DNA of 64,000 bases from an uncultured bacterium (GTDB lineage: Bacteria > Patescibacteriota > Gracilibacteria > BD1-5 > UBA2023), in contig CAIVSN010000144.1 in assembly GCA_903908595.1 (NCBI GenBank), positions 1,167 to 65,166 on the forward strand, in the 5' to 3' direction. Position 1 is the stretch's first letter. Each line of letters opens with the position of its first letter. Position numbers and translations under genes: made by a program. Shown piece by piece: positions 1-64,000 of the stretch. The notes below the pieces were generated by a model that saw only the letters and a program-made list of their open reading frames with translations, made no database searches and was not told where the DNA came from.

Positions 1-1
1 G

Positions 2-79
2 GTTCGGCAGATGGAACAGAAGGTCCTGGAAAAAATTCGGAAATGCCCCGGGATAGAAAAAATCCGGAGCGTGTTCTAG
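2..79 (+). CDS. C-terminal ~25 codons of an unidentified CDS entering from upstream of the window
   Basis: Frame is open from the window edge to TAG 77-79 (...VRQMEQKVLEKIRKCPGIEKIRSVF*). No family recognised; it may be non-coding. Confidence 0.2.
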   Translation, partial: VRQMEQKVLEKIRKCPGIEKIRSVF

Positions 80-194
80 GCGGCATATCCAGCGGGGTTT
101 CAGAAAAATACCCCGGCAGACCACCAGGGAATTCAGAAAAACGATAAAGCTTTCCCTGGAAAAATACGACATCGTTTCTCCCGGCAGGCCACCA

Positions 195-316
195 GGGAAT
201 TCGGAAAAACGATGAAATCCGAAGCCGAATTCGAGTACCGTAGCGAGGCGTACCGATAGGTACGTTGAGCGAGGAACGCAGAATTCGGCAAGGAGTTCGC
301 GTTTTGCCGAATTCCC
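195..316 (-). repeat. Copy 1 of a ~120-nt structured post-CDS element: conserved core CGAACTCC..CCTCGCT..hairpin..CCTCGCT..TTCGGATTTCATC, with copy-specific inverted arms
   Basis: Arms GGGAATTCGGAAAAACG (195-211) / CGTTTTGCCGAATTCCC (300-316). Middle stem GCCGAATTC/GAATTCGGC. Apical hairpin CGTACC-GATA-GGTACG. Ends 1 nt from the pilB stop. Confidence 0.85.
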
Positions 317-317
317 C

Positions 318-1685
318 CTAGTCGATCACGGAGAAGACTTCTTCCAGGCTGGTCTTTCCCCGCATCGCCTTGAGCACGCCGTCTTCCCGCATCAGCATGA
401 GGTCGTTCTTCCGGGCTTCGGCCATGATTTCCACCGGGCTCGCGCCGCTTCGGATCATGGCGCGGATGGTATCGCTGACGTACAGGACCTCGTAGATTCC
501 CATCCGGCCCTTGTATCCGGAATACCCGCAGCGATCGCACCCGGTGGAACGGCTGAGCTTGAAGCCCCGTTTGTGTGCCTTGGATACCGCTTCGATACCG
601 ATATCCCGCATCATCCAACGGATAATGTCGTTCTGCGACTCGTCCGCTTGGTAGGTCTCGATGCAATGGGTACACAGCCTTCGGACCAGCCGCTGGGCGA
701 TAATGATGTCGATGGCGCTCGAAAGGATGTACGGCGGAAGCCCCATGTTCAGCAGGCGTTCCAACGTTTCGGAAGCGGACTTGGTATGGAGGGTGGAGAG
801 TACCAAATGCCCCGTCAAAGCCCCCTGTGCCGCGGTATTCGCCGTCTCCAGATCGCGGATTTCCCCGATCATGATGATATCCGGATCCTGCCGCATCAAC
901 GCCTTGAGCCCCGAATGGAAATTATACCCGTTCTTTTCGTTGACCTCGGATTGCACGATGCCCGGCAGCTCGTATTCGATGGGGTCTTCGAGGGTAATGA
1001 TTTTCCGGGTGGGGATGTTGAGATCCTGCATCATGGAATACAGGGTGGTGGTTTTTCCGGATCCGGTCGGGCCCGTGACGAGAATCATGCCGGATTTCTT
1101 GTTGAGGCTCTTGTCGATCTGCCTTTTGGAAGTCCAGATGAATCCGAGTTCTTCGACCTTGGGAATCGACTTGGTCGAATCCAACACCCGGCAGACGACG
1201 TTTTCCCCGGTGCGTACCGGAAGCGTCGAGACCCGAACGTCGATATGCCCGTCCGCTACTTCCGTGATGCGGTATTTCCCGTCCTGAGGGATGTTGGTGA
1301 TGTTCAGCTTGAGTTCGGACTTGTATTTGAGGCGTTCGAGCAGGAGCTTGTATTCCGGCCGGGACAGCCGGAGGACGGTAGCGAGGGATCCGTCGATCCG
1401 CATCCGGATCTCGGCTTCCGTTTCGGTGACGTCGTAGTGGATATCGGAACTTCCGAGCCCGAGCGCCCCCTTGGTAAGGAGAATCAGCGCCGTTTCCGAA
1501 TCCTGCGCGAGAAGCGACTTGTGGAGGTGCCTTTCGAGTTCGGCGAATTTTTCCTCCAACCGGACATGGGTCTCGCTGAGAATCGCGGTTTTTACTATGC
1601 GGAATTCATTATCGTTCTCGATGGGAATGGGAAGCGGTTCGACGGGTTTCGGCAGAACGCGCGGGGGGTGGGAAAAATCGGTCAT
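318..1685 (-). CDS. pilB: Type IV pilus / type II secretion assembly ATPase (GspE/PilB family)
   Basis: Walker A GPTGSGKTTTL, MRQDPDIIMIGEIRDLETA, C-terminal Cys cluster CTHC..CDRCGYSGYKGR. Start chosen at ATG 1683-1685 (MTDFSHPP); the longer ORF to 1967 would overlap the divergent RNHCP gene. Stop TAG. Confidence 0.9.
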   Translation of the reverse strand: MTDFSHPPRVLPKPVEPLPIPIENDNEFRIVKTAILSETHVRLEEKFAELERHLHKSLLAQDSETALILLTKGALGLGSSDIHYDVTETEAEIRMRIDGSLATVLRLSRPEYKLLLERLKYKSELKLNITNIPQDGKYRITEVADGHIDVRVSTLPVRTGENVVCRVLDSTKSIPKVEELGFIWTSKRQIDKSLNKKSGMILVTGPTGSGKTTTLYSMMQDLNIPTRKIITLEDPIEYELPGIVQSEVNEKNGYNFHSGLKALMRQDPDIIMIGEIRDLETANTAAQGALTGHLVLSTLHTKSASETLERLLNMGLPPYILSSAIDIIIAQRLVRRLCTHCIETYQADESQNDIIRWMMRDIGIEAVSKAHKRGFKLSRSTGCDRCGYSGYKGRMGIYEVLYVSDTIRAMIRSGASPVEIMAEARKNDLMLMREDGVLKAMRGKTSLEEVFSVID

Positions 1686-1760
1686 GGCCGAATCATACCA
1701 TATTTCCGATTGAGTTGCAAAAATGGAGCGTCCGAATAGCATCGGCATATGGGATTTGTC

Positions 1761-2078
1761 ATGCGAAACGAATCGTTCGTCTGCCGGGCTTGCTGAGCGG
1801 CGGTTTCGGAGCACCCCGGCGGCTCGGCGAGGAACCACTGCCCGAAGTGCCTCGTTTCCCTCCACGTCGACGGGGAAATGCCCGGGGACCGGGCCAGCGA
1901 CTGCGGGGGCCTCATGAAGCCGATAGGATTCGAAGAGCGCAAGGGCAAGGGCATGGTGGTAGTCCACCAGTGCCAGAAATGCCGGAAGCGCATCGTGAAC
2001 AAGCTCGCTCCCGACGACGATTACCTGCCGGTCGTCCGGGCGCTCGGAGAAATCCAGGCGCGGGAACTGCTGGAATAG
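1761..2078 (+). CDS. RNHCP domain-containing zinc-ribbon protein
   Basis: MRNESFVCRAC[TGA=G]AAVSEHPGGSARNHCPKCLVSLHVDGEMPGDRASDCGGLMKPI...HQCQKCRK. In-frame TGA 1794-1796 falls on the Gly of CxxCG. Stop TAG 2076-2078. Confidence 0.8.
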
Positions 2079-2158
2079 CCAAAGGCCCCGAGCGCGGACC
2101 CGAAGTGCGCCACAAACGATTGTCCAGGCGCGGGAATTTCTCGATTAACCAAAATCAC

Positions 2159-3100
2159 ATGGAAACCTTGCCGAACATCATCCGGGAAAAATGGCAGCGG
2201 TACGAAATTGCCCCCGAAGATACCGTCGTGCTCGGGGTTTCTTGAGGCATCGACAGCATGGTGCTGCTGGACCTGGTCGCGCAGGCGCACCCGGCCGGAA
2301 AAATCGTCGTCGCCCACGTCGATCACGGCATTCGGGAAGCCAGTGCCGGGGATGCGGAATTCGTCCGCGCGAAATGCTCCGGATACGGAATCTCATTCGA
2401 ATGAACCCGCGTGGATATCCGGGAAATCGCCCGATCGGGAAAAACCAGCGTGGAAGCCGCGGGAAGAACGGTCCGGTACGGATTTTTCGAGAACGTCCGC
2501 GCCCGGTCCCAGGCGAGATTCGTCATCACGGCCCACCACCGGGACGACAGCATCGAAACCGTGCTCATCAATCTCATCCGGGGCGCGAGGCTGCGCGGGC
2601 TCTCGGGCATGGCCGAACGGCAGGGCACGCTGTTGCGGCCGCTCTTGGAAGCAAGCAAGGCGTCGATCCGGTCCTTCGCGGAGACGCGAGGCATCGCATA
2701 TCGGGAAGACTCCACCAACGCGGATTCCCGGTACGTTCGCAATCGGGTACGGAACGATATCCTTCCGCAGATGGAAGCCATCAATCCGTCGGTACGCGAC
2801 ACGCTTGCCGATTTTGCCGAATATGCCGGAAAACTGGACCGCATGGTCGAAGGCCTGCTCGCCGTGCACCTCTCGGGGAATTCGATTCGCGAGGAAGATT
2901 TCGCGAAGTTGCCGGAACTCCTGCGGCTCGCGTTCGTGGAAAAGATCTATGGGGCAGCCAACGGGGGTACCATCGGGCTTTCGGCCGGAAACATGGAGGA
3001 GATATGCCGGTTCATCCTGGAAGCCCGTGGCGGTACCGTCAAAGAACTCGGGAAGCTCCGGTTAGAGAAGCGGGGAAGGAAAGTGGGGTGGGGTGACTAG
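2159..3100 (+). CDS. tilS: tRNA(Ile)-lysidine synthetase
   Basis: Joins ORF tail 2159-2245 with ORF 2411-3100 in the same frame. PP-loop reads VLGVS[TGA]GIDS = SGGxDS (TGA 2243-2245); second TGA 2402-2404. Downstream HHRDDSIETVLINLIRG, TilS-like. Stop TAG. Confidence 0.9.
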
Positions 3101-3388
3101 AGAGACCCTGTCGAAATGCGAACTCCTTGTCAATTTTTCCGCTCCTCGCTCTACGTATACCCAAAAGGAATTGGTTTCCCGGTTTTTCCAGCCTCATCTT
3201 CGGACATCTTATATTTTTTTCTTCGGTCACTTATTCCCGATAAGCTCCCGGAAGAAGAAAAATAAAACCTGTTCCGAATCTGTGACCGTAAAACACCGAA
3301 AACCAATTCCTTTTGGGTATACTTGCCAGTACGTTTCGCTACGGTGCTCGAAATTGACTTCGGATTTCATCATTTTGCCAGGGTCTCT
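3101..3388 (+). repeat. Copy 2 of the structured post-CDS element, carrying a nested insertion in its apical hairpin
   Basis: Arms AGAGACCCTGTCGAAATG (3101-3118) / CATTTTGCCAGGGTCTCT (3371-3388). Middle stem AAATTGAC/GTCAATTT. Starts at the base after the tilS stop. Confidence 0.8.
3158..3319. repeat. ~162-nt palindrome-ended insertion nested inside element copy 2
   Basis: 20-bp terminal inverted repeats TACCCAAAAGGAATTGGTTT (3158-3177) / AAACCAATTCCTTTTGGGTA (3300-3319), plus inner CGGTCAC/GTGACCG. It interrupts the 3' arm of the apical hairpin present in the other copies. Confidence 0.7.
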
Positions 3389-3415
3389 GAAAAAAATCAA
3401 TCAGGTCTCGCATAT

Positions 3416-3461
3416 CACGAAAAAACCTCCATCCCGGATCCGGGACGGAGGTTTTTTCGTG
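3416..3461. terminator. Bidirectional rho-independent terminator between the convergent tilS and SLH genes
   Basis: CACGAAAAAACCTCCATCCCGG-ATC-CGGGACGGAGGTTTTTTCGTG: long GC stem flanked by an A-run and a T-run. Confidence 0.75.
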
Positions 3462-3468
3462 ATATCGG

Positions 3469-4530
3469 TTATTTCAGCTTGAACGCATTGACCACGACCT
3501 TCGCGATTTCCGCTCGGGTGATATGGTCAGATGGGCGGAAAATCAGCTTTCCCAACGTCAATTGTCATTCGAAGATTTTTTCGGCCTTCATGCTTTCGAC
3601 ATACAATGACAAACTGTTACTTTTTGGAACGTCGGAAAATACCCCGACGTACCCCGAAGTACGAAGTTTGAGCGACACGGAAAGGATTTTTGCGACCTCG
3701 GCCCGGGAAATGTTGTCATTCGGACGGAACTCGTTCGCGGAACTAACGATTTTATTGGAAATCGCGTACCGCAGATACGGGCTGGCCCAAGGGACGGTTG
3801 ACAAATCCTTGAAAGGCAGAGTTACGCCGGACGCGGACTGCACGTCCCATCCCGCCGAATTTCCGACGATCTTGAGAAATTCCGCCCGGGAAAGGGAATC
3901 GTTCGGTCGGAATTCTTTGGCATTTTGGACTATTCCTCTCTTGATAAGCACGCTAATATATTCCTTGGCCCAGTTATCGGCAATGTCCGTCGCTATCGGC
4001 ACGATGACTTGACCGCTATTCGTGGTCGTTCCGGTGGACGTTGAACCGTTTCCTGTCGTAGTCGACGAGTTACCGTTTCCGGTACCGGTGTTCGTTGAAC
4101 CGGATCAGTTTACGGTAGCTCCGCTGGACGTCGAACCGGATCCGGTAAGGGGCGCGGTACACTTGCCATCGTAGGAACTCCCGGAAAGATCGCCGGTGGG
4201 GCAATAATCCGCAGATGATCCTCCACCCCCGCCCCCGCCTCCTCCGCTGGATATGGCGTTGCAGCTGACTCCGGAAAGCTGGAATCCGCCGTTGCACGTA
4301 ATGGAACAGTTCTGCGCGTTTACCGAACCGTTGGCGACGGTCGCGGGATTGCAGGGAATGGACAAATTCAAACCGGTGGAGATTCCGGTGGAAATGCTGC
4401 CACTGGCTTCGCTGGTACCTCCGCCACCTCCAGGACCACCTCCGCCACCTCCGCCACCGCTAACGAGTCCATGGGTAGTATTTACGAGAAATAGCATACT
4501 CGCCACTACGAGAAAAATAATTCGTTTCAT
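3469..4530 (-). CDS. Secreted Gly-rich/Cys-containing protein with three C-terminal SLH (S-layer homology) domains
   Basis: Joins ORFs 4105-4557 and 3565-4002 plus a 32-codon tail through TGAs at 4105-4107 and 3565-3567. Signal peptide MKRIIFLVVASMLFLVNTTHG, poly-Gly tracts. Three repeats of the type EFRPNDxxxRAE..K. Stop TAA 3469-3471. Confidence 0.8.
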
Positions 4531-4545
4531 AATATGATTATAAGA

Positions 4546-4580
4546 GTAAAAAGACAAAGACTGGATTCCTCCAGTCTTTG
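4546..4580 (-). terminator. Rho-independent terminator after the giant surface-protein gene
   Basis: CAAAGACTGGA-GGAA-TCCAGTCTTTG followed by a T-run on the minus strand. Confidence 0.7.
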
Positions 4581-4592
4581 GTGTATCAGTAA

Positions 4593-7500
4593 CTATTGCG
4601 TCAGGATTCCGTAGCTCGTGGAGTACGAACCTCCGGCACCCGCAGGGATCTTGTAGAATACGTCGATGAAGAATTGTCGTCCTCCCGTTGAAGCGTCGGC
4701 ATCCATGCCGTTCACGCTCACGCTCGAACCGTACGAATTGGTAACGTCTACGGCTGAACCGGAACCGGTTGCGTAATCGGCAACCCCGTCCTGGGAAACG
4801 ACCATTCGGGTATTCGTTGCCGCAGCGAGCGTTCCGATCCCGTTTGACCAGTCGGCCAACTTGAAGGAAGCTCCGGTCTGGGAGAACGAATTGGCCGTCA
4901 CGGCGAACCGGAAGTGGTATCCGTTGGTGTAATCACCGGAAACCACGGGATCCCCATGGGGTATCCGGGCAATGTTCGTGATGGCGATACCGCTATTCGA
5001 TGCCGCCGTCTTGAACGACATCGGAACGGAATTGACGGTCTGGCCATTCACGGCAAACCGAACCTGGTAATAGTACGTCGTGTTGGCGGCAAGTCCGGAA
5101 ACCGTAGCCGGAGAGGTGGCAAGAGTAGCCCAAGTACCAGAGTAGGCGAGCATGGAGATTCGGTATTCCTTTACCGTAGGCACCACGTCGGTAGCGTACG
5201 TGATTACGGCGCTAGAATTGGTAACCGTACCGACGGAGAGTCCCGTAATATCCGGGGCGCTCGCGGATTGCGTCGTGAAGTAAACTTCCCGATCGCCCGT
5301 TACCACGTTCCCTGCGGCATCTTGGAGAGCTCCGGAGAGCACCGTGATCCGGTAGGAAGTCGAGTATTCGAGCGTTCCATATGGAACGGCAAGGGAATTC
5401 GTCGTTACGGAAGAAGTGCCGGAAGACACGTCCGAAAGATCCGAAGCCTTTCGTACCAATACCATCGCAGCGTCGTTCAATACGAGAATTTCGTCATAGA
5501 CCAACGATGCGTTACCGCTAGAAACCGAAACGGCGGTTGCGGCATTCGTCGGAGCGGAAGATACGAAGCTCGGAGCCGCGGTATCCGCCGGAGTATCCGC
5601 GTTTACCTGGTAGGCAACGGTAAGGGAGGCAGTATGCCCGGTCGTGGAAACCACTTCGATGACATACGCGTGCGCTCCTAGGGTGGTAGCCCCAGAGAGG
5701 GTGGCGACGGTGACGGTTGAGCCGGTGGCGACGGAAGACCCGTTGACGGTCGCGGTAGCCGCGCCGGACATCGTGACCTGGAGGCCGTTAGAGAACCGGG
5801 AAGCCGCTTCCGTTGCCGTGTACGCGGAAACGATGGACGCTCCGGAGAGGGTGACGGTCGGGGTTACGGGAGTGGCCACGTCCGCGTTTACCTGGTAGGC
5901 AACGGTAAGGGAGGCGGTATGCCCGGTCGTGGAAGTCACTACGATATTGTACGTGTGGGCTCCAAGGGTAGTCGCCCCGGAGAGGGTAGCTACGGTGACG
6001 GTTGAGCCGGTGGCGACGGAAGACCCGTTGACGGTCGCGGTAGCCGCGCCGGTCGTGCTGACCTGGAGGCCGGCGGAGAACCGGGAAGCCGCTTCCGTTG
6101 CCGTGTACGCGGAAACGATGGACGCTCCGGAGAGGGTGACGGTCGGGGTGACTATGGCAGTAGAAGCCGTAGTTTTGACGGCATACACCTTTGTTCTTTC
6201 GTTTCAAGTCGAATCTTTTACCTTGACCTGCACGTAGTAGACCGTGCTTGCCGTCAGTCATCCGGGCATGGAATTGGTCTTTACGGCAGTCGTATACGCT
6301 CAATCATAGGCATTAATTCAAAGAACGCCGGTAATTGCCGCATCCGAAGCGAAGGTAACTTCCATATCGAACGCTTCATCCGCGCTTACTACGGCATCAA
6401 ACGAACTACTGGTAATGTTAACGAAAGACGCCTCTTGGTTTGGAGCTCCCACGTCGGCATTGCTCAAAGTTTTCACCGTATATACCTTGCTTCTCGTATT
6501 TCAGGCACCGTTTGCCAAATCGCTAACGATGACTCTGACATAGTACAGGGTATTTGGGGTCAACGATCCTATGGTATCGGTCGTTGGAGTCGTACCAGTA
6601 ACGTTGTTATACGCAGCCGTTTGATCGACGGAAACAAAATTCGAAACGGTATCGACATCGACCCGTACGTCAAACGAATCGTCAGCCGTCGTTATCACGT
6701 CAAATCATGTAGCGGATATGTTGTTGAAACTTACATCCTGATCTGGCGCAGTGGTATCCCCCGGAGCGTCTGCATTGACTTGGTAGGCAACGGTAAGGGA
6801 GGCAGTGTGCCCGGTCGTGGAAGTCACGACGACGCTGTAGGTATGTGCTCCGAGTGTGGTAGCTCCGGAGAGGGTAGCTACGGTGACGGTTGAGCCGGTG
6901 GCGACGGAAGACCCGTTGACGGTCGCGGTAGCCGCGCCGGTCGTGCTGACCTGGAGGCCGGCGGAGAACCGGGAAGCAGCTTCTGTTGCCGTGTACGCGG
7001 AAACGATGGACGATCCGGAGAGGGTGACGGTCGGGGTGACGGGGGTTACCGTGTCCGCGTTGACTTGGTAGGCAACGGTAAGGGAGGCGGTATGCCCGGT
7101 CGTGGAAGTCACGACGACGCTGTAGGTATGCGCTCCGAGTGTGGTAGCTCCTGAGAGGGTAGCTACGGTGACGGTTGAGCCAGTGGCGACGGAAGACCCG
7201 TTGACGGTCGCGGTAGCCGCGCCGGTCGTGCTGACCTGGAGGCCGGCGGAGAACCGGGAAGCCGCTTCCGTTGCCGTGTACGCGGAAACGATGGACGCTC
7301 CAGAGAGGGTGACGGTCGGGGTGACGGGAGCGACGGCAGAAGTTACGTGAACGGTAATGCTGGATGTATCCCCCCATACGTTATTTGCCTGAGCGGAAAA
7401 GTATATGGTGTAAGTACCCCCGGTCCATACTAGGGTGCTCGGGCTAACGGTTGCCGTGAAGTTTTCGTATTTTGAGTCAGTGAGAGTTCCGTCCGAAGGA

Positions 7501-10500
7501 GTCACGGCAATTCCTCCCGAAGGAAGACATGCCGTTCCCGAATTCACGGTTCCGATACAGTATTTTACGGTGTCGAAGTTATTCGACGGGCTAACGGCAC
7601 GACCGGCGATAGCAAAGCTCGTTGTCCCGGTTGTAATGGACGAATCATTGAGGGTGAGCCCGACTACCGTTGGTCCTCCTATAATCCCCTGATTCGTTAC
7701 CGCCGCAAGCTCCATGGTGTTTGCGTCCTTGACTTGCCCTCCTCCGTTTGGAATGGAGAGCCGGTCGGTAGCGGTATTGATTCCGCCTGGAATCGTTACC
7801 CGAATCAGCTTGTTCGTTGCGCCAAAAGCAAGGTTTGAAGGATTCACTCCCGCTATCGTGAAATTTGCCAGATTCGTAATCGATGACGCGTGCATAAGTT
7901 CCGTGAACTCGACTTCCGCCACAGTGGAAGAAAGGAGGTACGAAGTAACATACAGGGGCACGACGTTATCCGTTGCAGTTCCATCGAAATTCGTTCCGTT
8001 TGCCGCCGCCGCGAGTCCTTTCGCAACCGTGTTGTCCGCAGCGTCTTTTATTCCGGCGTGATTTGTCTGTGATATGATTGCATCAACGGTTTCTCCGCCG
8101 TTGTACGCGACTCCTTGCGTTACGTAGAGTTTTACCGTCGAACCCGTAAGCTCTCCGGCGTTTGCATAAACGAGGGGCTGAGCATTCGGCGCAGGATTGG
8201 CGAATGACCAGTTCCCCGCCGTAAACGTACCCGCGGAAACGTCTTCGGAATAGGTAACGACGAGCGCATCTACGATACCGTCGCTCGCGGTCTCTCCATT
8301 TTCTCCGGCGTCGGAAGTCTTAACAGTCAAAACTACTGGATCGGCATCGTCCGTCACGGCGGAGACTCCCCCAAAAGTAGCTACCGCGTTATTTGCGGCA
8401 TCTTCGAGGCTATTCGGCGTATTTCCATTCGTGTAGGTCATTCCGATAGTTCCAGAAGAACCGGTTTCTCCGGCATCTAGGGACGTAAGGGGAACGGTCA
8501 TGGCATTCGTAGTGAAGCTAACCGCCCCAACCGAACCGGCTCAAAGCGAACCGTATGCGATACCCCAGTCTCCCGCTTCGTAAGAACTCGCGGAAATATC
8601 CTCAGAAAAGGTATAAACGAATCGGTCAACTTGACCATTCCCATCGGAATCCTGGAATTTTCCGGAAGTGACTACCGGAAGCGCCTTGTCAGCGATGGAT
8701 TGATCTCCGTATCCAGCAGCGCTGTTATGGAGCGTTGCCGCGTCTTTTACGGTACCTCATGTGAAACTTACCTTCAATGCGGCCGTCGTCTGATCCCCAT
8801 CGGCCGTGTCGAGATTCAACGTTATCGTATCGGTAGTAACGCCAACGGAAGATACGTCAATGGAAGTCGACGTTCCGTCCAATTCGACGAGATAACTTCC
8901 CGTGTTCGTGCTTGCGGCACCGGTTCCGGATACGTCCTCCGAGAATTTCAACGCCATGGTGGTAGTTTTCCCCGAAGCGTTTCCCATGGTCTTCGTTGCC
9001 GCATGGGCAGTAAGGAGGCTTGGATCGGCATTGTCGGTAGCGGCAATGGTAAATGTCGCAACGGCATTGTTCGCCGCGTCGTTCAACCCTCTTGAAGCAT
9101 CGACAAAGTTATCCGTATAGGTGATTTGTGGATTGGTTGCTCCGCCGGTAACATCGGCAGCTCCAAGAATATCGATAGCAAGGACACGGGAAGTAGGAAT
9201 GCTTGTCGCCGATTCGTTCGTCAATGCAACGGTTCCGGCAACGGCGGTCGTATAGTCTGCCGCATCGTATCCGTCGTCTTCGATATCTTCCGAGAACGTG
9301 ATGTCTACCCGGTCGACTTGGCCGTCGAAATCGCTATCTATATAGGTAGACGTGAGCGCGAATGGCGCAACTCCGTCCGTTTGGACGGAAGTAGATGCAA
9401 GGGCAACCGCCAGATTGGACGCGCTGTCGGATGCGTGCGTGGTACCGCCGGTAGAATATGCCACCTTCATCTTGCTGGTATCATTGTCCGTATCGACCTG
9501 ACTCAACGAAAGGACCGCTATGGAAGCGTCACCTCCGTCAAGCGCCACTCCCGAAACGTCGACGGCCGTGTCAAGCGAATTCTTCACGGAGAAAGAATTG
9601 GCGCTGGGCGCGATAGAAAGCTCTTCCGAGTATTTCACCTGGACGCTTTTCGTCAATCCGTTTGGAGCGACATTCGGAACGGTCGCGGTCGCGACGTCCG
9701 TCATGAGGGCTACCGGAGACGCCTTGTCGAGGGCATTCACCGCAACATAATCGACGATGGTATTGGCAATGGTTGCCTTGTCCTGGATATCCGGATCCGT
9801 TGGGCTATCCCCCGTATACGATACGGCCGGGGTAGCGCTTGTATCAGGAGTTCCGCTTTCTACGAGGCCCAAACAGATATAATCGCTGTCCGCGGTCCTT
9901 GTGGCTGCGCCGGAACAGTCGGCAGCGGCTGAAAAAGCCGTAGCGAACGCACCGACGGTGAAATCGTTGGCTCGAACGCCGTCATCTTCTATGGCTTCTG
10001 AAAATTTTACGTATAAAGCGTCGATTTGCCCATTGCCGTCGAGGTCTCTCGTCTCCGTATAGAGAATGGAAGGATTCGCCGCATCGGTAATGCCGAGATC
10101 GCTTACTGCGGCACCGGAATTATCCGATGAGCCGGCCTCGTCCTTAATGATGCCTCCGGTATAGGAAACCTGGAGCTGTTTCGTCGTCTGATTAAGGTCT
10201 GCTGCCGAGAGATTCAAAGTAACCGTGCTCGTAGTCCTGTTTACGGAAGTAACGACGATACCGGTAGCGGTTCCCGCTATCTCGACGGTATAATCGCCAA
10301 CCGTATTGCTGGAATTTGCCGAAACGTCTTCGGAATACTTCATGGCAAGAGTGGTGGTCTTTCCCACTCCGTTATCGTTCGTTATAGTAGTCGCGTGAGT
10401 CGAGAGAAGCAAGGGTTTCGCTCCGTCAGTAGACGTTTTGGATGCGAAAGACGCGAGGGGGTTGGAATTGAGATCGTCGACGAGCCCAATCTGCTGTATT

Positions 10501-11990
10501 TTTAGGGTGTAATCCGTCTTGTCGGCCGAAAGGGTTTCCGTACCGTCGGCAACGCCTATATATATGACGCTGTCATTTGCGACGTCTATGGCGTTCCCCG
10601 TACTTGGGGTAAGCGACGAGAAAGATTCGATAAGATTTACTCCGGTAGTATCCGCGATACCCACGGCATAATCCGTAGCGACGACCGTCGAATCCTCCAT
10701 CGCTTCGGAGTAGGTTATCTTTACGTAATCCACGACCCCGTCGTTATTGTTGTCGAGGGTCACGGAAGAGAGATACTGGGGAGCGGCTCCGTCGTTGTTT
10801 CCTGACCCAGCGTTATAAGCGATGGTTTGTGAAGCGGTAGTTGCCATTCCGTTCATGTCGGTAACGGATCCGGAGAGCTGGACCCCCTCCTTATCGGTAC
10901 CGACTAACTGGCCCGGTCCCATGAGCGTAACGTATTCGTCGTCTGCGGCATCGGTATAACCGTGCAATGGCGCCGCTTTCTTCATAAGGGAAACCGGGTA
11001 GGTTCCTCCTGCGTCATCATCAGCGGAGAAATCGTCGTATCCGGTTATGCTGGCGTCGCTGATCGGCTCAGAGAACATAACGTAAATTTCATCGTTGCGA
11101 CCGTCTTGTCCAGCCGTAGGGCCATTATCGGTAGTCGCGTCGTAGTTCGTTACGGAAACCATAACGGGCACGGCAGCGTCTATGGAAGCGTTGGTAGCAT
11201 CCGAAATGACGGCATTTCCCTGAGAATAATTATCCGTCAGGCTTCCGGCAGCATAGGCTACGTTTGGCGTAGCGTTCGTATCCGGTCCGATCTCGTCGAA
11301 ACCGATCACGATGATGTTGTCGTTCTCGTGATCGCCCGAAACGGTTTCCGCGGGAACGAACGTTGGATTCACGTATCCCGTCACGGTAAAATCGCTCGCC
11401 GTAACGCTGGTATCCTTGATATTGGCGCTGAACGCGTCGGCAAATGTGATCTTTACGGCATCGAGCTGGCCGTTGAGGTCCCGGTCGAGGGTATGGACGG
11501 CGGATATGGTCGGCGCGGTGTTGTCAATCCCAAAAGTAATGGCCGGTGTCAATGATCCGGCTCCGCCACCGGTAATTATTACCCGGCTCTTATAGCGGTT
11601 GGTAGCAGATTCGATCCTTGCAGTGGTATCCCAAGTAAGGGTATAGGAATTCGAATTTACACCAGGACTGACTTGGGCAAATTGCTGATACGCGCCATCA
11701 TCGGTGAAATCCGCGTTATTGTTCGCATCGTATAAGTAATACCCGGTAATAACTGCTCAAATATCGCTACACGTATCTCCGGGAGTGACGCTTACGTTGT
11801 AGCTATAGGCATTTCATCTTATCGAAGCGCCCGATGCCGGACCGACGTCAGTAAGGGTACATCCTCCGATAGCATTCGCCACCGGCACCAAATTCACAAT
11901 TCCAAAAAGCGATTGGGTCATAATCATCGTGACCAGCGATATGCCCGCAACGATTCTTTTTGAAGTTGTCTTTATTTTTAATAGAGCCAT
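4593..11990 (-). CDS. Giant (2,465-aa) secreted repeat-rich surface protein with Ig/FN3-like modules and Dx[DN]xDGxxD Ca-binding-like motifs
   Basis: ORFs 8757-11552, 6705-8501, 6501-6698 and 4593-6188 share one frame. They join through 10 TGAs (11814, 11757, 8757, 8541, 6705, 6501, 6318, 6300, 6258, 6204). N-terminal signal MALLKIKTTSKRIVAGISLVTMIMTQSLFGIVNLVPVANA from ATG 11988-11990. Stop TAG. Confidence 0.8.
5598..6152 (-). repeat. Tandem pair of ~273-bp (91-aa) near-identical coding repeats inside the giant gene
   Basis: VTPTVTLSGASIVSAYTATEAASRFS.GLQV...GHTASLTVAYQVNAD occurs twice. The DNA is nearly identical to the pair at ~6768-7325. Boundaries approximate. Confidence 0.8.
6768..7325 (-). 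repeat. Second tandem pair of the same ~273-bp coding repeat
   Basis: Same 91-aa unit twice. Long identical runs, e.g. GGTGACGGTTGAGCC.GTGGCGACGGAAGACCCGTTGACGGTCGCGGTAGCCGCGCCGG, are shared with 5598-6152. Boundaries approximate. Confidence 0.8.
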
Positions 11991-12305
11991 AAAACAATGA
12001 AGTGAAAAAAATAATACGGAAATAGGGAAAGTCGCGCTACTCCGAAATTCGGTGAAAGGATAGACTTCTTCTTTCCAAATGCAATTTATTTGTAAAAATA
12101 CAATTGGTATTTTTAGTTTTAAATATAGTTTTTAAAACCGGTTTGCGCATTCTGCAAGAAACCGGTAATTCCCACGTGATAAAGAATCCTCTCAATACCA
12201 CGATTTCCAATGCGGTCGCCGAAATCAACAAAATCGGAATTGCCGGTTTTGAAAAAGCGAACCTCGTGGGGAAAAAATCTATTGACAATAAAATAATTTA
12301 TTTTT

Positions 12306-12992
12306 TTAAAAAAACCGCCTGACGATGAAAAAAACCGAAACGAGCCCGAAGAGCAACAAGACGCCCATGAAAGCCATCCCCGGAAGCGATTCCCAGAAAT
12401 CCAATTGTTGCCTCGAGGCTCATTTGAGCGAATCCGAAGCGGCGGAGCCGTTCGAAACGTCCATTCTGCCGCCGATGGAACCGAACGTGGAACCCATATT
12501 CCTTTGCGGAATACTTGCCGAATCAGAGATGCTCTTGGACGATTCGGATTTTTCCATTGTCTGGTCGAATGCGGGCGCACCGGGGGACATTCCGGGGCTT
12601 GGGTTTGGGATTGACCGGGTTTCTTCCGACAAGATGGCCGGAGCGTACGTCGCCTGATGGGTCTCCGAGTTTTTCACGGGACTCCCAAGCCATCCGTACA
12701 TGCCGAATCCTACCGTCAGGAGCAGACAGAAGGAAAGGGCGAGACGGAAGTACGGCAGGGAATATTTCGAGAAAAACGGACGGCGGACGGGATAGGTTTC
12801 GTCATACGTTTCCAGCAATTCGCTTTTTAGGCCGCTACGGAAATCCGCGTCGATTTTTACGGGCGATTCGGACTTGGATTTCAGGGCGTGGAAGATCTCC
12901 CCGTACTCCCGGACTTCGGAAGACAGGGGCTCTCCCCGTTCGCATTTTTCCAAAATGCGCTGGAGCCGGTCGAAATCGATAGGGGGGTTCAT
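12306..12992 (-). CDS. Putative anti-sigma factor (single-pass membrane protein with a second C-terminal hydrophobic segment)
   Basis: ORF 12420-12992 extended through TGA 12420-12422 to TAA 12306-12308. Start lies 1 nt after the ECF sigma stop. TM segment LPYFRLALSFCLLLTVGFGMYGW. Function inferred from position only. Confidence 0.6.
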
Positions 12993-12993
12993 G

Positions 12994-13524
12994 CTATTTC
13001 AATAAGAGTACTGCGAACGCCGCGAAAAGCGGGAGGGAATTCTTGAGGGCTTCGATGCCGCGGGCGAACCCCATCTTGGCGGCGGATTCGCCGATGCCGA
13101 CGATCTTCGCGATTTCGGCGAACGGGAGTTCCTCGAAGATTCGGAGCGCGATGATTTCCTGGTTCTTGAGGGGGAGTTTGCGGAGCGAATCCATGACCTG
13201 GTCCAAGCGGATACCCGCATCGATGGTTTCCCCGTGACGCGTTTGGTACGAGAGGGCCTCTTCGAAGTCCTCGATGGAAGCGTGGGCCTCGTCCTTCCGG
13301 TAATGGTCGACAATCGCATTGGAAGCGATCGAATAGAGCCAGGTCGAGACGTTTCCCTTGTCGGCATCGAATTTTCCGAGGTTTTTGAGAGCCTTGAAGA
13401 ATACCTGGGAGACGAGGTCTTCGGAAGTGGCGTGATCTTCCACCCGATGGAACACGTACCGGTAGAGTTTTGGGAAAAACTCCTCGTAGACGTTGGCGAA
13501 TTCTTCCTTGGTGATCAATGGCAT
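12994..13524 (-). CDS. ECF-type RNA polymerase sigma-70 family factor
   Basis: Region 2 (DLVSQVFFKALKNL..STWLYSIASNAIVDHYRK) and region 4 HTH (LPLKNQEIIALRIFEELPFAEIAKIVGIGESAAKMGFARG). Confidence 0.85.
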   Translation of the reverse strand: MPLITKEEFANVYEEFFPKLYRYVFHRVEDHATSEDLVSQVFFKALKNLGKFDADKGNVSTWLYSIASNAIVDHYRKDEAHASIEDFEEALSYQTRHGETIDAGIRLDQVMDSLRKLPLKNQEIIALRIFEELPFAEIAKIVGIGESAAKMGFARGIEALKNSLPLFAAFAVLLLK

Positions 13525-13576
13525 TGATTATTTTCGGAGAGGATACGGCATCTGCGAGGAGTTTCAATACAAAATG

Positions 13577-15910
13577 CTATTTCTTTTCCTTCTTGGCCCG
13601 TTTGAAGAAGCGGATGGCGAGGTAAGCGAGACCGGCTATCAGGCTCGCGATGCCGAGCAGGATTACGATATTTTGAACGTTCGGCGATTCGGATACCCCT
13701 TCCTTCCGGGTCGACTGGATTTTGTCGGAATTTGAGGATTCGGCGCTATCGGTGAAAGTAGCTGCCATTTTCGGACTCGCGCTCATCGATTCGCTCTTCG
13801 CACCACCGAACATGTTGCCCAGCGTTTCCATTACTCCTGCTGGCGCGGGTGCCCCCTTGAGGGAATCGTTCACGGAGCCCATATTCGAGGAAGATCCTTG
13901 GAAGCCGATTCCCGGCGCGTACAGTTTTCGGCTGGCCGATGCACTTTCGGCGGCCCCATAGACTCCGGCATAATCCTTCCCTTCCACCTCGTATACCGGC
14001 ACTTCGACGGTTTCGGTTTTTCCGCTCGTATTGCGGATCGCGTCGTCGATCGCTACGAAGGAAGTATATTCCGACATGATGGAATACCTGAGCCCGAGCG
14101 CCGTGACTTCCTCTTCGAGTTTTCCGTTCGGGACGAACCGGTTGGACTTGTAGATTTCGGCGATTTTCTGCCGGGCCCAGTAGGCGGCGATGCTGGAATT
14201 GGCGGTTTCCTCATTTTTGAAGGTCATTTTTATGGTCTGGGAATAGTCCTCGTTCCCCCGTTTCGCGGTGATTTTGATATTCCGTTCCTTGTCGAGCGAA
14301 CCGGGCAATCCTCCGGCGGAGTATTTGCCGTAGACATAGAGCGGCTGTCAGGCGTACAAATCGGCGAATTTTTCGGGAAGCACGCCCGTAACGTCGAGCC
14401 CGTCCCAGTCGATCTTGATGTCCGTGAGCACGGGAGCGGCAAAATTGCCATAGAATTCGTCCACTTTTTTACCGACGTCGTCTTCCCCGAGCACGTAGGT
14501 CGCCTTGCCGTTGCCGCTTTCCGCTAGCTTGTCGATGAGGTAACGGTTGGCCGAAGCGTCAACCCCGAACATGAAGAGCCGGTTGGATCCGAGATCGTTC
14601 CTGACGGCGCTCAGGATTTCGGATTCGTTCCCCACGTCGCCGTCGGTCATCCCGAGGATGATCCGCATACGGTCACCGTGATCGCCATGGTCCTTGAGCG
14701 CCTCTTTGAACGGTTGGAGCATCATGGTTCCCCCGCCGGCCACGAGGTTTTCCACGTACTTCAATCCTTCTTTTTTCGTATTTTCGTCGGCATTTCTCGC
14801 GGCAGGAAACAAGGTGAACACCTGGGTGTTAAAATTGTACACGTTGAAGCTGTCGTTCGGTCCGAGGTCCGCTATGGCCTTTTTCATCGCCTTCTTGACG
14901 GTTTCGATCGGGCGGCCCATCATGGATCCTGAAGTGTCGAGCACGAAAACGATTTCCCGGTTCCGGATTTCGGATTTCTTCGGGGATTTCTGGGGTTCCG
15001 CGACGAGGGCGAAGTACCCGTCCTTTTCTCCGGCAACCTTATGCGTGAGGAATCCTATCTGAGGCACGTCGGAAGCCACGTCGTAGGTAAAGGAAAAATC
15101 CTTGTTCGGTATCTTGTCGGTATCCTTGAGCGTGATTTCCGCTTCGGAGTCGCTGATTTTCTTGACGTTCACGTCGTGGGAATTGCTCTTGAGGCCCCTG
15201 ATATTCACGCCCGCCACGATATGGAGCTTCACGTCGATCGAGTGCCCTTCTCGGTATCCCTCGGGAATAGACGGACTCGTAATATTGTTGGCATCGACGA
15301 CGCTCGCGGGATTGTACCGCGGTCCGACGACCATGGGAAACACGAAGTTGTAGACCCCTTTGTCATATTTCACGACTTCGAAATAGGAAATCCTGATCTT
15401 GATGGAATCCCCGGGCAGGATGTTCGCCACCTTCTGGGTAAAAATGTTCGGGCGTTCCTGATTGAGGAGCGCGGCAGTCTGGCCATTGCGCTTCGCTTCC
15501 TGGTATTTTTGCTCGGCAGCCTTCCGCGTGTCGATTTTCCCGACGATCTTGCGGTCGCCGATCTGCATTTCCATGCTGTCGACGCTGGCCTCGTGCGGAA
15601 GCGGGAAATTATAGGTCGCCTCTATCGGGCTCTTGTAGGGATTCTGGAATTCCTGGGTAACGTAGGTCCGGGCCACGAACCCGGAAATCTCGGATTCCAC
15701 GCTCGTGTGTTTGAGCGGAAGCGCGGCGACCTGCCCGGCTTCCTCGTGGGAAAAGGCGTTCGGATCCTCAGCGCCGCCGATAACGGTAATCATTTCCCCT
15801 TGGGTAATCTTGTCGAAGGGGATTTCTTTGGTCGTCGCATCGTCTCCGGCGAATATACCGTTCGGGACTCCCAGGAGCATGAGGAGAACGAAGGAAAGCA
15901 ATTTCTTCAT
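13577..15910 (-). CDS. VIT domain + von Willebrand factor type A domain surface protein with a C-terminal membrane anchor
   Basis: ORFs 14348-15910 and 13577-14308 joined through TGA 14348-14350. Signal peptide MKKLLSFVLLMLLG, VIT-like N-terminus, vWA MIDAS motif VFVLDTSGSM. C-terminal TM IVILLGIASLIAGLAYLAI + RFFKRAKKEKK. Confidence 0.85.
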
Positions 15911-16056
15911 AGGAAGGAAATTAGGGAAATAGGGGGGAAACCATGGGTATTTGTTTGGCTTCTAAAGGGTAATACGGAATTCCGGGAAAAAAGTCACAAA
16001 AAAGTTTCTCGGATTTCTCAAGCACGGATACCCAGATTTCGAATTGGGAAAAAAAT

Positions 16057-16085
16057 TTGCATACGGCTCCCTAGTAGCATATACT
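16057..16085 (+). promoter_or_regulatory. Putative sigma-70-type promoter of the pilin-SPRY gene
   Basis: TTGCAT (16057-16062) - 17 nt - TATACT (16080-16085), 38 nt before the ATG. The same TTGNAT-17-TATACT architecture recurs before other pilin genes. Confidence 0.45.
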
Positions 16086-16122
16086 TTGAACGATTCTCGA
16101 ATCGCATTAATCATTTCGTATC

Positions 16123-17571
16123 ATGGTAAATAAACAAGGTTTCACATTAGTGGAACTCATAGTGGTCATAACTATACTTTCAATCCTTTGAACCATGGGT
16201 TTCATCTCGCTTAAAGGATATTCCAGTTCGGCTCGCGACAGCAGTCGGCTTACGGCGATATCCGATATCAGAAAGGGATTGGAGCTGAGCAACGTGAGGA
16301 CTGGAACCTACCCCGACCCAACCGGCGGAATCGGAGTGACATTTTCCGGCGGTATCGTTTGGACTCAGGGTTCCGTGGGGGATTCCGTCATGCAGATGGT
16401 GAATTCAGACGCATACAAAGCCGGGAAAAAACCGATCGATCCCCTCCATGCCGGAGTGGAGTTCACGTATTCGGTTTTGAATACGAAAAAGGAGTACCAG
16501 CTGGCGACCGTACTCGAAAACGAAGGCACGGCAGGTATCTCGAAAGCATACGTCGGAGGAAATTTCAACGGACTGATAGCGAAAGCGGTAACGGGAACCA
16601 CTACCTACTACCTGACGCTTCCGAGCATTGTCCTGTCGAACCTTGCCAATTCCGAACTTTCCGTACCTTCTACCCAATCCGGAAATCTCGTGTTGCACGA
16701 TAAGACCAACATTCCCAGTACGTACGTCGGCAGGGTACCAACGGGAAACATCGCAGTCACCTTCGATGCGCTGAGGAATTCCAACCTCGTTACGAGCGGA
16801 ACGGGAATCGTCGCCTATTCGAACTCCGGGCCTTTGGATTCCGCCGGAGCCACGGCGCTAATGACCAATCTCTATGCCATATACAATGCGAGCAACCTGA
16901 AGACAGATAGCACGGGCGCGCCACAAATAACCTGATTCCTCAGCGGGGGGAACGGTACGGCCACCTTGACGAACCTCTATAATACGGCAATCCGGGGAAA
17001 CCTGGGGAACACGAACGTCATAGTGGCGACGTCGAACGGGTGAAACAATATGCCGACGGGAACTACCCTCGATCTGGCGCTATCGCACGGAGTAACATGA
17101 AACCTGACGAATGCGCCACCGAGCATCAATTCGAACTACTGAAACGGCTGATTCGCCAATGTCCCCATGAGCTCAGGGAAGTGGTATTGGGAACTGACCT
17201 GCGGAGCGATAAGCCAGAGCGCGTTCTGAATCGGTATCCAGAATTCCAACAATACGACGATTGATCATTTCAACACGACCGGGAAAGGGTGAGTTTTTTA
17301 CTACTGATACAATGGGAACAAGAGTATCGACGGCGTATGGAGCACCTACGGTTGAGGATATTCGACGTCCAGCATCATCGGAGTCCTATTCGACGCCGAT
17401 GCCAGGACGATTGAGTTTTTCAAAAACGGGGTGAGCCAGTGAGTGCTGCCTATCGGGATTTCATGAACCACGTTTTATCCGATCAACCTGAACGGAAGTT
17501 CCGCGCCAGGAAACAACGTCACGTATAATTTTTGAGCGACGGCTTTCGCGTATCCGGGATCGTTCCATTAG
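16123..17571 (+). CDS. Type IV pilin-like protein (prepilin N-terminal methylation domain) fused to a C-terminal SPRY/B30.2-like domain
   Basis: MVNKQGFTLVELIVVITILSIL[TGA]TMGF. ORF 16195-16935 continues in frame through 12 more TGAs to TAG 17569-17571. The tail reads GKWYWELTCG..FGIGI..YYGYNGNK..IIGVLFDADARTIEFFKNGVSQG..YPINL..NFGATAFAYP. Confidence 0.8.
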
Positions 17572-17623
17572 GGAAACGTGGGTAACGCGAGTCGGACGTA
17601 TCGTGGTTGGATAAGGATATGGA

Positions 17624-18274
17624 TTACAACGTATTCGTGATTTCGTTCAATTGTTCGATTTGGGCGTGGATTCTCATCCGTTGCATATCAATGGCTCCTT
17701 TTCATGAGGGATTTTCTACCGTTCCGGCTTTCTCTTGCAGATCGCGTTCGAGCCCGACGAGCTCATTCTGGTGGAGGACAGTCCATTCTTGGATGGAATT
17801 GGTAAAATCTTTCATAAGGGTAACGAATTGGCTTCTCTCGTAGGCTACCATGTCGTCGATTCCCGATTCGAAATCTTTCGGCAACTTGAAAATGAAAGAA
17901 AAACGCCTCCACTTTAAAAGCTTGGAAAAACTTGATTTGGAATTTATCAAATTCTCGCTAACTTTCCGGATTGCCAACTTAATGGATGCAAGGGTCTCGG
18001 GGTCGATTCAGGGTGTCAAAGCATCCTCGGCAATGAATCCGAGGAGTTCGGCATAACTGGCCTTAATGCGCTTTTTATTTTCGACGACAACATTCAATTC
18101 CTCGGCAATTCAAACACGTTCAGTCGCTACGTCGTAAAGTAAGAAAGAAACAATTGAAAAAATGCCGAACGCGAGAGACCAGAAAAAGATTTCATCCTGT
18201 CCATTTAACCAAGGATTTTTAATAAGCACCATGAAAAGCAAAGCGAACAAACCGAAAATAACGTATTGATTCAT
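17624..18274 (-). CDS. Hypothetical membrane-anchored coiled-coil protein
   Basis: ORFs 18110-18358 and 17702-17977 joined in frame through TGAs 18110, 18008 and 17702 to TAA 17624-17626. Start at ATG 18272-18274 (MNQYVIFGLFALLFMVLI, two TM segments). Low-GC segment. Confidence 0.55.
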
Positions 18275-18358
18275 TATGAATTTCACTTCCAATTTTTTAA
18301 TTCGAATGAAATGCGGATGTGATTCGGATTCATATATATACCTTTCCATACACGCCAA

Positions 18359-18964
18359 TTACGAAATAATCTCCCCCTCCAATTCCGCAAACTCCGCAAT
18401 CCGAAAATGCCCGCCCGTCTCAAACAAATGATACTCCGCCCCGGGCAACTTCCCCCGGATATGTTCCGACAATGCCACAGGAACGATCATATCGTCCTTC
18501 GCCTGCCAGATATGCACGGCATCGGCGCACCGAGAAAGCCGCTCCCAACCCTCGTCTGCGGGCTCGGAAAAAGACCCGTCGCCATAGCATGCCGCGACGA
18601 GATGGACGGCGGAAACCTTCCGGTCGGAAACATCCGTCTCCGCCAGGTACTTGATAATGAAATTCCCCCCGAGCGAATGCCCGACGAACGTGATTTCCGA
18701 ATCTACGGGAACCGTCGCCAGAACCCGGTCGAGAATAATTTTCCATTCTGCATATTTCGCGTTCTGCTTGCAGGGAAAAGCCGGGAAAAACACCGACCAA
18801 CCCCGCGCGTATGCTTTATCGCAAAGGGCGTTCTTCCAGCCTCACGCCAAAATGGGATCCGCCGGCTCGTACGCCTCGATCCGATATCCGGTCCTCAAAA
18901 AATCAACATAGGCCTCTTGGGTATTCCAAGAATCGCCGCCGTGAAGAATAATAAGCGTTTTCAT
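18359..18964 (-). CDS. Alpha/beta serine hydrolase (YdeN/RBBP9-like)
   Basis: MKTLIILHGGDSW...; nucleophile elbow GHSLGG; ...GGHF. N-terminus recovered through TGA 18842-18844. Stop TAA. Confidence 0.75.
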
Positions 18965-18977
18965 AGTTCGGATGGAA

Positions 18978-20225
18978 TTACCCCTCGATAACCACGTCCT
19001 TTTTGGAATTTTTCTGCTTTTTCGAAGAACCCGCCGGAACGATGATTTCTCCTTTTTCCTTCTCGGAATCGAGCATATGGTTGACTATGGCCTGCTGCAC
19101 GAGCATGAAGAGGGTTCCGATGAACCAATAGATTCCCACCCCGATAGGGAAATACAAAACGGAAACGGCGATCACCACCGGAAGCACGTAGAGCATGAAC
19201 TTGTTCATCATCTGCGGATCGGGCATGATCGAGTTGGGATCCCGATCTTCCGGCTTCACTTCCGGAAGCGGTACCGCCCGCCTTTGGGAAAGCCAAATTT
19301 GGAGGAACTGCGTGACCCCCACGACGACCCCGAGAATCGCGGCCGTAACTCCGCCGATAGCCAGCAAATCCATTCCGAGGAAAATATGATCGAGTTTGGA
19401 AACGTCGAAAGATTGGAAAATCGGATACAGGTAGAAATAGTTGCTATGATCCTGGATAGAAGAAAGCACCCAGTACAAAACCAAGAGTATCGGGGTCTGG
19501 ATGAGCAGCGGGAGACAGGAACCGAGCGGGTTCACCTTTTCCTGCTTGTAGAGTTCCATGAGTTCCATGCCCATTTTCGCCTGGTCGGATTTGTGCTTGT
19601 TCTGGAGCTCCTTGACTTTGGGTTGGATTTCTTGCATCCGCTTGGTACTTATCATCATCTGGTGTTGGGGTACCAGGAGGATCAATCGGACGACGATCGT
19701 GATGATGACAATAGCGATTCCGAGGCTATGGCCCGGCAAATATTGGATGATTCCGACGAAAAAGTTGAGGATCGGCGCGTAAAAAACCGTGGCCATGAGG
19801 GTCCGGATCCAGCTTCGTTCTTCCACCGTGACGTTCGCCGTGATTTCCTTGCCTCCGGAAACGAGCTTGAAACCGACGCTTCCCGGCTGGTTGAACAGGG
19901 CGGTAAGCTCGGAAATATCCAAGGCCTGTTCGGACTTCGGCGCCACTTTCACGTCCTTGCAGAACGCTTGAGCGGCAGCGTCGATACTGACGGTTTTCAG
20001 GTCCTTGAGAATCGCGAGATCGCTGCAGGTATTGAAAGCGATGGCAGAATCGGTAGGATTCTTGAACGTGACGACCGGATAGTTCGGCACCACGACCGCG
20101 GCTTTGGAGAGCACGAATGCCGGGTCGTTCGATTCGACCACTTTTTTCGGTGACGGCAAAAAGAGATTCATCGCGAGCAGGAGGACGAACGTAATGAGGA
20201 GAAAATTGAGCAATCGGTCTTTCAT
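18978..20225 (-). CDS. yidC: Membrane protein insertase YidC
   Basis: YidC/Oxa1 core (RLILLVPQHQMMISTKRMQEIQPKVKELQNKHKSD..MELYKQEKVNPLGSCLPLLIQTPIL). Start at ATG 20223-20225 (MKDRLLNFLL). Synteny rpmH-rnpA-yidC. Confidence 0.9.
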   Translation of the reverse strand: MKDRLLNFLLITFVLLLAMNLFLPSPKKVVESNDPAFVLSKAAVVVPNYPVVTFKNPTDSAIAFNTCSDLAILKDLKTVSIDAAAQAFCKDVKVAPKSEQALDISELTALFNQPGSVGFKLVSGGKEITANVTVEERSWIRTLMATVFYAPILNFFVGIIQYLPGHSLGIAIVIITIVVRLILLVPQHQMMISTKRMQEIQPKVKELQNKHKSDQAKMGMELMELYKQEKVNPLGSCLPLLIQTPILLVLYWVLSSIQDHSNYFYLYPIFQSFDVSKLDHIFLGMDLLAIGGVTAAILGVVVGVTQFLQIWLSQRRAVPLPEVKPEDRDPNSIMPDPQMMNKFMLYVLPVVIAVSVLYFPIGVGIYWFIGTLFMLVQQAIVNHMLDSEKEKGEIIVPAGSSKKQKNSKKDVVIEG

Positions 20226-20233
20226 GGGGAAAA

Positions 20234-20572
20234 TTATTGGATTTTGTGGATGAGGGCACGGAGTTCTTGGGCGAACCGGCTCGCGCATTCCGCGTCCTTT
20301 CTTTGGAGTACGGTTCACTTCTTGGCGACGAAGACGATATCCCCGGAGACGTTTCCGAGATATTCCCCGCAGATATCGTACAGCATCCTCCGGAAAAAAT
20401 TCCGGTCGACGCTGGTTTTTGCCACCTTCCCGGACAGGATAAGGGCAAATCGCGGATATTCAAGCCGGTTTTGCGCGACGTTCGCCACCAGGATACTCGA
20501 AAAGAAAGGTTTTTTACGACGTAAAACCTTTCCTATTTGAGCTTCTTTGAGTCGATATCGTTTTGCGATCAT
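20234..20572 (-). CDS. rnpA: Ribonuclease P protein component
   Basis: MIAKRYRLKEAQIGKVLRRKKPFFS..; ORF 20315-20572 extended through TGA 20315-20317 to TAA 20234-20236, giving 112 aa (canonical size). Sits between rpmH and yidC. Confidence 0.85.
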
Positions 20573-20582
20573 GCATTCTAAC

Positions 20583-20604
20583 GTCCAGAATATGCATTCT
20601 GGAC
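20583..20604 (-). promoter_or_regulatory. Perfect 9-bp hairpin between rpmH and rnpA
   Basis: GTCCAGAAT-ATGC-ATTCTGGAC. Its arm sequence AGAATGCAT is repeated over the rnpA start codon, so alternative pairing is possible. Confidence 0.4.
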
Positions 20605-20614
20605 AAAGTAAGAA

Positions 20615-20890
20615 TTACTCGGCGTTCGCGACGGAACCCTCCCGGTTGGTATCCGGTCGGAATTTTTCGTTGGAACCCGGGTATCGTACCACTCGGGCAG
20701 AACCTCCGGCAACGATGTGCATTTTGGACTTCCCGTTGGTCATCTTGAACCGGTTCGGGTAGCTTACCGCCAAAACGTGTCGACCCTTCCGTCGGCGCGC
20801 GGCAATAACCTTGGCTCCGCCCTTGGTAGACATTCTCTGAAGGAATCCGTGAATCCGAAGACGCTTTCGCTTTTTGAATTTTCCAATCAT
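20615..20890 (-). CDS. rpmH: 50S ribosomal protein L34 with a ~45-aa C-terminal extension
   Basis: [38 protein letters not shown] is canonical L34. The frame then stays open for ~45 more codons to TAA 20615-20617. Confidence 0.8.
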
Positions 20891-21000
20891 ATACTAAAAA
20901 AAGAATGCCAGAATGATAGGGATAAGTCCGATTAAGTCAAAGTGAAATTGGAGAAACCTCTGAAAATTTACAAATACCGCCTCTTGCATATAGTGCGGCC

Positions 21001-21717
21001 ATGTTCATATCTGTTTTCGCGGTCGCCCTCGCCGTCCTCGCTTCCCTCGCCGGTTGGCTGCTCTCCCGGTCTCCCCTCTCCAAAAGATCCATCCAGATCC
21101 TCATCGGGCTGGGGGCCGGGATGATGACCAGCATATCGCTTACCGACGTGCTTCCCGAAGCAATCGAAGCGGGGGAATCCGCCGGGATCGTCTTTTTCGT
21201 AGGATTTTGCGTGGTATTCCTGTTGGACTATTTCCAATGCACCCACCCGCACGAAGGGCACGACGACGCACACCGGCACGAGCACTCCAAAAAATCCGTC
21301 TGGAATTTCGGGGGGCTGTACATCCATACGTTTTTCGACGGGGTCGCCATCATAAGCGCCTTTTGAATCGCTCCGGCCCTGGGAATCATGGTGACCACCG
21401 GGGTCATCCTCCACCAGATTCCCGTTTCGCTCTCGCTCGCGGCCATCGCCCAGCATTCGCATTTCGACAAACGGCAAAAACTCTGACTGTTCGCCATGTT
21501 CGCGGGCTCGCTCGGATTGGGATCACTGGCGCTCAGTATCTTTTCCCTCGGAAACCTCGCGCCGTACGTCCTGGCGTTCGCGGGAGGCACGCTGCTGTAT
21601 ATCGGGGCTTCCGACCTCTTGCCGGAGCTGAAACACCATTCCAAGAACGCGTTGGGGGTCGTAGGGTTTTTCGTCGGGGGGTGCATTCCTATCGTCAGCC
21701 ACCTCATCGGGGGGTAG
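21001..21717 (+). CDS. ZIP-family divalent metal transporter (ZupT-like)
   Basis: ORFs 21001-21366 and 21496-21717 joined through TGAs 21364-21366 and 21484-21486. His-rich loop HPHEGHDDAHRHEH, ...GVILHQIP..., LLYIGASDLLPEL. Stop TAG. Confidence 0.85.
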
Positions 21718-21847
21718 GAACCTCATCAAAACGCGAACTCCTTGTCGAATTCTCCGTTCCTCGCTCTACGTACTTGCCAGTACGTTTCGCTACGGTACTC
21801 GAATTCAACTTCGGATTTCATCGTTTTGATGAGGTTCTTGAAGTTTT
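21718..21847 (+). repeat. Copy 3 of the structured post-CDS element
   Basis: Arms GAACCTCATCAAAACG (21718-21733) / CGTTTTGATGAGGTTC (21832-21847). Middle stem GTCGAATTC/GAATTCAAC with a G-U pair. Apical CGTACT-TGCC-AGTACG. Starts at the base after the ZIP stop. Confidence 0.85.
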
Positions 21848-21850
21848 TCA

Positions 21851-21880
21851 AAAATAAAAATCCCATGGAATTCACGGGAT
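21851..21880 (-). terminator. Rho-independent terminator after rnc
   Basis: ATCCCGTG-AATTC-CATGGGAT followed by TTTTTATTTT on the minus strand, 7 nt after the rnc stop. Confidence 0.6.
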
Positions 21881-21886
21881 CTGTAT

Positions 21887-22618
21887 CTATTTTCCAAACC
21901 ACTCTTTCTTCCGCTCCAGCGCGTTCTCCGCCGCGGAAGACTGCGCCTTTTTCTTGCTGGATCCGGTGCCCTGTCCGATGAGGATATCCTTGAGGTACGC
22001 ACCGACCGTGTAGATTTTGTCATGGTCCGCGCCGGTTTCGGCAATCAGCTCGTAGTGCGGGGTCACGAAATGGGATGCCTGAATGATTTCCTGGAGGTTG
22101 GACTTCGGATCGATGTGGAGCTCGTCTTCCATGATGCCGGAAAGCGTGGAAATGATATGCGCATGTACGAATTTTCTGGCTTCCTCGATGCCGAGATCTA
22201 GGTAAATTGCCCCGAGGAGCGCTTCGAAGGTATTCGCGAGGATGTAGGGATTCTGGTTCCCGCCCGCCTGGGTTTCCCCTCGGGAAAGGAGGATGATATC
22301 CTGGAGCCCGAGCCGGAGCGCCACGTCCGCGAGGTTGCGGCCGCGGACCAGCGCGGAACGGACATCGGTCAATTGCCCCTCCTGGTACGTCGTGAACGCC
22401 TTGAAGAGGTATTCGGTCGTAATGAGCTCGAGCACGGCGTCGCCGAGATACTCGACCCGTTCGTTGCTCTCGGGAAGGCTGAGCTCGTTGAGCACGGAAC
22501 GGTGGAAAAACGCTATCGGATAGCTATGTAAATCGACGTATGGAATCTCAAGAGAAATCAGAAGAAGTTCTACTTTCTCTTCAAATGCCACCGAATCGAA
22601 ACGGTTGGAGCGCTTCAT
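21887..22618 (-). CDS. rnc: Ribonuclease III
   Basis: RNase III signature NERVEYLGDAVLELI; C-terminal dsRBD (..GSSKKKAQSSAAENAL). Confidence 0.9.
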   Translation of the reverse strand: MKRSNRFDSVAFEEKVELLLISLEIPYVDLHSYPIAFFHRSVLNELSLPESNERVEYLGDAVLELITTEYLFKAFTTYQEGQLTDVRSALVRGRNLADVALRLGLQDIILLSRGETQAGGNQNPYILANTFEALLGAIYLDLGIEEARKFVHAHIISTLSGIMEDELHIDPKSNLQEIIQASHFVTPHYELIAETGADHDKIYTVGAYLKDILIGQGTGSSKKKAQSSAAENALERKKEWFGK

Positions 22619-22627
22619 GTTCAGGGA

Positions 22628-23098
22628 TTAGAAAAATAATTTTTTTCGGGGGACGATCGTAGCCAAAACCGTGGATTTCTCGTCCTTGAGCTTGTTCAGG
22701 ACCCCGTTGATCATCTCGCGGGCCCCGTCGTCGGAAAACCGTTTCGCGAGCTCGACCGCCTCGTTGATGGAGACTTTTTCCGGAACCTGGTCGCACTTGA
22801 GGTACAGCATTTCGTAGGCCGCGATAAAAATCGGGAGGAGGTTGATGATCGGCATGATGTCCGCGTCGAATTTCGGTGCGTACAGCGCGACGATCTGCAG
22901 CAGGGTTCCTTCTTCCCTCTGGATTCCTTCGAAAGACTCGGAGTAATATGCGTCGGCAAACGCTTGGTCCACCGGGCTCGAATAGTAGCTCGAAGCGAAT
23001 TCCTTGGGATCGTACGAGTCGCCAAGCATGGATTTCGCATAGAGCGACTGGAGCAGGAACTCGCGGATTTCGCGTCGGGTAAGCTTTCGCATGGTCAA
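22628..23098 (-). CDS. nusB: Transcription antitermination factor NusB
   Basis: REIREFLLQSLYA...; NusB-like helical protein of 156 aa adjacent to rnc. Confidence 0.8.
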   Translation of the reverse strand: MTMRKLTRREIREFLLQSLYAKSMLGDSYDPKEFASSYYSSPVDQAFADAYYSESFEGIQREEGTLLQIVALYAPKFDADIMPIINLLPIFIAAYEMLYLKCDQVPEKVSINEAVELAKRFSDDGAREMINGVLNKLKDEKSTVLATIVPRKKLFF

Positions 23099-23130
23099 GG
23101 AAGAGGGTAAGGAACAATCGGCGCGTATTG

Positions 23131-23151
23131 AAAAAGCCAGCTTTCGCTGGC
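23131..23151 (-). terminator. Rho-independent terminator after the small basic protein gene
   Basis: GCCAGC-GAAA-GCTGGC followed by TTTTT on the minus strand. Confidence 0.7.
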
Positions 23152-23157
23152 CCTTGT

Positions 23158-23394
23158 CTACGCTCGAACGGTAGTGATCTTATCCGATTTGGACTTGGCC
23201 TTCTTGATGACCTGCCGACCTCGGTATTGCCCGGTGACCGGGGAAGCGAAGTGGGCGAGACCCGTAGCATTGCCGGCCTCGTCGTACTGGAGGACCACGG
23301 AATTTTTTACTTTGCGGACCTTTTCGAAGAGCCATTTGCCATGGCGTTGTCCAGTCTGTACCTTCGAGGCTTTTTTTGGAGGTGAAAAAGTCAT
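23158..23394 (-). CDS. Small basic hypothetical protein (78 aa)
   Basis: Complete ATG..TAG ORF, Lys/Arg-rich (MTFSPPKKASKVQTGQRHGKW..), followed by its own terminator. Family not recognised. Confidence 0.55.
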   Translation of the reverse strand: MTFSPPKKASKVQTGQRHGKWLFEKVRKVKNSVVLQYDEAGNATGLAHFASPVTGQYRGRQVIKKAKSKSDKITTVRA

Positions 23395-23470
23395 AATATT
23401 GTGAAAAGAATGGCGAAATGATAGAGAGAGTTACGTTTTTGTCAAAGTTTATTTCTGGGAAAAAGTGTCT

Positions 23471-23506
23471 GGTGGAAAAGCGGGGCATTTTTGGAACGCC
23501 CCGCTT
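23471..23506 (-). terminator. Rho-independent terminator after the pilin gene 23517-25334
   Basis: AAGCGGGGC-GTTCCAAAAAT-GCCCCGCTT followed by TTTCC on the minus strand, 10 nt after the TAA. Confidence 0.65.
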
Positions 23507-23516
23507 GGAACTGGAG

Positions 23517-25334
23517 TTATTTGTAGATGGTATAGCCGTAGCAGTAGCCGTCACTGACAGCGGAGGTAGAGTCTCAATATATGTTACTTTGAGTGGTACT
23601 ATTTAAATAACCGTATGTATCACCGCAATATCCATGAGAACAGAGGCTCTGATTTCCATTTGCCATAGTCGTGGTAACTCCGGAAAGCATCGACTGTACT
23701 CATTTACTATATACGTTCAAACCATTCACACGTAAGAATAATGAGCAAGCATAGCTATCCGAAGTTGTCGACCTGTAGATATTATAAATATACCCATTGG
23801 CCGTACCAGTAGACCAAGGGGAATTCTCAGTAATGGTCGTAGTGGGATGGGAAGACCCGTCGCTACTGTTCACATTTGGGCTTACTTGCTTTATCAAGCT
23901 GCAAGCGTACGTTGATTCAGAGGGGGTCTCATAGTGGATGGAATGATTCGGGCTGTATACTCAATATGTTGCGTGTATTCTCCATCTCCAAGAATTCGTG
24001 CCGTTTGCGGGATGTTGATACGAATCGGGATAAAACATCGTAGCGTGATTTTTCGCGGCTTCCACTTCGCACTGCGTTAACGTCATGACTCCAAGATTCT
24101 TGGTATAGGCATTGCGAATACACGACGGACAAGATCCGCCATTGGAAGACCACCCCGAAGTATCCGAAGCCAAGGAATTTCTCAAAGCACAGGCCGACCC
24201 ATCCCAAGCGTATCCCCAGCCAGTATTGCACTTGTACTGGCAGGTATTCGTCGCGGGACTCGCGAAATATCCCGCCGTCACCGCATTGAGCGAGGTTCCG
24301 CCGGACGCGCTCGACAGCGAGTAGCTCGACGTGGTATTGAAATATACTGAACCCGTTGGAAGTCCCGTACAGGCCCCGTCTACCAACGTGTTAGCCGTGC
24401 CGCCCCCTCCGCCCCCTCCCGCGCTTCCCCCCAATTGCGCGCTCACCAAACTCGTCCCGAACGACGCGAACGACCCGCTTGAGGTATTCATGAGCGTCGC
24501 GATGTTCTGGTTGCTTCTGATATCGGATCCGGAATACGCCGCCTGCAATGCCGCCACCATGGCGTTCAGGTCCGCCGCGCTCGCCGGCAATCCGCTCGGG
24601 TTCGAGGCCGTCTTCGCCCCGGAATGCACCACCGCCCCCGGAGGGAACGCGCTCGCCCCACGCAGGGCCTTCCCGTTGAACAGGAGCGAGCCCGAAAGCG
24701 AGCCTATGGGAGCGGAAGCCCCCGCAACGCTCCCGCTGTTCGTGAGGATGCCCGGGACGGCGAGGACGTACACCATGCCCCCCGTGCTCACCTTCGCGGT
24801 AAGCCCCCCGAAGTTCCCCCGGACGTAGGCCATGGAAGGGTTCCCGGCTTCGGCGTGGGCGGTGCCCGCGAGGAAGCCCGCGTCCGCGGCGTTCTGCGCC
24901 AGGTCGCCCTCGTACTCCGCCTTCAGCTGGTACGCTTTCCCTTCGGCGAGGGAAGAGTACCCGTACTCCGTGTTCTTCAGCGGGTCCAAGGGCTTCTCGT
25001 TGAGCCCCCCTCCGGCGATCGTCCCCTTGAAGTACTGCATGACGAGCGGTCAGACCGTCCCCTGGTTCCAGACGGTCCCACCCGAGTGCGTCACGGCGAA
25101 CGAGCCGTCCGGCAACGGATAGGAGCCCGATACGACCACGGAAAGGTCCAAAGACTTGGATGCCTGCGCGAGGTCGCCAATGCGGGCGGAGTCGCGGGCG
25201 CGCGACGAATAGCCCCCTATCGAGAGGAAGCCGATGGTGCCGAGGATGGCGAGGATAGTTATGACGACTATAAGCTCGACGAGGGTGAACCCTTTGAGTT
25301 TCCGGGATGCGGAAGGTGGTTTGGTGAAGAACAT
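23517..25334 (-). CDS. Type IV pilin-like protein with a large Cys-rich C-terminal domain (605 aa)
   Basis: MFFTKPPSASRKLKGFTLVELIVVITILAILGTIGFL. ORFs 25050-25505, 23961-25040 and 23700-23897 are in one frame, joined through TGAs 25050, 23961, 23700 and 23574. Stop TAA 23517-23519. The tail contains >15 Cys (CQYKCNTGWGYAWDGSAC...). Confidence 0.85.
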
Positions 25335-25567
25335 ACCGAATATGGTAAAAAAGTATCGTATCGACCAAAGTTTACTACATGTTATATGGAAAACAAAAGA
25401 AAATCGACAGTTTGACATTTCTACTTTGGATTGACAAGAAAATCGACAGTTTATTTTTGGGAAAATAGTGTCTGATGGAAAAGCGGTTCGGAAAACGTCG
25501 TTCAATTATCTGCTTCAAACTTATCCGAAGCATTTGCCGAACCACGAAGTTGTAACGGAACCCGATA

Positions 25568-25602
25568 TATGCCCAACGGGAATTGGTTTCCCGTTGGGCA
25601 TA
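25568..25602 (-). terminator. Perfect 14-bp hairpin after tail-collar-like gene A
   Basis: TATGCCCAACGGGA-(7 nt)-TCCCGTTGGGCATA, 25 nt after the TAG. No clear T-run. Confidence 0.45.
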
Positions 25603-25626
25603 TAAACCGTCTTCAATGTTCGCAAC

Positions 25627-26262
25627 CTAATTCTTCTGACAGTACAACAGCGCGATATACGGCTGCATGTTGTCCGGGGCGGTTCCAGCTCATACTATAG
25701 TGGCTATAGCAGCACCTGCCAATGATGTATCAATGGTACCTCAGATAGATCAGGATTTCATCGGGATCGATGGAGTGGCATCTGAATAAACCCTTACGGC
25801 ACCAGCATATGTCCCAAGAGAGGTACCCGTGGGATTAGTTCAAAAATTACCTCAACTTGACCCATTGAGGCTTAAATTGTTTACAGTAGTTATGCTGACT
25901 CAACCAAGCGATACCGTGACGTTCGCATCACTCAGGGATGGTTTGCTTTTGTCTCAACCCATATCCCCCACGCTCGCATTGCTGCCAGCACCATTCCCCC
26001 GTCCGATAACCGTCCTTCCGGCAGCGGCCGAATATTCGGTCCAGCCGCTTGGGCAGCTCGCGAGATTGAAGCTCATGACCGCACCGGTCGGAATTCCGCT
26101 CTGAACGGTGTTCACGAGCTGGTTCCATTTCTGATAGTCGAGCTTGTCGCCGCTCGATGCCGTGAGCCCGGCCCAGGCGTAGACTCCGGTAGCGGTGAGC
26201 GCGATGGTGGCGGCAAGGCTCAGCGCGTATTTGCCGGCCGTCTTCATGGTTTGGTTTTTCAT
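25627..26262 (-). CDS. Secreted phage-tail-collar-like (MdpB-like) protein, paralog A
   Basis: MKNQTMKTAGKYALSLAATIALTATGVYA signal. PTGAVMSFNLASCPSGWTEYSAAAGRTVIGRGNG. Seven TGAs (25954, 25900, 25852, 25840, 25750, 25741, 25690). Ends ...APDNMQPYIALLYCQKN*. Alternative start 26283. Confidence 0.65.
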
Positions 26263-26387
26263 ATGGGTAAATTGGTTTTTCATATGGGTAAAAGTGAAAA
26301 GATAAGTTGAGTCTTTGCGTCCGTACTTATACCAAATTCATTTGATTCACCTGGCCTGCGAGCAAGTGGAGTTAGATTAATATGGTA

Positions 26388-26578
26388 TTAGAGCGAACAA
26401 TCGTCCACCGAGCTTCCATCGGTCGTCCCGTTTCAAAGGACGCAAGCTTCGGAAGCTCCCGGAGACTGCGACCCGCCTCACGTCGTGATTTTCCCGCTGA
26501 GCTGGTTGGAAACGATGGCGGTGCCGAGACTTTGAATGGCTCGGGCTCCGGTCGCGGAAAGGAGGTCAGCAAGGCTAG
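26388..26578 (-). pseudogene. Relic 3' fragment of a pilin gene, duplicated together with the collar gene
   Basis: Reads ...SLADLLSATGARAIQSLGTAIVSNQLSGKITT[G]GSQSPGASEACVL[G]NGTTDGSSVDDCSL*. About 140 nt are near-identical to the 3' end of pilin 27214-28248. It has no N-terminal half and abuts the stop of collar gene B. Confidence 0.75.
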
Positions 26579-26582
26579 AAAA

Positions 26583-27167
26583 CTAATTCTTCTGACAGTA
26601 CAGCAGCGCGATATACGGCTGCATGTTGTCCGGGGCGGTTCCTCAGCCTGCAATGGACGTCGTCACTCAGCCAAGATTCACGGGAGCTACTGGTGGCGTT
26701 CCTGTTGGCAGATAAATTGCGGCTGACGTTGGACCCGCAACTGTGCTCGTAAGTCATAAGTTTCAAGATTGTACCATAATCGCTCCTCCTGTTGAAGACG
26801 TACCCACCGAAATATTCGTAGTTACCGTTGCGCTCGAGAGACTCGGAGCGCTCTTCTCCCCTCCGACGTCTCAAACACTTGCATTACTCCCCGCGCCGTT
26901 CCCCCGTCCGATAACCGTCCTTCCGGCAGCGGCCGTATATTCGGTCCATCCCGTCGGACAGCTCGCGAGATTGAATGCCGCGACTTCGCCCGGAATTCGA
27001 CCGCTCTGAACGGTATTCACGAGCTGGTTCCATTTCTGATAGTCGAGCTTGTCGCCGCTCGATGCGGTAAGCCCCGCCCAGGCGTATACTCCGGTAGCGG
27101 TGAGCGCAATAGTGGCGGCAAGGCTCAGCACGTATTTGCTGGCCGTATTCATGGTTTGGTTTTTCAT
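26583..27167 (-). CDS. Secreted phage-tail-collar-like protein, paralog B
   Basis: MKNQTMNTASKYVLSLAATIALTATGVYA... N-terminal ~95 aa and C-terminal ~20 aa nearly identical to paralog A, with a divergent middle. Five in-frame TGAs. Stop TAG 26583-26585. Confidence 0.65.
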
Positions 27168-27213
27168 ATGGGTAAAAGTGAAAAGATAGAAAAATGAATT
27201 TTAGCGTCCGTAC

Positions 27214-28248
27214 TTAGAGCGAACAATCGTCCACCGAGCTTCCATCGGTCGTCCCGTTTCAAAGGACGCAAGCTTCGGAAGCTCCCGGAGACTGCGACCC
27301 GCCTCACGTCGTGACTTTCCCGCTGAGCTGGTTGGAAACGATGGCGGTGCCGAGATTCTGTACCGCGGTCGTTCCGGTCGCGGAGAGGAGGCTTGCCACA
27401 TTGGAATTGGACGCGACGTCGGATCCGGCATAGGCGGACTTGAGCGCGGTTACCATGGCAGTGATCTGTCCGCTGGCGTCGCTTCCGGGAAGACCCGCGG
27501 TACTGGTGAAGACGACCCCGCTATTGGTTCGGGCGTTGGGATTGTAGGTACTGGCGTTCAGAAGGGGCTTACCGTTGAAGAGGAGGGTGCCGGAGAGGGC
27601 GTTGCTTTCGATCTTGAGGGCGTTGCCCGCCCCGGTCCCGCTGTTGGTAACGATGCTCGGGACGGCGAGGACGTAGGTGACGGATCCTGTGACGGTCCTG
27701 GCGGTGAGCCCTCCGTAGTTCCCACGGACATACGCGATCGTGGGGTTGCCGGCGTCGGCGGAGGCGGTCTGGACGAGTGGGTTTCCGGTTTGGTAGTAGG
27801 CGGTCGGATTCGGGAGGTCGTTCTCATATTCGGACTTGATCTGGTAGGCGTTGCCGAAGGCGAGAGTGGAATAGGTATATTCGGTATTCTTGAGCGGATC
27901 GAGGGGCTTTTCGTTGAGCCCACCCCCCGCTATCGTCCCCTTGAAGTATTGCATGACGTTCGTTCATACCGTTCATTGGTTCCAAACCGTTCCGCCGGAA
28001 TAGGTGACGGCGAAAGCGTTGTCCGGGATAGGATAGGCTCCGGCGGTGACGACGGAAAGGTCGAGAGATTTGGCCACTTGGGCGACGTCTCCTACCCTGG
28101 CGGAATCCCGGGCTTTGGAGGAATATCCGCCGATGGCGAGGAAGCCAATGGTTCCGAGGATCGCGAGAATGGTTATGACTACGACAAGCTCCACGAGGGT
28201 GAAGCCTTTGAACTTCCGAGAAACGGAAGATTTTTTGGAGTAGAACAT
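27214..28248 (-). CDS. Type IV pilin-like protein (344 aa, short C-terminus)
   Basis: MFYSKKSSVSRKFKGFTLVELVVVITILAILGTIGFL. WNQ[TGA]TV[TGA]TNVMQYFKG matches WNQGTVGSLVMQYFKG of the paralog near 59 kb. TGAs at 27973, 27964, 27304 and 27259. Stop TAA 27214-27216. Confidence 0.85.
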
Positions 28249-28282
28249 ACCGGATGTGGTAAAAGAATATCGTATCGCCCAA

Positions 28283-28311
28283 AGTATATTGCAAGTTTAC
28301 ACGAAAATCAA
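28283..28311 (-). promoter_or_regulatory. Putative promoter of pilin 27214-28248
   Basis: Minus-strand TTGATT - 17 nt - TATACT. The -35 hexamer is fused to the T13 tract. Confidence 0.45.
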
Positions 28312-28322
28312 AAAAAAAAAAA
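28310..28322 (-). repeat. Homopolymeric T13 tract (A13 on the plus strand) at the -35 edge of a pilin promoter
   Basis: 13 consecutive A at 28310-28322, read directly. Confidence 0.9.
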
Positions 28323-28560
28323 TGTCGGAAAACCGTATGAAAGAGGGCGTATTCCGGCAATCACGCTCAAAAAATTCAACCTGAGGAAAACAGCGATTCG
28401 TCCCTCCCCAATACCTATCTAACTAACGGGTAAATCGGTTTGCCTGCCGTTCATGGAGCGCAATCAAAACAGCCGAAGACAACATGGGAGCTCTTTCAGA
28501 GGGGAATGGTACAGACTTCAATAAGCCAGAAATGGGTTTCAGTGAATATTTTTCGCATCC

Positions 28561-28590
28561 AAAAAAAATCCCCGGAACTCTCTCCGGGGA
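28561..28590 (-). terminator. Rho-independent terminator after rnj
   Basis: TCCCCGGA-GAGAGT-TCCGGGGA followed by T8 on the minus strand, 5 nt after the TAA. Confidence 0.8.
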
Positions 28591-28595
28591 AAATA

Positions 28596-30602
28596 TTAAT
28601 GCACCAGCACCATCACTATCGGTTCCTTCCCGATCTCCTCGAAAACGAAATCCTGGATTTTCTTCCCAGCATAGCTTCGGAAATCGTCCACCCCGGAAAA
28701 CCGTTGAATTTCATTTTTCAGGGTCGTATCGAGAAAGTCGTAAATCCGGTCCTCCAATCCAGGGAAATTCCCCAGTCCGGGCATTCCCGCGAGATCGAGC
28801 TTGAAGAGGTATTCTCCCGGCTTCTTCGCGATGGAAACCGCGATGGTTCCGTTTTGTCGGAGCTGTTCCCGGTCGTGGATTTCCTTTTCGGTCGTCATTC
28901 CGACGGTATATCCGTCGGTCGTGATGAGCCGATGGGAAACGAACATGTCCGTAATCCGGAAGTCGTCTTTCGTGAATTCGATGATCTGGCCGTTTTTCGA
29001 AATGATGACGCGGTCCTTGGTGTATCCCACCTCATACGCGTTCTTGGCGTTCCCGTAGATCATGTGCGGATATCCGTAGACCGGCATGTAAACCTCGGGC
29101 CGGATGAGGGAAATCATCCTTTTGGTATCTTCCGCCCGGGCGTGTCCCCCGGCGTGGATTTCGGATTCCTTGTATTGGTAGATCCGGGGCCCCTGGGCCA
29201 TGATGATATCGAAGAGCCCTTGGACGTTCCGTTCGTTCCCCGGAATGACCGAACTGGAGAATACCACCGTGTCCGACGGGCGGAGCGCGGTATCCTTGGA
29301 TTCCCCGGTCGCGATCCGCATGAGCGCGGCGTAGCGTTCCCCCTGAGCTCCGGTACAGCAGATGGTCACCTTGTTATCGGGAAGCCGGTTCGCCTCCTCC
29401 ATGGAAATGATCGTTCCCGGTTTCGGCTTGGCGTAACCGAGCTTGAAGGCGATGTCCATATAGTTGTTCATCCCCCGTCCGAGCAGCACGATCTTTCGGT
29501 CGAATTTTTCGGCAGTCGCGATGATGAGCATGACCCGGTCGATAATCGAACTGAACGTCGCGGTAATGATGCGGTTTTCGGATTTTTTGAAAATTTCCTC
29601 GATGGAACCGATGACTTCGGATTCGGAAATGCTGGATCCAGGAAGGTGTGCGTTGGTCGAGTCGGACAAGAGGGCCCGGACTCCCCGGTTCCCGATGCTT
29701 TCGAGGAGGCTAAAATCGGTACTCGGGCGGTACGGCAACGGATTCGTGTCGAATTTCCAGTCCCCGGTATGGACGAAGCGTCCCACGGGAGTCTCGATGA
29801 GGAGGCCCACGGAGTCCGGAATGGAGTGGTCCACCGTGAACGGCATGATCTGGAAATGCGTTCCGAGGGAAAATGTCGCGTTCCGGGTAATCCGTTCGAG
29901 ATTGCTCATCGGTTCGCCGTTTTCCCCCTGCTTCATCGCGATGAGCTCGAAGGCCATGGAGGTCGCGTACGTCGGGATGTTGCGCCCGAGCTGCTTGACC
30001 GCGAAAGGAACCGCGCCGATATGGTCGATATGCCCGTGGGTGATGACGACTCCGACGACGTTCTTGCCCTTGAGGTACGCGAGATCGGGAATGCTTCCGT
30101 TAATTCCGTGCTGGTACTGGTCAGCGAATTGGATTCCCATGTCGATGATGAGGATTTCGCCGTCGTACTCGAACGCGGTACAGTTGAGCCCTACCTGCTC
30201 GACCCCCCCGAGCGGGATGATGCGGAGCACGCCCTTCGGCGTAGGGGTGGGCTTGAGTTCCTCGTATCCGAGAAACGACTTGAGCGCCATTTGCGGGGTA
30301 ACGAACGGAAACGACCGCTTGTTGCGGAATTTTGGGATGCTGACGAAGCTGGAACCGGGCTCCACCTTCTTGCCTCCGACTTCGGAACGCCGATCGGAAC
30401 GGGCATAGTAGCCATCCTTTTTGGAAACGCCCGGAGAGGCGGAACGGGGGGCGGGGCGGGAGGCGGGGCGAGGATCCGCATGGGGGGATTTCGCTTTCGG
30501 TGCCGGTCGTGATGGCAGTCTGGCATCGGAACCGGTTGCCGGTTTCGGTGCGGGAGTAGGAAACGTCTCGTCTGGAGTCAAGTCCAATGAATCTTGGGTC
30601 AT
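28596..30602 (-). CDS. rnj: Ribonuclease J (metallo-beta-lactamase/beta-CASP) with a ~100-aa Pro/Ala/Ser/Lys-rich N-terminal extension
   Basis: HxHxDH motif VVITHGHIDHIGAVPF; beta-CASP-like middle; 668 aa. Confidence 0.9.
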   Translation of the reverse strand: MTQDSLDLTPDETFPTPAPKPATGSDARLPSRPAPKAKSPHADPRPASRPAPRSASPGVSKKDGYYARSDRRSEVGGKKVEPGSSFVSIPKFRNKRSFPFVTPQMALKSFLGYEELKPTPTPKGVLRIIPLGGVEQVGLNCTAFEYDGEILIIDMGIQFADQYQHGINGSIPDLAYLKGKNVVGVVITHGHIDHIGAVPFAVKQLGRNIPTYATSMAFELIAMKQGENGEPMSNLERITRNATFSLGTHFQIMPFTVDHSIPDSVGLLIETPVGRFVHTGDWKFDTNPLPYRPSTDFSLLESIGNRGVRALLSDSTNAHLPGSSISESEVIGSIEEIFKKSENRIITATFSSIIDRVMLIIATAEKFDRKIVLLGRGMNNYMDIAFKLGYAKPKPGTIISMEEANRLPDNKVTICCTGAQGERYAALMRIATGESKDTALRPSDTVVFSSSVIPGNERNVQGLFDIIMAQGPRIYQYKESEIHAGGHARAEDTKRMISLIRPEVYMPVYGYPHMIYGNAKNAYEVGYTKDRVIISKNGQIIEFTKDDFRITDMFVSHRLITTDGYTVGMTTEKEIHDREQLRQNGTIAVSIAKKPGEYLFKLDLAGMPGLGNFPGLEDRIYDFLDTTLKNEIQRFSGVDDFRSYAGKKIQDFVFEEIGKEPIVMVLVH

Positions 30603-30627
30603 ATTGGTATGGGTGAAAATAAAATTT

Positions 30628-31134
30628 TTATAAAGTATGTATGAGAACGATTACGCAGGGAATCCTTCAGAGGATTTCCTTGAGCAATTTTTCGATATCC
30701 TGCTTGAGCAATCGGTTCAGGTCCTTGATTTCGATATCCGGAATGTCCTGGATGGCAATCTCGTAGAATTCCCGGGAAGCGCTCACGATCTGGGAATGGA
30801 GCATTTTCCCATTCTGGGGAAGCATGAGCCCGCGGCTTTCGAGGTGGACCCCGGAAAGCAGCGCCCGCGAATCCGTATCGCAAAGGTACGTGACGACCAA
30901 AACCCCCTGTTCCTGCATCAGGGCGCGGAGTTCCGCGACATGGGGCGGAAGCTTCGGGTGTCCCCCTCCGGGATTTTTTCCGGGTCAGCGGGGATTGCGG
31001 TGATTCGGCTTCTTCTGGAAGCCAGGATGCCCTCCGGAAGGGTGCGGGGGGCGTGGCGTAACGTCACCGAAAACGTCCGAATATTCGGAACCGGGGTTGG
31101 GAGTATGACCGTATCAGGGCCTGTGGGTATTCAT
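30628..31134 (-). CDS. Hypothetical protein with a Pro/Gly/His-rich N-terminus and a folded ~85-aa C-terminal domain
   Basis: ORF 30667-30918 ends in TGA, so under code 25 it runs to TAA 30628-30630. The upstream frame stays open through TGAs 30985 and 31114 to ATG 31132-31134. The alternative start at ATG 30916-30918 is equally possible. Confidence 0.4.
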
Positions 31135-31294
31135 ACTAAAACTGGCATTCGTCCCGTTTCTCTTGCCAAAAAATAGCGGAAAAACCGGGACTTATCAAAA
31201 AATAATCGAGCAGGGCTCGGGAATATCATCCGAATTTCGAAAAAGGAAATCTCGAAATTCCCGTGATATTCGCGAACAAGACCCAGTATAATTC

Positions 31295-32482
31295 TTATTT
31301 CATATAAAACAAGTATTTATTTAGGGCAATCGGGATTTTCGTGGTATCCCAACTGTATTGCGGAATCGGATCCGACTCGAATGCGGTGCCGACAAACTCC
31401 TGGTTCGGAAATATTTTTTTTTGGAAAAAAACGTACTTCGCCTTCAGTATTTTGCTGGACTTGGCACGCTTGGCGAAGTCGTCGTTATGGAACATATAGT
31501 AGTTGAACGATTCCCCGAAATCCTCATACTTGTTGGTCATGGCATACCCGCTGACGAAGTCCGAGAGGGCCATTTTTGGTTTTTTCGTGGACGTGTCGAC
31601 CCAGGAAATCGCGTAGAACGCATCGCTTGGGTCCGATAAAACCCGGCCTTCCGTCAAATATCGGATATCCACCACGTGCCCCAGCTCGTGGGCAAGGACC
31701 TTGATGCTTTCGTATTCGGAAGCGAGCGGGGCAACCAGGCTTACCTTCTCCGTGGTCATTTGCCCCCGGGGTTCGATCCGGTCATCCACGATCTCCACCA
31801 GGATCGGGGATATCATGGATTCCAGTTTCTTGCTCGAAAGCAAGGCCCGGTAGTTGCCGACAAGCGATGGCGAAACGGTTTTTGCGGCAAAAATGTTCAT
31901 TTCGTATTTCCTGGGAGCGCTGCCAAGGGAATCGGATGAATCGGCGGGCGGAGAATCGGGAATCGCGGGCGGTTCGGGCTCGGGAGGGGCAGCTGGCTCC
32001 GGTACGGGAGTAACGGTTGGCTCCGGTTCAGAAACGACCACGGGCGGGATTTCCGTCACGGGTTCGGGAACGACGGCAGATTCTGTCGAAACGATCGGCT
32101 CGGGATCGAGCGTAACGGGCGGAGGCGGAATATCCGTCACGGGTTCGTCAACTTTTGCGGTTTCCCCGTCCGCAGGAGATTCCGAAACGGTCGGCTGGAC
32201 CGGGGTTTCCTGTTCTATCGGCTGGGGCAACGCTTCCGGATCCTTCTCGATCGCGGATTCCGCCGAAGGCGACTCTGCGGGGCTTTCGGCCGTTTCGCCC
32301 CGGGTCCGGTCGATTACGACGACCATTTTGGGAGATTCGGTATTCTTGGCTTCGCGGAACGGATTGGCTTCGTCGAAATCGGCATCCCGACTGGCAATTT
32401 CCCCGCTCGAAAGGGACATCCAGGAAAACATCAGGACGGTGAAGAAACAAAAATAGAAAGCGAAGAGCGAATATTTCTTCAT
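31295..32482 (-). CDS. Secreted putative zinc metallopeptidase (HExxH) with a Pro-rich linker
   Basis: Signal/TM MKKYSLFAFYFCFFTVLMFSWM; P/E/T-rich spacer; KVLAHELGHVVD motif. Start overlaps the stop of the upstream mini-pilin by 1 nt. Confidence 0.7.
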   Translation of the reverse strand: MKKYSLFAFYFCFFTVLMFSWMSLSSGEIASRDADFDEANPFREAKNTESPKMVVVIDRTRGETAESPAESPSAESAIEKDPEALPQPIEQETPVQPTVSESPADGETAKVDEPVTDIPPPPVTLDPEPIVSTESAVVPEPVTEIPPVVVSEPEPTVTPVPEPAAPPEPEPPAIPDSPPADSSDSLGSAPRKYEMNIFAAKTVSPSLVGNYRALLSSKKLESMISPILVEIVDDRIEPRGQMTTEKVSLVAPLASEYESIKVLAHELGHVVDIRYLTEGRVLSDPSDAFYAISWVDTSTKKPKMALSDFVSGYAMTNKYEDFGESFNYYMFHNDDFAKRAKSSKILKAKYVFFQKKIFPNQEFVGTAFESDPIPQYSWDTTKIPIALNKYLFYMK

Positions 32483-33066
32483 TACCCGCTGGTACTATAA
32501 ATCAGCTTGATGATCGCGTTCACGAGGGGAAACGACAGGAGCATCATCACGAATCCGATGATGCCGAACTTGAGGGAACCCTTGGCCTTCTTGATTCGCT
32601 CGTCGTCTCCGGCGGCTATGGTATAGAGGATGCCGGCGTACACGATAGCCCCGACCGAAAGGATGGATCCGGCGAGGATGAGCTGGTTGGCTATAGCGAT
32701 GACCTTGTCGCGGGCGCCGCCTTCGACTTTGTAGTCTCCTTCGGAAGATATCGCCTTGTCGGGTTCGCAGCCGGCAAGCATGTCCTTGACCGACATGCCT
32801 TCGAAACTGTCGACGTCCATGGGTCCGCAGGGATTCCCGGCCACGGTAGCGGCAGCTCCTCAACCTCAGCCTCCAGCTCAGGCGGAGGAGGCTCAGGCGG
32901 AGGAAGATCAGGCTCCGGCAGCATTCGAATCCGACATAGCTCATAGATTTGCAGCCTGATTGTTTGCCTCAGCGGAATTTCCATCTTCATTTGCCCATGC
33001 CGTTCCGCCAATCGAAAGTGACCATGCGAACCAGCCCAACAGCATCGCCGAAAGTATCTTTTTCAT
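32482..33066 (-). CDS. TrbC/VirB2-like (T4SS-pilin-like) small membrane protein, paralog 1, with a Gly/Ala/Ser linker
   Basis: Signal MKKILSAMLLGWFAWSLSIGGTAWA from ATG 33064-33066; G/A/S linker containing 7 TGAs. Two-TM hairpin LILAGSILSVGAIVYAGILYTIAAGDDERIKKAKGSLKFGIIGFVMMLL. Confidence 0.6.
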
Positions 33067-33070
33067 AAAT

Positions 33071-33445
33071 TTAAAAGGAAAAGCCGGAAACGATCCGGAT
33101 CGCGACGTACGCCAGCGGCGCTATCGTCAGGCCTATGACGATATACACGAAAGCGATCCAGGCCTTTTTGAATTCCTCGGGATCGCCTTTGGCCGTGAAA
33201 AGCCGGTACCCGATGAACACCATCGATCCGATCGCGATAACGACGTACGAACCGATGAGATAGGATTGGATCGTTTTGAGAAAGTTGCCCTGTATCGTGA
33301 CGTCCGTGCTTTCTTCGGCGCTGTTCGACCCTCCGCCGACAAGCAGGTCTTCTTCCAGCGAACCCGCCGCATACGCGGGCACCGTCAAAATGGCCAATGA
33401 GAAACAAAAAACCAAGAGCGACAAGACTGACAATACGTATTTCAT
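33071..33445 (-). CDS. TrbC/VirB2-like small membrane protein, paralog 2
   Basis: Signal MKYVLSVLSLLVFCFSLAILTVPAYA; two-TM hairpin separated by AKGDPEEFKKA. Confidence 0.6.
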   Translation of the reverse strand: MKYVLSVLSLLVFCFSLAILTVPAYAAGSLEEDLLVGGGSNSAEESTDVTIQGNFLKTIQSYLIGSYVVIAIGSMVFIGYRLFTAKGDPEEFKKAWIAFVYIVIGLTIAPLAYVAIRIVSGFSF

Positions 33446-33446
33446 G

Positions 33447-33818
33447 TTATGAGATTTTAAGGGCGTTGATGGCTTCGATGATGGCGTAGGCCGCCCCGCT
33501 CAGCACGACCCCGATCAGGGCGTACTGGATAATACTTTTCGCCGATTTCACCTTGCTTTCGTCGCCATAGGAGAGCATCATGAGGATTCCCGCGTAGGTC
33601 AGGGCCAGGATGGCCAGGATGCCCGAAAGCATGATGGCCTGCTTGATGATTTTGGCGATGCTGGTATCGATGCTGGCGTCCTCGAAGGGAAGACCCAACT
33701 TGTCGGGTTCGGGAAGCGAATCCGCCGCGAAAACCGCGCCGGTATGAAGCATGGCCAACGTGGCCAAAATGCCAAGCAGCATGGTTATCTTGAGGGAACG
33801 GGAAAAATTTAGGCTCAT
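33447..33818 (-). CDS. TrbC/VirB2-like small membrane protein, paralog 3
   Basis: Signal ...MLLGILATLAMLHTGAVFA; hairpin MLSGILAILALTYAGILMMLSYGDESKVKSAKSIIQYALIGVVLSGAAYAI. Confidence 0.6.
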   Translation of the reverse strand: MSLNFSRSLKITMLLGILATLAMLHTGAVFAADSLPEPDKLGLPFEDASIDTSIAKIIKQAIMLSGILAILALTYAGILMMLSYGDESKVKSAKSIIQYALIGVVLSGAAYAIIEAINALKIS

Positions 33819-34339
33819 ATGATCCAGGTTACGAATTGTATTATCCCATACGCGAGCAGGGCGACGAAGATCGCGATGATATTGTAGGTGATGATGATTT
33901 TGCCCTTGTTGGCCTTCTCGCTGTCCCCCCCGCTGGTTGCCATGTAGAATCCGCCGATGACGATGGAGAGGACCGCGCCGGTACTCACGATGATCAGGAG
34001 GATTCTCGCGACGCGTTGGAGGAAGGGCTTGATGTTGCCGGTACCGGCCGCATACGGATCGGTCTGGGATTTCGAGGACGGGGAAATGGAATTCGGATCG
34101 AATTTGAATTTCGTGTCCATCAGGGGGGATTTGGCGGCGGTACTTGCTCAGGCTCAGGCTCCGGCTCCGGCTCAGGCTCAGGCTCAGGCTCCGGCTCCGG
34201 CTCCGGCGGCATCCAAGGCATCCCCGGGACCTCCTATTCCATCGTCATAGGTATCCGCATACCCCACCGAAGCCACCGAAACAAACGTGCCCATTCCGAC
34301 GCAAACAGCCATCACGATTCTCAATAGGTTCTTGCTCAT
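33809..34339 (-). CDS. TrbC/VirB2-like small membrane protein, paralog 4, with a (Gly-Ala)n linker
   Basis: MSKNLLRIVMAVCVGMGTFVSVASVGYA signal from ATG 34337-34339. (GA)10 linker with 5 Gly spelled TGA. The ORF-track stop at 33815 is TGA, so the CDS runs 2 codons further to TAA 33809-33811. Confidence 0.6.
34146..34205 (-). repeat. Hexanucleotide microsatellite GCTCAG/GCTCCG x10, encoding (Gly-Ala)10
   Basis: Read directly. Five units give TGA-GCC and five give GGA-GCC on the coding strand. Confidence 0.9.
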
Positions 34340-34449
34340 GCGGCGGATTCTACCCCATACCGGAAAAAACTCAAAAATATTGCATTCGAATTTCCTTGGA
34401 TATACTTTCTGTACCCAATAGGAATTGGTCACTTACCGCTTCTCCCCCC

Positions 34450-34812
34450 ATGCGCATATTCCTTTCGATTTTCTTCAACGGCCTCATCCTCTACGGGCTG
34501 AGCTTTTTCCTTCCGGAAATCACCGCGACCGGGGATCTCAAGCTCTACTTCATCGGCGGCGTCATACTCGGGCTTCTCAACACGTTCGTCAAGCCGATCC
34601 TCGGCGTGCTCGGATTTCCGTTCGTCATCCTCACGCTCGGGCTGTTCAGCCTGGTCATCAACGGCGTGATCCTCGCGCTGCTGCAAAAAATTATCGAGGT
34701 CCTGAGCATCGACGGGGTGAGCTACGATTTCGGCGGGTGGCTCAACTTTGCAATTGCGGTTGTTATTTTCAGTATCTTCAATACACTTTACGGCACTTTT
34801 TTCAAACGATAA
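34450..34812 (+). CDS. Phage holin family 4 / YvlD-like four-TM membrane protein
   Basis: GGVILGLLNTFVKPILGVLGFPFVILTLGLFSLVINGVILALL matches the holin-4 (YvlD) core from memory. ATG 34450. Confidence 0.65.
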   Translation: MRIFLSIFFNGLILYGLSFFLPEITATGDLKLYFIGGVILGLLNTFVKPILGVLGFPFVILTLGLFSLVINGVILALLQKIIEVLSIDGVSYDFGGWLNFAIAVVIFSIFNTLYGTFFKR

Positions 34813-34813
34813 T

Positions 34814-35035
34814 ATGACCACCGTACTTACCTACCTTCTCGTCGCCATCAGCGCGATACTCTGCTTCCTCATCGTGCTCCAATCCAAGGGAACCGGTCTT
34901 TCGCTCGCTCCGGGATCCGGGGATTTCGGGAAATTCGAAAAACGCGGGCCGGAAAAAATACTTCACATCATCACGACGGGTTTCGTCGTGGCGTTCGTGG
35001 TTTGCGCTACGCTCATCTTCTTCTTGGCCGCCTAA
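34814..35035 (+). CDS. secG: Preprotein translocase subunit SecG
   Basis: 73 aa, two TM helices, LIVLQSKGTGLS motif typical of SecG. Confidence 0.7.
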   Translation: MTTVLTYLLVAISAILCFLIVLQSKGTGLSLAPGSGDFGKFEKRGPEKILHIITTGFVVAFVVCATLIFFLAA

Positions 35036-35062
35036 CCCCAGGCGCTCGCGCCAAAAAATCCC

Positions 35063-37558
35063 ATGGACCACTTCCACCAGATTAAAAAATACCTGTTTTT
35101 GCTTGCCTTCGTCATTTCCACGACCCTGGGAATCCACGTGGCCATAGTATATCTGTATGACGAAGCGGAAACGGTGGCGGAACGCGGCGGAACTTTTAGC
35201 ATCGGAGCCATCGGGATGTCCCCGAGCCTGAATCCGACCCAGTACACGCTCGATACGCTCAACGATTTCGTCCTGAGGTTCCTGTATCGCGGCCTGCTTC
35301 GGTACAATCCGGAAACCAAAGTCATGGAGTGAGACCTCGCGAATTGCGACATTACCAAAAGCCTCGGGGAAATCCGGTGTTTTTTCAAGTCCGGTTCGGC
35401 ATGGAGCGACGGAACCAAGGTAACGATCGAAGACGCGCTCGCCACGTATTCCCTCTTGGCGGAAACCGATACCAACAAAAAACTCCAGTCCGCCCTCTCC
35501 AAGTTCTCGATTACCCGGGAAGGGACGGTTTTGGTATTCCGATCGACCAATTCTTCCATCGAAACGCTCCAGTTGCTCACGATTCCGATCATCAAGAAAT
35601 CCGTTTCCGAACGGATCCGGAACGAAGGAAAATTCCAAGAAGAAGCCTACGGATGACCGTACAAGCTCGACAAGCGGGAAAACGACGCCGTTCGGATGAG
35701 TGACAATATCACGCTCTTGTCTAACGAAAGCCAGCCGAGAAACGACAGCTATTCCCGGATCGTTCTGAAAGTTTTCGGCGAACCGAATTCGCTTGCGGCC
35801 CAAAAGGACGGCCTCAATCTCGTGTTCCCCGGATACTATGGTACCCTGGACATGGGACAGCGGTTCGCGAAGAACCAAATACTGACCCCGGATTTCGTCG
35901 GGGCTTTCCTGAACAGCGAACGGATCAATCCCGAACGGAGGAAGGTACTCTCGGGAATCATCAGCCGGATTGTCGAAAATACCGAAAAGAAACTCAAGCC
36001 GATAAAAAATCCGTTTTTTACGGACAGTTCGATCGTGGCCCCTTTGGGAGAAGACGTGGACGCCGAACTTCGGAAGGTCGGGTATTTTCGCAAAAAGGAC
36101 TTGCCGAAAAACGAAAAAAACGGTACGCAATCGGGAACGCTGAGCAAACCGGCCACTTCGGTGCCCGTAGCGGAAACTCCCGTTGCCGCGATACCGCCGC
36201 CCGTCGTGCCGCCGCCCGTCGTGCCACCGCCCGTGACAGCTCCCGCAGAAACCGTGCCCCCCGCAGTAACCGTCTCCCCCGCGCCGAAACCCGTTGCCAA
36301 GCCAACGGCGAAAGACCTCTCGTACTTTACGGCACCAAGCCGGAAACCGGTCGTTTCGCTCCCGTTCAAAACGGAAATTCTGATCGGGGGAAACGTTCCG
36401 AAAGGCGTGACCGCGGTCTATATCAACAATTACCAGCTCAAAGGGTACGCCGCGGGCGAAACCCGTTTCACTTACCGGGCCAGAACCGATCTGGGGAACC
36501 TGAAAAAATGAACGAACACCTACCGGCTCTCATTCGAAAAGAACGGGGTGAAGGTGGTCCAGGAATCCATCGTGATCCATAATGGCGACGGCTTCGTCAT
36601 TGAGGTTCCGGAAGAAACGACCGAAACGGCGATTATCCCGAAACCCGCCGAAACCGATGTGATACCCTCCGTTTCGAGCGGCAGTTCCGTGTCGAGCGGC
36701 AGCTCCAGTGAGAAGGCTGCGAGCGGCGGCCTGCAAACCGGTGCGATTTTCACTCCGGAAACGGCTACGTGAGGCGGGGTTTCGAACTCCGGTAGCATCG
36801 GAGCGACGGATTTGGCTATCGCGACGGGAACCACCGTCGCCACCGGAAGCACGGGAAGCGGAATAGTGAAAGCCGCTACCGGTAGCGCGACCGGCATTTC
36901 CATAGACATACCGCAAGTTGCCCCTGCCACAGAAGACAAAAAACTCTACTTCAAAAACGGAACCCCGGTCAAACTCACCGTGAGAATCCTGAGCCCGAAA
37001 ACCGAAATATCCGACATTTCCGCGGAAATCGTATCCGGCTTGGAAAAAATCGGATTCGCCATCCAGTTCGAAGAAGTGGAAAGTTCGACCTCGTCGCTCG
37101 TCGAATCCAAGAATTACGAGACGAAGAACTATGATATTTTCATCACCTGAGTAAATCTCGGGTACATGGGCACTTACGTCATGCCGTATTTCCATTCCGG
37201 ACAGGTTCAGAACGGGTTCAATTTTTCCCTCATCCGGAACCCGGGGCTCGATATCCTCCTCGAAGAGCTCAAGAACAAGGATCTGACGATCGAAGGCCGT
37301 ACGCGCGAATTCGAAAAGATCAACGATATCCTCAAAAAGGAATCCGTGCTGGTTCCGATCGGTACTTCCCCGATAACTTCGTTCATCGACAAGAATATCC
37401 AGGATTTCAAAATTCCGTGATTCCTCCCTTCCGCGGTATTCATCGACAACGCCATTCTCGGATCCTACATCAACAAGAGCTACATCGTAAAATTCGAAAA
37501 GAAAACCTTCGACGGATTTGTCGCTTGGTGTGCCGAACATCTCTTCTCTTCCCCGTAA
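35063..37558 (+). CDS. Family-5 extracellular solute-binding protein homolog (peptide/nickel SBP fold) with a large Pro/Ser-rich insertion (831 aa)
   Basis: Six standard-code ORFs (35063, 35456, 35696, 36548, 36812, 37166) share one frame. They join through TGAs 35330, 35654, 36509, 36770, 37148 and 37418. LRFLYRGLLRYNPETKVME[G]DLA and NYDIFIT[G]VNLGYMGTYVMPYFHS are SBP_bac_5-like. Stop TAA 37556-37558. Confidence 0.7.
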
Positions 37559-37559
37559 C

Positions 37560-38546
37560 ATGAGAGAAGAGATAGTGATTCCCGCATGGGAAGTAGCGAG
37601 CAAAAACACGGAAATCAAGATTTTCAATTTTTTTCCTTCGCTGCTTTCGACGGTATACTTGTCGCTCATCCTCCTGTATCAGGTTTCTTGGACCTACATC
37701 AACGTGTTCAGTCTCAACGACCAGTTCTTTACCATCGTTATCAACTTCGTCCATCAGAGCTATTTCACGGAGGTCATCGTGGGATTCGTCGTATTTTTCC
37801 TCGCGTATATCCTGATTACCCCGATATCCCAAGGCGGGATTATCGCCCTGATCGACGCGGAATGCCAGGGAAAATCCGATTCGCAGAAGACCATCAATTT
37901 CGGGCTCGGAAGGGGATTCAAGTATTTCCTGCCGGTATTCGAGGCCAACAACATCACCGCGCTGTTCAAGCTCCTCTCCATTCTGACGTTCACGATATTT
38001 TTACTCCGGTTGTTCGGAGTGGCGTACATCGCGTATATTTTTGGCGCGATGGGAATGTACTTCCTCCTGGCGATGCTGTTGAATATATTTTTGGCGTATA
38101 CGCATTTTTTCATCGTGCTCGAACGCATGAGCGCATTCGACGCCATAGTCGCCTCTTCCACGATGGCCCTGGAAAACCTCGGGATAACCTTCAAGCTCTA
38201 CGTGACCCTCATCCTGGTGTACGTTCGGACGGTGCTTACGGTATTGGTGTTCATCCTGCTTCCGTTCGCCGTTTCGGCCATTTTTACGTATATCACGATC
38301 GCGGGCGTAAAATTGATTTTTTTCGGCCTCGTGGCCTTGTTGATCCTGGCATTCCTGATTTTCGTAAGCCACCTCAACAGCGTGCTGGAAATCTTCGTGG
38401 AGACCCTGTGGTACCGGGCCTACGTCGACAACAAGGGAAAAATGGAAACCGACGGGCCGAAACACGGATCGGACCATACGGAAAAATCGCACGGCGGGCA
38501 CGATAGCGGGCACGGGCACGAAAGCGGGCACGGAGAACACCATTAA
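37560..38546 (+). CDS. Polytopic membrane protein with a His-rich C-terminal tail
   Basis: At least 6 hydrophobic helices. Tail HGSDHTEKSHGGHDSGHGHESGHGEHH. ATG 37560 lies 1 nt after the SBP stop. Confidence 0.7.
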   Translation: MREEIVIPAWEVASKNTEIKIFNFFPSLLSTVYLSLILLYQVSWTYINVFSLNDQFFTIVINFVHQSYFTEVIVGFVVFFLAYILITPISQGGIIALIDAECQGKSDSQKTINFGLGRGFKYFLPVFEANNITALFKLLSILTFTIFLLRLFGVAYIAYIFGAMGMYFLLAMLLNIFLAYTHFFIVLERMSAFDAIVASSTMALENLGITFKLYVTLILVYVRTVLTVLVFILLPFAVSAIFTYITIAGVKLIFFGLVALLILAFLIFVSHLNSVLEIFVETLWYRAYVDNKGKMETDGPKHGSDHTEKSHGGHDSGHGHESGHGEHH

Positions 38547-38566
38547 ATTTTTTTCTCAATCGGATT

Positions 38567-38878
38567 ATGGAACATACCATTCTCGTAGTCGGAACCTGGG
38601 TTTTCTGAATCCTCGGGCTCTTTGGCGGAATGCCCGCGATGATGTCGCCGATGATGCTGGACAATCCCGACTCGGCAAATAATAAGCGCCTCGTGATGAC
38701 CATGTACGCCGTCATGACTTTCCCGATCGTTTGCCTCATATCCCTGCCGCTCGCGTGGTACGTATACGGGAATTTCAGCGAAACGTACGGATGCCTGCTG
38801 GTTTTTGTGCCACTCGTGAACATCGGGATGCTTCTCGTATTCCTCTTGACGAACGGAAATGGCAAGGAGAACGGATAG
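38567..38878 (+). CDS. Small membrane protein (103 aa)
   Basis: MEHTILVVGTWVF[TGA]ILGLFGG... joins to ORF 38630-38878. Three hydrophobic segments. Stop TAG. Confidence 0.55.
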
Positions 38879-39010
38879 GACGATATCGAAATCGCCTCTG
38901 ATCCGATTTGCCGAATCGGGTTCGTGGGGCAAACAAGGCTCCGGAAGGAGAACCATGGAAACAAAGTGACTCGAAACGGGTATCGTGGAGGCATGAAATC
39001 CTTCGATATT

Positions 39011-39039
39011 TTCATTTGCTTTCCAGATTCGAATATACT
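39011..39039 (+). promoter_or_regulatory. Putative promoter of paralog A
   Basis: TTCATT - 17 nt - TATACT followed by AACTGTC. The same arrangement is duplicated at 39539-39567. Confidence 0.4.
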
Positions 39040-39093
39040 AAACTGTCTTCGTCCGATACGTCGGAATCCTTTTTATTTCTTTATTTCATACAT

Positions 39094-39507
39094 ATGGGAC
39101 TCGCAGAAAAAAGAGTGGTGAAACAATTCCAAGACGAAAACCTTCCAAAAATCCAAGAAGAGATGAAAACGCTCTCCGGCGTCGAAATCCCGTTCGAGGT
39201 AGAATGGGAATCGCTTCCCGACGATGGGAGCGCCAGCTATTTGATGGAGGGGCTCAATTACGTGTACTTTCTCCCGGTCCTCGAGGCGTTCCGATCCGTT
39301 TGTGCCGATGAAATGGGCAGGGAATCCATTGCGGCAAACCTGAAGAAAATCGTCATACGGAATCATGAGCCCGAACCGAACTACTTTGAAGCCATTACTT
39401 TCGTGGACGGGGTTCTCCTGATCGATCAGCGGCTCTCCAACATCGAAGAGAACTACATGAAAGAACGGGCAAAAAAAGTATTGGAAGCACTGGAAGCCGG
39501 ATTGTAG
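39094..39507 (+). CDS. Hypothetical protein, tandem paralog A (137 aa)
   Basis: MGLAEKRVVKQFQDENLPKIQEEMKTLSGVEIPFEVEWESL... By eye ~80% identical to 39623-40039. Confidence 0.7.
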   Translation: MGLAEKRVVKQFQDENLPKIQEEMKTLSGVEIPFEVEWESLPDDGSASYLMEGLNYVYFLPVLEAFRSVCADEMGRESIAANLKKIVIRNHEPEPNYFEAITFVDGVLLIDQRLSNIEENYMKERAKKVLEALEAGL

Positions 39508-39538
39508 AAACCCGGGGACTCCAAATCTCCCGATTTCT

Positions 39539-39567
39539 TTCATTTGCCTTACGTCTTAATATATACT
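39539..39567 (+). promoter_or_regulatory. Putative promoter of paralog B
   Basis: TTCATT - 17 nt - TATACT followed by AGACTGTC. Confidence 0.4.
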
Positions 39568-39622
39568 AGACTGTCAACGACCGAAACGTCAGAAAACTAT
39601 CTTATATCTTCACATTTTTCCT

Positions 39623-40039
39623 ATGGGACTCGCAGAAAAAAGAGTAATGAAGCAATTCCAAGATGAGCAGCTTACAAAAATGCAAGCAGAGATGAAGGAA
39701 CTTGCCGGGGTTGAAATACCGTTTGAAGTAGAGTGGGAATCGCTTCCCCGCGAAAATAGCGCCAGCTTTCTGATGGACGGGCTCAACTACGTGTTTTTCC
39801 TTCCGGTTCTGGAAGCGTTCCGATCTGTCTGCGCCGACGAAATGGGCAAGGAAGCCATCGCCGCGAACTTGAAAAAAATCGTCATACGGAACTCCGAAGC
39901 AAAAGAGGGAAGCCCTCAGCCGGAAATCTCGTTCCTGGACGGGGTCCTCCTTATCGATCAGCGGCTCTCCAATAGCGACGAGAACTATATGAAGGAACGC
40001 ACGAAGGTGGTCATTCGTGCATTGGAAGCCGGTTTGTAA
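39623..40039 (+). CDS. Hypothetical protein, tandem paralog B (138 aa)
   Basis: MGLAEKRVMKQFQDEQLTKMQAEMKELAGVEIPFEVEWESL...ALEAGL*. Confidence 0.7.
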   Translation: MGLAEKRVMKQFQDEQLTKMQAEMKELAGVEIPFEVEWESLPRENSASFLMDGLNYVFFLPVLEAFRSVCADEMGKEAIAANLKKIVIRNSEAKEGSPQPEISFLDGVLLIDQRLSNSDENYMKERTKVVIRALEAGL

Positions 40040-40092
40040 CAATCATGCGGGAACGTCCGTTCGATTCTTTCGTTTCTTTAATCCCATAGCCT

Positions 40093-40794
40093 ATGCGCTT
40101 CGCACCCGACACGTTCGACGTCGACAAAATCGGCTTCGTCCTCTATCGTTGCATGGACAAGATCCGAACGAATCCCAATGGCGTTCCCATGAGCTTCGGG
40201 TTGTCCAACGGTTCCGAAAAAACCGGTTGCCTGATTGGGTTGGAAAACGATACCGTCTGCATCCAGGAATACGCCAGGATGGGCGAAAACGGGTTCTCCG
40301 AAAACGATAGGATAGCGTTTTTTTCCATCGAGAGCATCGTCACGTTCCAAATCCACAACGCCTCGGTGCCCGAAATTTTCGGGATATTCTGAAAAAACCG
40401 GAAAACGGGAACCTTCGTTTCCAAGCTCGCGACCCGCCGGGATTTCGCGAAAATGCTGGCCGGGGTGACGGGATCGGAAAATATCACGGTGGAAATCCTC
40501 TGGGATACCTTCGATATCGACGACGCCGAAATCGCCGTGCGGTTCGTGGAATTTTTGGCGGCAGCGGAAGCGGCAATCCGAAGCGTGTGTTCCGACGATA
40601 TGGGAAAACGGGCCTGGGCCGACAAGGTCCGCCGACTATCGCTGGAAGGAGCCGAAAGGACGGGCGTGGAGTGGCAACAAACGGAAGATTCGAGCGTGCT
40701 CGCTTTCTCGTTTTGCCATTCGCGAATCCGGGAGAAGGCGAATTTCGACGATGTCACGAAAGCGTTGGAACAAGGGTTGAACCGGGCGTTGTAA
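40093..40794 (+). CDS. Hypothetical protein whose C-terminal half is a distant third paralog of the 39094/39623 genes (233 aa)
   Basis: ORFs 40093-40392 and 40453-40794 joined through TGA 40390-40392. AIRSVCSDDMGKRAWADKVRRLSL..ALEQGL parallels AFRSVCADEMGKEAIAANLKKIVI..ALEAGL. Confidence 0.6.
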
Positions 40795-40923
40795 CCGAAT
40801 TCTGATTGTCAACTTGCAAAAATAAGAATTTTGAATATCTTCCCATTCATGAAGCATTACCGATTCGAATCCAGGTATTTTTAATTAAAGGGGTCTCACC
40901 GACCTCTTTTTTCTTGCCCCATC

Positions 40924-42522
40924 ATGAAAGTCATTTTCGTCACCGGAGGCGTTTTGTCCGGAATAGGAAAAGGCATTACCGCTGCCAGCATCGGGGCCAT
41001 TCTTAAGGGAATGGACCATCGCGTGTTCTGCCAGAAATTCGACGGGTACCTCAACGTGGATCCCGGCACGATGAGCCCGTTCCAGCACGGGGAAGTCTTC
41101 GTCACGGAAGACGGGACGGAAACGGATTTGGACCTGGGCCACTACGAGCGTTTCCTCGACGTCGAGCTCAACAAGTATTCCTCGTTCACGACCGGAAAAA
41201 TCTACGAGGAAATCATTTCCCGGGAACGAAAAGGAGAATATCTGGGCGGAACCGTGCAGATCGTTCCTCACCTGACGGACCTCATCAAGGAAAAAATCAC
41301 GCTCGGGCACCAGACCTCGGGGGCGGATATCACCATCGTGGAAATCGGAGGAACCGTCGGCGACATGGAAAACGAATACCTGCTCGAAAGCGCCCGCCAA
41401 CTCCACACGGAGCTCGGGCGGGAAAACGCGATTTTCGTGCACGTAGCGCTCCTGCCCTACCTCGGCGCGAGCAAGGAACTCAAGACCAAGCCGGTGCAGC
41501 ATTCCGTGAGGGAACTCATGAGCTACGGCATTACGCCGGATTACCTCGTGCTCCGCGCGGACATGCAAATCCCGGACGACGTCCTCGAAAAGGTCGCCCG
41601 CGCCACCGGTATCCAGCATTCCCATGTCATTCCGGCAGCGACGGCGGACAGCATTTATCACGTTCCTTTGGATTTCGAAGAAAACCGCCTTTCGGAGAAA
41701 CTTTCGGCAAGCCTCGGACTGCCAAGCCGGAAATGCGATCTCGCGAAGTGGGAGCATCTCGTGGATAACATTTCCGCGTCCGAAGAAATCCTGAACCTGG
41801 GAATGATCGGCAAGTACAACGATCTCGAAGACGCGTACTACTCCCTCAACGAAGGGCTCCGGACGGCCGGGTATTTTTACCGGAAAAACGTGCGGATACA
41901 ATTCATCGATGCGACGCTCGTCGAGAAAAAGGGTATATCCGTCCTGGAAGGACTGGATGGCATCTGCATTCCGTGAGGATTCGGGGAACGCGGCATCGAA
42001 GGCATGGTGCTCGCGACCGAATACGCTCGGACGAACAAAATCCCGTTCCTGGGGATTTGCCTCGGCTCGCAGATCATGGCCATCGAATTCGCGAGGAACG
42101 TCCTCGGTATCGCGGACGCGAACAGCGAAGAATTCTCGCCAGAAGGCAAGTCGAACGTCGTCCGCATCATGGAAACCCAGAAATCGGTACGATCGAAAGG
42201 CGGTACCATGCGGCTGGGAACCTATCCGTGCGAGATTAGGAAAAGGACGCTCGCCCACGAAATCTATGGAGTGGAAACCGTTTCCGAACGGCACCGCCAC
42301 CGTTTCGAGTTCGACCCGGAATACCGGGAACGGATGGAACAGGCGGGATTCGTGGTTTCAGCGGTATCCCCCGACGGGTTGCTCGCGGAAATCGTCGAGC
42401 TCCGGGACCACCCGTACATGATCGCCACGCAAGCGCATCCGGAATTCAAGTCGAGGCCGACCCGGCCGCACCCGCTGTTTTTGGGGTTGGTACGGGAGAT
42501 GGGAAAAAATGCCAAGGGCTAG
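40924..42522 (+). CDS. pyrG: CTP synthase
   Basis: MKVIFVTGGVLSGIGKGITAASIG...; ORFs 40924-41976 and 42004-42522 joined at GICIP[TGA]GFGERGIEG = PGGFGxRG of the glutaminase domain (TGA 41974-41976); GICLGSQ active-site Cys. Confidence 0.95.
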
Positions 42523-42543
42523 GCTTACCCCGAACCTTGGCTA

Positions 42544-42589
42544 AGTCTCTCAGCAAAAATAAGTTGCAACGTATTTTTGCTGAGAGACT
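42544..42589. terminator. Long inverted repeat between the convergent pyrG and TPR genes
   Basis: AGTCTCTCAGCAAAAATA-(10 nt)-TATTTTTGCTGAGAGACT. The right arm overlaps the TPR gene stop codon. Confidence 0.6.
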
Positions 42590-43514
42590 AACTATCCGTT
42601 TCCGACTTCTTGAAATACAGGAATTCCCCTCGCATTTTTTCCAAGTCGAAAACGAAATAATACTCGTACGTGGAATACTGGGTACTGTTGTAAATATCGG
42701 TTTCGGTGTGCTTTTTCCATTTGGCTTCGAAAATCGAATCCGTCCTTTTCCCGAACCATGCGCCATTGTCCAAATCGAAAGGAAGGAACCGATCCTCCTC
42801 GTCATATGACAGCAGCGAATGCGGGAAAATTTCTTCCGATCCGCCAGAATCCCGGACGCTCGGAGTCGCGTTGACGCGGAAATCGGCTTCCTGAACGTAA
42901 TTTTTTTGTCTCATGACGATCGTTTGCCCACGGTAATGAAAGCGGCACAAATCGACATGGCGCACGCGGTAGTATTCGGATTTGTCGGGGTTCCGGTGAT
43001 CCGCGTCGTATCTCGGGCTCTCGTACCGCTGCCAATCGATCATGATCGGATCCTCCAATGAGGAGGAGGTCGCGAACACCTTGCTCCCGGCATATTCCGA
43101 TTTTTTTCAGAAAAATTTCACGGCGTCGGCATCCAGGCCGTCAATGTGGTTCAATCGCCAAAAATTCCATTTCCGTCAAACGTCTTTTCCGACGAAACAC
43201 GGGGATCCGGTTTTCATTTCTCCCGTTTCGGAATCGTACATTTCCCGAATCTTGTCGTATCGCTTCAATCGCAGCCAGCATTCGGTCATGTCCGTGCTCA
43301 TGTCCTCCAACGCGGAAATCTTATCGAATTCGGCCATGGCTTCCTCGTACTTTCACAATCGGGACAATATCCTTCACCGGAAATGGATTGCCCTCAGGTT
43401 GTCGGGATACGAAGCCAGGATCTTGTTGAAAATTTCCATGGCTTTCCCGTATTGCGACGAGTAGTACGATTGTTCTCATTGGGCTTGGTACGATTGCGAT
43501 AGTTTTTCGTCCAT
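42588..43514 (-). CDS. TPR-repeat N-terminal domain protein with an uncharacterised C-terminal domain (308 aa)
   Basis: ORF 42588-43079 extends upstream through 5 TGAs to ATG 43512-43514, with TAA just upstream. The N-terminus reads YYSSQYGKAMEIFNKILASYPDNLRAIHFR[G]RILSRL[G]KYEEAMAEFDK. Confidence 0.7.
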
Positions 43515-43543
43515 GGTGCGTTTGATAAAATAAACGGGTTATG

Positions 43544-44194
43544 CTAAGTGCCTACCGCGTAACCACTGTATAATAACACAATTCTGCGAACGCTTCAAGT
43601 TTCGGGGGCTGGGGTTCCCGGGATTCAGATATTTCATGACATTGATCCATGGAAAAAGCCCGCTCGTGCGGGCTTTTCGTATATGTACCAACTCTCCGAC
43701 ATGCCCAATTCTCAGAATCGGGCAATCGAGTTATGGTCATCTTCCTTGATCGCCCCGTAGTGCCGCATTATCAGTATCAACAGCGTGGCCAGAATCGTCT
43801 GGCTGAACTGGAATACGATATACGAAATCATCAGGCCGGGTTCGAAGCCGTGAACCCTGACGATCGTCGCCAAAAAGACGACGACCGTCAGGCTGGAAAT
43901 TTCCGCGAGCAGCGACACTATGACATTCGTGGTTTCCTCGGGAATCGCCGATTGCATTCGTAATGCGACATACAGCAACACCGAGAACGATAGGCATATC
44001 GTAACGCCGGTAATCGGATAAAAGAACGAGAAAAGGGTCAGTCCGAGAACGAAAACCATGTAAACGAACAGGTTACCGAACAGATTTTCTGCCAAGCGTA
44101 TCAGATAAAACATGAAACCTCCTAATTTTTCGTGAAGAAATGCCAAAAGGAATTCGGGCAAAATGGAGCATAGCGTCATGGGGAGGATTGTCAA
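43544..44194 (-). CDS. Polytopic membrane protein; the 3' end is ambiguous
   Basis: ORF 43712-44194 has 4-5 TM helices and ends in TGA. Strict code 25 extends it 56 codons through three more TGAs to TAG 43544-43546, passing through a terminator-like hairpin. The start could also be ATG 44177-44179. Confidence 0.5.
43653..43677. terminator. Canonical-looking intrinsic terminator hairpin (A5-GCCCGC-TCGT-GCGGGC-T4)
   Basis: Read directly. Lies 35 nt downstream (minus sense) of TGA 43712-43714, inside the code-25 extension of the membrane-protein ORF. Confidence 0.6.
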
Positions 44195-44259
44195 TGATCT
44201 CGTGCGGAAGGTCGTGGAAAATCAGCAAGCGCTCGTCTCGATCCGAAACGATGGGAAAG

Positions 44260-44643
44260 TTACGAAAAGCTCTTGGGCTTTTCTCCGCCATCGGCCAACA
44301 TGACCCGGTACACGCGATTGTTTTTCGAGTAATATTCGTGCTTTATAACGAGTTCGATGCCGTTTTCATGAAACGCGAAATCGACGGGAAAATGCTCCTG
44401 CACGTCGGTTTCCAGCATGGTATTGAATGCGAAAGTCGCATAGCGGGTCTTCCATAGGACGGCCCCCTTCGCGTCCGTGGCCGTGACAAAACAATCCTGA
44501 GCGCAGATATTCCCCACTTCGTTTTCTCGGTTTACGCTAGACAAAGCGTAGAGTATATCGTCTCGCGAAATAGGCTGGACGCGCCATCCGGGTACGGGGA
44601 CCCCGTCGATGACTTGTTCGATTCTTGGGGGTTGGCGCGACAT
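44260..44643 (-). CDS. Hypothetical protein (127 aa)
   Basis: Complete ATG..TAA ORF with TAA in frame upstream. Family not recognised. Confidence 0.55.
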   Translation of the reverse strand: MSRQPPRIEQVIDGVPVPGWRVQPISRDDILYALSSVNRENEVGNICAQDCFVTATDAKGAVLWKTRYATFAFNTMLETDVQEHFPVDFAFHENGIELVIKHEYYSKNNRVYRVMLADGGEKPKSFS

Positions 44644-44766
44644 ATGGAAAAAATAGGAATTGCTTCGATAGCTTTACCCCGCCATAGTACCTCAATGTAA
44701 CGGGCATGCAAGGGAAATGGCAGTTGGCAACGCTCATGGGAACACGGAAAACTTCGCGGAAAACGC

Positions 44767-45366
44767 CTACTTCAAAGCCTCTTCGCACATCCAGATATCT
44801 TCTTTCCGTTCCCTCGCTTTCGAATGGTCGTTCCACTCCGCATACGGTTTCACCGAGACCGTTCTCAAATGGTGAAATCTCACTTTTCCGTTTTTGGAAA
44901 AAACTTCGTTCCAATTCAGGCGTTTCCGCTTGCCATCGAGCGGATCGCTCACCCAAAGTCAGTCGTCATCGTATCCAAATGCCACGGAAACGTGGCGGAT
45001 TATTCATTTCGATCTCGCCAAAGGTATTTCCGTACTCACGAGCACCGGTTCGCCACGGTCGATCATTTCTTTGAACTCCGACTTCGTAGAATATTCGGCA
45101 ATCACGACGTGCGTGAGGTCCGAGAATTTTTTCTTGGATTCCCAGGTCGCCAGGGTCTTGCCGTCGAATCCGATCGAACCGAGAACCTGCTTGAGCCGGA
45201 GTTTCGTGCCGTATTTGGCCTCAAGGGCGATGTTCACTGAAGTAAAATAGCAAGAATTCCTCGATTGGTAAGCCACGGGAAACGGGTTGGTCGGTAAAAA
45301 TACCGGAGCCGCGAAAACCGTGCCGAACCAGAGGAAAAATACGGGAAGCGCGGCAATCCGGCGCAT
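44767..45366 (-). CDS. Secreted papain-fold cysteine peptidase, C39-like
   Basis: Signal MRRIAALPVFFLWFGTVFA. Putative nucleophile QSRNSCYFTSVNIALEAKYG. His/Asp region RHVSVAFGYDDD[G]LWVSDP. TGAs 45004 and 44959. Stop TAG. Confidence 0.6.
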
Positions 45367-45367
45367 A

Positions 45368-45775
45368 CTATTCGATAACGTCGCTGAAATCGTCCTTCTT
45401 CCCGTCTTTTCGGTATTCATGGATCCCGTTCCGCGTCGCGAGCAAAGCCAAACACGCGGCCATCTGCCGTTTCGGGGAAATGTCCCCTCCGATCATTTCC
45501 CGGACGTTTTCGTACGTGTACCCGAGGATTTCTTCGAGCGTAGTCCCGACAATCGCTTCCCCAAAAATCGCTGCGGCGGCGGTGGTGACGATAGCCGTAT
45601 CCCCTTCGAACGAATACCCGGTCACCCGTTCGTCGGACACCGCGACGTGTACGGTCATGCTATCCCCACAGCTCCGGTTGCTCTCGTGATACGAAAAAGT
45701 CGGGTTCGGCAAAGCCCCCTTGTTTGGGGGATTCTTGGCATATTCGAGGATAAGGGCGGAAGCGTCGGAGTTCAT
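45368..45775 (-). CDS. sufU: SUF-system Fe-S cluster scaffold, SufU/IscU-like
   Basis: NPTFSYHESNRSCGDSMTVHV...AACLALLAT. 135 aa, from ATG 45773-45775. Confidence 0.85.
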   Translation of the reverse strand: MNSDASALILEYAKNPPNKGALPNPTFSYHESNRSCGDSMTVHVAVSDERVTGYSFEGDTAIVTTAAAAIFGEAIVGTTLEEILGYTYENVREMIGGDISPKRQMAACLALLATRNGIHEYRKDGKKDDFSDVIE

Positions 45776-45822
45776 GGAAATGAGAAAATGATTTAGTGGA
45801 CATCCGCAGGTCTGTATCACCC

Positions 45823-45949
45823 CCGGAAACCCCGAGAAAATGATGAAATCCGAAGTCGGTTTCGAGCACCGGAGCGAGGCGTGCTGGCAAGCACGTTGAG
45901 CGAGGAGCGGAAAAACCGACGAGGGGTTCGCATTTTCTCGGGGTTTCCG
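45823..45949 (-). repeat. Copy 4 of the structured post-CDS element (between sufS and sufU)
   Basis: Arms CCGGAAACCCCGAGAAAATG (45823-45842) / CATTTTCTCGGGGTTTCCG (45931-45949), 19 bp perfect. Middle stem GTCGGTTT/AAACCGAC. Apical CGTGCT-GGCA-AGCACG. Confidence 0.9.
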
Positions 45950-45953
45950 CATT

Positions 45954-47204
45954 TTATCGGGGTTTCCGGACGATATCGTCCAGTACCTCGAAAAACTTCT
46001 CCAGATCGTCCTGGGTCGTGTACATCGAAATGCTCATTCGCACCGTTCCGGAAATCTCCTGCCGGATATGGAACGGCTCGGCGCAGTGGTGCCCGGCCCG
46101 GACGCAGACGTCCTCGGCCGCGAAGGCGTCGGCCACGTCGGTAACGTGTTTCCCTTCGACCGTGAACGAGAATACCCCGGCCCGGATGGCACCGGATGGC
46201 AAAACGGCGACCGTGGGGCCGACGAGCGTTACCGTTTCGGACCGCTCCGCGAATTCTTCGAGCGCGTATTCGACGAGTTCCCGCTCGGTCTCGGCGACTT
46301 CCGGGTATCCGCCGACCGATTCGAAGTATTCGACGGCCGTGAGCAGGGAAACGGCTCCCGTGAGGTTCGGGGTTCCCGGCTCGAATCGGTACGGGAGGCC
46401 GGAAACCTCGTATCCGTCCGTATGGACAAAATTGATCGCTCCGCCGCCGCCGATGCAGGGTTCCATGGATTTGAGAAGCTCTTTCTTCCCCCACAGGATG
46501 CCGATGCCCGGATCCGCCCACATCTTATGGCCGGTAAATACCGCGAAATCAAGCCCGTTCGCGACTACGTCGACCGGGCCGTGCGGCACGAGCTGGCTCG
46601 CGTCCATGATGCGGTAGGGCGGCTTTCCCCATTCGGCTTGCCAATATTTCCCGATAGCGTCGTTGACCTCCGGAAAATTCACCCCTACGCCCGTCACGTT
46701 GGAGCATCACGTGAACGATACCACCTTGGTGTTCGGGGTGAGTTTCGCGACGAAGTCCGCCATATCGAGCTCGTAATCCGCATTCAGCCCGACGAATTCC
46801 ACCTCGATGCCGAGGGATTCCCGGAGCATCATCCAGGGGACGACGTTCGCGTGGTGCTCGACGATCGAGAGCAGCACCCGGTCGCCGGTTTTGAGCCAGC
46901 CGCTCCGCGCCATGGAACCCGCGAGCAGATTGAACGCGCCGGTAGCGTTGTTGGAATACGCGATTTCGTAGTGGCTTTCCGCGCCGATCAGGCGGGCGAC
47001 CGCGATTTTGGACTCCTTGTAGAGGGATTCCGAGAGCTCCGAGAGCTCGTACGAACCCCGATGGATATTGGCATACCCCCGTTCGAGGTATTCCGCGACC
47101 GCGTCGATGACGGCGGCGGGCTTCTGCGCGGTACTCGCGCTATCGAGATACACGAGGTCCGGATGGGATTCGAAAATCGGGAAGTCGGAGCGGATATCGG
47201 TCAT
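45954..47204 (-). CDS. sufS: Cysteine desulfurase SufS (class V aminotransferase)
   Basis: ORFs 46707-47204 and 45954-46697 joined through TGA 46707-46709 (VVSFT[G]CSNVTGV). YLDSASTAQKP; C-terminal active-site RAGHHCAEP. Confidence 0.9.
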
Positions 47205-47216
47205 TTTTGATAAAAA

Positions 47217-48176
47217 TTAAAATCCTAAATTTTTGAAAATTTGTTTCTGGAGATATTCGAGCGCCGGTTCCGCCAGTCCGGCATACGTCTGGGAAATCCG
47301 GGCGGAAAGATACGTTTTCTGCGCCAGTGTACGGGAGATTCCGCGGGATGCAAGGTAAGAAAGCATTTCCCCGGAAACCCGTTCCACCGTGGCCGAATGG
47401 CTCGCGAGCCCGTCTTCCGAAGCGACCCGGAGTTCGGGAATTCCCCGGACTCCTCCGGTTTCCCCGAGCAGGAGCGCGGATTCGTGGATTTTGACGTCGT
47501 AATCGGCGGTACCGGATCGGACGTCGGCGGAAATTTTCGCGTTCGCCCGGGCCCCGTCAGGCACGAGGACCAGGGCTTCGTGGACATATCAGTTCGATAC
47601 GCCGGAAACCGTCCCGAGGCTCGTGAAACGGCGCTCCGCCGAAACGTCCCCGACGATGACCGACCGGAGTTCGGCCTGGGCCTTCGCGGTTGCAAGGATT
47701 ATCTGGATTTCGCTCGCATCCGAGAGCTCGAGGGAAAATATTTTCGCGTCGCCCGTCACGGAGATTTCCGTGATTCCTTCGCCGTAAACGAAATAATTGC
47801 CAGAGCCGAGCACGTGCGAAGTTCCCGCCTCCAAAATCGAAATGCCCGCGAATTCCTTCGGCGCCTTCGCCGGGTCCCCGGCAAACCGGAAACTCGAACC
47901 GCACCCGCACCGCCCGGTGACTTTTTCCGAAGTGAAAATCCATTTTTCTCCGGATCGGGTGATTCGGGAACCGTCGAGTTTTTCGGATTCGGAAGCGGGG
48001 CAGGACACCGTGAACCCGTCGTCCATCGTGAATGTTTCGAGGATTTCCCCGGTCGGGATTTCCGTCAGGACTTCTACTTTGGTGCCTTCGCATCCTTTTT
48101 TGATGAGATGCACGAACACCTCGCGAACGCCCTGTTCACGGAATTTCTGAAGCGATATTTTGTCGAGAGTAATCAT
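47217..48176 (-). CDS. sufD: Fusion of a HesB/IscA (SufA-like) domain with a short SufD-like C-terminal domain
   Basis: N-terminus KKGCEGTKVEV...GRCGCGSSFRF (IscA CGCGxSF motif). ORFs 47589-48176 and 47217-47564 joined through TGA 47589-47591. C-terminus LLLGETGGVRGIPELRVASEDGLASHSATVERVSGEMLSYLASRGI is SufBD-fold-like. Confidence 0.75.
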
Positions 48177-48242
48177 AAAGTTACGGTAATATATAGACTC
48201 TTGCGGAATTCCCGAAAGTATCCGCAGTACCCATGTCCCTCA

Positions 48243-48369
48243 CTTGGAATCGCGAGAAAATGATGAAATCCGAAGTCGGTTTTGAACACTGCAGCGAGGC
48301 GTGCTGGCAAGCACGTTGAGCGAAGAGCGGAAAAATCGACAAGGAGTTCGCATTTTATCGCGATTCCAA
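48243..48369 (-). repeat. Copy 5 of the structured post-CDS element (between sufB and the sufA/D fusion)
   Basis: Arms CTTGGAATCGCGAGAAAATG (48243-48262) / CATTTTATCGCGATTCCAA (48351-48369). Middle stem GTCGGTTTT/AAAATCGAC. Apical CGTGCT-GGCA-AGCACG. Confidence 0.9.
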
Positions 48370-48371
48370 TT

Positions 48372-49787
48372 TTATCGCGATTCCAATTCCATGCCAATGA
48401 GAATGTTCATCTCCACCGCATATTCGAGCGGGAGTTCGCTGACGATCGGTGCGAGGAACCCATTGACGATCATCTGCTTGGCGGAGGTTTCGTCCATACC
48501 CCGGCTTTCGAGATAGGCGAGCGTTTCCTCGGAAATTTTCCCAACGCTGGCTTCCTGTGCGACGAGCGCGTCCGGGGTGCCGACCCGGATGTCGGGGGTC
48601 GTGTCCGACCGGGACCGTCCGTCGAGCAACAATCCGTCGCACGTCACCTGGGAGACCGCCCCTTTCGCGCACGGCTTGATATCCACGAGCCCCCGGTAAT
48701 TCGAAACCCCGCCCGCTTTCGAGAGCGACTTAGAAATGACTTCCGAGGTCGTCCGCTCTCCGATGTGGATAACCTTGGCGCCCGTGTCCGCCACCTGCCC
48801 GGCATTCGCGAACGCGACCCCGATATGGCGGGCTTTGGAATCGTCGCCCACGAGCACGGAACACGGATAGAGCATCGTTACCCCGGAGCCGAGATTTCCC
48901 CCGATCCATTCGACGAATCCGCCTTCTTGGACGATGGCCCGTTTGGTATTGAGGTTGTACGTGTCGATCGACCAATTCTCCACGGAACTGTACCGCATCT
49001 TGGCGGACGACCCGACATATATTTCGACACAGCCAGCGTGCAGGCTCGACGTCCCGTATTTTGGCGCGGAACACCCCTCGATGTAGTGGGCCTCGGACTC
49101 GTCTTCGAGCACGATGATCGTGTGCTCGAACTGCCCGCCGGACTTCGCGTTCATCCGGAAATACGCTTGGAGCGGTTCCGCGATCTTGACGCCCTTCGGG
49201 ACGTAGAGGAAGGTTCCCCCACTCCAAACCGCCCCGTGCAATGCCGCAAATTTGTGATCCGAAGCCGGCACGGCCTTCATGAAATGCTTCCGAAGGAGCT
49301 CCTCGTGACGGTGGATCGCTACCGACATGTCCTCAAAAATCACGCCCTGTTCGACCAATTCTTCTTTGAGCTTGTGGTAAACGACCTCACTGTCGTACTG
49401 GGCCCCGACCCCCGCGAGCATCTGGCGTTCCGCTTCAGGAATCCCGAGCTTTTCGAAGGTGTTCTTGATGGTTTCCGGCACGTCGTCCCACGATTTGGCA
49501 TCGGTCGCCCCGGCGGGTTTGGCAAAATAAAAGATGCCCCGTAAATCGAGCCCGCTCAAGTCCGGCCCCCATTCGGGCATGGGCTTCGACTCGAAGATTT
49601 TCAATGACCTGAGGCGCAGTTCCAGCATCCATTTCGGTTCGTTCCCGTTTTTGGAAATCTGTCGGACCACGGCTTCGTCGATGCCCGCCGCGGAAACCGC
49701 CGCATAGGCGATATCGTCCCGCCCGTCGAAAATCTCGCGGGAAAGCCCCTCGAATATATGCGCGTTCGTCGTTTGATTGGAAGGCAT
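48372..49787 (-). CDS. sufB: Fe-S cluster assembly protein SufB
   Basis: 471 aa; the SufB family is recognisable throughout (..SGGQFEHTIIVLEDESEAHYIEGCSAP..). Confidence 0.9.
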   Translation of the reverse strand: MPSNQTTNAHIFEGLSREIFDGRDDIAYAAVSAAGIDEAVVRQISKNGNEPKWMLELRLRSLKIFESKPMPEWGPDLSGLDLRGIFYFAKPAGATDAKSWDDVPETIKNTFEKLGIPEAERQMLAGVGAQYDSEVVYHKLKEELVEQGVIFEDMSVAIHRHEELLRKHFMKAVPASDHKFAALHGAVWSGGTFLYVPKGVKIAEPLQAYFRMNAKSGGQFEHTIIVLEDESEAHYIEGCSAPKYGTSSLHAGCVEIYVGSSAKMRYSSVENWSIDTYNLNTKRAIVQEGGFVEWIGGNLGSGVTMLYPCSVLVGDDSKARHIGVAFANAGQVADTGAKVIHIGERTTSEVISKSLSKAGGVSNYRGLVDIKPCAKGAVSQVTCDGLLLDGRSRSDTTPDIRVGTPDALVAQEASVGKISEETLAYLESRGMDETSAKQMIVNGFLAPIVSELPLEYAVEMNILIGMELESR

Positions 49788-49790
49788 AGG

Positions 49791-50552
49791 CTAAATGATC
49801 GGATGAACGTGCGAAGGCGCGGCGAAACCGGTTTTTTCGACTTCCCGGAGGAGTTCTGCGGATCCGGTTTCGGCAATTTTCCCGTCTTCCATGACGATGA
49901 CGCGGTCGGGCGGGAGGAATTCCGCGAGCCGGTAGTTGTGGGTGACGACGATAAGCGTCCGTTCCGGGGTCGCAAGTTCGGCAAGGGAAGCCGCGACGGA
50001 CTTGAACGCGTCGATGTCGAGTCCCGAGTCGATTTCGTCCACGAGGACGTACTTGGGGTTCAGGATTTCCATCTGGAGCATCTCGACGCGCCGTTTCTCG
50101 CCCCCGCTGAATCCCACATTGAGGTCTCGCCCGAGGAACGACTCGGGAAGCCCGAGCTTCTCCAGCTTCTGCACGATGTACCGCCGGAACAAAAACGGCG
50201 TGACGGGTTTGGTTTCCGGGTGTTCCCGCTTGAGCTTTTCGTTGGAAATCGTCCGGAGGAATTCCCCAAGCTTGATGCCCGGGATTTCCGGGATATTCTG
50301 GAGCGCGAGAAAAATCCCGAGGTGGGCGCGTTCGGTGATGTCCATATTCGAGATATCCTTGCCATCGAGTTCGATGGTCCCGGCCGTAATCCGGTATTTC
50401 GGATACCCCATGACGCTCATCGCGAGGGAGGATTTCCCGCCGCCGTTTTTCCCGACGACATAATAAGTTTTTCCCGTCTGGAACTGGATATCGATACTTC
50501 GCAACACGGATTTTTCCCCTACGGAAACTGAGAGGTTTTTGAGTTCCAACAT
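49791..50552 (-). CDS. sufC: Fe-S cluster assembly ATPase SufC
   Basis: ABC ATPase with Walker A GKNGGGKSS, signature FSGGEKRR, Walker B YVLVDEIDSGLD. Confidence 0.9.
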   Translation of the reverse strand: MLELKNLSVSVGEKSVLRSIDIQFQTGKTYYVVGKNGGGKSSLAMSVMGYPKYRITAGTIELDGKDISNMDITERAHLGIFLALQNIPEIPGIKLGEFLRTISNEKLKREHPETKPVTPFLFRRYIVQKLEKLGLPESFLGRDLNVGFSGGEKRRVEMLQMEILNPKYVLVDEIDSGLDIDAFKSVAASLAELATPERTLIVVTHNYRLAEFLPPDRVIVMEDGKIAETGSAELLREVEKTGFAAPSHVHPII

Positions 50553-50646
50553 AATATGTGACTAAATTGGTCGTATATTAGGGGAAATCGGGGAAAATTC
50601 AAGAAAAAACGTATTTGCCACCGAATGGAAACGGAATTCCAAATCT

Positions 50647-52260
50647 TTATTTTATCCAAATGATACCGGATTGATTATCATATGATCAAGCGCCCGAAAT
50701 ATCAAATCGCATTCAATTCTCAGTACTGTAGGTACTATACCCAAAACGTTGTCAAAAATTACTATAGGCGGTCGGCAAATATTGAGTACCGTCGAAGTAT
50801 CACGATACATCGGTTCCCGCGGCATTCGTTTCCGCATTGTTCAGTGTCGAATACACTGTACATAGGAACGATCCCGCACAACTTCATCCGGAATTCATTC
50901 GGAGATCCGTAGGCCATGTTTTGCCGCTCGTCCTGTGATACCAATCGGAAGCGGATTGGTCGGATCGGACCAATTTCAAGACGGAATTCGTTCTGGAACT
51001 TATGGCATTCAAATCCGCAGTACTCATCCTTCCGCTCGTTCCGAACGTTTTGTTCACTATACTGCTCAAATTGCAACCATTTGAATTGTTGTAACACGCA
51101 GCCCCCATATTCCCGTTCGTGATTTTGAAGGCAAGCGACCACCCTCCGCCATCCGAAGTCATATCGCAGTAAGCCTTGAAACTGCTGGTACCAGTAGGAT
51201 TTATCCAATATACGCCATCGCCGGTATCTCCGGTATACAGTTTCGGGGCGGACGGATTCTTGTATGAGAAGCAACTCGTAGCATACGTCCCGTCCGCCCA
51301 ATTCCTTCATGTAGTGTCGTTTCCGGAAATATATCCGCTTGCCACGGGGACGATCAATGGGGAAACCGTGCTTGTTCCTCCGAGATGCCCGACCAACATG
51401 CTGGTGCCATAGGTCGCGAGGGAACCGCTTGACAGGGAAACGAGCGTCGCGATGTTCCGGTCGGACCTGAGGTCGCTTCAGGAATACGCGTTCTGAAGCA
51501 TCGTCATCATCGAGGAAATCTCCGAGTCCGTACTCGGAAGCTTGGCTCAAGAGAACACCACTTGGGCAGGGTTGAACCCACTCGCGTTTCGAAGCGCCTT
51601 CCCATTGAAAAGGAGGGTACCGGAAAGCGAAGCCACGGGCACGGGAGCCCCATTGGTGGTCCCGCTGTTCGTAACGATGCTCGGGATCGCGAGAACATAG
51701 ACGCTGCTCCCCGTGGTCGTTTTCGCGGTAAGTCCCCCGAAATTCCCACGGATGTAGGCCGTCGCCGGATCTCCCTCTGCGGCGAATGCGGATTCAACGA
51801 GCAAGTTTCCATTCATAGCCGCTTGGTTCATATCCCCTTCACATTCCGCCTTGATCTGGTAGGCCTTCCCTTCCGCGAGAGTGGAATACGTATATTCGGA
51901 ATGCTTCAATGGATCGACGGGTTTTGTTCCCAATCCCCCTCCCGGAATGGTAGCTTTGAAATACTGCATGACGAGCGGTCCGATAGTTCCCTGATTCCAG
52001 ACGGTTCCCCCGGAATATGTCACGGCAAACGAATTATCGGGAAGCGGGTATGATCCGGAAGTGACGATGGCAAGATCCAAAGATTTGGATACCTGTGCAA
52101 TGTCCCCGATCCTCGCCGAATCCCGGGCTTTGGACGAATACCCGCCGATAGCGAGAAACCCGATGGATCCAAGTATCGCAAGAATAGTGATTACTACGAT
52201 AAGTTCTACGAGAGTGAATCATTTGATTTTCCTCCGGAAGGGATATTGCCTTGTACACAT
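50647..52260 (-). CDS. Type IV pilin-like protein fused to a C-terminal fibrinogen-related (FReD-like) domain (537 aa)
   Basis: MCTRQYPFRRKIK[TGA]FTLVELIVVITILAILGSIGFL, with TGA 52219-52221 as the Gly(-1) of the prepilin site. Nine TGAs in total. Tail: ATSCFSYKNPSAPKLYTGDTGDGVYWINPTGTSSFKAYCDMTSDGGGWSLAFKITNG. Stop TAA 50647-50649. Confidence 0.8.
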
Positions 52261-52300
52261 ACGTGAATTGATTGAAAATACGGTATTCCAGCCAATCGAC

Positions 52301-52329
52301 AGTATAATCCACGAAGGGAGGAAATTCAA
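52301..52329 (-). promoter_or_regulatory. Putative promoter of the pilin-FReD gene
   Basis: Minus-strand TTGAAT - 17 nt - TATACT followed by GTCGATT, 40 nt before the ATG. Confidence 0.45.
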
Positions 52330-52409
52330 TCGAAAATCAAAAAAACGCAAGGAAAATCCAGGTCCAACGGCAAAATCGCGCACTCGCGAATTCTTTTCTC
52401 GCAGATATC

Positions 52410-53861
52410 CTACGCTACCAGCATCTTCAACGCCGCCGGATTAAACAGGAAAAAATACCCAAGCACCAGCATGATGCTTCCTCCGATAATCAGGCAATAC
52501 CTCGTGTATTTGGTCGTGAGTCCCAGGTATTGGAACGCGTACAGCGCAATCCCGAACACCACGAAGTCGTCCACCATGTAGAACAGCGTGTATATGCTGA
52601 TGTAGAATTGCTTCCCCGCGAATCCGACGGAACTCATTTCGAGCAGTTTGGTGAACGCCTGGGGGATTCCCACGGAACACGCGAATTCGATGACGTTCAC
52701 CGAGAACGCCACCCCGATGGTCGCGAGGAAAATCCCGAACGACATGGGCGCATTGACGATGTTCCGGATCTTTTCGGTCAATTTCTTTTTCTGGCTCATG
52801 CTGGTGACCTTGCACTCCCCGTCCTTGTTCGTGAAGAATTCATAGAGGAAAAATATCCCCGCCCCGATGGAAACCACCCCGATGATCGGCGTCACGATCC
52901 GGTCGAGCTGGACGAAATCCCAGGTCTTGTACCACACGTTGAGGATCGCGTAGTACATGATCGCTTCCGCCAGGATGAAAATTCCCGCGATCTGGAGCAT
53001 TTTCTTCCGCGAACCCGTCTGCGCGAGAATCGTGAGGAATACCACGAGCACCCACATCGCGCACGGGTTGAAGCCGTCCACGAACCCGAGCAGCATCGCG
53101 AGGAACAGCAGGGAATAGTCCTTGAGGTTGATCGTGCCCATCCACGGGATCTTGACGTATACCCCGCCGGCGGCGGCCGTTTCGGCTTTGGCGGACTTGG
53201 GGATCAGGCAATTTTCGCCGTCCTCGCAGGTCGCGCCGCCCTTGGTCGTTACGACGTTCGTAAGGACGTCCTCGAAGTACGAGCTCTTGTTCATTTTCGC
53301 GACGGCTTCCGCGATCATCCGGCCAGTCGTGTCGGCATCCTGGAATCCCTCTATGACGGAATTTCCGACGAGGAGAATCGGGGTAGCCTTGCTGATGCCC
53401 TTCTCGGTGGTGAACTTGTCGAAGAGCGCACGGTTGGTCGCGTCTTCGAGGTCATAGTACTTCGGACGAACGGAGCCGGTACCGTAGGCGGAGGAAAGGA
53501 ATTTTTCGAGCGCGATGCAGTGCGTGCAATCCTTGCGGGAAAATATGGAGAATTCCATGACTTTTTCCGCTGGAATGGGGACTTGGACGATGTCCCCCTG
53601 AATGGGAAGTTCCACGGCCTTCTCCGCGGGAATCGGGAGTCTGGCGGCATCGTTCCGTACTGGCAATTCCTTGATTTTCTCCACTGGAATCGGGACCCGC
53701 ACGATGTTGCTCCGGTAAGAATCCGGCGGCATGGGGGACGCGGTCATCCTGTCGGCGAGCTCCCGGGATACCGCCCCGTCGGGCGCCGGTGCCGCAACCA
53801 AACCGAATACGCTTTGGGAAGTCAGCGTCAACGCCAAAATTCATAAAAAAAATCGGTTCAT
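52410..53861 (-). CDS. Glutaredoxin/thioredoxin-like domain fused to a CcdA/DsbD-family thiol-disulfide transporter membrane domain
   Basis: Signal MNRFFL[TGA]ILALTLTSQSVFG from ATG 53859-53861. FSRKDCTHCIALEKFL redox motif. Membrane core LLGFVDGFNPCAMWVLVVFL. Confidence 0.7.
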
Positions 53862-53905
53862 AAAATAGTGGTAGGAAATAGAAAAAACGTGGGGATTTCC
53901 CTATC

Positions 53906-54280
53906 CTAGACCTGAATTTTTATGCTCCCGACGTAATGCAATCAGAAATGGTATTCGTCGAATCGGTACGCGGAAAGCGGAACCTCCGTCGCCTTGGCCG
54001 ACAGGAAAAAAGCTTGTGCGGCAAAAGCCGTCCCGAGCCCATGGTAGCCTCCCGCGGTTTTTCCGCCCGCGTCCGCGACGGGAGCGTTGACCGCGAGCGG
54101 CTGCCGGGAACACGTGGTCAGTTTCGTTTCCGCGTCGGTCTCGCAACGGACGTTCGCCAAACACCGGTCTACGAACGGTTCCGGAGCCGCCGCATTGACC
54201 TGGCCTACGCCAAAAGCCCATGCGGCCGAGAAATGGACCGTGAGCAATGAGAGCAACAGCGATACGAGAACGTTCTTCAT
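53906..54280 (-). CDS. Small secreted hypothetical protein (124 aa)
   Basis: Signal MKNVLVSLLLSLLTVHFSAAWA. The ORF-track stop 53942 is TGA, so the CDS extends to TAG 53906-53908. Confidence 0.5.
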
Positions 54281-54360
54281 CGGGGATATGATAGCAGAAA
54301 ATATCCGGAAATCCAAAAAAAATCCAACCGTACCTTCGTTTTGGACAAATTCCCATGTCA

Positions 54361-54401
54361 ATCCGTTCGCATTCTCCTGATTCCGGAGAATGCGAACGGA
54401 T
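54361..54401 (-). terminator. Perfect 17-bp hairpin between two minus-strand genes
   Basis: ATCCGTTCGCATTCTCC-(7 nt)-GGAGAATGCGAACGGAT. No T-run. Confidence 0.4.
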
Positions 54402-54422
54402 AAAATCGGGCCGGTTTGGGCT

Positions 54423-54782
54423 TTAATTCCTACTTGGATCATTCTCCAATACCCGTTCGCAGTAATTGGCTACGGCCTCGAGAATGGAAGGGGCATAGGA
54501 GCATGGGGGACCCTCGAACTCATGTCCAAAATTGGCGATGTAGTCCACCATTCCCTTTTTGTACTCGAACCTGCAGGCCGATACGGAATTTGGGACACAG
54601 ATAGGACAGTGCGGCCTTTGCAATGGAGCTTCTGGCGCGAATCTTCCGCCTGCGAGAAAATCGTGCAACCGGACGATATCGTCGATCCTTGAAGCATGGA
54701 AGGTACTTTTCAGAAACGGGGCGTGCGGATGACGGAATTCCGGTCACAAGATTTCGAGCAATTTCTTAAGGTACTTTTCCAT
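54423..54782 (-). CDS. Hypothetical protein (119 aa)
   Basis: MEKYLKKLLEIL[TGA]PEFRHPHAPF... joins ORF 54423-54668 in frame (TGA 54744-54746). Stop TAA. Family not recognised. Confidence 0.5.
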
Positions 54783-54953
54783 TCTGGTCTCTTTCTTGTT
54801 GTTTTTGTACGGCACGACCTCGGAATGGGCAAAGTTCGGCGGTAGCGGTGAAATCGATGACATGGATTGGCGCTTATGCGATAAAATCCGAGAATACGGC
54901 ATATCCATATTTTGAAAAAGACAAAAGAGAGACAAATTCGCATGGAATAGGCC

Positions 54954-55721
54954 CTACCCGATTTCCACCCCGACCGGGCAATGGTCGGAACCCAGGATTT
55001 CCTGACGGATGAACGCGTTGCGAAGCGAAGGAACGAGAACTCCCGAAACCATGTGGTAATCGATTCTCCAACCCACGTTCCGGGATCGTGCCCCACCGAA
55101 ATTCGACCACCAGGTGTATGCCTCGGGCGTATCCGGATAAAAATGCCGGAACGTGTCGACGAACCCGTGGTCGACGAACGCCTGGAATCCCGCCCGTTCC
55201 TCGTCGGTGAACCCCGCGTTTCCGCGGTTCGCCTTCGGATTCTTGAGATCGATGTCCTGGTGGGCCACGTTGAGATCCCCGCAGAAAATCACCGGCTTCT
55301 TCGCTTCGAGCATTTTCATATGCTCGTGAAAGGTACGGTCCCACCGCTGCCGGTACGGCAATCTCGCGAGATCCGGCTTCGCGTTCGGCGTGTACACGGT
55401 CGTGAAATAGAAATCCGGGAACTCGAGCGTCAGCACCCGCCCCTCGTTGTCCGTATCGATGGCGCCGTCCAGCCCGAGCTCGACGCTCAGCGGGATTTTC
55501 TTGGTGAAAACCGCTGTGCCCGAGTATCCCGGACGATCCGCGCCGTGCCAATAGACCTCGTATCCGAGGTCGTTCAACTCGGCGAGGATCGGGTTCTGGT
55601 CTTCTTTGGCCTTGACTTCCTGGAGGCCGACGACGTCGGGGTTTTCTATCCGGAGATAGTCGAGGAAGCCCTTTTTGGCGCAGGCGCGGATGCCGTTGAC
55701 GTTCCAGGAGATGAATTTCAT
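54954..55721 (-). CDS. xth: Exodeoxyribonuclease III (AP endonuclease)
   Basis: MKFISWNVNGIRA...LQEVK...GDLNVAHQDIDL...SDHCPV. Confidence 0.9.
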   Translation of the reverse strand: MKFISWNVNGIRACAKKGFLDYLRIENPDVVGLQEVKAKEDQNPILAELNDLGYEVYWHGADRPGYSGTAVFTKKIPLSVELGLDGAIDTDNEGRVLTLEFPDFYFTTVYTPNAKPDLARLPYRQRWDRTFHEHMKMLEAKKPVIFCGDLNVAHQDIDLKNPKANRGNAGFTDEERAGFQAFVDHGFVDTFRHFYPDTPEAYTWWSNFGGARSRNVGWRIDYHMVSGVLVPSLRNAFIRQEILGSDHCPVGVEIG

Positions 55722-55866
55722 AAGCGGTCGGAAATGGTAAGTGGGGAAACTATATGGAAAAAATGAGGGTTGGGAAGGGGAATGACAACAACGCTCGAAT
55801 ATTTGACTTCCCCCAAACCTTCCGTACTATCAAACCCGGCATTTTCCAACGAAAAAGGAGGCGACT

Positions 55867-56130
55867 ATGCTAAAAAACCAAAATCTTTCGACGGCTATTC
55901 CCGCTGCTACGGCAAACGATACGGACCTGGGGTTTTCCAAACCGGAAGCCCTGATACATATCAAAGAGGTTTTGGGGAGAAATCACCCGAAACGTCAGCC
56001 CGAAATCGGCAAACTCGAACCAAGTGCGGTAGAACTGTACCTATGGTGCTACTTCTACATGAGGAACCGAGTGTTGTACCTGAGAAAGAACCCGTATTTA
56101 GGATTACTGTGATTGTCACATTCGTTTTAG
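55867..56130 (+). CDS. Small hypothetical protein (87 aa) with a strong Shine-Dalgarno sequence
   Basis: AAGGAGG lies 7 nt before ATG 55867. One TGA (56110-56112). Stop TAG 56128-56130. Lower-GC segment. Confidence 0.5.
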
Positions 56131-56211
56131 GCCAATAAAAATACAAACATGCTAGGACATAGTGTCACAATCACAGTGATCACACTGTTTAGGTAATTTC
56201 TAAATACTGAA

Positions 56212-56239
56212 GGCTCCCGTTGCAAAACGGGGCCTTTTT
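56212..56239 (+). terminator. Rho-independent terminator
   Basis: GGCTCCCGTT-GCAA-AACGGGGCC followed by TTTTT. Confidence 0.75.
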
Positions 56240-56294
56240 CATTGGCTTGGACTATCTTGTCCAGTTCTAAGTCTCTAGGCCCACGCGTTCCCGC

Positions 56295-57230
56295 TTAGCT
56301 CCGGTGGGATTCTATGACATATTCGCGTACTTTCCGGGCGTAATCGAGCCAACCGTACGCCGATTTCCGATACCGTTCCAGAGTTTCAATCGGAAAATTC
56401 GCCGGGTGCTTCCGGAGGATTGCGAACTTTTGCTCGATAATCCGCTCCGGGGAAAGCCCATTGGGATCGGGCAGATCCGTATCGACGCACGTTCCCCCGT
56501 TTTCGGTCGGCGCGATTTCGTGCACGAGAATATCCAGGCAACGGTTAGCCGCGTCCGCGTTCCTCGGGTTCGCCGCATGGGCCAGCAAGAGCTGGAACAT
56601 CGTTTCCCCTCAGGGCAAACGCACGTTCACTCCCCTGGATTCCGCGATATGCCTCGCGAATTCCGAAACGTCGTCTTGGAAGCTCCCGTGCGGCCCCCCG
56701 TCATAGGACACGAAGGATCTGGACAACCCCATGAGCCGCATGCCCGCCGAAGCCGTTGCCGGGGGAGTCGCGACGCCAGACTGGATCATCAGGGTTCGAA
56801 TCTGCTCCGCGTACGTCTCGCAAGCGTCGTCGATATCGTAATACCCGCTTTCGAGCAGGGTTTCAAGAAGATTTTTCCCGCTCGGGAAACGGTAATCCAA
56901 TGCGAGCTTTGCGGAATATTCGGAACCAGAATCCGCATACCGGTCCAATTCTCCGAGGTCCCGGAGCAGGCCGTACATCGGGGAGGAAGGAATATTGTGA
57001 CGGTAACCGGGCAAGCCCTTGAGGATATTTTTGAGGATGGACTGGAAAATCACGTAATTCAACCGTTCGGTATTTTCGATATCCACCCGCTCGCGGTTCA
57101 GGATTCTTTCGATCCGCTCGCGGTTGGCGCAGAAGATTTCCGCGGCTTCCGCGGCTCTCAACTCGTCCGAATCCCCGATTCTCCGATGGTCGCCTTCGCC
57201 GGCGATATTCGCGGTTCCAATGTTTGGCAT
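56295..57230 (-). CDS. Hypothetical protein (311 aa)
   Basis: ORFs 56610-57230 and 56295-56600 joined in frame through TGA 56610-56612. Stop TAA. Family not recognised. Confidence 0.6.
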
Positions 57231-57394
57231 GGCTCGATGATACCATTCATGAGATGGGGTGTCAAAAAATGGGTGGTTTGGGAGACGGATGCGAGAATGG
57301 AAGCCCGTCGATCAAAACGCGTGTCAAAAAATGGGGGCAGTTTCGGAGGAAAATGCGCCGGCCGGCTCCCCCTCTCGCCGGCCGTCTCTTGGTA

Positions 57395-57511
57395 AACCCT
57401 CTCGAAACGATGAAATCCGAAGTCGATTTTGAGCACCGTAGCGAGGCGTTCATTGGTACGGAGAGCGAGGAGCGCAAAAATTGATGAGGAGTTCGCGTTT
57501 TGGTGAGGTTC
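57395..57511 (-). repeat. Copy 6 of the structured post-CDS element (most degenerate arms)
   Basis: Core conserved (GATGAAATCCGAAGTCGATTTTGAGCACCGTAGCGAGGCG...GAGCGAGGAGCGCAAAAATTGATGAGGAGTTCGC). Right arm CGTTTTGGTGAGGTTC is almost identical to the copy 3 arm. Lies 40 nt after the pilin stop. Confidence 0.75.
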
Positions 57512-57551
57512 TTACGATGAAGAGACAGAAGTGACGAAAGCGTCGAATACC

Positions 57552-59474
57552 CTAATTCTTGAGGCAACGGAGCGAGAACCCGTTCCCACGAGTATTTGAA
57601 TACGCGATATTGCCGCCGCCGGAGGAGAAGTCTGCGATGTAGGAGTTCGGGGAATACGGAGACGACGACCAGTAGTAGCCGCCCGACCCCTGATTGTAGT
57701 AGTACCCATTAATCCAATGCCGGTACCCGGCAAGGGGGAGCTTGAGCGCGCACCGGGTCCGGTCGTACGCGTTCGCCTGGTTGCAGGAGCCGAAAGCGGC
57801 GTTCGAATTGACGATGGCGTAGAGCGTTCCCCATTGGGTGGAGGTATCCGACGTTCCGCCGGTCGGGATATGGTATCCGGACGGGCAAGGTCACTGGGCG
57901 TCGCCGCCGTTGCCGGCGTTCCATCCGCCGGACGGGTTTGTGGCCCCGGCCCATTTCCAGTCGCCATAAAAGGCTTCCCCCTGGTAGAAGTTCGGGGTTC
58001 ACGTGGTATTCGCGGGCGACGTGAGCGTCCCGCCGTACTGGCTGGCCGTCCAAGTCCCGGAAGTGACGATGTCGTTGCGCCCCCACTGGTAGTAGTTGCC
58101 CTGGACGGCCGCAACCCGGTTGATCGGCAGGGCTGACGCGGTCGCGGTCGGGTTCGGCGACTGCGCGGGAACGGCATCGTACCCGGCCGAGGTCGTGGCG
58201 CCCACGTTGCAGGCGGCCCAGATCTGGACGTTGTCGGTGCCCTGTTGCCATACGGCGATATCGTTGGTATCGCAGGACGGATCGGACTTCGTGCCGCTCG
58301 TGCCGATGCCGGCGGCGGTTACCGTGACGTTGGTTCCGCCGTAGGAGAACTGCTGGGATGGCGCGTAGGTAGTGGCGGAAGCGTATGCTGGAGCCATCGG
58401 GGTCGGGGTTCCGCTTCCCCCGCTCGTCGTCGCTTTCCCGCCGAGCTGATTGGACACGATGGCGGTGCCGAAGCTTTGGACGGCGCCGGTGCCGGTGGCG
58501 GAGAGGAGGGACGCTACGTTCGTATTGGAGATTACGTCAGAGCCGGAGTAGGCGGACTTGAGGGCCGTCACCATGGCGGTGATCCGGCCGTCCGCGTCGC
58601 TTGCCGGAAGCCCGCCGGTGCCGGAGAAGACGACTCCGCTGTTCGCGCGGGCGTTGGGATTGTAGGAAGAAGCGTTCTGGAGCGGCTTGCCGTTGAAGAG
58701 GAGGGTGCCGGAGAGGGCGTTCTGCTCGATCCGGAGGAGGTTTCACGCCCCGGTCCCGCTGTTGGTGATAATGCTGGGTATCGCGAGGACGTAGGTGAAG
58801 GAACCGGTGACGGTCTTGGCGGTGAGTCAGCCGTAGTTGCCACGGACATAGGCGATAGTGGGGTTGCCGGCTTCGGCGGAGGCGGTCGGAAGCAAGGGAT
58901 TGCCGGCTTGGTCGGAAGCGGTCGGGACGAGCGGGTTGCCGGCTTGCCCGCCGTCCCGGTACGCCGTGGGATTGGGGACGTCGTTCTCGTAGTCGGCCTT
59001 GATCTGGTAGGCGGTGCCGAAAGCGAGGGAGGAGTAGGCGTATTCGGAGTTTTTGAGGGGGTCGGTGGGCTTGTCGTTGATACCGCCGCCGTTCACGGTA
59101 CCCTTGAAGTACTGCATGACGAGGGATCCGACGGTTCCTTGGTTCCAGACGGTCCCGCCGGAATAGGTGACGGCGAAGGAATTGTCCGGTACCGGGTAGG
59201 TACCGGCGGTGACGACCGAGAGGTCGAGGGACTTGGAGATCTGGGCGACGTCGCCGACGCGGGCGGAATCGCGGGCTTTGGAGGAGTATCCGCCGATGGA
59301 GAGGAAGCCGATGGTGCCGAGGATGGCAAGTATGGTGATGACTACGACGAGCTCAACGAGGGTGAAGCCATGGAAGGATTTTTTCTCGGGTTTCGAACCG
59401 TGGGCAATCCCAGTGGCATGGGAAGCGCGAACGGTTGCGGGGACGGATGCGTTGGCATTCTTTGTGGGTTTCAT
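57552..59474 (-). CDS. Type IV pilin-like protein fused to a C-terminal FISUMP-like (Fibrobacter succinogenes major paralogous) domain (640 aa)
   Basis: ...KKSFHGFTLVELVVVITILAILGTIGFL. ORFs 58827-59681 and 57999-58574 joined with the tail through TGAs 58827, 58743, 57999 and 57891. Tail: NYYQWGRND...[G]PCPSGYHIPT...LKLPLAGYRHWINGYYYNQGSGGYYWSSSP...GFSLRCLKN*. Confidence 0.8.
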
Positions 59475-59620
59475 GGGATTTTTGGTAAGGAAAGTACTTG
59501 GGGAACCGGAGGGCGGGGCGTTCGGCGAAACGAAAAAACCCCAGCCGGGAGCGGGAGGGCCACTGGCGGGGGAGTTCGGGGACGCGTGAAAGACGGCGGA
59601 TCCGGGACAGATCGCTACTC

Positions 59621-59665
59621 CGGCGTTCGGCGTTCGGCGTTCGGCGTTCGGCGTTCGGCGTTCGG
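59621..59665 (-). repeat. Heptanucleotide tandem repeat (CGGCGTT)x6.4 in the upstream/leader region of the pilin-FISUMP gene
   Basis: Read directly: six perfect units plus CGG, about 150 nt upstream of ATG 59474. On the minus strand it begins 4 nt after a TATCAT hexamer. Confidence 0.9.
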
Positions 59666-59907
59666 AAAATGATACTTTCATATTTGGGCGTCAAAAGACA
59701 TTTCGCGGAAATTTTACCGTATTATTTCCGAAAAGGAAATTTTGTTCATGGAGAATAGAAAAATATTTTTGAATGAGCCGTTAGGACTGGAAAAATACCT
59801 TCCGATAACCCGTTCATGTTTCATACGATTCATATTAACTATATGAAATTTGAAATACGATTCATATTTCATATACTTAATAATAAGCAACATCTCCCCA
59901 CCAAACC

Positions 59908-61044
59908 ATGTTTCCCCGATCCCTCTCTCAAAAAATCACCTCCAAATACCATCTCGGAAAGATCATCATGATTCTCGGTCCGCGCCAAGTAGGCAAAACC
60001 ACGCTCGTGAAAACGCTCTTGCAAGAAATCCCGGATTCCGACAAAATTTTTTTGACGGGCGACGACTCCGACGACCGGGCCCTGCTGTCGAGCGAAAGTT
60101 TTGCCAAAGCCGATCGCAGTATCGGCTCGGCAACGTATGTCGTCATCGACGAATGACAAAAGATTCCGAATATCGGGAACACGCTCAAACTCCTCGCCGA
60201 CCGGTACGGGAAAACCAAACAGCTGTTCGTAACGGGGTCGTCCAGCGTCCACCTCCTCGACCGCACCGACGAGCCCCTGACGGGAAGGAAATTCGTATTT
60301 ACCCTCTTTCCGATATCCGTTGGGGAATACGCCGAAAAATACGGGATTCGCGACACGGAAAAGGAGCTCGAACCGGAGCTGTTGTACGGCATGTATCCCG
60401 AAGTCCTCGAACTGCCGGATATCGCGGACAAAATCACCCGGCTGATGGAATTGTCCGAAAGCTGACTCTATCGGGACATTCTCGAATTCCAGGAAGTGCG
60501 CAATTCCGCCGTCATTCACAAGCTCTTGGAATTGCTCGCGCTCCAGATCGGCAGCGAGGTTTCCTACCACGAACTCGCGACGCAGCTGTGAATGAGCGCC
60601 CAAACGGTCGAACGGTACGTCGACCTCCTGGAAAAAAGTTTCGTAATCTTCCGCCTTTCCCCGTATTTCACGAACAAGCGAAAGGAGATTTCGAAAATGA
60701 AAAAAATATATTTTTACGATTTGGGGATCCGAAACGCCCTCATCCGATCGTTCAACCCGCTCCGGATCCGATCCGACGTCGGCGCGCTTTTTGAAAATTT
60801 TTGCATCGTCGAACGCATGAAACACCGGCAATACTCGGAGAGTTTGGCCTATCCGCATTTTTGGCGGGGGGCGCAACAGGAAGAAATCGACCTGATAGAA
60901 CTGACCGGCACGGATATCCGCGCGTTCGAAATCAGATACCGGCCGCAAAAAATCAAGGTACCGAAAAAATTCTCGGACCTCTACCCCCTGGCGACCTACG
61001 AAATCGTCTCGAATCAAAACTATGTGGAATTCATCTCGGGTTAG
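59908..61044 (+). CDS. AAA-family ATPase with a C-terminal DUF4143-like domain
   Basis: Walker A GPRQVGKTTL, Walker B YVVIDE[TGA]Q. TGAs 60154, 60463 and 60589 (ATQL[G]MSAQTVERYVDLLEKSFVI fits the lGis..Tv..Yl motif). Stop TAG. Confidence 0.75.
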
Positions 61045-61123
61045 CACGAAAATCCCGAAAAATCCAGTTGAAGCCGGCCGATAATCGCGTATACTCCCGT
61101 TTTCAACCGTAACCACTCCCCCC

Positions 61124-62569
61124 ATGGACTTTCACGAGCTCTCCATTCTCCAAATCCAAGAACTGATCGCCGCCGGCAAAACCACCGCCGCGGACGTGTT
61201 CTCCCATTTCAAAAAACGCGCGGAAGCGCTCAATCCGAAGCTAAACGCGTTCGCGACGATCGCGGACGCTCCCGCCGCTTTCACCGGGAAAGGTTCCCTC
61301 GCCGGCATTCCCCTCGGTATCAAGGAAGTGTTTTCCCAGGCCGGGGTCCGTACCAGCGCCGGCTCCAAAATCCTCGAAAATTTCAAGCCGCCATATACCT
61401 GCACCGTCGTGAACCGGCTCAAGGAATCCGGAGCCGTCAGCCTCGGGACTTGCAACATGGACGAATTCGCCATGGGATCGAGCGGGGAAAACTGCGCGTA
61501 CGGCCCCGCCCGCAATCCCTGGGCGTTCGACCGGGTACCCGGAGGTTCGAGCTCGGGATCGGTCGTGGCCGTGGCCGCGGGCTTGGTCCCGGCCAGCCTT
61601 GGGACGGACACCGGGGGTTCCATCCGGACTCCCGCGAGCCTCTCCGGCGTCGTCGGATTCAAGCCGACCTACGGGCGCAACAGCCGGTTCGGCGTCATTG
61701 CCATGGCCAGCTCCCTCGACTGCCCCGGCACGTTCACCCGGACCGTCCGCGACGCGGCGACCATATATGAGGCAATGGCGGGAAACGATCCGATGGACTC
61801 CACCTCCCTCGACGCGCCGACCGCCATCGACCCGGGCATTTGGGACCGCAAGGACCTCAAAGGCGTCCGTGTGGGAGTCCCGAAAGAATACTTCCGGGAT
61901 GGCCTCGATGCCGGAGTCCGGGAGCAGGTCCGGAACGCCATTGCCAAAATGGAGGAACTCGGAGCGGAAATCGTCGACATAACCCTCCCGAACTCCGAAT
62001 ACGGGATCGCGGTCTACTACGTCATCATGGCCGCGGAAGCGAGCACCAACCTCGCCCGCTACGACGGCGTGCGGTTCGGGCACATCTCCGGGGACGGCGC
62101 GGACATCGCGAAAAACCGGGCCGAAGGCTTCGGCCCAGAACCCACCCGGCGCATCATGCTGGGATCGTTCGTGCTTTCGAGCGGATTCTACGACGCCTAC
62201 TACAAGAAGGCTTCCCTCGTCCGGGAACTCATCCGCGACGACTTCCTGCAAGCGTTCGAGCAGGTCGACGTCATCGTCGGGCCGGTCGTTCCGACGGTTG
62301 CCTGGAAGATCGGGGAAAAGGTCGAAGATCCCCTCAAGATGTACCTCGCGGACATCTATACCGTGCCTCCAAGCCTCGCCGGGATTCCCGGGCTTTCCCT
62401 TCCGATCGGCTTTGCCAAGCCCGAAGACGGATCTGGGGATGCGGTCGAGCTTCCGGTAGGGCTCCACATGCTCGCCGGGCATTTGCAGGAAGAAAAACTC
62501 TTCATGGTAGCCCACGTCCTTGAGGAGGCGATGGCAGAATCCTTGCAAGGCAAACAACCGAACGCATAA
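61124..62569 (+). CDS. gatA: Asp-tRNA(Asn)/Glu-tRNA(Gln) amidotransferase subunit A
   Basis: Amidase signature GGSSSGSVVAVAAG..GTDTGGSIRTPAS; 481 aa. Confidence 0.9.
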   Translation: MDFHELSILQIQELIAAGKTTAADVFSHFKKRAEALNPKLNAFATIADAPAAFTGKGSLAGIPLGIKEVFSQAGVRTSAGSKILENFKPPYTCTVVNRLKESGAVSLGTCNMDEFAMGSSGENCAYGPARNPWAFDRVPGGSSSGSVVAVAAGLVPASLGTDTGGSIRTPASLSGVVGFKPTYGRNSRFGVIAMASSLDCPGTFTRTVRDAATIYEAMAGNDPMDSTSLDAPTAIDPGIWDRKDLKGVRVGVPKEYFRDGLDAGVREQVRNAIAKMEELGAEIVDITLPNSEYGIAVYYVIMAAEASTNLARYDGVRFGHISGDGADIAKNRAEGFGPEPTRRIMLGSFVLSSGFYDAYYKKASLVRELIRDDFLQAFEQVDVIVGPVVPTVAWKIGEKVEDPLKMYLADIYTVPPSLAGIPGLSLPIGFAKPEDGSGDAVELPVGLHMLAGHLQEEKLFMVAHVLEEAMAESLQGKQPNA

Positions 62570-62570
62570 C

Positions 62571-63461
62571 ATGGGCTTCCTTTCGGCATTTTTCAGCGGC
62601 GGCGTGGGGTTCGGGGTACTCTCCGCGCTCATGGGAAGCACGTCCACGATATTCTACCGCAAAGCCATTGCCATCTGGCCGTACGGGCGGAGCTCGTTCG
62701 TGCTCTTCGGGAACTGGATCGGCACGATGATGGCCATTGGAATCCTCCTGTTCGGCAACGTCAATTGGGGCCCGGATATCGAATGGTACGTGGTTCCCGT
62801 CTTCCTGATCCTCGCCTTCAGCATGTTCCACAACGGGAACCGGATCATGGAACTCAACCGTAACGAAAAACTCTCCACGCTCCAGATTTTCGGAAACATC
62901 GCCACGATTCTCACGATTGTCGCGGGATTTTTCCTGTACGGCAAAACTTCGGTCTATACCTTGGGAATCGCCATCCTCTGCGGGGCCATCCTCTTCGGAA
63001 CGCAATTCTTCGAAGGCGGCGGATTCTGCCCCCCAAAGAATTGGAAACCCATCGTTACGACCTACTTGATCGGCGGCATCCAATCCCTCGCCATCGTCTG
63101 GATGGTGGCGAAAATAGGATACGTGGGCTATTTCGTCATCAGCTCCTTCGCTGCCACCATTACCGCCGTCATGGTGCTGCTATTCCAGAAAAAAATGGGT
63201 GAGGCCTGGCTCGGCACCCGGCAATTCTACGTGTATCGGACGGTAGACGGAGTCATTTTCAATTCGGTCCGTTTCATCTACTTCTTCCTCGTGGGAAGCC
63301 TCGGGCCGGTAGTCACCACGCTGCTCGGAATGATCGGCAACATCACGACCCTGATTTTTGGCCGGTTGTTCCTGGGCGAAAAAAACAGCGCGAAAGAATG
63401 GGGCATCAATATCCTCCTCTGCGTGCTCGTGGGGTTGGGATTTTATTTGAAAGACCGCTAG
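62571..63461 (+). CDS. Ten-TM membrane protein, possibly a DMT/EamA-like permease
   Basis: ATG 62571 lies 1 nt after the gatA stop. Two similar five-helix halves by eye. Family assignment weak. Confidence 0.55.
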   Translation: MGFLSAFFSGGVGFGVLSALMGSTSTIFYRKAIAIWPYGRSSFVLFGNWIGTMMAIGILLFGNVNWGPDIEWYVVPVFLILAFSMFHNGNRIMELNRNEKLSTLQIFGNIATILTIVAGFFLYGKTSVYTLGIAILCGAILFGTQFFEGGGFCPPKNWKPIVTTYLIGGIQSLAIVWMVAKIGYVGYFVISSFAATITAVMVLLFQKKMGEAWLGTRQFYVYRTVDGVIFNSVRFIYFFLVGSLGPVVTTLLGMIGNITTLIFGRLFLGEKNSAKEWGINILLCVLVGLGFYLKDR

Positions 63462-63648
63462 AATCGAGCTCGCCCGAACGTATGCCTAAGCAAATTCGGT
63501 TTTCCCCTCCGGCACCTGTGCGGATGCGGTCGATGGCATACGGATTTTCCCCGGAATCCCGACGGTTTTCACGATTTTAAAAATAAATTTGCCTTTTATA
63601 ATTTTTTGCCTTTAATCCGAATCCTATCCAAAAAAATATTTTGAAATA

Positions 63649-63840
63649 ATGAACAACATCCAATGGAAATTCGGGTATTCCCCACGGGAAGTGGAAGCCG
63701 AATTAGCAAAAAAACGCCGGGGAATGGAGCCGTTCAAAGAGGGCGTCAGGACGAGGGTGGAAAATGCCATCCATGCGCCCGGGAGCTTTTCCGCGTCTCC
63801 CGGAGTGCGAATTTCCTCCGCTTCCTCCAAAAAAAGATAG
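63649..63840 (+). CDS. Small hypothetical protein (63 aa)
   Basis: ATG..TAG ORF. No family recognised; an overlapping antisense ORF is equally long. Confidence 0.3.
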   Translation: MNNIQWKFGYSPREVEAELAKKRRGMEPFKEGVRTRVENAIHAPGSFSASPGVRISSASSKKR

Positions 63841-63925
63841 CCGGCCGGAACCTTCCGAATCGAAATCGCCAACCGACGAATGGCGATTTTTTGGCGAAAT
63901 CGGCACGACGTGGTATACTGGGGCG

Positions 63926-64000
63926 ATGAAAAACCGATATCAGGATCGACTGCCCGACGGAACCGCCGTATACCGGAAATCCGGGGGCGCGGAGTACGAT
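63926..64000 (+). CDS. 5' end of an unidentified CDS running off the window
   Basis: ATG 63926 lies 7 nt after TATACT (63914-63919). MKNRYQDRLPDGTAVYRKSGGAEYD... Confidence 0.3.
   Translation, partial: MKNRYQDRLPDGTAVYRKSGGAEYD

What the first reader, a model, noticed from the sequence alone, without database searches (positions are those of the whole stretch)
50647..51546. Second pilin paralog carries a fibrinogen-related (FReD-like) C-terminal domain
After the conserved pilin core, the code-25 frame (8 more TGAs) gives ATSCFSYKNPSAPKLYTGDTGDGVYWINPTGTSSFKAYCDMTSDGGGWSLAFKITNGNMGAACYNN... This is the C..SG.Y.I.P......F.VYCDM...GGGW signature of fibrinogen C-terminal globular / ficolin-type lectin domains. 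Such domains bind acetylated sugars in animals. On a pilin it suggests glycan-directed attachment.
Basis: partly seen in the sequence, partly recalled or inferred. Interest (0 to 1): 0.75.

Follow-up and report, generated by a model that had tools for sequence, protein, structure and literature searches.

The report
Pilin with fibrinogen-like binding module
A pilus subunit of an uncultured Gracilibacteria-type bacterium that reads TGA as glycine carries a fibrinogen-related domain at its C-terminus, probably to grip host cells; the fusion is real, but this pilin-plus-module design, including this particular pairing, is already catalogued.

Summary
On the minus strand, 52260..50647 encodes a 537-aa protein under code 25, with 9 in-frame TGA=Gly codons. 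It has a class III (prepilin) signal, a ~297-aa pilin core, a short linker and a ~225-aa C-terminal module.

The module belongs to the fibrinogen-related (FReD) superfamily:
- Pfam Fibrinogen_C scores above its cutoff, but only on profile positions 10-53.
- NCBIfam GGGWT_bact scores 48 bits (cutoff 30).
- A family profile hits only FReD/intelectin chains in the PDB (5e-13).
- An AlphaFold model of the target's own 140 residues (pLDDT 85) matches only FReD/intelectin folds.

Homology covers the A and B subdomains. The ligand-binding P subdomain is not recognisably conserved: the Ca2+ (DxDxD) and WWYxxC motifs are absent. Ficolin-like acetyl-sugar binding is therefore unsupported.

The gene is one of five prepilin paralogs in the window that share a core and carry different modules (SPRY, FISUMP, unknown, none). 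Of the 120 closest public pilin-core relatives, 16 carry a FReD-like module, and NCBI already names two such proteins. A 2021 survey of modular pilins lists the pilin+fibrinogen-C architecture.

Verdict: a real, ordinary new member of a known kind, most likely a pilus-displayed adhesin with an unknown ligand.

The parts
50647..52260 (-). Complete CDS of the modular prepilin (537 aa under code 25; stop TAA at 50647-50649; 9 in-frame TGA=Gly codons whose first bases are 52221, 51549, 51480, 51309, 50886, 50802, 50754, 50715, 50688)
   Evidence: Translation and codon positions. The self-trained codon model picks this frame.
52162..52260 (-). Class III (prepilin) signal: 13-aa basic leader MCTRQYPFRRKIK, Gly(-1) encoded by TGA (52221-52219), Phe(+1), Glu(+5), hydrophobic alpha1-N
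   Evidence: Pfam N_methyl PF07963 aa 9-33, 32.3 bits. TIGR02532 26.4 bits. aa 10-72 align to solved pilins/pseudopilins.
51370..52221 (-). Mature pilin core (aa 14-297), shared at 50-80% identity with three of the four other prepilin paralogs of the window (22-52% with the SPRY paralog) and with hundreds of Gracilibacteria proteins
   Evidence: Paralog alignment. 643 database relatives; 117 of the top 120 have a prepilin motif.
51325..51369 (-). Short Gly/Ser/Thr/Pro-rich linker (aa 298-312) after which the paralogs stop being alignable
50650..51324 (-). FReD-superfamily C-terminal module (aa 313-537; GGGWT_bact type)
   Evidence: sequence/profile. (structure). Homologs cover the whole module.
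51133..51234 (-). Core signature of the FReD A subdomain (aa 343-376: DGVYWINP...FKAYCDMTSDGGGW); Cys332 and Cys367 are invariant in the family
   Evidence: NF040941 hit at aa 343-376. Invariant columns C20/C55 of alignment A1.
50889..51306 (-). TGA-free stretch (aa 319-458) covering the A and B subdomains; modelled directly
   Evidence: AlphaFold2 pLDDT 85.3, pTM 0.81. Foldseek top 50 are all FReD/intelectin, TMq mostly 0.4-0.49 for FReD chains (0.32-0.36 for intelectin-type lectins), rmsd 3-6 A.
50650..50886 (-). C-terminal ~79 aa (aa 459-537) in the position of the FReD P subdomain; divergent, holds 5 of the 9 TGAs; ends in the family-conserved last strand (SGIIWIK)
   Evidence: No canonical Ca2+/pocket motifs. 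No Pfam hit. No confident profile-profile alignment. Low pLDDT in the homolog model. Conserved in orthologs L082 and P0029.

Best explanation
The gene encodes a modular type IV (pre)pilin of a Gracilibacteria-type CPR bacterium that reads TGA as glycine.

Proposed mechanism:
- A prepilin peptidase would cut after the TGA-encoded Gly(-1).
- The hydrophobic alpha1 helix and the ~297-aa core would insert the protein into a type IV filament, most likely at or near the tip given its bulk.
- The C-terminal ~225-aa FReD-superfamily module would be held out as the binding head.
- The module would act as an adhesin that recognises a surface molecule (glycan or protein) of the host or prey cell.
- It is one of a repertoire of alternative heads (FReD-like, SPRY, FISUMP, unknown) mounted on the same scaffold in this genome.

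Shown: the genetic code, the prepilin signal, the shared core, the module boundary, FReD homology and fold for the A and B subdomains, and recurrence of the fusion in related genomes.

Inferred: filament incorporation, tip location, adhesin role and ligand class. The ficolin-type acetyl/Ca2+ site is not conserved, so the specificity is unknown.

Confidence by layer: identity as prepilin plus FReD-like module about 0.9; pilus-displayed adhesin about 0.6; glycan ligand about 0.35.
For: - Code 25 and ORF.
- Prepilin signal.
- FReD module, sequence level: Pfam/NCBIfam; PDB phmmer; family profile hits only FReD/intelectin at 5e-13, with alignment into the B subdomain; hhalign to canonical bacterial FReDs 99.5% probability.
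- FReD module, structure level: AlphaFold of the target fragment pLDDT 85 with FReD-only Foldseek hits; the full-module homolog gives FReD-only hits.
- Modular family: five paralogs with one core and different modules. 643 relatives carry FISUMP, LamG, DUF1566, LRR, discoidin, RCC1 or Fibrinogen_C heads. 16 of 120 carry this module.
- Full-length ortholog in L082 and fusions in L100, L103, L105 and P0029.
- Precedent: modular pilins present adhesive modules on type IV pili (PMC8179133). Lectin-like minor pilins mediate host binding in Saccharibacteria (PMC11623550). Gracilibacteria express type IV pili and are thought to attach to hosts (PMC11452946).
Against: - No pilus assembly genes or prepilin peptidase lie in the 64-kb window; the gene sits between a suf operon and a membrane protein.
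- A ~300-aa core is large for a pilin, and only its first ~70 aa match solved pilins.
- The region that binds ligand in animal FReDs is not conserved and could not be modelled with confidence.
- The full-module model had to use a homolog mistranslated with Trp for Gly.
- There are no expression or localisation data.
- TM-scores to FReDs are moderate (0.33-0.49).
Confidence: 0.6

Rival explanations
1. One reading: the module is a ficolin/FIBCD1-type lectin that binds acetylated sugars (GlcNAc, ManNAc, sialic acid) through the canonical Ca2+-dependent S1 pocket, giving glycan-directed attachment.
For: FReD-superfamily membership is real. FIBCD1, ficolins and tachylectin 5A are among the structural matches. 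Bacterial cell walls are rich in N-acetylated sugars (established knowledge). Sugar-inhibitable pilus binding is seen in another CPR lineage (PMC11623550).
Against: The P subdomain carrying that pocket is not conserved: no DxDx[DNS] Ca2+ motif and no WWYxxC motif in the target or its ortholog P0029. Canonical bacterial FReDs found in the same searches do keep both motifs (L084 module 4). Profile-profile alignment has no confidence beyond about residue 77. The last 80 aa give no Pfam hit.
Confidence: 0.15
2. The class III signal is used only as a membrane anchor or export tag. The protein is a cell-surface display scaffold or a type II-secretion-like pseudopilin, not a subunit of an extended pilus. 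The FReD-like head would work at the cell surface, as with archaeal class III-signal binding proteins.
For: NCBIfam also gives weak GspG/GspH-type matches to the N-terminus. The core is about twice the size of typical pilins and matches solved pilins only in alpha1. The gene is not next to pilus machinery. The same module also sits on non-pilin membrane-anchored giant proteins.
Against: Modular pilins with bulky heads are shown to assemble into type IV pili in S. sanguinis (PMC8179133). Type IV pilus systems are expressed in Gracilibacteria (PMC11452946). A module-less paralog (27214-28248) could serve as the major subunit.
Confidence: 0.2
3. Artefact: under the standard code the region is a string of short ORFs (a pseudogene), and the YCDM..GGGW match is a chance motif.
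For: Nine in-frame TGAs would be stops under table 11. The Pfam match covers only 44 of 221 profile positions.
Against: TGA falls on invariant Gly positions in housekeeping and pilin genes. Code 25 lengthens ORFs window-wide. The lineage is known to use code 25 (PMC11452946). Orthologs from 25% and 43% GC genomes conserve the whole module. E-values reach 5e-13 and the matches are FReD-only.
Confidence: 0.01

Closest known systems
Modular type IV pilins (Streptococcus sanguinis PilB with a vWA module, PilC with a ConA-like lectin module; Raynaud et al. 2021, PMC8179133)
   Same: N-terminal IPR012902/PF07963 prepilin motif plus pilin module, a short linker, then a non-pilus 'effector' domain at the C-terminus. 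That paper's Dataset S1 lists IPR012902-IPR002181 (pilin plus fibrinogen C-terminal domain) 8 times, and IPR012902-IPR013545-IPR002181 twice.
   Different: The carrier here is a ~297-aa Gracilibacteria-specific core, not a small pilin module. The head is a derived FReD rather than vWA or ConA-like. None of the fibrinogen-type fusions has been studied experimentally, as far as the searched literature shows.
NCBIfam NF040941 'fibrinogen-like YCDxxxxGGGW domain-containing protein' (GGGWT_bact), including Gracilibacteria prepilins MDD2871264.1 (P0042) and MFK7780198.1 (P0078)
   Same: The target scores 48.3 bits against a cutoff of 30. P0042 and P0078 are also prepilins (AFTLVELIVV) with a C-terminal GGGW module from Candidatus Gracilibacteria.
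   Different: The model covers only the 46-aa A-subdomain signature. The rest of the target's module belongs to a rarer subfamily (target, L082, P0029, fragment P0128) that is only distantly related to the P0042/P0078 modules.
Animal FReD lectins and receptor ligands (ficolins, FIBCD1, tachylectin 5A, tenascin, angiopoietins, FGL1, fibrinogen beta/gamma C domains; Pfam PF00147)
   Same: A-subdomain signature with its disulfide. B-subdomain sequence motif (K.SD..IN...YR against FWLGLDNLNKIT..YELRVDL). Predicted fold.
   Different: The P subdomain with the Ca2+ site and acetyl/peptide pocket is not conserved. The Pfam match covers only profile positions 10-53. It is bacterial, fused to a pilin, and shows no coiled-coil or collagen oligomerisation stalk.
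Intelectins / X-type lectins (human intelectin-1, Xenopus XEEL, lamprey serum lectin 7e1e)
   Same: Best single-sequence PDB hit (7e1e, 2.9e-6, query 28-107) and top Foldseek ranks for the target fragment. Like the target, they share only the N-terminal part with FReDs and have a different ligand-binding half.
   Different: Only about 60-80 columns align (TMt about 0.18). Nothing links the target's C-terminal half to the intelectin Ca2+/exocyclic-diol site. That site was not tested.
Saccharibacteria minor pilins PilX1/PilX2 with lectin-like C-terminal domains (PMC11623550)
   Same: A CPR bacterium, large pilins with accessory C-terminal domains predicted to be lectin-like, and a genetically shown role in host binding.
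   Different: Different lineage, different pilin scaffolds and different head folds (L-type-like and PLL-type/beta-propeller). No sequence relationship was tested.

Membership tests
Type IV pilin / class III signal peptide proteins (PF07963, TIGR02532) | Short basic leader ending in Gly(-1), then Phe(+1), Glu(+5) and a ~20-aa hydrophobic alpha1-N | tested here: met
   MCTRQYPFRRKIK-G|FTLVELIVVITILAILGSIGF. PF07963 32.3 bits (cutoff 21.2). TIGR02532 26.4 bits (cutoff 16.3).
Type IV pilin / class III signal peptide proteins (PF07963, TIGR02532) | Extended alpha1 helix homologous to that of solved pilins | tested here: met
   aa 10-72 align to Geobacter PilA-N (8.4e-7), and more weakly to GspG, PilE and PilA.
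Type IV pilin / class III signal peptide proteins (PF07963, TIGR02532) | Globular alpha/beta pilin head domain packed on alpha1-C | not tested
Residues 80-297 have no sequence match to a solved structure.
Type IV pilin / class III signal peptide proteins (PF07963, TIGR02532) | Genome encodes a prepilin peptidase and filament assembly machinery; the protein is incorporated into filaments | not testable with these tools
   None of these genes is in the 64-kb window. Type IV pilus systems are reported as expressed in Gracilibacteria (PMC11452946).
Modular pilins (Raynaud et al. 2021) | Prepilin/pilin module joined by a short linker to a C-terminal domain not specific to pilus biology | tested here: met
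   The core ends at about aa 297, the linker is aa 298-312 and the FReD-like module is aa 313-537. Four of the five paralogs swap the module and one has none. The architecture is listed in Dataset S1.
NCBIfam NF040941 GGGWT_bact | Score above the curated cutoff for the YCDxxxxGGGW domain model | tested here: met
   48.3 bits against cutoff 30, aa 343-376.
Fibrinogen-related domain (FReD; Pfam PF00147 Fibrinogen_C) | A subdomain: conserved Cys...YCDM...GGGW with its disulfide pair | tested here: met
   Pfam positions 10-53 matched, 25.7 bits above cutoff 22. Both Cys are invariant in family alignment A1.
Fibrinogen-related domain (FReD; Pfam PF00147 Fibrinogen_C) | B subdomain: central sheet/helix following GGGW | tested here: met
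   The family profile aligns to tenascin FReD over positions 29-201. The AlphaFold model of target aa 319-458 (pLDDT 85) gives only FReD/intelectin hits, mostly 100-130 columns and rmsd 3-6 A for FReD chains (61-77 columns for intelectin-type lectins).
Fibrinogen-related domain (FReD; Pfam PF00147 Fibrinogen_C) | Full-length match to the 221-position domain profile | tested here: not met
   Only profile positions 10-53 match. By contrast, a canonical FReD in a close relative's surface protein matches 12-220 at 221 bits.
Fibrinogen-related domain (FReD; Pfam PF00147 Fibrinogen_C) | P subdomain with Ca2+ site (DxDxD), second disulfide and WWYxxC pocket wall that form the acetyl/peptide-binding site | tested here: not met
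   No such motifs in the target or in P0029. No Pfam signal in the last 80 aa. hhalign has no confidence beyond about residue 77. Low pLDDT over residues 146-213 of the homolog model.
Intelectin / X-type lectin | Intelectin-specific C-terminal half with a Ca2+-coordinated exocyclic-diol binding site | not tested
   Only the shared FReD-like N-terminal 60-80 residues align.

The most novel reading that the evidence does not exclude
Gracilibacteria may keep a swappable library of host-recognition heads on one conserved pilin scaffold. The window alone has five paralogs (FReD-like, SPRY, FISUMP, unknown, none). The heads appear to be exchanged laterally between lineages, and between pilins and giant non-pilin surface proteins, much like phage receptor-binding-protein cassettes.

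Hints:
- The target's module is as conserved across 25-54% GC genomes as, or more than, its carrier.
- It has lower GC and more TGA codons than the core.
- Pilin-borne modules are polyphyletic.

A corollary is that the FReD superfamily, usually treated as an animal innovation, is large in bacteria. The search found 2,616 clusters at 50% identity, of unverified taxonomy, and the genome loci checked were all bacterial. It includes fully canonical FReDs in Gracilibacteria and canonical P-subdomain motifs in a Myxococcota protein.
Probability: 0.35. Interest if true: 0.55.

Novelty: new member of a known kind. Interest (0 to 1): 0.3.

Why it matters
Gracilibacteria are uncultured, recoded, host-dependent bacteria whose hosts and attachment mechanisms are unknown. 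A family of pilins with interchangeable binding heads gives concrete, expressible candidates for host-recognition determinants, and this FReD-like pilin is one of them.

The work also exposes a practical problem. About 44% of the closest public homologs are mistranslated (TGA read as Trp), and the target itself is absent from the protein collections searched. Surveys of these surface proteins are therefore systematically degraded.

The finding does not open a new category. Modular pilins, bacterial GGGW domains and this very fusion are already in databases.

Tried and rejected
Workaround: the exact 140-aa TGA-free fragment, plus the P0029 module, which is mistranslated with Trp for Gly. The P-like region could therefore not be modelled properly for the target.
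2. The word-indexed homolog search with the module alone found only 2 hits. The full-length query and the exhaustive search were needed.
3. Looking for the source contig by an exact 44-mer in species-representative genomes found nothing.
4. No tRNA genes are in the window, so no tRNA-Gly(UCA) check was possible.
5. The promoter/terminator scan around the gene gave nothing above shuffled expectation that is worth interpreting. The only lead is a weak -35/-10 match at 52329-52301.
6. Pfam on the last 80 aa, on the unknown module of the 23517 paralog and on the 26583 protein gave no hits.
7. Literature searches for a dedicated study of bacterial FReD/GGGW domains or of CPR modular pilins with fibrinogen-like heads found none.
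8. The idea that the giant tandem-module protein of the closest relative is itself a pilin was rejected: its N-terminus has no prepilin motif.
9. The pseudogene and chance-motif readings were rejected (see rivals).
Full report
**1. What is in the sequence**

The feature lies on the minus strand. Read with TGA as glycine (table 25), the frame opens at ATG 52260 and ends at TAA 50649-50647, giving 537 aa. It contains nine in-frame TGAs: one at 52221 and eight more at 51549, 51480, 51309, 50886, 50802, 50754, 50715 and 50688. The module proper is aa 313-537 (51324..50650).

**2. The genetic code**

TGA=Gly does not rest on the pilin alone.
- In the target, TGA encodes the invariant Gly(-1) of the prepilin cleavage site (KIK-G|FTLVELIVV).
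- In CTP synthase (40924-42519), the single TGA sits in the amidotransferase motif P-G-G-F-G.
- TGAs in one pilin paralog align with GGN glycines in the others.
- The TGA at aa 318 falls on a Gly conserved across the module family.
- Code 25 raises the longest ORF from 999 to 2512 aa.
- The CTP synthase is 91% identical to that of a Patescibacteria MAG and 52-75% identical to dozens of Candidatus Gracilibacteria/'Peribacteria' MAGs. This lineage is known to use the code (PMC11452946).

The pseudogene reading is rejected.

**3. The pilin half**

- Pfam N_methyl scores 32.3 bits and TIGR02532 26.4 bits, both above their cutoffs.
- Residues 10-72 align to the alpha1 helix of solved pilins and pseudopilins: Geobacter PilA-N 8e-7, with GspG, PilE and PilA weaker.
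- A self-trained codon model for code 25 and Pfam show five prepilin genes in the 64-kb window.

The five prepilin genes:

| Coordinates | Strand | C-terminal module |
|---|---|---|
| 16123-17571 | + | SPRY (full-length PF00622 match) |
| 23517-25334 | - | Unknown Cys-rich module |
| 27214-28248 | - | None |
| 50647-52260 | - | FReD-like (the target) |
| 57552-59474 | - | FISUMP-type (below the Pfam cutoff, full profile length) |

Four of the five align at 50-80% identity up to about residue 297 of the target. The SPRY paralog is more distant in the core (22-52% identity). A short Gly/Ser/Thr-rich linker follows, and after it the paralogs are unrelated.

The full-length database search found 643 relatives of this core, and 117 of the top 120 have a prepilin motif. 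Their C-terminal parts carry FISUMP, LamG, DUF1566, LRR, discoidin, RCC1, SBBP, InlB-B or Fibrinogen_C domains. This is the 'modular pilin' design described for S. sanguinis PilB/PilC, which is surveyed across bacteria in PMC8179133.

**4. The C-terminal module is a real FReD-superfamily domain**

Sequence-level evidence:
- Pfam Fibrinogen_C is above its gathering score (25.7 vs 22) but matches only profile positions 10-53 of 221.
- NCBIfam has a dedicated bacterial model, NF040941 GGGWT_bact, which scores 48.3 bits against a cutoff of 30.
- A single-sequence search of PDB sequences finds only FReD and intelectin-type lectins (best 7e1e, 2.9e-6).
- An exhaustive HMMER search with the exact 140-aa TGA-free fragment finds 2,616 representative clusters at E<=1e-3 and 441 at E<=1e-10. 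Dozens align over the whole ~220-aa module.
- A 24-sequence family alignment headed by the target (A1) was used as a profile against PDB sequences. It hits 60 distinct chains: 59 are FReD or intelectin chains, and the last is a marginal lipoprotein match at E=0.61. The best is tenascin at 5e-13.
- That alignment extends into the B subdomain. The family motif K-x-S-D-x-x-I-N...Y-R lies on FWLGLDNLNKIT...YELRVDL.

Structure-level evidence:
- The structure tool refuses code-25 translations, so I modelled two substitutes.
- The first was the module of P0029, the closest full-length relative. The public record has TGA mistranslated as Trp. The model has pLDDT 67 and pTM 0.69.
- The second was the target's own residues 319-458, with pLDDT 85.3 and pTM 0.81.
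- It returns only FReD/intelectin proteins for the second model. The top 50 have probability >=0.95. FReD chains align over about 100-130 columns at rmsd 3-6 A with TMq mostly 0.4-0.49. Intelectin-type lectins align over 61-77 columns with TMq 0.32-0.36.

**5. What is not conserved**

In ficolins, FIBCD1 and tachylectin 5A, the ligand pocket and Ca2+ site lie in the P subdomain (established knowledge of the family).
- The corresponding last ~80 residues of the target have no DxDx[DNS] motif and no WWYxxC motif.
- They give no Pfam signal.
- They are the low-confidence part of the homolog model (residues 146-213).
- They do not align with any confidence to canonical bacterial FReDs in a profile-profile comparison. 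That comparison gives 99.5% probability overall, all of it earned in the first ~77 residues.
- Canonical P subdomains do exist in bacteria found by the same searches: P0169 (Myxococcota), P0157 and P0234.
- One module of a giant surface protein in the closest relative genome matches Pfam Fibrinogen_C over positions 12-220 at 221 bits.

So the target's subfamily is a derived FReD whose binding half has changed. 'Binds acetylated sugars' is not supported. 'Binds something' is an inference from the fold family and the architecture.

**6. Recurrence and relatives**

- Of the 120 closest pilin-core relatives, 16 carry this kind of module.
- Two of them, MDD2871264.1 and MFK7780198.1, are named by NCBI 'fibrinogen-like YCDxxxxGGGW domain-containing protein [Candidatus Gracilibacteria]' and start with AFTLVELIVV.
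- In species-representative genomes, L082 (43% GC Gracilibacteria MAG) encodes a full-length ortholog: core 52% and module 58-59% identical, ending ...SGIIWIK.
- L100, L103 and L105 are further prepilin-module fusions.
- P0029 comes from a 25.5% GC contig with 39 TGA and 4 TGG codons. It has the same module (54% over 221 aa) on a much more divergent, shorter pilin (37% over 131 aa).
- Pilin-borne modules are not one clade. The L103/L105 module is closest to module 1 of a non-pilin, membrane-anchored 1760-aa protein with six tandem modules (48% over 237 aa). It is far from the target's module.
- The module is thus a shuffled unit among Gracilibacteria surface proteins.
- Outside this lineage, more distant copies occur in Myxococcota, Bradymonadaceae, Halobacteriovoraceae, Bacteroidales and others.
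- Within the target, the module has lower GC (46.7 vs 54.2%) and a higher share of Gly encoded by TGA (21 vs 9%) than the core. This fits later acquisition from a lower-GC relative, but amino-acid composition could also explain it.

**7. How it most likely works**

- Shown: a prepilin signal, a conserved carrier, a linker and a FReD-like head.
- Inferred from established type IV pilus biology and from PMC8179133: cleavage after Gly(-1), insertion through alpha1 into a type IV filament, and exposure of the head at or near the tip because of its bulk.
- Inferred from lifestyle: Gracilibacteria express type IV pili and are thought to attach to other cells (PMC11452946). In Saccharibacteria, lectin-like minor pilins are needed for host binding (PMC11623550).
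- Inferred function: the head recognises a host or prey surface molecule, and the paralogs with other heads widen or switch the target range.
- Context gives no extra clue. The gene lies between sufCBDS and a membrane protein, with no pilus machinery in the window.

The rival readings are a ficolin-type acetyl-sugar lectin, a surface display or pseudopilin not in an extended pilus, and an artefact. They are weighed in the rival section.

**8. Novelty and score**

- The architecture IPR012902-IPR002181 is already tabulated (8 proteins, plus 2 with an extra domain) in Dataset S1 of PMC8179133.
- NCBI has a curated bacterial model for the domain and already applies it to Gracilibacteria prepilins.
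- I found no experimental study of any such fusion.
- The target itself is not in the protein collections searched; the best hit is 68% identical over the core only.

It is a new member of a known kind: a sound, useful annotation and a reasonable candidate host-recognition factor, but not a surprise to a specialist. Interest is 0.3.

The most novel reading still open is a cassette-like, laterally exchanged repertoire of pilin heads, with an unexpectedly large bacterial FReD superfamily as a corollary. I give it a probability of about 0.35.

Noticed in passing
window 16123-17571 (+), 23517-25334 (-), 27214-28248 (-), 57552-59474 (-): Four further prepilin paralogs share the target's ~297-aa core but carry other C-terminal modules. 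These are SPRY (PF00622, full profile, 35 bits), an unknown ~290-aa Cys-rich module with no Pfam hit, no module at all (344 aa, a possible major pilin), and a FISUMP/Fib_succ_major-type module (25.4 bits, below the 33.9 cutoff but covering profile 6-187/187).
   Followed up: partly
whole window; e.g. 16150-17571 (13 TGA), 50647-52260 (9), 25627-26283 (7), against sufBCDS 45954-50552 and pyrG 40924-42522 (0-1 each): TGA(Gly) codons are concentrated in pilin and other secreted-protein genes and are nearly absent from housekeeping genes (pilins against the rest, Fisher p=0.0025). Within the target, the module has lower GC (46.7 vs 54.2%) and a higher TGA share of Gly (21 vs 9%) than the core. This could reflect lateral origin from low-GC relatives or expression-level codon choice.
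   Followed up: partly
L084 (JAVHRB010000049.1) and L107:13257-end (closest relative genome): A 1760-aa membrane-anchored, non-pilin surface protein carries six tandem FReD-like modules. One is a complete canonical FReD (Pfam Fibrinogen_C 221 bits, profile 12-220/221, with the DQDND Ca2+ motif and the NCA...WWY..C pocket). A fully animal-type FReD in a CPR bacterium is notable.
   Followed up: partly
public homologs P0003-P0122 (e.g. P0029, P0031, P0048, P0052; locus L081): 53 of the 120 closest database relatives are Trp-rich because TGA was translated as Trp (code 4) instead of Gly. P0029 has 39 TGA codons against 4 TGG. This degrades homology searches and structure prediction for the whole lineage.
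   Followed up: yes
window 25627-26283 (-) and 26583-27167 (-): Tandem paralogs encode small secreted proteins with near-identical N-terminal ~55 aa and the C-terminal motif GTAPDNMQPYIALLYCQKN. By eye this recalls phage tail-collar-type domains, but no Pfam hit was found. They sit next to the 27214 pilin and are rich in TGA codons.
   Followed up: partly
window 4593-11927 (-): A 2444-aa secreted protein contains several nearly identical ~95-aa repeats (VTPTVTLSGASIVSAYTATEAASRFSAGLQVSTTGAATATVNGSS...), plus fibronectin-III-like stretches by eye. It is probably another surface or adhesion protein.
   Followed up: no
window 13577-15910 (-) and 3469-4530 (-): A VIT plus von Willebrand A protein with a C-terminal membrane anchor, and an S-layer-homology (SLH) protein with long poly-Gly runs. 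These are further cell-surface proteins, so the window is dense in envelope and adhesion genes.
   Followed up: partly
window 39094-39507 (+) and 39623-40039 (+): Tandem duplicated genes encode ~137-aa proteins that begin MGLAEKRV(V/M)KQFQDE. Their function is unknown.
   Followed up: no
window 52410-53837 (-), immediately upstream of the target: A 475-aa protein has a signal peptide, P-I-P-x-E-K repeats, a CxxC glutaredoxin/thioredoxin-like stretch (SRKDCTHCIALEKF) and a multi-pass membrane domain. It has no Pfam hit. A possible role in disulfide formation for the Cys-containing surface proteins nearby is speculative.
   Followed up: no
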